41,331 bases of DNA from Kofleriaceae bacterium (lineage in GTDB: Bacteria; Myxococcota_A; Polyangia; Haliangiales; Haliangiaceae): contig JBKJLC010000167.1 of assembly GCA_046597055.1 (NCBI GenBank), forward strand, positions 1 to 41,331, in the 5' to 3' direction. A program made the position numbers and the translations under genes. A model generated the notes under the pieces. It saw nothing but the letters and a program-made list of their open reading frames with translations. It was not told the DNA's origin and ran no database searches. Below are positions 1 through 41,331 of the stretch, piece after piece. Numbering within the stretch: the first letter of the stretch is position 1; each line of letters opens with the position of its first letter.

Positions 1-141
1 ACGTTCACTCGCGCCGAAGGGCCGCAGCAGATTGCGGCGCTCGTCGAGCGCACGGGGTTGCGCGTCCTGTACGAGGATCGCAGCTGGCCGCCCGAGGCAG
101 ATGCGTTCTACATCGCACGCCTGCAGCGTGATGCATCGTGA
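1..141 (+). CDS. 3' end of an RsmB/NOP family rRNA cytosine-C5 methyltransferase (partial at window start)
   Basis: Frame 1 reads TFTRAEGPQQIAALVERTGLRVLYEDRSWPPEADAFYIARLQRDAS* (TGA 139-141). 'DAFYIARL' resembles the RsmB/Sun C-terminal D(G/A)F(F/Y)xAxL motif, and sun is often near rpe. Confidence 0.55.
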   Translation, partial: TFTRAEGPQQIAALVERTGLRVLYEDRSWPPEADAFYIARLQRDAS

Positions 142-185
142 GGACGCCTGACGACGACCGATGACGAATGAGCTATGGTGCGCCC

Positions 186-362
186 ATGGACGAGCTCATC
201 AACAAGATGGTCGACAAGGTTGGAATCGATAAGGCCACCGCCGAGAAGGTGATGGCCTTTCTCAAGGACAATGCAGGCGACGCCGTGAAGTACCTGCAGA
301 GCTCGGGCATCGCCGACAAGCTCCCGGGTGGCCTTGGCGACAAGCTCGGCAAGCTCTTTTAG
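186..362 (+). CDS. small hypothetical protein (58 aa, helical, DUF2267-like appearance)
   Basis: MDELINKMVDKVGIDKATAEKVMAFLKDNAG...GLGDKLGKLF has GC3-biased codons and a protein-like composition. ATG at 186 is preferred over 168. Confidence 0.7.
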   Translation: MDELINKMVDKVGIDKATAEKVMAFLKDNAGDAVKYLQSSGIADKLPGGLGDKLGKLF

Positions 363-472
363 TCAGAGCGCGCGCGTCAGCTTACCGTGGCAGTCCTCGG
401 CGATCGAGACGCAGTCCCAGTGGACCTCGACGCTCTGGTCGCAGTAGGAGCGGAGTCGCAGTCGGGGTGTCG

Positions 473-634
473 TTACACGTCGCCGTTTCGTTCGCGCAGC
501 CGCGCGATCGAGACGACCACGATGGTGAGCCCTCCGAGCACACCGAACGCGGAGCGAACGCCGTGCGCGAGCGCACGTGGAACCTCGAGGAGCGCTCTGT
601 GCCCCGCACCGCGGATATCGCTGGTGTCCTTCAT
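473..634 (-). CDS. possible small membrane protein (53 aa)
   Basis: Read by hand: MKDTSDIRGAGHRALLEVPRALAHGVRSAFGVLGGLTIVVVSIARLRERNGDV*. One hydrophobic segment, same strand as rpe and downstream of it, below the ORF-track length cutoff. Confidence 0.3.
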   Translation of the reverse strand: MKDTSDIRGAGHRALLEVPRALAHGVRSAFGVLGGLTIVVVSIARLRERNGDV

Positions 635-700
635 GCTGGACATACGAGCGAGGGTAGGGCGACGGATCGACGAGCGGATTGGTTTGCCTGAATCCCAGGC

Positions 701-1366
701 CTACGAGCGAGCCGACTCGGCGCGACGACGCAGCTCCGCGATCGTCTCGGCGTAGTTCTTCGTGCCGAACACGCCCGAGCCCGACACGATGACGTTTGCG
801 CCTGCACGGACGACCGCCTCGATGTTGTCGACCTTGATGCCGCCGTCGACCTCGATCTCGACCTGGTAACCGCGCTCGTCGATCATCCGCCGTAGACGCG
901 TGATCTTCTCGAGCGCGCTCGGAATGAACGCTTGGCCCCCGAAGCCGGGGTTCACCGACATGACGAGCACCATGTGCACGTCGCGGAGGACCCACTCGAT
1001 CGACTCGAGCGGAGTGTGCGGATTCAGCACGACGCACGGCTTCTTTCCGAGATCGCGAATCTGACCGATCGTGCGGTGCAGGTGCGGACATGCTTCCGCG
1101 TGTACACCGAGCAGATCTGCGCCGGCCTTGGCATACGCGGCAACCCAGCGGTCTGCGTCTTCGATCATGAGGTGCACGTCGAGTGGCAGCGTCGTCGTGC
1201 GTCTCACGGCCTCGATGACGATCGGTCCGATCGTCATGTTCGGTACGAAGTGACCATCCATGACATCGACGTGAACGTAGTCAGCCGACCCGATCGCGGC
1301 AATCTCCTCGGCGAGCCTGCCGAAGTCGGCGCTGAGAATCGACGGAGCGATACGGATCGGCAGCAC
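701..1366 (-). CDS. rpe: ribulose-phosphate 3-epimerase
   Basis: [39 protein letters not shown] and EVDGGI motifs. Confidence 0.97.
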
Positions 1367-1554
1367 GCAGCGACCTTATCATCCGCGACGAGATGAAACG
1401 GCGCGAACACGGCGAAGACGGCCGCGAGCGCGAGGAGCGCGCCGCTGATCTTCAGCGCGACCTTCCAGCGCGGCGGGCGCGGCAGCTCGTCGCGCAGCGG
1501 ACGCGGACGCGGGACCATCAGCGCGGGCGGCAGCGGAGCCGGTCGAAAGCTCAT
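1234..1554 (-). CDS. possible small Pro-rich single-pass membrane protein
   Basis: Pro/Arg-rich N-terminus followed by hydrophobic [18 protein letters not shown]. It fills the gap between the regulator and rpe, but its 3' part overlaps rpe, so it is doubtful. Confidence 0.3.
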
Positions 1555-1567
1555 GGGGAGGTTGGCG

Positions 1568-2188
1568 CTAATAGCCGCCGAACAGATCGGTCAGACGGAC
1601 GTCGAGCGCGGTCGCGACCTTGAACAGGCTCGAGACGCTCGCGCTCGACTCGGCGCGCTCGATCTGAGAGAGCAGCGAGACCGACAGATTCGTGCGCCGC
1701 GCCATCTGCTTCAGCGTGAGACCTCGCGCTTTGCGAAGATCGCGAATCTGGCGCCCGATCGCTGCGTGCAGCTCGTCCTCGCGCCGAAGCACGAGGCCCT
1801 TCTTCTTGGCGATGCGCGCGATGACGTCGCGAAACTCAGCGGGCGTGAACGGCTTGTGGATGTACGCCGAGACCTCGTGCTGGATCGACGCGGTCGCCGT
1901 ATCCAGCGATGGGTGGCCGGTCAGGATAATGACGGCGATGTCGTCATCGACGGCGCGGATATGCTGGAGCAGATCCATGCCCGAGACCTTCGGCATCATC
2001 AGGTCGAGCACGACGAGATGAAACACCTCGTCGCGGATGCGGTCGACGACGAGCGTTGGATCCGCGAGCGTCGTGACCTCGAATCCCTCCGCACCAAGGA
2101 AGTCCTGGAGGTACTCCAGAATGTCTGGATCGTCGTCGACGACGAGCACAGACAGCTTCGCTGACGTCCGCACGACCCCTGCCACCAT
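1568..2188 (-). CDS. response regulator: receiver domain plus C-terminal XRE/Cro-type HTH
   Basis: VLVVDDD, LVVLDLMMP (phospho-Asp), IILTG and YIHKPF receiver motifs, then IRDLRKARGLTLKQMARRTNLSVSLLSQIER (HTH_3-like). Confidence 0.92.
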   Translation of the reverse strand: MVAGVVRTSAKLSVLVVDDDPDILEYLQDFLGAEGFEVTTLADPTLVVDRIRDEVFHLVVLDLMMPKVSGMDLLQHIRAVDDDIAVIILTGHPSLDTATASIQHEVSAYIHKPFTPAEFRDVIARIAKKKGLVLRREDELHAAIGRQIRDLRKARGLTLKQMARRTNLSVSLLSQIERAESSASVSSLFKVATALDVRLTDLFGGY

Positions 2189-2206
2189 GAACCCCTCATT
2201 GGTAAC

Positions 2207-2252
2207 CTAAAAAGCAGAACCGCGGAGGACCTTGTTTGGGTACTCCGCGGTC
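2207..2252 (-). terminator. rho-independent terminator downstream of tRNA-Pro
   Basis: Minus strand GACCGCGGAG-TACCCAAACAAGGTC-CTCCGCGGTT followed by CTGCTTTTT. The CCGCGGAG/CTCCGCGG stem lies at 2220-2227 and 2243-2250. Confidence 0.65.
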
Positions 2253-2256
2253 ATCG

Positions 2257-2331
<75 letters not shown>

Positions 2332-2341
2332 TGAGGTGGTT

Positions 2342-2370
2342 TGGTTACCTCGCGCAGAAACCGCTGTCAA
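2342..2370 (-). promoter_or_regulatory. sigma70-type promoter for tRNA-Pro
   Basis: Exact TTGACA (2370-2365), a 17-bp spacer, then TAACCA (2347-2342), ending 12 bp upstream of the tRNA 5' end. Confidence 0.55.
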
Positions 2371-2380
2371 TGTCCTACGC

Positions 2381-3001
2381 TCACCGCCGACGCATCGCCG
2401 GGAGGGCGATGTGAAGTCCCATCTCGATGAAACTCCCCAGCTCCTGGACGGTACCGATGCGAACAAAAGGAGTTACGCCGACGAACGCCCAGACGCCGAC
2501 GGTGCCGCCAATCCGAGGGTGGGATAGCTCGGAGAGCTCGAGGATCGGTCCGGCCGACAGGCCAACCATGCGACCTATATGGGTGCCGGCGATCGCATCG
2601 ACCCAGAGTCGGCCCCCGCCGCGCTCGGTCCACCGGCTCGCACCGAAACTGCCGCCGATCGCGCCGAGGGCCGCGCCTTCACGGACGTAAACGACGGAGA
2701 GATCGCCCCCGATCGTCGAGTCCCACTCGCCAGCGACGCGGCTCGCCGCACCGACCGGCCCGAGCCAGACGTAGAGACCGTCGAGATCGGAGCTCGGCGG
2801 AAGCTCCGGCGGCGCCAGTTGCGCCCGTCTCCCCGGCGGATCGGGGTCGACTCTCGTCGGAACGAAGTTCTCCGAGTGCGCAAGATTCGTACGGAGGGTC
2901 AGGGCACACGCGAGAATGCATGCAGCAGTTCCCACTGGGGGCATCGATCCCCAGACGAACGGCCGGCGAACCGTCGCGAGGAGGAGATCTAGTGCCCGCA
3001 T
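2381..3001 (-). CDS. hypothetical exported protein, possibly a small beta-barrel
   Basis: Signal-like AACILACALTL and a Pro-rich linker, then repeated alternating hydrophobic/Gly strands (LYVWLGPVG, IGGDLSVVYV, IGGTVGVWAFVGVTPFVRIG, FIEMGLHIAL). The start may be internal (MPPVG). Confidence 0.6.
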   Translation of the reverse strand: MRALDLLLATVRRPFVWGSMPPVGTAACILACALTLRTNLAHSENFVPTRVDPDPPGRRAQLAPPELPPSSDLDGLYVWLGPVGAASRVAGEWDSTIGGDLSVVYVREGAALGAIGGSFGASRWTERGGGRLWVDAIAGTHIGRMVGLSAGPILELSELSHPRIGGTVGVWAFVGVTPFVRIGTVQELGSFIEMGLHIALPAMRRR

Positions 3002-3106
3002 ACTGATAGAATCAGGCCGTTAACGCTGTTGTAACGGGGTGGGCTCGTTAGTTGCTTCTGGACCTGCGCCGAGCAACTGAACTTCGTTGCGCAGCTTCCC
3101 CGCGAG

Positions 3107-5329
3107 ATGTCGAACTTGGCCATTCATCAAGCCGCCATGGCGGGTCCGGAGGTCATCGTACCACCCGGTCTCGAGAAGGCGTACTCGCTGCTCCGCGGGT
3201 TGCCGCTGTTCGAAGGCATTCCGGATCAAGATCTGATCGCTGCGATGAGTCAGGGCGGCATCGCGCATCGCCAGCTCGAGCGCGACATGTTCGTCCTCGA
3301 TCCGATCGGCCTCGCACACGGCCAGCCTGCGCCGGTGATCTACGTCGCGCGCGGCCAGGTCTCCGCTGGCGTCTTCGTCGAGCAGGAGCTCTCGGATCGT
3401 CGCGCGTACCAGCTGCAGCACGAGAACGCGACGAAGGAAGAGCGCGAGCAAGAGTCGCTGATCAAACCGCCGCCGCTCGCACGCATCGCACTGAAGAACG
3501 TCGCGCTGTTCATGGAAGGCGATCTCTTCAACTCGGGTGCGCTGTCCGCGGCTCGCGGTCAGCCGATGGCGTTCTACACGACGGCGCCGTCGATCTTGAT
3601 CTCGCTCGACCATCGCTGGATCGCCGAGCTTGCGGTCCGTCATCCAACGTTCGAAGCGCGCCTTCGTCGTGCGCTCAGTGTCTCGCGCGAGCGACTCGCC
3701 TGGGTCTCCGGCGTCAAGCAGGAGCTCCTCGACTTCTTCGTTCGCCAGGGCATCAGCGTCTCCGGCGAGATGGTGCGCGTGCGCCAGCTCGGCCTCTGCA
3801 TCGACTGCAAGCTCTGCGAGGAAGCATGCGAGGAGCGTTACGGCGCACAGCGCCTGACCCTCGGTGGCTATCAGCTCGGCATGCTCGACTTCATTTACAC
3901 GTGTCGCACGTGCACCGATCAGCGGTGCATCGACCCGTGTGCGTACGATTCGATCAAGTTCGACGAAGAGAAGCGCGAGGTCGTGATCAACGAGTCGACC
4001 TGCACGGGGTGCACCGCATGCGCGCAGGCGTGCCCGTACGGTGCGATCGACATGGTCGAGATCGAGGCCGACGCGCCGCGCTTCAAGAAGGACTTCCTCG
4101 ACCGCTTAGAGAAGCAGAACGCACTGAAGTTCGGGCCGGGAACGGGCCGCGTCGCACGCACGCGCCGTATCGCCAACAAGTGTGATCACTGCATGAGCTA
4201 CGGCGATCAGGCGTGCGTCTCGGCGTGTCCGACCGGCTCCCTGATCGAGATCAACGCATACGATCTGTTCCGCGAACGCAGCCCGGCGATGGCGCAGCTC
4301 GCGCGGCAGGGCTTCGACGTCGATCTCGCAAAGCGCGACCGCCGCGAGGTGCTACCGGTGATGCCGTTCACCGAGGGGCTCGACGTCCGCTCCGGTGGTC
4401 TCGCGAAGGTCAAGCGCGGCCGCTACGCCCCCCTGTTCATGTGGGTGCTCGGCCTGCTGACGTTCCTCATCTTCACGGGCGAGGCGCTGCTGCGTCTGTA
4501 CCCACCGGCGATGAGCTATCAGTTCAGCCAGTTCAAGGCGAACCCCGAGTACGCCGACCTCCCCGAGGTGGCGATCCTCGAGCTCGTGACGTATCGCGGC
4601 GGTCCGGGATTGTCGGTGTGGGCGGCGCTGATCGGCGTTGGTCTCATGATCGTCGCGGCCGTCTATCCGATCTTCAGACGCATCAAGCTATTCCGGTGGA
4701 TGGCCTCGAACACGATGTGGTTCGACTTCCACCTGATGGCGGGCACGGTCGGGCCGATGTTCATCGCGCTGCACTCGGCGTTCAAGGGCCCGCAGTTCAC
4801 GTTCGCCTCGGTCGGCTTCTGGAGCATGGTGATCGTCGCGCTGTCCGGCTTCATCGGCCGCTACCTCTACACGCAGGTCCCCGAGCTCTCGAGCGGCCAC
4901 GAGCTCGAGGAGCTCGACCACGAGCGCACGTTCCAGCACCACCGCGGCCAGCACCCGGTCGCGATGGCCGAGATCGATCGCGAGCTGGCCGACCACCAGC
5001 GCAAGGCCGATCGGGTCGCTCACGGCTCGGGCCTGATCGCGACCCTGGCCTGGCTGCTGGTCGAGGATCTGCGCCGGCCGGTGCGCCGGCTGCGCCGTCG
5101 CTCGCGGCTGCGACGCCTCGGGGTCACCGGTCGCCCGCGTCGCGATCTGATCCGCCGCGCCGGTCGCATGATCAAGATCCAGCGCTCCGGTGTCATCGCC
5201 CCCAAGGCGGCCCTGCTGCTCCACTCGTGGAAGAAGGTCCACGTCCCGTTCACGATCCTGCTCGCGATCGTGGGCACGCTGCACATCTCGCTGTCGTGGG
5301 CCAACGTCAACTGGGATCGACTCTGGTAG
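3107..5329 (+). CDS. inner-membrane redox protein: degenerate cNMP-binding domain, 4x[4Fe-4S] ferredoxin domain (NrfC/DmsB-like) and di-heme-b transmembrane domain
   Basis: CAP-like N-terminus (LRGLPLFEGIPDQDL...IYVARGQV...GDLF). Four Cys groups: CIDCKLCEEAC, CRTCTDQRCIDPC, CTGCTACAQACP, CDHC-x7-CVSACP. About five TM helices, two of them with His-x13-His (codons at 4730/4772 and 5240/5282). Confidence 0.85.
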   Translation: MSNLAIHQAAMAGPEVIVPPGLEKAYSLLRGLPLFEGIPDQDLIAAMSQGGIAHRQLERDMFVLDPIGLAHGQPAPVIYVARGQVSAGVFVEQELSDRRAYQLQHENATKEEREQESLIKPPPLARIALKNVALFMEGDLFNSGALSAARGQPMAFYTTAPSILISLDHRWIAELAVRHPTFEARLRRALSVSRERLAWVSGVKQELLDFFVRQGISVSGEMVRVRQLGLCIDCKLCEEACEERYGAQRLTLGGYQLGMLDFIYTCRTCTDQRCIDPCAYDSIKFDEEKREVVINESTCTGCTACAQACPYGAIDMVEIEADAPRFKKDFLDRLEKQNALKFGPGTGRVARTRRIANKCDHCMSYGDQACVSACPTGSLIEINAYDLFRERSPAMAQLARQGFDVDLAKRDRREVLPVMPFTEGLDVRSGGLAKVKRGRYAPLFMWVLGLLTFLIFTGEALLRLYPPAMSYQFSQFKANPEYADLPEVAILELVTYRGGPGLSVWAALIGVGLMIVAAVYPIFRRIKLFRWMASNTMWFDFHLMAGTVGPMFIALHSAFKGPQFTFASVGFWSMVIVALSGFIGRYLYTQVPELSSGHELEELDHERTFQHHRGQHPVAMAEIDRELADHQRKADRVAHGSGLIATLAWLLVEDLRRPVRRLRRRSRLRRLGVTGRPRRDLIRRAGRMIKIQRSGVIAPKAALLLHSWKKVHVPFTILLAIVGTLHISLSWANVNWDRLW

Positions 5330-5340
5330 TGTCGACGGCG

Positions 5341-7701
5341 ATGTCCTCCCGCGTGTCGCGTGCCTTCGTGCTCGCGGTCGTGGTCGCGATCGGCCTGGGA
5401 CTGCGCGTCGGCGCGGCCCAGGCTCAGGGCGACTTCTTCACCACCTCTCCCGGGCCGCTGGCGTCGAGTCACGCCAGCCTCGACAGCGCCGATCGCTGCA
5501 ACGACTGTCACGTCGGCACGCGCGATCTGACCAACGACAAGTGCCTCGGTTGCCACGATCACAACGACCTGCGGGCGCGGATCATCCAGGGCAAGGGCTT
5601 TCACGCCTCGAGCCTGGTCAGCGGCAAGAAGTGCGAGTCGTGTCACCTCGACCACAAGGGCCGCAGCTACGACCTGATGGGCTGGCGGTCGGTCGCCGGC
5701 GGTGAGAACGGCTTCAACCACGACCTCACCGGCTGGAAGCTGCAGGGCAAGCACGCCGCGATCGCGTGCGCCGACTGCCACAAGACCCGCAACAAGCAGG
5801 GGCTGCGCACCTACCTCGGCCTCGATCGGCTGTGCGGCTCGTGCCACAAGAACGATCAGCCGCACGGGTTCGAGCGCCGGGAGATGCTCGCCTGCGAGCG
5901 CTGCCACGGCGAGAGCGTGTGGAACCCGCCGAAGTCGAACCAGGACTTCGATCACAACGACAAGAAGGACGCGACCATGGCGCTGGTCGGCTCGCACGAG
6001 GACGTGTCGTGCGCGAAGTGCCACCCCAAGGCGCTGTTCAACCTGAAGGGCAACAAGCCCGACTTCTGCGGCAACTGCCACGATAGCCCGCACGACAACC
6101 ACATGTTCGGCAAGAAGGAGTGCGAGTGGTGCCACTCGCCCTCGTACGGCGCGCTCGACAAGTTCAAGTTCAACCACGACGCGCGGACCACGTTCGACCT
6201 CGGCCGCGCCCACGGCGGCATGGGCTGCTACGACTGCCACACCAAGGCGCTCGGCGAACGCACGCCCGACAAGACCTGCGAGGCGTCGGGCTGCCATGCC
6301 CGCGACAACAAGCACGGCGATCGCTTTGCCGCGTTCGGCGGCGACCCGCCGGCGTGCCTCACCTGCCATCTGTCGTCGGTCGACGACTGGAAGAAGAGCG
6401 CGGTCGCGTTCAACCACGACAAGCGGACCAAGTTCGCGCTGACCGGCCGCCACGACGAGGTGACCTGCCGGAGCTGTCACCGCGGCAAGACCCCCGCCGA
6501 GTGGGAGCGCTTCGACCCGAAGACGGTCGGCTGCCGTGGCTGCCATCAGCACAAGAACGTCCACCCGAAGGAGAAGTTCACCGACAAGGAGTGCCTCGGC
6601 TGCCACAAGGCCGCGGGCAACGTGCAGCTCACCGCCAAGAGCGTCGACGTCTATCACGGCCCGAAGTCACGCTTCCCGCTGGTGAAGGCGCACAAGTTCG
6701 TGAAGTGCGCGCAGTGCCATCCCAAGGACAACTTCAAGGACACGCCGCTCGAGTGCGGGGTGACCTGCCACGAGGACTCGCTCCACAAGGGCACGCTCGG
6801 CGACACCTGCACGACCTGCCACAGCCCCGGCATCTGGGATGCGGTCCGGTTCGATCACACCGAGGACACCAAGTGGCCGCTCGAGGGCCTGCACGCCAAG
6901 ATCGCTGACTGCGCCGACTGTCACCCCAAGCGCGCGTACGACGGCACCCCGACCACCTGCTCGGCCGCGGGCTGCCACGCCAAGGACGACGTCCACAAGG
7001 GCCGGCTCGGCTCGACCTGCGACAAGTGCCACAAGACCACCGGCGACAACGTCTTCAATCACAACACGATGTCGAAGTTCCAGCTCGACGGGAAGCACCT
7101 CGACACCCGCTGCAGCGACTGCCATCCGTCGGTGACCTTCAAGCCGCGGCCGTCAGACTGCTTCGGCTGTCACCCCGAGCCGGCGGTGCACCTCGGTCAG
7201 TACGGCACCGCGTGCGAGAGCTGCCACACCACCACGTCGTTCACCGAAATCCTGCCGCTGCACGACGTCGGTGATTTCTCGCTGACCGGCGCGCACGACA
7301 ACCTCGCGTGCGCGCGTTGCCACAAGGATTCGCGGCCGATGGCCGGCACCGGCAACCTGTGCATCAACTGCCACCGTCAGGACGACGTCCACCAGAACGC
7401 GCTGACGCCGCGCTGCGGGGAATGCCACACCCAGTGGGGATTCACCCCGGCCCGGTTCGATCACGCGTCGGTCGGCTGCAACCTGACCGGCCTGCACCGG
7501 ACGCTGGCGTGCGCCGACTGCCACACCGCCGGCAACTACGGCGGGCTGGTCGCCGAGTGCGTCGGCTGTCACCGCGACGAATCGCAGCGCAAGGATGCGC
7601 GGCACCAAGCCTACAACTCATGTACCGGCGGCGGGGCCTGTCACAACCCCAACGCGTGGCTGCCGACCGTCGGCTCGTTCCGGGAGTCGATCTGCCGATG
7701 A
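5341..7701 (+). CDS. periplasmic multiheme cytochrome c (786 aa, 26 CxxCH plus 4 extended CxnCH motifs)
   Basis: Sec signal peptide MSSRVSRAFVLAVVVAIGLGLRVGAAQA, and heme motifs counted by hand. The real start is ATG 5341, not 4213. Confidence 0.95.
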   Translation: MSSRVSRAFVLAVVVAIGLGLRVGAAQAQGDFFTTSPGPLASSHASLDSADRCNDCHVGTRDLTNDKCLGCHDHNDLRARIIQGKGFHASSLVSGKKCESCHLDHKGRSYDLMGWRSVAGGENGFNHDLTGWKLQGKHAAIACADCHKTRNKQGLRTYLGLDRLCGSCHKNDQPHGFERREMLACERCHGESVWNPPKSNQDFDHNDKKDATMALVGSHEDVSCAKCHPKALFNLKGNKPDFCGNCHDSPHDNHMFGKKECEWCHSPSYGALDKFKFNHDARTTFDLGRAHGGMGCYDCHTKALGERTPDKTCEASGCHARDNKHGDRFAAFGGDPPACLTCHLSSVDDWKKSAVAFNHDKRTKFALTGRHDEVTCRSCHRGKTPAEWERFDPKTVGCRGCHQHKNVHPKEKFTDKECLGCHKAAGNVQLTAKSVDVYHGPKSRFPLVKAHKFVKCAQCHPKDNFKDTPLECGVTCHEDSLHKGTLGDTCTTCHSPGIWDAVRFDHTEDTKWPLEGLHAKIADCADCHPKRAYDGTPTTCSAAGCHAKDDVHKGRLGSTCDKCHKTTGDNVFNHNTMSKFQLDGKHLDTRCSDCHPSVTFKPRPSDCFGCHPEPAVHLGQYGTACESCHTTTSFTEILPLHDVGDFSLTGAHDNLACARCHKDSRPMAGTGNLCINCHRQDDVHQNALTPRCGECHTQWGFTPARFDHASVGCNLTGLHRTLACADCHTAGNYGGLVAECVGCHRDESQRKDARHQAYNSCTGGGACHNPNAWLPTVGSFRESICR

Positions 7702-9317
7702 GGGCCGCGATCGCGATCGTCATGGTCAGCGCGGCTGCGACCCCGGCCGTGGCCCAGCAGGTCGAGGAAGATCGCTTCTTCGTCGACAAGGACGACGAGG
7801 ACGCCGACAAGACGCTGTGGCAGGGCAGCCTGACCGCCAGCACGTTCCTGTTCCGCGAGAGCGGCGGGCTGGGCACGCCCCTGATGCCGGGTGGCGCGCA
7901 GGTCGACAACGCCAGTCCGTTCCAGCGGCTGTTCACCGAGCTGCGCGCCCAGCTCGATGGGCGCCACCTGCGCGGCGGGCGCTGGGATCTGCGCGCCGAT
8001 GCCCGGGCCCGCATCGTCAACGATCCGGCCGACGCCAATCCGCTGACGCAGGACAACTCGGTCCAGTCGGGCGCGTACGGCGGCGCCGAGTACGACGTGC
8101 GCGACCTGTACCTGGTGCGCACCGGTCGCCGGACCGATCTGTTCGTCGGTCGTCAGACCGTGGGCGATCTGGCCGCGACCAAGATCGACGGCGTGCGGCT
8201 CGACTACGCGGCGAGCACCCGCTGGACCTACCTGGGCTTTGCCGGCCTGTATCCGCTGCGCGGCTCGCGGTCGGTCACGACCGACTACCCGACGGCGAGC
8301 GATCGCGGCGCCGGCAAGACCCGGCCGCTGCCGGTGGCCGGCGGGTTCGGCGGCGCCTACCGGACGATGCGCTCCTACGGCGCGATCGGCGGCGTCGCGA
8401 TCGTCACGCCGCAGCGCGACCCCGCCACCGGCACCTACGAGAAGCCGCGGGTGTTCGTCACCGCCAACGGCTACTGGCGGCGGACCCCTGCGTTCGATCT
8501 CTTTCACTACTTCGTCGTCGACCTCTACGGTCCCGGTGGGTTCGCCCTCACCAACGCGACCCTGGGCGCGCAGTGGAAGGTGAAGCCGCGGTTCCGGCTC
8601 AACCTCAGCGGGACCCGGGTCGACCCCGAGGTGCTCACCATCCAGATCCGCGATCGCCTCGAGGACGGCGAGCCGCTGGCGAACACCCCGCTCAACAACG
8701 TCGAGGTCCAGCGCATCGCGTCGGACTCGGTGCGAGCGTCTGCGTCGGCCGGGTTCGGCAGTTCCAGCCGGTTCGAGCTGACGGTCGGGATGAACGGTCG
8801 TCGGCGCGCCGAGGTCCAGCTCACCGACAACACCGCCGACACCGCCGACCGCGTGCTCCCGGCCGCGCAAGCGGTCGAGCTCATGGTGCAGGGCGTCGAT
8901 CGCCGCTTCTACGGCGGGCTCCGGCTCGATCTGATGTACCTGCGCACGGTCGGCATCGGCGCCTCGAGCTACGCGCGATCGACCGGCCAGCTGGTGCGCC
9001 TGGGCGCCCGCAAGGAGCTTGGCGACGGCCGGTCCGAGGTGCAGGCCGATGTCGCGCTGGTGCAGAGCGCCGACGACGACGCTGGCACGGTGTGCGTGCC
9101 CGGTGGCCTGACGAGCTGCTTCGGCAGCGCCAACACCCGCGGGCTCCAGGGCAACCTGACCGGGTACCACCGGCTCAAGGCCGACTGGTACGTGACCGGT
9201 GTGCTCGGCATCGCCAGCCAGAAGATCACGGTGACCGAGCTGATGGGCACCGGCGGCGTCCCGCAGTCGACCACGGTCAGCACCACGGCGTTCCTGCGCG
9301 TCGGCTACCGGTTCTGA
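7698..9317 (+). CDS. outer-membrane beta-barrel (putative cytochrome-associated porin, 539 aa)
   Basis: ATGA overlap with the cytochrome stop, signal peptide MRAAIAIVMVSAAATPAVA, many amphipathic strands and a C-terminal BAM-type motif FLRVGYRF. Confidence 0.85.
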   Translation: MRAAIAIVMVSAAATPAVAQQVEEDRFFVDKDDEDADKTLWQGSLTASTFLFRESGGLGTPLMPGGAQVDNASPFQRLFTELRAQLDGRHLRGGRWDLRADARARIVNDPADANPLTQDNSVQSGAYGGAEYDVRDLYLVRTGRRTDLFVGRQTVGDLAATKIDGVRLDYAASTRWTYLGFAGLYPLRGSRSVTTDYPTASDRGAGKTRPLPVAGGFGGAYRTMRSYGAIGGVAIVTPQRDPATGTYEKPRVFVTANGYWRRTPAFDLFHYFVVDLYGPGGFALTNATLGAQWKVKPRFRLNLSGTRVDPEVLTIQIRDRLEDGEPLANTPLNNVEVQRIASDSVRASASAGFGSSSRFELTVGMNGRRRAEVQLTDNTADTADRVLPAAQAVELMVQGVDRRFYGGLRLDLMYLRTVGIGASSYARSTGQLVRLGARKELGDGRSEVQADVALVQSADDDAGTVCVPGGLTSCFGSANTRGLQGNLTGYHRLKADWYVTGVLGIASQKITVTELMGTGGVPQSTTVSTTAFLRVGYRF

Positions 9318-9410
9318 GCGGCGGTCGCGGTCCCGATGTGTGTGTGCGGGCTACCCGTGCTGCGGCCCTGCACGTCGGCGTGCGCCAGCGCTGATCGAGC
9401 GCGGCCCGGT

Positions 9411-9443
9411 CCGGCAGCGACCCCGTGAAATTTTCGCTGCCGG
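9411..9443. promoter_or_regulatory. perfect 10-bp inverted repeat between the porin and adhesin genes
   Basis: CCGGCAGCGA-ccccgtgaaattt-TCGCTGCCGG with no U-tract, so it could be a hairpin or an operator. Confidence 0.4.
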
Positions 9444-9480
9444 CCGCGAACCGGTGCGGCGTTGCGTGCAGACTCCGAGC

Positions 9481-12400
9481 ATGGGAAGTCAGGGCGCGAC
9501 GCTGGCGGCGGTGTGCGGGGTCCTCATCGGGTTGGCCGCGTGTGGTGACAACCTGCCGCCCCACGCGGACCGGGACGACGACGAGGTCGCCGACGCGGAC
9601 GACAACTGTCCCGAGACCGCCAACCCGACGCAAGCGGACGGCGACGGCGATGGAGTCGGCGACGCCTGCGATCCGTGTCCCGACGATGCCGCCAACCCGG
9701 CCGGATGCGGCAACCGGGCCGACCAGACGATCACCTTCACCTCGCCCGCGCCGACGACCGCGGCGGCGGGGGGGCCGCCGTACCTGGTGACCGCGACCGC
9801 AACCTCGGGGCTGGCGGTCGTGCTCTCGATCGACCAGACCGCGGCCGGGGTGTGCGCGATCGCCGGCGCGACCGTGTCGTTCACCGGCGTCGGCACCTGC
9901 GTCGTCAACGCCAACCAGGCCGGCGACGCCAGCTTCGATCCCGCGCCCCAGGTGCAGCAGACCTTCGCCGTGGGCAAGGGCGCGCAGACGATCAGCTTCA
10001 ACTCGACGGCCCCCACCACGGCAGCGCTCGGCGGCGCGACCTACACCGTGACCGCCACCGCCACCTCGGGCCTGCCGGTCGTGTTGACGATCGACGCCAG
10101 CGCGGCCGGGGTGTGCTCGATCACCGGCCCGACCGTGGCGTTCATCGGCGTCGGCACGTGCGTGATCAACGCCAACCAGCCTGGCGACGCCACCTACGAT
10201 GCGGCGCCGCAGGTGCAGCAGTCGTTCGCGGTGGGCCGGGGCGCCCAGACGATCAGCTTCACCTCGACCCCACCGACCGCCGCGACCGTGGGCGGCGCGA
10301 CCTACACGGTGGCCGCGGCCGCGACCTCGGGGCTCGCGGTCACCTTCACGATCGACGCGGCGGCGGCCGGCGTGTGCACGATCGCCGGCGCGACGGTCGC
10401 GTTCATCGGCGCGGGCACGTGCGTGATCGACGCGAACCAGGCGGGCAACGCCAGCTACACCGCGGCGCCGCAGGTGCGGCAGACCTTCACGGTGGTCCGG
10501 GCGACGCAGACCATCAGCTTCACCTCGACGGCGCCGACGGATGCCGCGATCGGGGGGCCGACCTACGCCGTGACCGCGACCGCGACCTCGGGCTTGCCGG
10601 TCGGGTTCACGATCAACCCGCTGGCGACCGGCGTGTGCACCCTCGCGGGCGCGACGGTGTCGTTCATCGGCACCGGCACGTGCGTGATCGACGCCAACCA
10701 GCCAGGCGATGCCCGCTTCGCCCCCGCGCCCCAGGTCCAGCAGACCATCAGCGTGGGACGGGCCGCGCAGACGATCCGCTTCACCTCCACCGCACCGACG
10801 ACGGCGGCGGTCGCGGGCGCCACGTATGCCGTGGCCGCGGTCGCGACCTCGGGGCTCCCGGTCGCGCTGACGATCGACGCCGCGGCCGCCGGGGTCTGCA
10901 CGATCGCGGGCGGCACGGTGACGTTCATCGGCGCCGGCACCTGCGTGATCAACGCCAACCAGGCCGGCGATGGCGGCTTCAGCCCCGCGCCGCAGGTGCA
11001 GCAGTCGTTCGCGGTCGCGCCGGGCACGCAGTCGATCCGCTTCACCTCGACCGCCCCGGTGGACGCCACGGTGAATGGCGCGACCTACACGGTGACCGCG
11101 ACCGCGACCTCCGGGCTCGCGGTCGCCGTGACGATCGACGCGGCAGCGGCCGGGGTGTGCACCCTCGCGGGCACGACCGTGTCGTTCATCGGCGCCGGCA
11201 CCTGCGTGATCAATGCCAACCAGGCCGGTGACGCCAACCACAGTCCGGCGCCCCAGGTGCAGCAGTCCTTCCCCGTGGCCCGAGCCGCGCAGACCATCAC
11301 CTTCACCTCGGTCGCGCCGGCCGCGGCGACCGTCGCGGGCGCCACCTACACCGTGACGGCGACCGCGACCTCGGGGCTGCCGGTCGCCTTCACGATCGAC
11401 GCGGCGGCGAGCGGGGTGTGCTCGATCGCCGGTGCGACGGTCTCGTTCATCGGCGCCGGGACCTGCCTGGTGAACGCCAACCAGGCCGGCGACGCCGACT
11501 ACAACCCGGCGCCGCAGGTGCAGCAGTCGTTCGCGGTGGGCCGGGGCGCGCAGACGATCACCTTCACGTCGACCGCGCCGGCCGCGGCGGCGGTCGGCGC
11601 GGCGACTTACACGGTGACCGCGACCTCGACCTCGGGCCTGCCGGTGACGTTCACGATCAACCCGCTGGCGATCGGGGTGTGCTCGATCGCGGGCGCGACG
11701 GTGTCGTTCATCGGCGCCGGCACGTGCGTCATCGACGCCAACCAGGCCGGCAACGCCAGCTTCGACCCGGCGCCGCAGGTGCAGCAGACGTTCGTGGTCG
11801 GCCGCGGGGCGCAGTCGATCAGCTTCACGTCGGCGGCGCCGGCGGCGGCCGCGGTCGGCGGCGCGACCTACCCGGTGACCGCGGCCGCGACCTCGGGCCT
11901 GCCGGTGAGCTTCACGATCAACCCGGTGGCGGCCGGGGTCTGCTCGATCGCGGGCGCGACGGTCTCGTTCATCGGCGCTGGCACGTGCGTCATCGACGCC
12001 AACCAGGCCGGCAACGCCAGCTACAACCCGGCGCCGCAGGTGCAGCAGACGTTCGTGGTCGGTCGCGGCGCGCAGACCGTCAGCTTCACGTCGACCGCGC
12101 CGGCCACGGCGACCGTCGGCGGCGCGACCTACACGGTGAGCGCGACCGCGACCTCGGGGCTCGCGGTCGCCTTTTCGATCGACGCGGCGGCGGCCGGGGT
12201 GTGCTCGATCGCGGGCGCGACCGTCTCGTTCCTCGGCGCTGGCACTTGCCTGGTCAACGCCGACCAGGCCGGCAACGCCGACTTCGACGCGGCGCCGCAG
12301 GTGCAGCAGGCATTCGCGGTGGGCCCGGGCGCGCAGACGATCAGCTTCACGTCGACCGCGCCGGCGGCGGCGACGGTCGGCGGCGCGACCTACACGGTGA

Positions 12401-15210
12401 CCGCGACCGCGACGTCGGGCCTCCCGGTGACGCTCACGGTCAGCGCGGCGGCGGCCGGGGTGTGCACGATCGCCGGCGCGACGGTGTCGTTCACCGGCGT
12501 CGGCACGTGCGTCCTCAATGCCAACCAGGCCGGCAACGCCAGCTACAACTCCGCGCCGCAGGTCCAGCAGTCGTTCGCCGTGACCGGCGCCGCGCAGACG
12601 ATCAGCTTCACCTCGACCGCGCCGGCCGCGGCGACCGTCGGCGGCGCGACCTACACGGTGACCGCGACCGCGACCTCGGGGCTGGCGGTCGCCCTCACCA
12701 TCGATCCGGTGGCGAGCGGCGTGTGCTCGATCGCGGGCGCGACGGTGACGTTCGTGACCGCCGGCACGTGCGTGATCGACGCCAACCAGGCCGGCAACGC
12801 GACCTACGACCCGGCGCCGCAAGTGCAACAGGCCTTCGCGGTGCCCCGGGGCGCCCAGACCATCACCTTCACCTCGACCGCACCGACCAGCGCGGCGTAC
12901 CAGGGCGCCACCTACGCCGTCACCGCGACCGCCACGTCCGGGCTCCCGGTGGCGCTGACCATCGATGGCGCGTCGGCCGGGGTGTGCTCGATCGCGGGCG
13001 GGACGGTGTCCTTCATCGGCACCGGCACGTGCGTGGTCAACGCCAACCAGGCCGGCACGGCTGGCTATGAACCGGCGGCCCAGGTGCAGCAGGTCATCCT
13101 GGTCGGACCCCGGCTGGTGGCGGATAGCTACAGCGTGGTGGGCAACACCCAGCTCGTGGCCGCCAACCACTCGACGCCGACCACCCCGTTCACGATCGAC
13201 GCGACCACGATCCTGGCCAACGACGCCTCGAACGTCGCCATCACCCTGAGTGCGGTCACCGGCGCCGCGACCACCGGTGGCGGATCGATCACCATCGACG
13301 GCAGCGGGCGCTTCCTCTACACGCCGCCGGTGGGCGTCGCGTCGGGGACCGATACCTACGTGTACACGGGCACGTCCAGTGGCGTGGCGCGCACCGCGAC
13401 CCTCACGTTCAACATCGCGAACATCGTCTGGTACGTCAACAGCGCGTCGACGGCAGCTCGCGATGGCCGCTCGAGCTCGCCCTTCCTCAACCTGGGCCCG
13501 GGCGCCGGCAACCTCGGCACCGCGGCCGGCGCCGGTGCGTACATCTACGTGCACCGCGGCGCGGCCACGACCCCCGGTGCGCACACGCTGCTGACCAATC
13601 AGCGGCTCGTCGGCGCAGGCGCCGCGCTCGCGGTCGGTGCCCTGAGCATCGCCGGCAACACCGCGAACACGCCGACCTTGGCAGGTACCCTGTCTGCCAC
13701 CGGCGTCTCCGGGGTGCTCGTGACCGGCATCCGGATGTCGACCGGCGGGTCGACCGCGGTGAACCTGACCAACGTCGACGGCTCCTTCACCTTCACCCGG
13801 ATCGACGTCAACGGCGCGCCGAACGGGATCGTCTGGAACAACGCGACCGCCGCCCTGGCCAGCAGCAGCCTCCGGGTCACCGGCGACGACACGAACACGG
13901 CGCTCGGCGGCAACGGCAGCGGCGGCGTGCTCACCAACACGAGCGGCGCCGACGGGGCGATCGCCGGCAACGGCGTCTACCTGAACAACGTGGGGAACGT
14001 GGAGCTGCGCCGGATGGTCATCAACGGCACGATGCAGAACCACGCGATCCGCGGCTACCGGGTGAACGGCTTCGTCCTGGAGTACTCGACCGTAGTCGGC
14101 GTCCACGGCACCGCCGGGTCGCTGGCAGCGCCGGAGACGGCGGGTGAGGGCGCCATCTACTTCGGCAACACCGCGACCAACGGCCTGTCGACCGCGGCCA
14201 CCTTCACCAGCAACGTCATCAGCTCCGGTCGCGGGCGCAACCTGTCCATCATCAACACCGTCGCGGGCACCACCAGCCTGACGATCCGGAGCAACAGCTT
14301 CGGGCTCAACCAGAACTTCGCCGACGCCGGGCACAGCGTGGCGGTGGAGGCGCGTGGCAGCGGGACGATCCTCAACACCACCATCGGCGGCACCGCGGCC
14401 CAGGCCAACACCTTCACCGGTGCGCCGGGCGACCTGGTCAACGTCACCGGTCAGGCCGGGACCGTCGTGGACGTACAGCTCAGGACCAACTCGATGTCAA
14501 ACGGCCACGCCAACAACACGGTTGGCGGCGGCGGGGTGACGCTGGCCACCCAGGGCACGATGACCTTCACCGTCGACGGCAACAGCCTGCGCGGGGCCGA
14601 CGGCAGCGCCCTCACGCTGCAGAAGGCCAGCGCGGGCGCCCTGCTGTCGGGCCGCGTGACCAACAACGTCATCGGCGTCAGCGGGAGCGTCGGGTCGGGC
14701 TCGAAGTCGGGCAATGGCATCTTCCTGTCCGCCGCCGGCGCCGGCACCGTCGGCCTGACCGTCCTCAACAACCAGATTCGCAACTGGGCCAACGCGGGCG
14801 TGAGCCTCGACAACACCGGTGGCAGCTACGCGGCGAACTTCACGATCCAGGGCAACGTCATCGCCGAGCCCGGCGCCGGGGCCTTCTCGTCGCTCGCCGT
14901 CACCAACGGCGCGCCCGGCTCCACCGATACGGTCAACGTGTGCGCGGTCATCGGCGGGGGCAGCGTCGGCCTGCGCAACTCCTTCACCGGGGCCGCGGCC
15001 GTGGCCGACGTGTACCTGGGCGCGAGCGGTGCCGCCAGCGGCCACACGTTCAACCTGCCGGGCTACGCGGGCGGCGGCCTGGCGGGGGTGCAGGCCTTCG
15101 TGAGCAGCAACAACAGCATCGCCGGCGGCGCGGCCTACATCGCTTATGCGGACGCTCCGGCGACCGCGGCCGCCTTCACGGGCACCGGGGGCGTGTGCCC
15201 GACCCCGTGA
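9481..15210 (+). CDS. giant surface lipoprotein/adhesin (1909 aa): thrombospondin type-3-like Ca-binding motifs, 13 Ig-like repeats, a Big_9/tandem-95-like domain and a C-terminal beta-helix
   Basis: Lipobox GLAA|C. DRDDDEVADADDNCP...DGDGDGVGDACD. 13 repeats of 87 aa. DSYSVVGN...ILAND...FLYTPPVG..GTDTYVY. Asn/Gly/Thr-rich beta-solenoid-like C-terminus starting at IVWYVNS...DGRSSSPF. Confidence 0.9.
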   Translation: MGSQGATLAAVCGVLIGLAACGDNLPPHADRDDDEVADADDNCPETANPTQADGDGDGVGDACDPCPDDAANPAGCGNRADQTITFTSPAPTTAAAGGPPYLVTATATSGLAVVLSIDQTAAGVCAIAGATVSFTGVGTCVVNANQAGDASFDPAPQVQQTFAVGKGAQTISFNSTAPTTAALGGATYTVTATATSGLPVVLTIDASAAGVCSITGPTVAFIGVGTCVINANQPGDATYDAAPQVQQSFAVGRGAQTISFTSTPPTAATVGGATYTVAAAATSGLAVTFTIDAAAAGVCTIAGATVAFIGAGTCVIDANQAGNASYTAAPQVRQTFTVVRATQTISFTSTAPTDAAIGGPTYAVTATATSGLPVGFTINPLATGVCTLAGATVSFIGTGTCVIDANQPGDARFAPAPQVQQTISVGRAAQTIRFTSTAPTTAAVAGATYAVAAVATSGLPVALTIDAAAAGVCTIAGGTVTFIGAGTCVINANQAGDGGFSPAPQVQQSFAVAPGTQSIRFTSTAPVDATVNGATYTVTATATSGLAVAVTIDAAAAGVCTLAGTTVSFIGAGTCVINANQAGDANHSPAPQVQQSFPVARAAQTITFTSVAPAAATVAGATYTVTATATSGLPVAFTIDAAASGVCSIAGATVSFIGAGTCLVNANQAGDADYNPAPQVQQSFAVGRGAQTITFTSTAPAAAAVGAATYTVTATSTSGLPVTFTINPLAIGVCSIAGATVSFIGAGTCVIDANQAGNASFDPAPQVQQTFVVGRGAQSISFTSAAPAAAAVGGATYPVTAAATSGLPVSFTINPVAAGVCSIAGATVSFIGAGTCVIDANQAGNASYNPAPQVQQTFVVGRGAQTVSFTSTAPATATVGGATYTVSATATSGLAVAFSIDAAAAGVCSIAGATVSFLGAGTCLVNADQAGNADFDAAPQVQQAFAVGPGAQTISFTSTAPAAATVGGATYTVTATATSGLPVTLTVSAAAAGVCTIAGATVSFTGVGTCVLNANQAGNASYNSAPQVQQSFAVTGAAQTISFTSTAPAAATVGGATYTVTATATSGLAVALTIDPVASGVCSIAGATVTFVTAGTCVIDANQAGNATYDPAPQVQQAFAVPRGAQTITFTSTAPTSAAYQGATYAVTATATSGLPVALTIDGASAGVCSIAGGTVSFIGTGTCVVNANQAGTAGYEPAAQVQQVILVGPRLVADSYSVVGNTQLVAANHSTPTTPFTIDATTILANDASNVAITLSAVTGAATTGGGSITIDGSGRFLYTPPVGVASGTDTYVYTGTSSGVARTATLTFNIANIVWYVNSASTAARDGRSSSPFLNLGPGAGNLGTAAGAGAYIYVHRGAATTPGAHTLLTNQRLVGAGAALAVGALSIAGNTANTPTLAGTLSATGVSGVLVTGIRMSTGGSTAVNLTNVDGSFTFTRIDVNGAPNGIVWNNATAALASSSLRVTGDDTNTALGGNGSGGVLTNTSGADGAIAGNGVYLNNVGNVELRRMVINGTMQNHAIRGYRVNGFVLEYSTVVGVHGTAGSLAAPETAGEGAIYFGNTATNGLSTAATFTSNVISSGRGRNLSIINTVAGTTSLTIRSNSFGLNQNFADAGHSVAVEARGSGTILNTTIGGTAAQANTFTGAPGDLVNVTGQAGTVVDVQLRTNSMSNGHANNTVGGGGVTLATQGTMTFTVDGNSLRGADGSALTLQKASAGALLSGRVTNNVIGVSGSVGSGSKSGNGIFLSAAGAGTVGLTVLNNQIRNWANAGVSLDNTGGSYAANFTIQGNVIAEPGAGAFSSLAVTNGAPGSTDTVNVCAVIGGGSVGLRNSFTGAAAVADVYLGASGAASGHTFNLPGYAGGGLAGVQAFVSSNNSIAGGAAYIAYADAPATAAAFTGTGGVCPTP
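9724..13116 (+). repeat. 13 tandem 261-bp (87-aa) coding repeats
   Basis: The Q(T/S)(I/V)xFxS unit starts at 9724, 9985, 10246 ... 12856, an exact 261-bp period. Each unit has ATSGL, GVC, GTC and NQAG/NQPG motifs. Confidence 0.95.
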
Positions 15211-15256
15211 GGGTCAGGTCGCCCGCGCGACGCGACCGCCGCCGAGCTCGTCAGGT

Positions 15257-15559
15257 CTAGGCGAACACGGCTTCGTAGCGCATGCCGGCGGCGTCGGCGC
15301 CGAGCGGGACCAGGAAGATCTCGAGCGTGCCGAGCACCGGGTGCGCGAGCGGGTAGATGCGCTGTGGTACGTGTCCGGTCACCGCCGGGGTCCGGAACCG
15401 CAGCGCGAACGAGGCCCGCGGCGCGTTCGGCGGGGTCGGCAGCGCGTCGACCGCGAACAGCTCGAGCTCGAGCACGCCGTCGGTCAGCGGGAGCGCGAAC
15501 CGGCTGCCCAGGTGGGGTGCGAACGTCTCCTTGGTGACGCGGGCGAGGTCGATCGCCAT
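15257..15559 (-). CDS. small conserved protein of tail-collar loci (DUF6916-like)
   Basis: TFAPHLGSRF...SFALRF...PQRIYPLAHPVLGTLEIFLVPLG...YEAVFA pattern. It is the last gene of the tail-collar/GNAT operon. Confidence 0.8.
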   Translation of the reverse strand: MAIDLARVTKETFAPHLGSRFALPLTDGVLELELFAVDALPTPPNAPRASFALRFRTPAVTGHVPQRIYPLAHPVLGTLEIFLVPLGADAAGMRYEAVFA

Positions 15560-15560
15560 G

Positions 15561-16334
15561 TCAGCCGACGTACAGCACGCCGTCGCCGCCGAGGGTGACG
15601 TGGCGGGGCGCGGTGGTCAGCGGCACGGTGTCGAGGCGCTGGCCGCCGCGGTCGAACACCGCGAGCTCCGGCCGCGCGCGGTCCGCGACGTAGACCAGCT
15701 CGCCGTCGGTGGCGACCCCGCAGGGCAGGATCCAGTCGCCGGCGAACGCGCGGACCAGCGACCCGTCGTCGCGGAGCTCGACGACCTGCCGGCGGCCGAC
15801 GTCCGCGACCAGCAGATGATCGCCGATCATCGCCAGGCTCCGCGGCGCCATCAGCGCGTCGTGGCCGAGGCGTCGCACGACCTCGCCAGCCGGCGTCAGC
15901 TCGACGACCTCACCGTGCGCGGTGTCGGCCACGAACAGCCGGCGGCCGTGGGTGGTGATCCCGCTCGGGTACAGCAGCACGCCGTCGCCGAGGACGGCGT
16001 GGCAGCGGCCGTCGCGGTCGAACGCCTGGACGCGGTGGTTGCCCAGATCGACGACGTACGCGAGCCCGCCGACCACCGCGAGCGCCACCGGATGGTTCAG
16101 CTGGCCGCGCTCGGCGCCGAGCGCACCCACCCGCCGCACGCTGCCGCCGGGCGACGTGACGAGCATGTGATGACGATCCGGCACCAGCTGGTAGCGCGTG
16201 CCATCGGCCGCGATCGCCAGCGCGCCGGGGTCCCCCTCGATCAACGCCGGCCCGGCGGTCGTGCAGCCGGTCAGCGGCAGCACGGAGATCGCGATGCCGC
16301 CCGCCCCGAGTCGCAGGAACTCTCGTCGATCCAT
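15561..16334 (-). CDS. Tat-exported NHL-repeat (beta-propeller) lipoprotein
   Basis: MDRREFLRLGAGG twin-arginine motif and lipobox LTG|C. NHL repeats GQLNHPVALAV...YVVDLGNHRVQAF, YPSGI...FVADT and PCGVA...YVAD. Confidence 0.8.
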   Translation of the reverse strand: MDRREFLRLGAGGIAISVLPLTGCTTAGPALIEGDPGALAIAADGTRYQLVPDRHHMLVTSPGGSVRRVGALGAERGQLNHPVALAVVGGLAYVVDLGNHRVQAFDRDGRCHAVLGDGVLLYPSGITTHGRRLFVADTAHGEVVELTPAGEVVRRLGHDALMAPRSLAMIGDHLLVADVGRRQVVELRDDGSLVRAFAGDWILPCGVATDGELVYVADRARPELAVFDRGGQRLDTVPLTTAPRHVTLGGDGVLYVG

Positions 16335-16344
16335 GGTCTTGATC

Positions 16345-16845
16345 CTATCCAGGTGAGCTCGCTCGCGCGAGCTCGGGTTGCCATCGCATCCGGAGGTACA
16401 CACCGGCGTCTTCTTCCGGCGCGAAGCCGAGGCGCCGATATAGCCGCAGCGCCGGGTTGAATCGCTCGACGTGGATGCTGACGCTGCCCGTGGCCTGCGC
16501 CAGCACCGCGCGGAGCAGCGTCGTGCCGAGCCCGCGGCCGCAGCAGTCGGGCGCCAGGGCGATGTCGACCACGCGCAGATCGCGCTCGCCCCAGAACAGG
16601 ATCAGGCGCCCGATCGGGTGGCCATCACGCTCGACGACGAGGAACTCGGCGTCCGCGTAGTGAAGATCGTAGTGGCGCGTCTGGGCCTCGAACTGCGCGC
16701 GCAAGAAGGCCCGCTTGGCGTCGTCGGGCCAGGGGACCGGGGCGAGCTCGGCCGCCCGCGTCGAGGCGTACAGCGTCGCCAGCAGCTCGGTGTCGGCCGG
16801 CGTCCGCGGCCGGGCGGTCAGTCCCGGTGGGGGAATGAACCTCAC
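16345..16845 (-). CDS. GNAT family N-acetyltransferase
   Basis: GTG start overlaps the upstream TGA (GTGA). LYASTR..EL, QFEAQ..HY, acetyl-CoA motif VVDIAL...GRGLGT and NPALRLYRRLGF. Confidence 0.88.
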   Translation of the reverse strand: MRFIPPPGLTARPRTPADTELLATLYASTRAAELAPVPWPDDAKRAFLRAQFEAQTRHYDLHYADAEFLVVERDGHPIGRLILFWGERDLRVVDIALAPDCCGRGLGTTLLRAVLAQATGSVSIHVERFNPALRLYRRLGFAPEEDAGVYLRMRWQPELARASSPG

Positions 16846-17366
16846 GGGGGCGGCGGGAAGATGCCCTGGAGGGCGATGCAGTAGTTCAGGACGCAGTAGG
16901 GCTGGAGGTTGTTGTGGGGGAGTCCGCCACCAGCCGGGGTGAGGGTCGCGGGCGCCATCGTGGTCTGGGTGCCGGCAGCCCCGTACGCGTTGCCGCTGGC
17001 CGGCCGGCTGTAGCCGACGGTGGGGCTCGGCGCGGCCACCGCCCCGAGCGGCGTCGTCGCGGCATTGACGGCGTGGGTGTGGAACGGGATCTCGGACTCC
17101 AGCAGGGTGATGGTGGCGGCGCCGCCCGTCTGCCCGAGGTCGTAGAGCGAGAGGCCGGGCCCCTGACCCGCGCCGATCGGCACCGATCCCTCCAGGTTGG
17201 GGAGCGCGAAGGTCGACTGGCCATTGCCGCCGTAGGTCGTGCCGAGCAGCGAGAACAGGGCGGCATTCTGGGCGATGGGCAAGAGCTGGCCATTGCACTG
17301 GGCCCAACCGCGCGGTGCGAAGTTGAACCCGAACAAGCGGATCTCGGCGACGAACGGGTCTGACAC
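16842..17366 (-). CDS. phage tail-collar domain protein (MdpB-like), copy 3
   Basis: PFVAEIRLFGFNFAPRGWAQCNGQLLPIAQNAALFSLLGTTYGGNGQSTFALPNL, with C-terminal PHNNLQPY...CIALQGIFP. Confidence 0.92.
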   Translation of the reverse strand: MSDPFVAEIRLFGFNFAPRGWAQCNGQLLPIAQNAALFSLLGTTYGGNGQSTFALPNLEGSVPIGAGQGPGLSLYDLGQTGGAATITLLESEIPFHTHAVNAATTPLGAVAAPSPTVGYSRPASGNAYGAAGTQTTMAPATLTPAGGGLPHNNLQPYCVLNYCIALQGIFPPPP

Positions 17367-17374
17367 GGTGGCTC

Positions 17375-17875
17375 CTACGGCGGCGGCGGGTACACGCCGA
17401 ACAGCGAGATGATGTAGCGGATCGCGACGTACGGCTGCATGTTGTCGTGAGGCTGACTGCCACCGACGGGGGCGATGGTGGCCGCGTTCAGCTGCGCCGT
17501 GGCACCGGGGACCCGGTACAGCTTGCGTGCGGCCTGACCGGTCACCGCGTTCGCAGGACTCGGCAGGGTCGGAATGTCGGTGGACGCCACGAGTTGATGG
17601 CCGTGCGCCGGGAGCTGGTTGGTCGTCAACGTGACCGACTCGACGCCCGCGGCCTCGCCGATGACGTATCCGTTCCCGGCGTGGATGGGTACGCGCCCGC
17701 GCAGGTCCGGCTTCGCGAAGGTGCTCTGTCCGTCGCCGCCGTAGATGGTCCCGATCAGCGTGAACAGCGCGTCGTGCTCCGCGATCGCGAGCAGGCCGCC
17801 GTCGCAGAACCCCCAGCCGACCGGGGCGTAGGTGCCGGCGAAGATCCGGATCTCTCCAATGAATGGCTCCGACAT
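17375..17875 (-). CDS. phage tail-collar domain protein (MdpB-like), copy 2
   Basis: PFIGEIRIFAGTYAPVGWGFCDG...GTIYGGDGQSTFAKPDLRGRVPIH, with GGSQPHDNMQPY. Confidence 0.92.
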   Translation of the reverse strand: MSEPFIGEIRIFAGTYAPVGWGFCDGGLLAIAEHDALFTLIGTIYGGDGQSTFAKPDLRGRVPIHAGNGYVIGEAAGVESVTLTTNQLPAHGHQLVASTDIPTLPSPANAVTGQAARKLYRVPGATAQLNAATIAPVGGSQPHDNMQPYVAIRYIISLFGVYPPPP

Positions 17876-17887
17876 CGGGGTCCCTCC

Positions 17888-18385
17888 TCAGTTGGTCGAC
17901 GGGAAGATGCCGATGAGGGCAATGCAGAACTTCACCGCGAGGTACGGCTGCCGGTTCTCGTGAGGTTGCGATCCGCCGATGCTGGTCACGGCGGAGGGCT
18001 CCAGGGTGACCAGGTTCGCGGGCGGCGCATAGAGGTTGTCCTGCACCGCGAGCCGGTTGCCCGCGGGCGCATTGGTGGTCGCCGCGCCGGTCAGGGCGGT
18101 CACCGGGTGCGTATGTGTCGGCAGCTCGGCCGTCGTCAGCGTGTGGGCGGTCTCGCCGCCCACCTGTCCCTGCGTGAAGCTGGCGCCGGTGTGCATCGCG
18201 ACCCGGCCGCGCAGGTCGGGCAAGGCGAAGTTCACCCGTCCGTCCCCGCCGTACGTGGTCCCCAGCAGCGAAAACAGCGCTTGATTCTGGTTGATCGGCA
18301 GTAACTGACCATTACATTCCGCCCAGCCGCGCGGGGCGTAGTTGAAGCTCACGATCCGGATCTCGGCCAGGAAAGGGGTCCCCAC
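17888..18385 (-). CDS. phage tail-collar domain protein (MdpB-like), copy 1
   Basis: GTG start at 18385 chosen by alignment with the two paralogs. PFLAEIRIVSFNYAPRGWAECNGQLLPINQNQALFSLLGTTYGGDG, with GGSQPHENRQPY. Confidence 0.9.
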   Translation of the reverse strand: MGTPFLAEIRIVSFNYAPRGWAECNGQLLPINQNQALFSLLGTTYGGDGRVNFALPDLRGRVAMHTGASFTQGQVGGETAHTLTTAELPTHTHPVTALTGAATTNAPAGNRLAVQDNLYAPPANLVTLEPSAVTSIGGSQPHENRQPYLAVKFCIALIGIFPSTN

Positions 18386-18592
18386 GACGAACGAGCTTAC
18401 GCGGTTCCGCTCCGGGCCTGCCGGGTTTCGTGAGGCCAACCCGGGCACCGCGCGCTTTTCGCCGCGTCACGCGGCATGTGTTGCCGGGTGGGTGCGAGGC
18501 CTGCGGGGGCGACCCCGGGGTCGACGCTTACCCGCGTCGCAGCGGCGGTTGCTTTTCTTGCCCCCGGCCGCGAGGCGCCCGAAAATTTCCGG

Positions 18593-19087
18593 ATGGACAA
18601 GCAGCTCCTGGTCAGCCAGCTCATCGACCGGCTGACCGCATCCGCCCAGGTGGCGCGCACCGCGCGTGACGCCGCCGCCACCGAGGCCCGCGACGGCGCC
18701 ACGCCGGCCGAGAAGCGCGAGGACGCGCGCGCCGCGATCGAGTTCGGGGGGCTGGCCCGGGCCCAGGATCGGCGGCTGCGCGAGACCGAGGCTGCGGTCG
18801 CGGACCTGATCGCGTTCCGGCCGGCGACCCCGGCTGGCAACGCGGCGATCGGCCTCGGCGCGGTGGTCGAGATCGAGGACGACGAGACCGGCGAGGGCCG
18901 CACGTTCTTCCTCGCGCCGGCCGGGGCCGGGGTCACGTTGACCGGCCCCGGTGGCGATGGCTACCTGTCGGTGGTGACGCCGTCGTCGCCGGTCGGGCGC
19001 GCGGTGCTCGGTCGCCGGGTCGGCGAGGGCATCGACGTGACGATCGAGGGCGACGTGCGGTCGTGGACGATCACCTGGTCCGGCTGA
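18593..19087 (+). CDS. GreA/GreB-family transcription elongation factor-like protein
   Basis: N-terminal coiled coil, then the GreA/B C-terminal domain pattern IGLGAVVEIED...VVTPSSPVGRAVLGRRVGE. ATG at 18593. Confidence 0.8.
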   Translation: MDKQLLVSQLIDRLTASAQVARTARDAAATEARDGATPAEKREDARAAIEFGGLARAQDRRLRETEAAVADLIAFRPATPAGNAAIGLGAVVEIEDDETGEGRTFFLAPAGAGVTLTGPGGDGYLSVVTPSSPVGRAVLGRRVGEGIDVTIEGDVRSWTITWSG

Positions 19088-19163
19088 AGCGGTGTCGCGG
19101 CGTCGGTCGACACCGCTCGAGGTCGACGCTGCCGCGGCCGAGCCGGGTGCTACCTTGGTCGTG

Positions 19164-20168
19164 ATGGCCGACGCTGCTGGCCCGGTGGACGGGGTCGAAC
19201 CCACGACCACCGATCGCTGGCGGTGGGTCCGCCGCCTCGGCCCCTGGGTGATCAGCGCGGCCGCGGTGATCGCGATCCTGCTGCGCTACCCGCTCGATCG
19301 GATCGTCGCCGAGATGGGGCGCGGCAACGTGCCGGCCATGATCCCGGCCGCGATCGCCGGCGCCGCGGCGCTCTGGTTCACCGCCACGCTCGGCGATCTG
19401 GTGCTGCTGCGCCGGCTGGTCGTGACCGTGCGGTTCTGGGACCTGTTTCGCGGCAAGGCCGGGGTCGCGGTGCTCAATGCGCTGGGCATGGCGGCCAACT
19501 ACGGCGGCCACGCGCTGTGGATCCAGCGCCGGTTCGGCGTGCGGCCGGCGACCGCGGTCGGCATGCTCATGATGGTCACGGTCCTCGATCTCTCGGCGGT
19601 GTCGCTGCTGGCCACGGTCGCGGTCTGGGTCGGCGGTGACGCGCTGCCGGTCGAGGGCCGCGAGCGCCTGCGGCTGCTGGCGCCGGCGGTGGCCGTGGTC
19701 GCGCTCACGCTGGTCCTCTTGCCGGCCCGCGGCGGCCACCGGCCGCTGTTCGAGCCATGGCGAGCCATCCCCGCGCGCAACCGGCTGGCGAGTGTTGCGG
19801 CGCGGATGGGCAACATCGCGATCCTGATCGTCGCGACCTGGGTGGCCGCCCGCGGGTTCGGCCTGCCGATTCCGTTCGGGGTCATGGCGATGTACCTGCC
19901 GATCCTGCTGGTGGTGGGCGCGATGCCGATCAACATCGGCGGGTTCGGCGCGGTCCAGGCAGCGTGGGTCGCGCTGCTGGCGCCGTGGGCCAGTGGCGAG
20001 CGGATCCTGGCGTTCCAGTTCCTCTGGCACCTGATCCTGTTCGTCGCGCTGTTTCTGCGCGGCGCGCCGTTCCTGCGGCGGGTGGTCGCCGACGTCGCGG
20101 CCGGGCGCCGGGCCGCCGGGCCGCCGGCCGGTCCGGGGCCCACCTCCGCGCGATCTGGCGTAGAGTAG
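19164..20168 (+). CDS. lysylphosphatidylglycerol-synthase TM / flippase-like membrane protein (UPF0104-like)
   Basis: About 8 hydrophobic helices and the MPINIGGFGAVQAAWVALL motif. The start is uncertain (19092-19164). Confidence 0.75.
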   Translation: MADAAGPVDGVEPTTTDRWRWVRRLGPWVISAAAVIAILLRYPLDRIVAEMGRGNVPAMIPAAIAGAAALWFTATLGDLVLLRRLVVTVRFWDLFRGKAGVAVLNALGMAANYGGHALWIQRRFGVRPATAVGMLMMVTVLDLSAVSLLATVAVWVGGDALPVEGRERLRLLAPAVAVVALTLVLLPARGGHRPLFEPWRAIPARNRLASVAARMGNIAILIVATWVAARGFGLPIPFGVMAMYLPILLVVGAMPINIGGFGAVQAAWVALLAPWASGERILAFQFLWHLILFVALFLRGAPFLRRVVADVAAGRRAAGPPAGPGPTSARSGVE

Positions 20169-20192
20169 GGAACGTTCGGCCAGGAGGTTCGC

Positions 20193-21554
20193 GTGCGGCA
20201 CGCCTGGTGGCTGGTGGGCATGATGGTGACCGTAGGGGGCTGCAGCGCGCCCGCGCCGGGCGAGCTCGGCAGCGGCTCACGCCTGCGCGCGCGCTACCTG
20301 GTCGGCGTCGAGGGCGACCGGCTGTTCCGCGGCTTCCACGACACCCAGCTTGGCGTCGACTGCGCCTGGGAGGGCACCACGCCGCCGCGCTGCCTGCCGT
20401 CCCACGTCGAGGCCACGGTGTTCGAGGACGCGGCGTGCCGGGTCCCGCTGGTCGCGGCCACGCCGGACCCGTGCGCGAGGCCGCGCTTCGCCAGCGTCAG
20501 CCACGACCTGTGCGGGCACCAGGTCGAGCACCTGTGGCGGGTCGGGACCGCGGCGGTCGCGGTCGCGCGGACCTACCAGCTCGACGCCGACGGCGCGTGC
20601 CGTCCGGCGGCGGCGGATCCCTCGGTGAGCTATCACCGCTCCGCTGGCGAGACGCCGCTCACGGAGTTCGCCGGCGGTCGGCTGGTCGACGAGGGCCATG
20701 GCCGCCTGCGCACTCGCATGATCGTGGGAGACGACGGCTCGCGGTTCCCGGCCGGCGCCTACGACCCCGAGCTCGCCGCCGCCTGTCGCCCCGACCTCGA
20801 CCTCGGCCGGTGCATCCCTGCCTACCAGAGCAGCACCTTCACGCTCGACAGCGCCTGCTCGGTCCGCGCGGTCGCGTCGCGCCTCGCCTGCGAGCCGGCG
20901 CCGTACATCGCGGTGTGGCACGACGGGCTCGCGCTGTGGCGGACCGGCGCCCTGCAGACACCGGCGCCGAACACGGTCTTTCTCGACCTGCTGGTGGCGC
21001 GGACCGGCTGGACCTGTGCGCTGGTGAACGTCGCGGTCGACCCGGCCTTCGGGATCCGTGCGGCCGGCGAGCCGGTCGGGCTCGCACAGCTGGCCGCGGT
21101 GGAGCGGGTCCTCGACCCCGCGGGCAGCCGGCTGCAGACCTGGACGACCGAGGCCGACGGCTACCGCGAGTTCGACGGCGTGCACGACCGGGTGCTCGGC
21201 GTCGACTGCGTGCCGCGCGAGGTCGGCGCCGGGGCGTGGCGCTGTCTCCCCGAGCTGCCGGTCGCGAGCGGGTTTCCGATGTTCGTGGACGCCGCGTGCC
21301 AGCAGTCGGCCGGCCCGGTGGTCATCCTCGACGACGACCGGACGGTCGAGCAGGCCCTGGTCGAGGCCGACGACGGCTGCGCGCGGGCCGCCCACGTTCA
21401 CCAGCTCGGGCCGGCGGTCGGCTCGGGTTCGCTTTACTACCAGGGCGGCGGCGGGTGTCGCCGCTACGCCTGGGAGCCACCGCTGCAAATCCACCGGGTC
21501 GGGGCCGAGATCTCGCTCGAGCCCTTCGTGGCGCTGACCGCCGTCACCGAATGA
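20193..21554 (+). CDS. Cys-rich exported lipoprotein with three internal repeats
   Basis: Signal ending VGG|C. Repeats GSRLRARYLVGVEGDRLFRGFHDTQLGVDC, GRLRTRMIVGDDGSRFPAGAYDPELAAAC and GSRLQTWTTEADGYREFDGVHDRVLGVDC, each followed by RC(L/I)P and a D(A/S)AC motif. Confidence 0.8.
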   Translation: MRHAWWLVGMMVTVGGCSAPAPGELGSGSRLRARYLVGVEGDRLFRGFHDTQLGVDCAWEGTTPPRCLPSHVEATVFEDAACRVPLVAATPDPCARPRFASVSHDLCGHQVEHLWRVGTAAVAVARTYQLDADGACRPAAADPSVSYHRSAGETPLTEFAGGRLVDEGHGRLRTRMIVGDDGSRFPAGAYDPELAAACRPDLDLGRCIPAYQSSTFTLDSACSVRAVASRLACEPAPYIAVWHDGLALWRTGALQTPAPNTVFLDLLVARTGWTCALVNVAVDPAFGIRAAGEPVGLAQLAAVERVLDPAGSRLQTWTTEADGYREFDGVHDRVLGVDCVPREVGAGAWRCLPELPVASGFPMFVDAACQQSAGPVVILDDDRTVEQALVEADDGCARAAHVHQLGPAVGSGSLYYQGGGGCRRYAWEPPLQIHRVGAEISLEPFVALTAVTE

Positions 21555-21765
21555 GCGCGGGGTCCGGCGGGCGCGGCGGCCAGGCCGGACCCGGCCCGGG
21601 CTCGACGACGTAGCTGACCCGGTGGGCCTCGTCGGGGTCGACACCGTCCGAAGTGGCCGCGCAAGGACGCGAGCGGCACCTGCTCGAGGTCGTGACCGCC
21701 CGGCTGCAGGCGTGAGCCTCGAGGTGCGGCGTGCGCGGGTCCTTGTAGATCGCCTCGAGAGTCAT
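21544..21765 (-). pseudogene. short ORF coupled to the upstream gene, possibly a frameshifted remnant
   Basis: ATGA overlap at 21762-21765, starting MTLEAIYKDPRTPHLE. The middle section has better GC3 codons in another frame (LQPGGHDLEQVPLASLRGHFG). Confidence 0.25.
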
Positions 21766-22700
21766 GGGCGATCCCACGGGGCCGACACGTCGGTCTCGAG
21801 CCAGACGAAGGCGATCACGGCGCGGTCGGCGGCGACGGCGTCGATGCGGGCCGCGAGGGTGGGCGCGATGGCGGGGCCCGCCTGATCGCCGGCGACGACG
21901 AAGGTGACCGGGCTGCCCCCGATGCCGACCACGACGCGACGCGGGCCAGCGGTGGGGCCGGCGGGGAGATCGAGCCGGTGGGGGAGCGTGGTGGCGGGGG
22001 CGTGCCAGAAGGCAGCGCGGGGTTGGTGGGCGTAGCAGGTCCATTCGCCGCCGGGGGCGAGCGGGGGTGGAGCTGGGGCATCGGCATCGGCAGCGGCAGC
22101 GGGACCGGCATCAGCATCGGCATCGGCAGCGGCAGCGGGACCGGCAGCCACGGCGACCACGCGGTCCGTGATGGATGCGTCGGCCCAGGCGGCGCGCACC
22201 ATGTGCTCCATCCAGGCGTGCAGGTTGGGGACCTCGGCGCCGGCGGCGTCGGCGACGGTCGCGAGCGCGGGCGTGGGCTCGGCGACCCAGGCGACGGCGG
22301 GATCGATGACCGCGAGATCCTCGGCGACCCGGGTCCGCTGCTGCGAGACGATCAGCTCGGGCGCGGCGGTCTCGACCAGGCCTCCGAGCACCCGGACGTG
22401 ATCGCGCAGCCGGGCGAGCGCGCTCCAGCGCACGGTGGCCGGCAGGCCGGCGGCGAGCTCGGCGAGCAACGGCTCGGGCGCCAGCGCGGATGCGAGGGCG
22501 TGCCGCTCGGGGTCGGCGAGGGGCACGGTCGCGGCGGCCAGGCGGTCCTGGCGCCAGGCCCACCAACGCTCGAGTGCGCGGCCGAGCGCGAGGTCGTTGC
22601 CGGCGGCGGCGGCGGCCAGCGCGGCTTCGACGTCGGCGATCCAGGCTCGCTCGACCTCGAAGACCACCAGCGTGACCGTGGCGGGATCGGGCGCGCTCAT
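21762..22700 (-). CDS. hypothetical protein with an Ala/Asp low-complexity linker
   Basis: 312-aa ORF with GC3-biased codons and no recognisable family. Confidence 0.65.
   Translation of the reverse strand: MSAPDPATVTLVVFEVERAWIADVEAALAAAAAGNDLALGRALERWWAWRQDRLAAATVPLADPERHALASALAPEPLLAELAAGLPATVRWSALARLRDHVRVLGGLVETAAPELIVSQQRTRVAEDLAVIDPAVAWVAEPTPALATVADAAGAEVPNLHAWMEHMVRAAWADASITDRVVAVAAGPAAAADADADAGPAAAADADAPAPPPLAPGGEWTCYAHQPRAAFWHAPATTLPHRLDLPAGPTAGPRRVVVGIGGSPVTFVVAGDQAGPAIAPTLAARIDAVAADRAVIAFVWLETDVSAPWDRP
22078..22146. repeat. direct duplication (36-bp period) built from GCATCG/GCAGCG hexamers
   Basis: gcatcggcatcggcagcggcagcgggaccggca occurs at 22078-22110 and 22114-22146, encoding AGPAAAADADA twice. 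Confidence 0.8.
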
Positions 22701-22792
22701 GGTGCAAGCCTAACGCACGGCCACTGCGAGCAGGCCGCGGACCTGATCGATCGTGCGACCCGTCGTCCACCCGCGACGCTAAGGGCCGGGCC

Positions 22793-22972
22793 CTAACGCT
22801 TCTTCGTGGATTTGCTCGGGGTCGCGATGGCCGCGAACACCCTGCGGCAGCGCTTGCACGCGACCCGGCTGGCGTGGCGATCGCGCACCTGACGTTTGCC
22901 GCAGTGCGGACACGTCACGGTCTTGGTCCCGCTCAGCACCGCCATTCCCAGGAGCCCGGCCATCGCGAGCAT
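22793..22972 (-). CDS. small basic zinc-ribbon protein (59 aa), missed by the ORF track
   Basis: MLAMAGLLGMAVLSGTKTVTCPHCGKRQVRDRHASRVACKRCRRVFAAIATPSKSTKKR* has CPHC-x14-CKRC followed by F, and sits between co-directional genes. Confidence 0.65.
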   Translation of the reverse strand: MLAMAGLLGMAVLSGTKTVTCPHCGKRQVRDRHASRVACKRCRRVFAAIATPSKSTKKR

Positions 22973-23002
22973 CCTACCGCGACCGGACTGCGCGAGCCCG
23001 GG

Positions 23003-24229
23003 TCAGGGCGTCGCGGTGCTGCGCAGGTGGCGGACGGCCAGGCGCGCCAGCTCGAGCAGCGCGATCACCAGCAGCGTCCAGCCCAGCGCGGGCAGGGCGA
23101 GGCCCAGGGCCGCCACCGCGGCCAGCAGCGGCCAGCTCCACCGCCGCGCCGGCGGCGGCACCCCGAGGCGTCCCGCCGGCCGACGACGCCACCACATCCA
23201 CGGCCCGGTCACGCACAGCAGCGCCAGGGTCAGCGCGGCCAAGGTCACCGCGATCCGGCCCGGCCAGCCGAGCAGCGCGCCGGTGTGGATCGGATAGCTC
23301 GACGCGTCCAGCTTCGCCAGCATCGACCGATCGTCCCACCCGCGCTCGCCGAGCCGCCCGCCACGGTAGGCATCGACGTAGATGATGCGGACCGCGCTCG
23401 GCGTGCCGTTGTCGGCCGACCACAACCGGACCGCGTAGGCCGCGTCGACCGCGGACGGTAGCGCCAGGCCGAGCTCGCGCTCGGTCCCGGTCATCCCGGC
23501 GGCGGCGACCGCCGCATCGAGGCCGATGCGGGCCATGTCCGGGCGCGGCACCGACGTGGGTGGCGCCGGCGCCGGCTCGAGCAGCCGGTGCCAGCGGTCC
23601 TCGCCGGCGAGCCGGGTCCAGCCCAGCCCGGTCGCCGCGATCGCGAGCAGGACCGGCACCGCATACGCGCCGGCGACCGCGTGCAGATCGCGGAGGCGGG
23701 CCCGGCCGCTGGTACCGCCGCGGGGCCAGAACCGACCGACCGCGCGGCGCCGTGGCCACCACAGGTACGCGCCCGACAGGAACAGCAGCACCGCGATCGA
23801 GGTCGCCCACTCGATGATCAGCCGACCACGCTCGCCGAGCATCAACGCCCAGTGCAGGTCGAACACGCCGCGCAGGAAGCGACTGCCGCCACGCCGGGTC
23901 CCGCGCACCTCGGCGCGCCGGGGATCGACGTACGCCGTGCGCCCGTCGGCGCAGAAGACCTCGGCGGTGCGGGCGCGGTCGGCGTGCACGGTGATCCAGG
24001 TCGGCGCGCACGGCGGCGTGATCGCCGCGGCCGCGGCCACCGCCGCGTCGAGCCGGGCCGGGCCGGCCGTGATCGGCGTGGTGCGCACCTCGCGATCGAG
24101 CGCCACCTCGAGCTCGGGCGCGAACGCGTACAGCGCGCCGGTCAGCGCGATCACCACCAGCACCGGGCACGCTGCCAGCCCGGCCAGGAAGTGCCAGCGC
24201 CACACGATGCCGTAGAGCCGCGTGGCCAT
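23003..24229 (-). CDS. PepSY-associated TM helix domain membrane protein
   Basis: WRWHFLAGL, YVDP, DLHWALMLGE.G, SGAYLWWP, DLHAVAG, YVDAYRG, PIHTG and TGPWMWWRRRP motifs. Confidence 0.92.
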   Translation of the reverse strand: MATRLYGIVWRWHFLAGLAACPVLVVIALTGALYAFAPELEVALDREVRTTPITAGPARLDAAVAAAAAITPPCAPTWITVHADRARTAEVFCADGRTAYVDPRRAEVRGTRRGGSRFLRGVFDLHWALMLGERGRLIIEWATSIAVLLFLSGAYLWWPRRRAVGRFWPRGGTSGRARLRDLHAVAGAYAVPVLLAIAATGLGWTRLAGEDRWHRLLEPAPAPPTSVPRPDMARIGLDAAVAAAGMTGTERELGLALPSAVDAAYAVRLWSADNGTPSAVRIIYVDAYRGGRLGERGWDDRSMLAKLDASSYPIHTGALLGWPGRIAVTLAALTLALLCVTGPWMWWRRRPAGRLGVPPPARRWSWPLLAAVAALGLALPALGWTLLVIALLELARLAVRHLRSTATP

Positions 24230-24282
24230 GCCCGGCCTATATCACGGGTCGGCGGCGCACCGACCGTGGCCGCCGTGCCGCG

Positions 24283-27024
24283 TCACTCGAACTTGATCGT
24301 GCGGTAGCCGAACAGGCGGACCCGCTTCGCGTACAGGTCGAGCAGGATCAGGCCGACCGCCGCGAGCAGGATCCACGGCCACAGATCCTCGACGTAGCTG
24401 ACCGGCGGCTCCTCCTCGCCGACCTTCCAGGCCTGGTCCACCGCCAGCGGGTCGCCGTTGCCACCGGTGACCTGGGCGGCCTGGCGCAGCGGGGTCTCGT
24501 CGGGCGTGGTCCGCAGGTACTCGAGCGGGTACGACAGCGCGACCGCGCCCACCGACTCGGCCACGGTCTTGCCGTCGCGCTTGTGCACCGCGCGCAGGAG
24601 GAAGCTGCCGTAGCGCTCGATCTTGAAGTCGGCGACGTAGCGGCCGGCTGCGGCCTGGTCCATCGGGATGCTCTGCTTGACCGTGTTGGTGGCCGGGTCG
24701 ACCACCTCGAGCGTGGTATCGAGCGCGTTGACGAACTGGTCCGAGCTGTCGATCGCGTCGACCACGACCCGGGCCCGGCCGTCCTGCACGGTCGCGACCA
24801 GATCGTAGCTGTCGAACACCTTGCGACGCATCGAGGTGCGGATCAGCTGGGCCCAGAACTTCGGGTAGCCGTTCCACGCGATCCACTCGGCCGACCACCG
24901 GTTCTTGACGTCGGATGTCCACGCCACGCTGGTGCCGGCGCCATGCCGCCAGCGGGCCAGGATCGGCTCGCCGAGGTCGCTGACCAGGATCACCTCGCCG
25001 GTCGGCTTGGGCTTGGTCGTGACGTAGCCGTGCAGCGGCGGCGCCGAGTCGATCGCGGTGCCCTCGATCGCCTCGACCCGCTTGGCGACCCGGACCCGGA
25101 TCGCGTCCTCGACCAGCTGGGACTTCTGGGCCTCGGTGGTCTCCTTCATGAAGATCCGCGGCAAGGCGCCGATGTCCTCGACCATGTACAGGCGACCGTC
25201 GCCGTTGTCGGCGATCAGCGACAGCAGGTTTCGATCGGAGCCCACCACGCCCACCGCGGACACCGTGATGCGGGCCGCGCGCATGTCCTGGACCAGATCG
25301 ACGATGCCGTCGTACGGCGCCTCGCCGTCGGACAGCAGGATCACGTGCTTGACCTTGGCGTTGATGCCCTGCAGCAGCTCGAACGCCTCGCGCAGGCCGG
25401 GATAGATGTTGGTGCCACCCGAGGCCTGCAGCCGCGAGATCTCGGCCGAGATGCGCATCTTGTTGGCCGCGCGCTGCGGCCGCACGAAGACCATCGCCTC
25501 GCTGTCGAACACGACCACGCCGATGATGTCGTTGGGTGACAGCACCTCGGTCGTCACCCGGGCCGACTCCTTGGCGGCCTCGATGTTGGGGCCCTGCATC
25601 GAGCCGGACTTGTCCATCACCAGCATCAGCGCGATGTCGGGCTGCTCGCGCATCTTCTCGGCGTCGAACCGCACCGGCATGATCTGTTCGATCTTGGTGC
25701 CCTGGTAGCCACCCGAGCCGAACGAGTCCTCGCCGCCGGCCATGATGAGGCCGCCGCCGTACGAGCGCACGTAGGTGTCGAGCGCGGTCATCTGACCGGA
25801 CCCGAGGAAGTGGGCGGGCACGTCGGACACCAGGACCAGGTCGTACTTCTCGAGCTCCTTGGCCGACGACGGCAGGCCGCGCGGGCCGCGGACCTCGACG
25901 TCGATGTTCTCGTGCTGCAGCGCGCGCTGCAGGTAGCCGGCGCTGCCCGGCTCGCGCAGCACGCCGCCCTCGACGTAGAGCACGCTGGGCTTGCCCTTGA
26001 CCGGCGCGGTCATGACCGCCTCGTTGTTGGCCTTCTCGGTGTCGTGCTGGTAGCGGCCGAGCCGCAGCCGGTAGGTGGTCGCGCCGGCCCGCTTTGCCTC
26101 GCTCTTGAAGGTGATCCGGTTCACGCCCTCGCGCAGCTCGACCGACTTCACCGGCTCGAGCGCGTTGGGGAACTCGTCCTGGCGCAGGCTGACCGAGACG
26201 GTCTCGGCGTGGGTCGACCAGATCTCGGCGGTGACCTCGAACGGCTGCCCGACCTTGAGGTCGTCGGGCAAGCTCAGGCCGGCGACCCGGATCTCCTGGA
26301 CCTTGTCCTCGGCGAACGTCTTCCACCCGACCTTCACGCCCATGTCGCGGGCCCGATACGCCTCCGACACCAGGTCGCCCGCGGTCTGGTTGCCGTCGGT
26401 GACCAGCACCATGCGGGGCAGGTGCCCCGACGGATACAGGCCATACCCGAGCTGCATCGCGGCCTGGACGTCGGTGCCGGCCGAGCCGCGGGCTGGGCCC
26501 TTGGTGTGGCGCTCGACGACCCAGCCGCTGCCGTCCTTGCGCGCGACCTGCGGCTTCTCGGCGAAGGTCACCACCGACAGCCAGGTCTTGGCGCCGCCGG
26601 CCTTCGCCAGGTCGGCGAGGTAGGCGCGGGCGGCGGCGAGCTGCGGCTCGGACACCGAGTCCGACACGTCGACCAGCACGACGGTGGCGACCTTGGTGTC
26701 GTGGGTGACCCACGACGGCCGCGCCAGCGCGACCGCGAGCGCGATCACGACCGCCGAGCGCAGCCCGGCTTGCACGATCTGTTGCGTGATCGACAGGTCG
26801 GTCAACGACCAGAACCGGACCAGGAAGAAGAACGGGATGATCGCGATCAGCCGCAGCTTGGCCGGATCGAGCAGGTCGATCGGCCGGCTGCCGGGCCCGG
26901 CCAGCGCGACCGCGGTGCGATCGCCGACCCAGGCATCGATGCCGTAGAACAGGAGCCCGCCGGCCACCAGCGCCACGCCGACCCGCATCAGCACACCGAA
27001 GTCGAGGAGGTCGCGGGCGCGCAT
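24283..27024 (-). CDS. membrane protein with two VWA domains and a glutamine-amidotransferase-like (DUF1355-like) domain
   Basis: TGATG overlap at 27022-27026. MIDAS motifs LVDVSDSV and VMDKSGSM, plus VTDG, GGTNI, LSDG and [21 protein letters not shown] helices at both ends. Confidence 0.88.
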
Positions 27025-29125
27025 CAGACCGTGATCCGTCGGTGATAGGTGACCCACTCGAGCGCGAGCAGGGCGAGGACCGCATACACGAGGTAGACCC
27101 ACAGGTCGCGGCGCGCGGTCACCGCGAAGGTCGGCGGCGCCTCGAGCTGCTTGCCGGCCAGCGTGAGGTCGGCCGCGGGCGCGATCCGCGACTCGGTCGG
27201 CGAGCCCAGGTTGGCCGCGAGGTCGAGCGTCGCGATCGCGGTCTTCTTCTCGACGTCCTCGGGCGCGTACGCGATCAGCTGGTGGACGCCGACCTTCTCG
27301 CCGTAGAACGTCGCCATGCCCTCGACCACCGGCGCCGGCGCGACCTTGCCGGTCGGGTCGATGATGCTGACCTCGCGGATGCCGTAGAGGCCATCGAGCG
27401 GGATCCGGAACCGCTGCCCGGTGGTGTAGGTCGTGACCAGGTCGGCGTCGTCGCCGGCGAACCAGTCGAGGCTGTTCACCAGCAGCAGCGGGAACGCGAC
27501 CCGCAAGGTCAGGTCGGTGCCGCCCAGCGAGAAGCCGAACGCCACCGTCTTGCGACCGCTGTCGCGGCGGGCCGCGATGATCGGGTCGCGCACGTACATC
27601 GCCAGCCCGACCTCGCCGCGGGCGCGATCGGGGGCGAACACGCTGGCGGTCGAGAAGTTGGTGTCCTTCAGCTGGACCCAGCGCATCACCGGGTGATCGG
27701 CGAAGGTGTCGGTGACCACCGGGCGCGGCACCTCGCTGCGAATCGCGATCGGCGTGTGCTCGCCGCTCGGGTGGAAGTAGATGAGGTGCGACGGCGGCGG
27801 CGGCACCACCGCCGGGGTGTGGTCGTCGAACACGACCACGTCGTACGGCTTGCTGGTGTCGGCGTTGATCGCGGTCGCCCGCGGGTCGGCGTCGTACTCG
27901 GCCGGGGTCGCCTTGTAGACCTCGATGTTGTCGTAGACCAGCATCGCGCCCTCGAGGTAGAGGTTGTCGGCGGTCACCAGCAGCACGTTCTGCCTCTTGC
28001 GCGCCGGCAAGAGCGCCCACGCCTGGTCGTCGAGCGGGAACGGGTCGGACCCGCCCGGGCCCTCGCCCGGCCGGAGCGACGCCCGCAGCGTGCTCTCGCC
28101 GCCGGGCAGCTGCCGGTAGATCTCGCGGACCCGCTGGCCGGGCGCCAGGTCGATCGGCTTGACCTCGATCGCGGTCTCGCCGTTGTAGAGCGCGAGCTGG
28201 CGGCTGGCCGGCTCGGTGCCGAAGTTCTGCACCTCGATGAAGACCTCGTAGCTGGCCTTGTTGGCGATGTAGCGGCGCACGTTGAAGGCCACGATGCCGA
28301 CGTTCTCGGCGCGCGCGCCGACGCCCAGGTAGCGAACGTCGATGCCCGACAGATCGACCGCCGCCAGCTGCTTCTGCGCGAAGCTCTTGCGGCGCGCCGC
28401 GATCTCGTCGACCTCGGCGGCCGACGCCGGCGTGCCGGTGGCCGGCGTCGGCGGGGCCGGGGCCTCGGTCGCGTCGAGCGGGGTCCACGACACCTGGGTC
28501 AGCTGCTGCTCGGAGTACGCGCCATCGGAGACCAGCACGATCATCGGGTTCTGCCGGCCGCGCAGGGCGTCGGCGGCCGCCGACAGCGCCCGTGGCAGGT
28601 CGGCCGGCGCGTCGACCGCGGCGATGCCGTCGATCACCTTGCGCAGGAGCGGCTTGTCGCCGTCGAACCGGGTCAGCGGCGTGGCCTGGCCATCGACCCG
28701 CATGATCATCGCGAGATCACCGCCGCCGAGCGAGTCGATCAGCGCCTTGGCGCGCTCGCCGGCGCGCGCGAGCCGGGTCAGCTTGGGCCGGTCCGGGTCG
28801 CCGTCCTGGGCCTTCATCGAGGCCGAGGCGTCGACCAGGATCACGATCGAGCGGGCGCGCTGGTCGCGCGCGCCCAAGGTCGGCGCCAGGGTCGCGACCA
28901 GCACCAGGCCGAGGATGGTCAGCAGCAGCAGCAGCGACAGCAGTCGCTTGAGCTGTCGCCACAGCGAGTTGGCGTCGCGCTGGTCGAGGACCTTCTTCCA
29001 CAAGGTCGAGAACGGGACCTCGAACCGCCGCCGCCGCATCTTGATGATGTAGGCGAGGACGGTGAGCAGCGCCGCGACCACCGCGGTGCCGGCGATGGTG
29101 GCGGGCGTGATCGGCAGGCCGAGGT

Positions 29126-29129
<4 letters not shown>
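27024..29129 (-). CDS. BatA-like N-terminal domain plus VWA domain membrane protein
   Basis: GTGA overlap with the DUF58 gene. [18 protein letters not shown] (BatA N-terminus), [12 protein letters not shown] and C-terminal [11 protein letters not shown]. Confidence 0.88.
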
Positions 29130-30067
<938 letters not shown>

Positions 30068-30073
30068 GGGGGG

Positions 30074-31084
<1,011 letters not shown>

Positions 31085-31119
31085 GTTCTCCCCGGGAAGC
31101 GAGTGCGAGTGCGACGACC

Positions 31120-33357
31120 TCAGTCCATCGCGTGAGGCTTGATCTTCGTGAAGTACTTCTTGACGTAGTACTTGTAGCTGGACGGGACCTTCTCGGAGCG
31201 CATGACCGCCTCGACCTCTTTCTTGTAGTCGGCGTAGACCTCGCGGTACTTCGCCGAGGCGAAGCCCTTCTGCGCGGCCGATAGCACCGCCTCGCGCCGC
31301 GACGGGCCCTTCTTGCCGTGGACGCCCGACACGTCCTCGTCCTTGGTATCGCCGCTCTTGCCGGTCGGATCGCCGACCAGGTTGGGGTCGTGGCCGTCGC
31401 CGTAGTTGCCCGACGGGCCGTCGGGCTTGTCGCCCTGGCCGCCGTTGTCCTGGCCCTGGCCCTTGCCGAGGCCCTTCTGGCCCTGGCCCTGGCCCGGCTT
31501 CCAGGCGGTCTTCTGGCCCTTGCCGCCGCCGGCGCGCTTGGCGAAGTCCTGGTTCTTGTTGTTCTTGCCGAACGGGTTCTGCGGGCCGCGCTGACCGCGC
31601 TGCTTGGCGCGGCGCATCGCCTCGCGCAGATCTTCCATCTGCGACGACGCCTTCTTCTGGGCGGCTTGCTTGCGCTGGTCTTGCTCGACCTTGCCGGTCT
31701 CGTCGGCGACGTCCTTGAGGGTGCGCGAGGCCTGCTTCTGGTTCTCCTGCTGCTGCTCCTGCTTGTCCTGCTGCTCGTCAGGCTTCTTCTGGAGCTGCTT
31801 GGCGGCCTTGTCCATGTCCTTGTGCAGCCGCTTGAGGCTCTCGCGCTGCGCCGACTCCTGCTTCTCGGCGTCCTTCTTCTTGAGCTCGGCCAGCTCGCGC
31901 TTCTCCTTCTCGAGGCGGCGCTCGGCGTCCTGGCGCTCCTGATCGGTCTTGGCCTGGTCCTTCTCCTGGGCGAGCTTGCGGACCGCGTCTTCCTGCTTCT
32001 GGAGCTCCTGGCTTTTCTGCTGATCGCGCTGTTCCTGCTTCTTCTCGAACTGCTCCGCGACCTGCTCGAGCGTCTTGGCGAGCTCCTGCTGCTGCTTTTC
32101 CGACAGCTCGCCCTTCTCCATCTTGTCGGCGAGCTTCTGCAGCTCCTCCTTGGCCTTGGCGAGCTGGTTCTTGGCCAGCGCCTCGCCGAGCTCCTTGGTC
32201 AGCTCGTTCTTCTGGAGCTCCTTGCCGGTCTCGGCCAGGTCCTTGTCGACCTCGGCCTGATCAGGCTCGGCGTGCTCGCCCAGCGCCTGCTCGGCCTTCT
32301 TCATCTCCTCGAGCAGCTGCTCCTTGGTGAGCTCGCCGTTCTCGGCCATGTCGAGCAGCTTCTCGATCTTGGCGGCATAGTCCTCGAGCTCCTTGACGTC
32401 GTCGCGCTGGCCGGCCGCCTTGAGGTCGGCGATCAGCTCGCGCATGTACGCCTCGTCGTCGGGGTCGAGCGCGACCGTGTTCTCCTTGAAGTTGCGCGCG
32501 TCGCGCTCGTCAAGGACCTCGAAGTCGAGCCCGCCCCAGCGCGCGCCCTTGCCCCAGACCACGACCTGGGTCTTGCCGATCCGGGCGGCAACCGGCACCG
32601 CGAACGTGATGTGGTCGCCGGTCCAGGCCGTGACCGACGCGGCGACCGCGGCGGTGGGATCGGCGCCGTCCCCGACGTAGACCATCGCGCCGTCGAGCCG
32701 GCAGGGCAGGGCCGGGTCGGCCTTGGGGCCACACAGGCGCTCGCCGAAGAGGGTGACCTCGACGCCGGCCTTGGCCGCGGTGGGGTCGAGTCCGAGCAGG
32801 CGCGGCGCGGTAGAGGCGAGCTGGGGCGACAGGCCGGCGACGACCGCGGCCAGCGCGGCGAAGCCGAGCGCGGGCCACAGGTCGCGAGGCCGGCGGTACG
32901 GGGTGGCGGCGGCGACGTTGGCCTTCGGGGCGGCGCGGACGGCGTCGCGCATCGCCGCCCGCATCAGCGCCTCGGTCTCCTCGTGATCGCCGGCGGCGGC
33001 GGGGGCGCCCACGTGCAGGGTTCGCTCGAACGCGATCGCGGTCGACAGGCGGTCGGCCAGGCCCGAGGCGCGGTCGACCTGGCGCGCGACCTCCTCGTCG
33101 TCGAGCCGGCGCAGCGCACCGATCAGCGCGCCGGCGACCACCACGCCGCCCGCGGCGGCGATCAGCCCGACCCCGGTCGCCGACTCGATCGCGCCGTAGC
33201 GGACGGCGAACACCGCGCCCAGCGCGCTGGCCGAGGCCAGGATGGATGCGGTGGTCGCGCTCTCGGCGGCGCCCTGAAGCCGGAGCCGCGTGCGGGCTTG
33301 CGCGATGATCGCGCGCACACGGTCCAGCGAGACTGCGGGGGTGGGGGCGGCGTCCAT
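31120..33357 (-). CDS. membrane-anchored coiled-coil protein with an IPT/TIG-like insertion (DUF4175-like); first gene of the MoxR operon
   Basis: Two to three TM helices, ADRLSTA motif, an Ig-like segment (PRLLGLDPTAAKAGVEVTLFG...WTGDHITFAVP), a long K/E/Q coiled coil and C-terminal VPSSYKYYVKKYF. Confidence 0.8.
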   Translation of the reverse strand: MDAAPTPAVSLDRVRAIIAQARTRLRLQGAAESATTASILASASALGAVFAVRYGAIESATGVGLIAAAGGVVVAGALIGALRRLDDEEVARQVDRASGLADRLSTAIAFERTLHVGAPAAAGDHEETEALMRAAMRDAVRAAPKANVAAATPYRRPRDLWPALGFAALAAVVAGLSPQLASTAPRLLGLDPTAAKAGVEVTLFGERLCGPKADPALPCRLDGAMVYVGDGADPTAAVAASVTAWTGDHITFAVPVAARIGKTQVVVWGKGARWGGLDFEVLDERDARNFKENTVALDPDDEAYMRELIADLKAAGQRDDVKELEDYAAKIEKLLDMAENGELTKEQLLEEMKKAEQALGEHAEPDQAEVDKDLAETGKELQKNELTKELGEALAKNQLAKAKEELQKLADKMEKGELSEKQQQELAKTLEQVAEQFEKKQEQRDQQKSQELQKQEDAVRKLAQEKDQAKTDQERQDAERRLEKEKRELAELKKKDAEKQESAQRESLKRLHKDMDKAAKQLQKKPDEQQDKQEQQQENQKQASRTLKDVADETGKVEQDQRKQAAQKKASSQMEDLREAMRRAKQRGQRGPQNPFGKNNKNQDFAKRAGGGKGQKTAWKPGQGQGQKGLGKGQGQDNGGQGDKPDGPSGNYGDGHDPNLVGDPTGKSGDTKDEDVSGVHGKKGPSRREAVLSAAQKGFASAKYREVYADYKKEVEAVMRSEKVPSSYKYYVKKYFTKIKPHAMD

Positions 33358-33682
33358 GGCTAGCTACATCCCAACCGGGCGGCCGCCCGTGCAATTCCGG
33401 CGTGAACGTGCACCGATGACGCCCAGCATAGCACCTTCATTCCACGCACCAGACCGAGCACAGGTCTAGCGCCCCCAGGCACGGCGAATGCCGCAGTTGC
33501 GCCGTTGCCGCGCCGGTGCTGCGCCACGCGCGCGCGCGCGCGGCGTCGGCGGTGCGCGTCGGTGGCGTGCTGACGCGCGCACGTCGGCGCTGGCGCGAGT
33601 GGCCCATGGTCATCAGGACCACGGACACCGCGACCCGGCGCCGGTTTCGCCACGGGATGCCCGGGGCCCACCTACATGTGCG

Positions 33683-36250
<2,568 letters not shown>

Positions 36251-36391
36251 CGGCGTGCGACCGTAGACCAGTGGGCGCCCTGGGTAAAGCCACCCAGTCC
36301 CCGGGGTGCAGCCGGCTCCGAAGGCCCCAGAGATCGGGTCCGGGACGCGCATCACACCGGCCTCGGGGGCGGACGATGATAACGTGCCTCG

Positions 36392-37561
36392 GTGACGTTC
36401 CCGCGCCTCTCGGTCGCCGCCGAGGCGATGCCGCTGTCGATCTTCGCGCGTCTCTACGAGAAGCTGGCGAGCTTCGACGGCGACGTCATACCGCTGCAGA
36501 TCGGCGACACCTATCTGCTGCCGCCCGCGGCCGGTCGGCTCGGCGCCCAGCCACCCGGCACCGATCGCGAGCTCTACGCGTACGGGCCGGCCCCGGGGTG
36601 GCCCCCGCTGCTCGAGGCGATCACGGCCAAGGTGCGGACCCGCAACGGCATCCCGCTCGAGCCGGGCGGCGTGCAGATCACCGCCGGCGCGACCCACGCA
36701 CTGGCCTGCGCGGTCGGCGCGCTGCTGGATCCCGGCGACGAGATGATCCTGCTCACGCCCCACTGGCCGCTGGTGCGCGGCATCGCGCAGTCGCGCTCGG
36801 TGGTGTCGATCGAGGTGCCGTTCTCGCAGATGCTGCTGACCGACCCGACGCTCGATCCGTACGCCCTGCTGGCGCGGGCGGTCAGCGCCAAGACCCGCGT
36901 CATCTATCTGTGCTCGCCCAACAACCCCGACGGCCTGGTGCTCGACCGCGCCACGCTCGAGGCGATCGCGAAGGTGGCGGAGCAGGCCGGCCTGTGGGTG
37001 CTGTCCGACGAGGTCTACGAGGACTACACCTACGATCGCCCGCACCTGTCGATCGCCAGCCTGCCCGGGATGGCGGCGCGCACGGTGACGGTGTTCTCGT
37101 TCTCGAAGAGCTACGGGCAAGCCGGGCTGCGGGTCGGCTACGTCGTCGGGCCGCGCCCGGTGATCGAGGCGGTCCGCAAGATGTCGAACCACTCGATCTA
37201 CAACGTCCCGCACGTGCTGCAGCGCGCGGCGCTGGCGTCGCTCACCGACGGCGGCGGCTTCCTCGCCGACGCCAAGGCGCGCTACCGGCAGGCGCGCGAC
37301 CGCGCGCACGCCAGCCTGTGCGTGCCGACCCGGCTGCCGCAGGGCTCGACCTACCTGTTCCTCGATCTGGCCGGGTACGGCTGCAGCACCGAGGGCTGCC
37401 TGCCGGTGCTCGAGCGGATCGCGGCGGCCGGCGTGCTGCTGGCGCCGGGCGCGCCGTTCGGTGCGGCGTACGCCGACTGGGCGCGGCTGTGCTTCACCGC
37501 CGTGCCCGAGGATCGGCTGCTCGAGGGCATCGCGCGGATCAACCGCGTGCTCGCGGGCTGA
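36392..37561 (+). CDS. PLP-dependent aminotransferase, class I/II
   Basis: TAGATHA, SPNNPDG, LSDEVY, SFSKSYGQAGLRVGY (PLP lysine) and RLCF motifs. Confidence 0.95.
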   Translation: MTFPRLSVAAEAMPLSIFARLYEKLASFDGDVIPLQIGDTYLLPPAAGRLGAQPPGTDRELYAYGPAPGWPPLLEAITAKVRTRNGIPLEPGGVQITAGATHALACAVGALLDPGDEMILLTPHWPLVRGIAQSRSVVSIEVPFSQMLLTDPTLDPYALLARAVSAKTRVIYLCSPNNPDGLVLDRATLEAIAKVAEQAGLWVLSDEVYEDYTYDRPHLSIASLPGMAARTVTVFSFSKSYGQAGLRVGYVVGPRPVIEAVRKMSNHSIYNVPHVLQRAALASLTDGGGFLADAKARYRQARDRAHASLCVPTRLPQGSTYLFLDLAGYGCSTEGCLPVLERIAAAGVLLAPGAPFGAAYADWARLCFTAVPEDRLLEGIARINRVLAG

Positions 37562-37564
37562 CCC

Positions 37565-38707
37565 GTGCGGGCGGTGCTCGAGGCGATCTACCGCGCCGCG
37601 GTCGCCGCCTGTGACCCGCGTGCGGTCGTGCGGGACGCGTGCATCGAGGCCGGGCTGGTGGGGCGGCGGGTCGTGCTGGTCGCGATCGGCAAGGCGGCGC
37701 CCGCGATGGCCGCGGGGGCCTGCGACGCGCTCGGCGCCGCGATCGTCGGCGGGATCGTGGTCGCGCCCGACGGCGTGGCGGTCGACGACGCGGCGCTCGG
37801 TCAGCTGGCCGTGCGCCGGGCCGCGCACCCGGTGCCCGATGCCCGCAGCGAGTCGGCCGGCCGTGCGGTGCTGGCGTGCGCCACGGCGGTCACGGGAGGC
37901 GACGTGCTGCTGGTGCTGGTCTCGGGTGGTGCGTCGGCGCTGTGCGCGGTGCCGGCGCCCGGGCTGTCGCTGGCCGAGAAGGTCGCGCGCACGACCGCGG
38001 CGGCGCGGGCCGGCGCGCCGATCGCGGAGCTCAACCGCCTGCGCACGTCGCTGTCGGCGGTGAAGGGCGGGCGGCTGGCCGCGGCCTGCCGCGCTCGGGT
38101 GGTGACGCTGGTCGCGAGCGACGTGCCCGGCGACGATCCGGAGATCGTCGGCTCGGGGCCGACCGTGCCGGGCAAGCCGGGCGATGTCGTACGCGTGGTG
38201 GCCGGGCTCGGCCGGCTGCGCGCCGAGGCGGTGGTGGCCGCACGGGCCCACGGGCTGGTGCCGGTCGTGCGCGCGCACGATCTGGTCGGCGACGTTGCCG
38301 AGGTCCAGGCATTGATCGCCGGCGAGGCGGCGAAGGCCGACGGTGCGGTGTGGATCGCGGGCGGCGAGTGGACGGTCGGTCTGGGCGAGGCGGTGGGGGC
38401 TGGCGGTCGCGCCACCGAGCTGGCGCTGCGGCTGGCGCGCCGGTGGGCGGGCGATGACCGGGTGGTGCTGGTCGCCGGCTCCGACGGCGTCGATGGCACC
38501 GGCCCGGCCGCTGGCGCGATCATCGACGGGACGACCTGGCACGCGATTGCCACCGCGGGTGTCGATCCGGCACACGCGCTGGCTCGGCACGACAGCGGGG
38601 CCGTGCTGGCCGCGGTCGGCGCCACCGTCGTGACCGGGCCCACCGGGGTCAACCACGCGGACCTGGTGCTGGTCGCGGCACGGCCGGTGCAATCCGAGAC
38701 CAGATGA
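37565..38707 (+). CDS. glycerate kinase, DUF4147/MOFRL family
   Basis: IGKAAPAM, HPVPD, LVSGGASAL, SAVKGG, SDVPGDD..IVGSGP, GGE.TV, SDGVDG and TGPTGVNHAD motifs. Confidence 0.9.
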   Translation: MRAVLEAIYRAAVAACDPRAVVRDACIEAGLVGRRVVLVAIGKAAPAMAAGACDALGAAIVGGIVVAPDGVAVDDAALGQLAVRRAAHPVPDARSESAGRAVLACATAVTGGDVLLVLVSGGASALCAVPAPGLSLAEKVARTTAAARAGAPIAELNRLRTSLSAVKGGRLAAACRARVVTLVASDVPGDDPEIVGSGPTVPGKPGDVVRVVAGLGRLRAEAVVAARAHGLVPVVRAHDLVGDVAEVQALIAGEAAKADGAVWIAGGEWTVGLGEAVGAGGRATELALRLARRWAGDDRVVLVAGSDGVDGTGPAAGAIIDGTTWHAIATAGVDPAHALARHDSGAVLAAVGATVVTGPTGVNHADLVLVAARPVQSETR

Positions 38708-39780
38708 TCGTTCTCAGCGGCACCAGCCCCCGCGGCTGGGTCGACGGAGCCGGCGGCGAGCTGATCGCCACGCAGTTCGTTCACGTCTGGTGGCTCCCGC
38801 TGGTGCCGCTCCGGTCGGTGTGGGTGACCGGCGGCGATCGCCGGCGTCCGATCGGGCATGCCCACCGGCTGTCGGGCCGCAGCGTCGCGGCCGGCTACCT
38901 GCGGGTGTGGGGGCCAATCGTCACCATCATCGGCGCCGCAACGGCGTGCCTGGTCGGCATGGCTGTGGCGCTGGTGGCGGCCAGTTTGACCGGCTGGAGC
39001 TGGTGGGCGCGTCATGATCGCAGCGGGAGGCGGGTGGCGCTCCAGCGGCCGGTGCTCGGCAGCGCGTGCGATCCGCTGGCGCTGCCGCGCAGGCTGGCGA
39101 GCTGCCTGTTGCCCCGCGCCGAGGCGGGTTTCGCCGTGGTCGGCGCCGGTCGCACGCCGCTGGATGTCGCGCTCGGCGGTGCCGGCTCGCCGGCGCAGAT
39201 GGCCCATGCGTTCGTCGTGCTGCGGCTGGCCGCGGCGAGCGCGTGGGGGCCGAACGCGACGGCGGCGCGGATCGCATCGGAGCGGCTGCTCGACCGCGGG
39301 CGTGACGATGCGAGCGCGATCGACGGCCCGTACCGGGCGGCCGCGTCGATGGCGCCGGCCCCGACCGCGCCGATGGCGCCGCTGCTCACCAGCGAGCCGG
39401 TGGCCTCGGTGACCCTCCACGGGTGGAGGGCGACCGCGCTGGCGACCCTGGTCGCGCTGTTCATACCCTGCGGATTCTCGGACCTGCTGTTCACATGTCC
39501 ATGCGACGAGAGCCACGCGAGCGTCGCGCTCAGCATGTCCCGGAAGCTCGCGAACGAGGCTTATCCGCAGTGGTCGCTGCGTCCCGGGAATGCCGATCGG
39601 TGTCCCACGCTCGACGAGCTGGGCGAGTACGCGAACAACAACACCAAAGACATGTGGGGCCGGCCGTACCAGGTGACATGTATCGACCTTCCACTCGCGG
39701 TCGGCATCGGAGTCTGGTCGACCGGCGAGAACCGGCGAGACGAGCGCGGCCAAGGCGACGACCTGGCATCGTGGAGGTGA
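38704..39780 (+). CDS. hypothetical membrane protein with a C-terminal GspG/T2SS pseudopilin-like segment
   Basis: ATGA overlap with the kinase gene. N-terminal ATQFVHVWWLPLVPLRS, TM helices, and C-terminus CPTLDEL...KDMWGRPY...WSTGEN...GDDLASWR. Confidence 0.65.
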   Translation: MIVLSGTSPRGWVDGAGGELIATQFVHVWWLPLVPLRSVWVTGGDRRRPIGHAHRLSGRSVAAGYLRVWGPIVTIIGAATACLVGMAVALVAASLTGWSWWARHDRSGRRVALQRPVLGSACDPLALPRRLASCLLPRAEAGFAVVGAGRTPLDVALGGAGSPAQMAHAFVVLRLAAASAWGPNATAARIASERLLDRGRDDASAIDGPYRAAASMAPAPTAPMAPLLTSEPVASVTLHGWRATALATLVALFIPCGFSDLLFTCPCDESHASVALSMSRKLANEAYPQWSLRPGNADRCPTLDELGEYANNNTKDMWGRPYQVTCIDLPLAVGIGVWSTGENRRDERGQGDDLASWR

Positions 39781-39857
39781 ACCCGCCCGATCGTAACCGC
39801 CCCCCGTTCGCTCGGAGCGCTCGAGCTAGCCGCGGTGCGGCCCCCGGGCGGGCCTGG

Positions 39858-40718
39858 TCAGGTCCGGCGGGCCCAGGTGACCCGCGGCTGCTTGCCGAGG
39901 TCGCGCACGGTGGCCGCCGACGTGAACGCGCCGGTGGCGTCGAGTAGCGCGCGGACGGCCGCGTCCTGATCGAAGCCGTGCTCGAGCGCCACCAGGCCGC
40001 CGGGGGCGAGGCGGGCGGGCAGGGCGGCGATGATCCGACCGAGCAGGACCAGGCCATCGGCGCCGCCATCGAGCGCCAGCTTCGGCTCGCGCTGGACCTC
40101 GCGATCCAGCGTGGCGATGACCGCGGTCGGGATGTACGGCGGGTTGGACACGATGAGGTCGAACACCCGGTCGACGACCGGCTCGAACAGGTCGCCGGTG
40201 CGGACGTCGACCCGCTCGGCCACGCCGTTGCGCGCGGCGTTCTTCACCGCGACGGCGGCGGCCGGCGCCGACAGATCGGTCGCGATCACCTGGGCGGCCG
40301 GCAACTCGCGGGCGAGAGTGACCGCGAGGATGCCCGACCCGGTGCACAGGTCGAGCACCCGGCGCTCGGCGGCGCGGTCGCCGACCTGGTCGAGGACCAG
40401 CGTGATGACGGTCTCGGTGTCCTGGCGCGGGATCAGCACGTTCGCGTCGACGTCGAACGTGAGCGACCAGAACTCTTGATCGCCGACCAGATAGGCCAGC
40501 GGCTCGCCGCCGAGCCGCCGCTTGATCAGCTCGCGCGCGCGCGTGAGCTCGGCCTCGGCCAGCGGCCGGTCGAAGCCGGTGTACAGCTGCATGCGCGTGC
40601 AGTCGAGCGCGTGGGCGAGGAGCACCTGCGCCTCGAGCCGCGCCGCGTCCATGCCGGCGTCGGTGAAGCGCTTGATCGTCCACTCGAGGACGGCCGCGGT
40701 GGTCCAGGTGACGGTCAC
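39858..40718 (-). CDS. prmC: release factor glutamine methyltransferase (HemK/PrmC)
   Basis: GEPLAYLVG, VLIPRQDTE, LDLCTGSG, SNPPY, EPKLALDGG and LEHG motifs. GTG start at 40718. Confidence 0.95.
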   Translation of the reverse strand: MTVTWTTAAVLEWTIKRFTDAGMDAARLEAQVLLAHALDCTRMQLYTGFDRPLAEAELTRARELIKRRLGGEPLAYLVGDQEFWSLTFDVDANVLIPRQDTETVITLVLDQVGDRAAERRVLDLCTGSGILAVTLARELPAAQVIATDLSAPAAAVAVKNAARNGVAERVDVRTGDLFEPVVDRVFDLIVSNPPYIPTAVIATLDREVQREPKLALDGGADGLVLLGRIIAALPARLAPGGLVALEHGFDQDAAVRALLDATGAFTSAATVRDLGKQPRVTWARRT

Positions 40719-40883
40719 GTGCCCCGTGCGTAGCACGGGCGCGCGCCCCCGTGTGCCGCGCCCCGATGCCCGCACCGCCGATCCATGCCCCGCCGATCTC
40801 CGTCGCTCTCCGTCCCCCTCGCGCTCGCTCTCCTGGGCCTTCTCCTGCTCCAGCTCCTTCTCCGTCTCCCCCCGTCCATCCGG

Positions 40884-41331
40884 TCAGTCCTCCTGCGCCA
40901 CCCCGCCGAGCCAGATCGTCCTCGGCGCCGTCACCGCCAGCTTCCCGTCCGCGTCGAACGCCGCCGCCGCGATCCCCCGCAGCCCGACCCCGGCGTGCAC
41001 GCGGAAGTGGAACTCGTCGCCGTCCCGGTCGCACGAGATCGGCCCATCCTCCGGCGGGGACGCGCACGAAACGACGTACCTCGCGTCCGCGCTGGCCCAG
41101 GCGAGCACGACGTCGGTGAGCCCGGCGGCCGAGCGCGCATGCACGGTGATCGTGAGCCAGCGGTTGCCTGCCAGGCGGTCGCTCTCGAGCGTGAAGGCGA
41201 CCTCGGGACCCGCACCGGCGCGCCCAGCCTCAGCCGCCGCATCGGCATCGGCATCGGCATCGGCATCGGCATCGGCATCGGCATCGGCATCGGCATCGGC
41301 ATCGGCATCGGCATCGGCATCGGCATCGGCA
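40884..41331 (-). CDS. 3' part of a hypothetical protein with a poly-(Asp-Ala) tract (partial at window end)
   Basis: The frame stays open upstream of 41144: (AD)n-AAAEAGRAGAGPEVAFTLESDRLAGNRWLTITVHARS...WLGGVAQED*. Confidence 0.65.
   Translation of the reverse strand, partial: ADADADADADADADADADADADADADADADAAAEAGRAGAGPEVAFTLESDRLAGNRWLTITVHARSAAGLTDVVLAWASADARYVVSCASPPEDGPISCDRDGDEFHFRVHAGVGLRGIAAAAFDADGKLAVTAPRTIWLGGVAQED
41239..41331. repeat. hexanucleotide microsatellite (GCATCG) x 15.5, running off the window end
   Basis: Perfect tandem repeat read directly. Confidence 0.97.

Follow-up and report, generated by a model that had tools for sequence, protein, structure and literature searches.

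A three-gene operon of Kofleriaceae for an iron-sulfur/membrane protein, a cytochrome with 30 hemes and a putative outer-membrane barrel: a probable electron conduit related to described porin-cytochrome clusters

The window analysed here, the whole 41,331-nucleotide stretch of contig JBKJLC010000167.1 (assembly GCA_046597055.1) from a Kofleriaceae bacterium, contains three co-directional genes, g1, g2 and g3, with an 11-bp gap between g1 and g2 and an ATGA overlap of g2 and g3 at 7698-7701 (Table 1). The layout, motif counts, export signals and GYRF end given in a preliminary description of this DNA were confirmed on the open reading frames of the window. The response regulator keeps its position upstream of g1 in relatives, no conserved gene was found 3' of g3 in 78 loci, and a 1956-aa repeat protein encoded downstream has no counterpart at that place in 20 fetched loci.

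Table 1. Coordinates of the genes, domains and other features discussed in the text.
Feature	Position	Strand	Remarks
Response regulator (receiver + Cro-type HTH)	1568..2188	-	divergent from g1
tRNA-Pro(CGG)	2256..2330	-	between response regulator and g1
g1	3107..5329	+	740 aa; fusion of cNMP-like, 4x[4Fe-4S] and five-helix di-heme-b-type membrane domains; PtdE+PtdF-like
cNMP-binding-like (Crp-type) domain	3155..3724	+	g1 aa ~17-206; degenerate phosphate-binding cassette
HycB/HydN/DmsB-type domain	3764..4282	+	g1 aa ~220-392; 16 conserved Cys, four [4Fe-4S] clusters
Membrane domain	4427..5302	+	g1 aa ~441-732; five predicted helices
Misassembly junction	4697..4731	+	exact 35-nt word common to contig C238:21462-21496
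g2	5341..7701	+	786 aa; 30 heme-attachment motifs, Sec-type signal peptide without lipobox
g2 aa 642-786 (last six heme motifs)	7264..7698	+	predicted inside g3 barrel; overlaps aa 570-749
g3	7698..9317	+	539 aa, ends GYRF; signal peptide; predicted outer-membrane barrel

Positions 1 to ~4700 of the window, including codons 1 to ~540 of g1, belong to a different Kofleriaceae organism than the remainder, and the g1 of the window is most likely a chimera that assembly made from two orthologs. The three-gene layout is the same in the two parent lineages, and intact g1 orthologs are built as in the window. The g1 of contig C238 was rejected as a true paralog; most likely it is the native 5' portion of a gene that continues in the window with its 3' portion. 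Natural recombination within g1 is unlikely because the two native pieces match in depth and both end at the common 35-nt word (three runs); four sequencing runs of one study, which may include the source sample, were examined for the junction. The response regulator of Table 1 lies within the foreign part of the contig, and a second copy adjoins g1 on C238. Since the g1 of the window is chimeric, an intact ortholog is needed for experiments.

Four [4Fe-4S]-type motifs of the g1 protein hold 16 Cys, and its membrane helices bear two His-x13-His pairs (H542/H556 and H712/H726); of 75 aligned sequences, 74-75 retain these Cys and the 4 His. The g2 protein carries 26 CxxCH, one CX3CH, two CX4CH and one CX5CH motifs, 30 altogether, a number found in 68 of 74 g2 sequences, with 29 in the other six. 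Because these residues and counts are conserved in relatives, the cofactor motifs of g1 and g2 are not due to chance.

In the model of g1 (pLDDT 88.7, pTM 0.85) the cNMP-like domain gave fold matches with Z 9-10.9 (best 3dn7, Z 10.9, rmsd 3.5, 142 residues aligned), and PF00027 was above cut-off in two distant g1 orthologs only. The phosphate-binding cassette of cAMP/cGMP sensor domains is Gly-Glu...Arg, and its canonical form was present in 0 of 75 g1 sequences. Gating by a nucleotide-sensing domain, as suggested previously, is therefore doubtful although the fold is cNMP-like; the domain is likely structural, or a binder of another ligand. The Fe-S domain proved to be of the HycB/HydN type by sequence and fold (PF13247, 31.7 bits vs cut-off 26.2; HycB4 7qv7, E 1.5e-21; fold match 9mqx_E, Z 12.9), and the membrane domain appeared STEAP-like. 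The latter contains WX3HX13H twice (W538/H542/H556 and W708/H712/H726), the His pairs sitting on the third and fifth helices, together with SGXXG at 580-584 and a basic cytoplasmic loop at 587-707; the basic loops place the Fe-S domain and the loop 587-707 on the inside. Its fold match to STEAP4 (6hcy; range 439-740 of the whole-protein model) had Z 8.5, a middling value for a helical domain, with rmsd 5.0 over 170 residues, and PF01794 was weakly matched by 4 of 25 membrane domains (best E 0.005). The fused protein is ~650-750 aa long in aligned orthologs, with no stand-alone membrane protein of ~300 aa as in PCC3, and a search for stand-alone membrane proteins gave mainly fragments of close orthologs.

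The heme motifs of g2 are arranged in roughly three-heme repeats with ~25 aa per heme, and its 33 conserved non-motif His are enough for bis-His ligation. The most conserved part is aa 570-749. A PDB sequence search of g2 returned marginal matches only, and with 14.9 bits against the TIGR03508 cut-off of 192.2 the protein falls outside the DmsE/MtrA decahemes. The earlier assignment of g3 as a beta-barrel was supported by a model with 22 long beta-strands and no plug domain (pLDDT 87.9, pTM 0.83) and by an aromatic C-terminal residue in 115 of 116 g3 sequences. Searches with g3 found no NCBIfam match at E 0.1, no Pfam family and no PDB sequence match; a Pfam scan of 17 barrel candidates left 16 without match and one with a weak DUF2490. 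Homologs of g3 numbered 296 representatives at E 0.001, the Atlas search returned only unnamed Myxococcota clusters with a BBP2_2 neighbour possibly found by chance, and the cluster look-ups named no cultured strain.

When cytochrome and barrel were modelled together, the C-terminal hemes of g2 were predicted to dock inside g3, with a score of 0.68 against 0.00 for the best control; 116 of 157 solved complexes and 2 of 215 mismatched pairs attain the mark applied to this score. Contact agreement between runs was at least 73%, partner pLDDT was at least 69, and the contacts involved alternate residues over most of the length of g3. Hemes were left out of the folding, which used g2 aa 505-786 alone, and the pass may stem from a resemblance to solved porin-cytochrome pairs.

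The relatives are Kofleriaceae (Myxococcota), which are soil and freshwater myxobacteria. The co-occurrence of the three genes, which the preliminary description had proposed to check, was found as synteny: the order g1-g2-g3 is kept in 17 of 20 fetched loci (two exceptions are cut by contig ends and one is a paralog) and in 63/63 informative loci, i.e., those of the 78 with at least 4.3 kb downstream, the compared genomes being kin and their counts non-independent. In a family of another class, whose g1 is ~25% identical, g1 is accompanied by a 30-heme gene and a homologous barrel in 11 of 13 loci. The adjacency of g2 and g3 is unbroken in every informative locus examined, and where g1 lies apart from them, cytochrome and barrel are adjacent elsewhere (5/5 genomes). 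Full-length g1 occurs in 22 of 24 relatives, and the site of the operon is fixed, with rpe, a regulator and a tRNA as neighbours. A constraint on length is suggested by the heme number, which stays at 30 in both classes.

The preliminary description did not recognise the combination as a characterised system. Its layout is in print, as PCC3 and PCC4 (PMC5566968) and as ptdABCDEFG (10.1101/2023.11.21.568154), which describe a porin, a periplasmic multiheme and the same di-heme membrane protein; these clusters are widespread, their function is called unverified or unknown in these sources, and no experimental characterisation was found. A literature search for the operon in Kofleriaceae, Haliangiales and Haliangium, with most subscription papers outside it, returned no paper. 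The sources give the PCC3/PCC4 protein of the inner membrane five helices, SGXXG and two WX3HX13H (PMC5566968), and add to PCC4/ptd a cNMP/Fe-S protein as well as an FAD/NAD(P) oxidoreductase. Our comparison with PCC3/PCC4 was made by published motifs and descriptions. From the shared 4/5/10-heme layout we infer that PCC4 and ptdABCDEFG are the same kind of cluster.

With PCC4/ptd the operon shares the porin, the periplasmic multiheme, the five-helix protein with two WX3HX13H and SGXXG, and the lack of an extracellular cytochrome. The g1 protein reads as a PtdE+PtdF fusion. In the published descriptions the cNMP/4Fe-4S protein is encoded just upstream of the membrane protein and is annotated with it as a single gene in Oceanospirillum beijerinckii, whereas the parts are stably fused in g1 and the cNMP cassette is degenerate. 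PCC4/ptd has 4-, 5- and 10-heme cytochromes, here there is the single 30-heme g2; the FAD/NAD(P) oxidoreductase (PtdC) belongs to the ptd cluster, whereas here it is unlinked to the main operon; and the hosts are Myxococcota here versus the Proteobacteria, Planctomycetes and Nitrospirales named for PCC4/ptd. As in PCC3, the cytochrome is long, repetitive and periplasmic, with a low aa/heme ratio, a type proposed to span the periplasm (PMC5566968; PMC9900912); PCC3 has 21, 24 or 27 hemes and g2 has 30. The membrane-protein motifs of g1 are also PCC3-like, and the PCC3 porin has 22 strands in Leptothrix cholodnii. Unlike PCC3, the operon has no extracellular multiheme gene, and g1 bears a 430-aa cytoplasmic cNMP-like/Fe-S extension. 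No extracellular multiheme was found in the window, and the extra multiheme frames in the 78 loci were g2 copies, g2 fragments and one unrelated protein. The operon is thus a compact variant of described gene clusters, matching neither PCC3 nor PCC4/Ptd fully.

In MtrAB the C-terminal hemes of the cytochrome are inserted into the barrel. The model of g2 and g3 predicts the principle common to MtrAB, MtoAB and PioAB, namely C-terminal hemes inside a plug-free barrel, but g3 has no MtrB/PioB family match and the operon no CymA-type gene. As in the ferric-reductase-domain superfamily (STEAP, NOX, MsrQ), the His pairs of g1 stand on helices 3 and 5; the best fold match of the membrane domain, a middling one, is to STEAP4. 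STEAP/NOX are fed by a fused FAD/NADPH domain, whereas g1 would be fed by a fused four-cluster Fe-S domain, its output likely being a c-type heme chain. Both the g1 membrane domain and g2 have homologs in clusters of the Myxococcota group that comprise a stand-alone membrane protein and one or two multihemes. Plasmid searches for cluster homologs gave Emticicia as the only match: pEMTOL02 of Emticicia oligotrophica (NC_018749.1) encodes a homologous membrane protein, an NAD(P)-binding protein, two multihemes and a 538-aa protein. The multiheme compared is 32% identical to g2 and has the same N-terminal motif, and the 538-aa protein matched g3 weakly (E 0.012, probability 3.5%). Unlike the g1 operon, pEMTOL02 has a stand-alone membrane protein, a linked oxidoreductase with ccsA, and two cytochromes.

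The NAD(P)H/FAD domain, MtrC-like surface cytochrome and heme-maturation genes noted earlier as absent are indeed missing from the window, but ccm genes, an MtrC-domain decaheme and an Fe-S/FAD oxidoreductase sit elsewhere in the genome. The oxidoreductase, unlinked to the operon, combines 2x[4Fe-4S] and FAD with a hydrophobic helix at its N-terminus and a GGGDSA...YRG motif, which we take to mark it as NADPH-type, and is present in 29 of 29 relatives with full-length g1. In the paralogous clusters L038, L128 and L129 the g1 paralog has a Fer4+Pyr_redox gene directly upstream, L129 additionally holding a 30-heme gene and a barrel, and 70 of 91 other homologs of the g1 membrane domain are within 10 kb of a gene of this type. 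Fused g1-type genes were within 10 kb of the oxidoreductase in 0 of 23 cases, and 10 of those 23 genomes gave no match to it at E 1e-45, six candidates being scored per genome; such a donor is therefore not universal. The genome also has other multiheme clusters, one with the MtrC-domain decaheme and a NapC-type protein.

The earlier reading of the operon as a complete conduit is upheld in part by the synteny, the strand model of g3, the predicted docking of g2 in g3 and the Fe-S and apparently STEAP-like domains; its novelty and nucleotide gating were not supported. A physical three-protein conduit of g1, g2 and g3 is probable. That it runs outward, fed by Fe-S, is our main reading, to which we give a probability of about 0.5. 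A cytoplasmic reductant would load the four [4Fe-4S] clusters of g1, in Kofleriaceae most likely NADPH via the membrane-anchored 2x[4Fe-4S]/FAD oxidoreductase. Electrons would then traverse the inner membrane, passing from an inner heme (H542/H712) to an outer one (H556/H726), both likely b-type, as in STEAP/NOX-type domains, where outward is the known direction of flow. The N-terminal end of g2 would dock on g1 and its 30-heme chain would span the periplasm to the predicted g3 barrel, at whose mouth the terminal heme would reduce soluble acceptors (chelated Fe(III), humic quinones) without a dedicated surface cytochrome; alternatively, the last step may be a hand-off to an MtrC-like protein encoded elsewhere.

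The same conduit could instead run inward or end at the quinone pool, which is a credible reading though a rather unlikely one: Fe(II), reduced humics or other cells would deliver electrons through g3 and g2 to g1, which would reduce quinone like a cytochrome b, with the Fe-S domain as a side branch. A quinone-active protein and inward flow are proposed for this membrane family in PMC5566968, where the model is put forward for PCC3/PCC4, the PCC3 inner-membrane gene is upregulated in iron-oxidising Sideroxydans cells (10.1101/2025.02.27.639646), and the operon has no surface cytochrome, as in MtoAB/PioAB. However, a fused Fe-S domain with 16 near-invariant Cys would be superfluous for a plain quinone reductase, and related clusters include an NAD(P)/FAD enzyme. 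Reduction of [4Fe-4S] clusters of this sort by Fe(II) would moreover be uphill in potential.

A non-respiratory function appears improbable, whether as a surface reductase of an assimilatory or chemical kind, which would free iron or copper from chelates or prey or generate superoxide where cells touch, or as a heme capacitor storing electrons through oxygen swings. The near-universal occurrence in the family at a fixed site looks housekeeping-like rather than like a patchy respiratory add-on, STEAP4, which the membrane domain resembles, is a metal reductase, and the other multiheme clusters of the genome could serve respiration; yet the loci revealed no conserved metal-uptake gene downstream of g3, and 32 hemes and 16 irons per copy would be costly for iron uptake. 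It is very improbable that the three genes are merely co-regulated without a continuous wire, g3 taking other cargo and g2 feeding periplasmic enzymes. Such an arrangement would suit the five genomes in which g1 is unlinked from g2-g3, as well as the related clusters without porin in Table S6 of PMC5566968, but the constant adjacency of g2 and g3, the passing complex model and the heme number common to two classes argue for a wire.

The strongest form of the outward reading, which we advance tentatively and regard as unlikely, is a hard wire of three proteins from cytoplasmic NADPH/Fe-S to the surface that skips the quinone pool, made of a NOX/STEAP-like reductase and a fixed-length 30-heme ruler and near-core in Kofleriaceae and their kin. 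Such a quinone-independent path would differ from the CymA/ImcH/CbcL type and, if true, would let these myxobacteria dispose of reducing power on minerals, humics or other cells, or attack them chemically. The operon is a minimal version, three polypeptides with Fe-S input and membrane hemes joined in one of them, and is convenient for reconstitution, which would show whether this membrane-protein family communicates with quinones or with Fe-S/NADPH of the cytoplasm, and which way electrons flow. That the operon is nearly fixed in Kofleriaceae suggests that myxobacteria common in soil and freshwater have a surface redox ability that has been overlooked.

The operon is real and strongly conserved. 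Its three reading frames, for an Fe-S/membrane fusion protein (g1, 740 aa), a cytochrome (g2, 786 aa) and a predicted barrel (g3, 539 aa), were re-read in the window, and their spacing and C-terminal end agree with the preliminary description, as do the four Fe-S motifs (16 Cys) and two His-x13-His pairs of g1 and the 30 heme motifs of g2 (26 CxxCH plus four variants with wider spacing). These 16 Cys and the four paired His were kept in 74-75 of 75 aligned g1 sequences, and 30 heme motifs were counted in 68/74 g2 sequences, 29 in the other six. Moreover, 33 non-motif His residues of g2 are conserved at 88-100% in these 74 sequences, which is enough for bis-His ligation at all hemes. The nearest named records were mostly bins of Kofleriaceae, Haliangiales or Myxococcales.

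Coordinates of the operon, of other parts of the window and of related loci
Feature	Position	Strand	Remarks
g1	3107-5329	+	reading frame; 11-bp gap before g2
g2	5341-7701	+	reading frame; ATGA overlap with g3
g3	7698-9317	+	reading frame; C-terminal GYRF
5' part of window	1-4696		rpe, regulator, tRNA-Pro, 206-aa frame, 5' g1
Shared 35-nt word	4697-4731; C238:21462-21496		exact
Repeat protein	9340-15210		1956 aa
Distal genes	24242-39780		1308-aa vWA-domain protein, several long Pfam-less frames, aminotransferase, DUF4147/MOFRL (glycerate-kinase-like) gene
Second g2 copy	L066:14348-16837; L110:14413-17055; L108; L096		full or partial, after barrel
Divergent paralogous cluster	L129:984-10938 (G002:C11); L128; L038		
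Other module fusions	L127:1330-7411; L134:7207-9504; L131:5922-10276		
nosZ cluster (L137)	C101:56575-69307		
Further cytochrome clusters	C140:20947-25525 (L138); C179:34191-37045 (L139)		13-15-motif cytochromes beside long frames
Emticicia plasmid cluster (L144)	NC_018749.1:78197-89995		

An AxA-type signal end was present in 70/74 g2 sequences and a lipobox-like match in one. The cytochrome has about 25 aa per heme, in repeats of roughly three hemes; c7-type polymers extend by about 1 nm per heme, and at this spacing g2 could be long enough to span the periplasm. The model of g3 (pLDDT 87.9, pTM 0.83) contained 22 long strands, by our own count of its listed elements, and no plug, in line with the proposed β-barrel, and the C-terminal residue was aromatic in 115 of 116 homologs. 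When g3 was co-folded with residues 505-786 of g2, the score was 0.68 vs 0.00 for the best control, a mark reached by 116/157 solved complexes and 2/215 mismatched pairs, although the model was heme-free and its pass is possibly owed to resemblance to solved porin-cytochrome pairs. The runs showed at least 73% contact agreement and a partner pLDDT of at least 69. Contacts involved g2 642-786, overlapping its most conserved part (570-749), and alternating residues over most of g3, the pattern expected of a chain within the lumen. The predicted complex supports binding of g2 by g3 but is no proof of it.

The model of g1 was confident (pLDDT 88.7, pTM 0.85). Residues ~220-400 resemble HycB-type four-cluster subunits in fold (9mqx_E, Z 12.9) and sequence (7qv7, E 1.5e-21), and 439-740 gave a middling fold match to STEAP4 (Z 8.5). 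Basic residues concentrate ahead of helix 1 and in loops 522-537 and 587-707, a placement which suggests that the Fe-S domain is cytoplasmic and that H542/H712 lie towards the cytoplasmic side of the membrane, H556/H726 towards the periplasmic side. Residues ~17-206 resemble cNMP-binding folds (3dn7, Z 10.9, rmsd 3.5, 142 aligned). The Gly-Glu...Arg cassette, a hallmark of cAMP/cGMP sensors, occurred in this domain in 0/75 aligned sequences, which makes the nucleotide gating once suggested for the electron path doubtful.

Full-length g1 was found in 29/40 relatives (22/24 within the family). The order g1-g2-g3 was present in 17/20 fetched regions, the exceptions being two contig-end cuts and one paralog, and the synteny anticipated earlier was kept in 63/63 loci extending 4.3 kb or more downstream, 15 of the 78 loci being too short for this count. 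Upstream there is usually rpe with a response regulator (20 fetched regions). In a phylum-wide draw (n=301, by our own sorting) 23 genomes had a fused g1-type gene. In f44, a family of another class whose g1 is ~25% identical, 11/13 loci had g1, a 30-heme-motif cytochrome and a barrel scoring against the g3 profile; where g1 is unlinked, cytochrome and barrel adjoin each other elsewhere (5/5 genomes tested). The genomes compared are kin, so that these counts show inheritance and not independent selection. Directly 5' of g1 in three f44 loci (L119, L120, L132) lies a Cys-rich repeat protein of 550-650 aa with a lipoprotein-like start and no Pfam match at E 1e-6. A few genomes carry a second g2 copy.

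Third-position GC is reduced over the window's first 4.7 kb. A second g1 (codons 1-576) ends contig C238 of the window's own genome bin, in which g2 and g3 are single-copy. The best-matching relatives of the window g1 change at about codon 540, upstream of which a different Kofleriaceae lineage is closest (identity mostly 75-100% in 40-residue windows) and downstream the bin's own genus; the window and C238 share a 35-nt word. Contigs from the public sequencing runs X1-X3 match the window starting at 4706 or 4711, with no long piece upstream, a single X1 piece reaching 9649 with zero differences; contigs of these runs also match C238 as far as the 35-nt word, with 0-1 differences and at similar depth. 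Run X4 gave fragments of the window's 5' part which diverge from it after ~4735; the four runs come from a single study, and the source sample may be among them. From these sequence comparisons, the window g1 most likely arose by false joining of two orthologs during assembly, and since both lineages have an intact operon the chimera does not undo the finding. The 5' part of the window would come from another Kofleriaceae organism; bin contamination is 7.55%.

Several parts reported missing from the window are indeed absent from the operon, but are encoded elsewhere in the bin: ccmE, ccmF and ccmB/C with an ABC subunit (contig C159), an MtrC-domain decaheme, and a 2x[4Fe-4S]/FAD pyridine-nucleotide oxidoreductase. 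The decaheme adjoins nosZ, a NapC/NirT-type protein and cytochromes with 11, 13 and 27 motifs; this locus is a second electron-transfer cluster, of a more conventional type, next to the N2O reductase gene. The oxidoreductase has two copies in similar neighbourhoods (C25, and C36 with an N-terminal hydrophobic helix), possibly one per organism in the bin, which may reflect the same contamination as the window's 5' part. Its C-terminal 400+ aa (L140, L141; C25, C36) form a long tail, Pro-rich and of low complexity, in which Asp/Glu-x-Thr-Arg words recur, possibly as phosphorylation sites. The long Pfam-less frames of L138 and L139 may be barrels.

That the operon products form a physical conduit we regard as probable (about 0.8); the opposite case, no continuous wire, seems very improbable. 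In an outward wire, the likeliest reading, electrons from a cytoplasmic reductant would pass through four Fe-S clusters, two b hemes and 30 c hemes to the barrel mouth. Such outward, Fe-S-fed flow has roughly even odds, and is suggested by the fused Fe-S domain, by the outward electron flow of STEAP/NOX domains and by association with the oxidoreductase. The latter occurred in 29/29 close relatives with g1 and 2/11 without, its gene lay within 10 kb of 70/91 other membrane-domain homologs, and it lies immediately 5' of the g1 paralog in each of L038, L128 and L129; on the opposite strand, L129 also carries a g3 homolog and a 30-heme gene. Against this association, it was found within 10 kb of 0/23 fused g1-type genes, and in 10 of these 23 genomes it was not matched at E 1e-45. 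A conduit running inward or linked to quinones is an alternative, if a rather unlikely one. A non-respiratory surface reductase or capacitor appears less probable still. No conserved surface cytochrome accompanied the operon in the 78 loci. The paralogous clusters are divergent, with barrel and 30-heme cytochrome on one strand, and a small lipoprotein-like cytochrome, a Fer4/Pyr_redox gene and the g1 paralog on the other.

Downstream of the operon, the 1956-aa protein, likely a surface protein, consists largely of ~87-aa Thr/Ala/Val-rich repeats with zero heme motifs and no Pfam match above cut-off, and was not found at the corresponding place in 20 fetched loci. The distal genes are unrelated to the operon.

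The combination had not been recognised as known, but its layout is anticipated by the published PCC3/PCC4 and ptdABCDEFG clusters. PMC5566968 characterises the membrane protein of PCC3 and PCC4 by five helices, an SGXXG and two WX3HX13H motifs, which is precisely the signature of the g1 membrane domain; in PCC4 subgroup II, a PF13247 gene is situated 5' of the membrane-protein gene, with the two annotated as a fusion in one genome. 10.1101/2023.11.21.568154 lists for ptdABCDEFG a porin, an FAD/NAD(P) oxidoreductase, a cNMP/4Fe-4S protein, a ferric-reductase-like protein and 5/4/10-heme cytochromes, with function given as unknown. The periplasmic cytochromes of PCC3 are described in PMC9900912 with 21, 24 and 27 hemes and a proposed periplasm-spanning arrangement, and 10.1101/2025.02.27.639646 terms PCC3 functionally unverified. 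Many novel putative EET cytochrome clusters are reported for Myxococcota in 10.1101/2022.03.26.485925, a set which may include this operon. Judged by the published descriptions, the operon resembles these clusters in its way of working, but it differs from PCC3 in lacking an extracellular cytochrome and in its fused membrane protein, and from PCC4/Ptd in its single 30-heme protein and unlinked oxidoreductase. A literature search, with most subscription papers outside it, found no paper on the operon in Kofleriaceae, Haliangiales or Haliangium.

Other fusions of g1-type modules look nearer the Ptd layout: this group joins two true cNMP domains to an Fe-S and a membrane domain, with an FHA/multiheme/Pyr_redox fusion coming next in L127, and in L131 a 5-motif cytochrome is fused to the membrane domain. 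In the cultured Bacteroidota Emticicia oligotrophica, ccsA is found on a plasmid together with genes for a homologous membrane protein, an NAD(P)-binding protein, two multihemes and possibly a barrel, which offers a tractable relative. The operon is a new minimal version of the PCC3/PCC4 type and not a new category, and it makes electron direction and quinone use directly testable.
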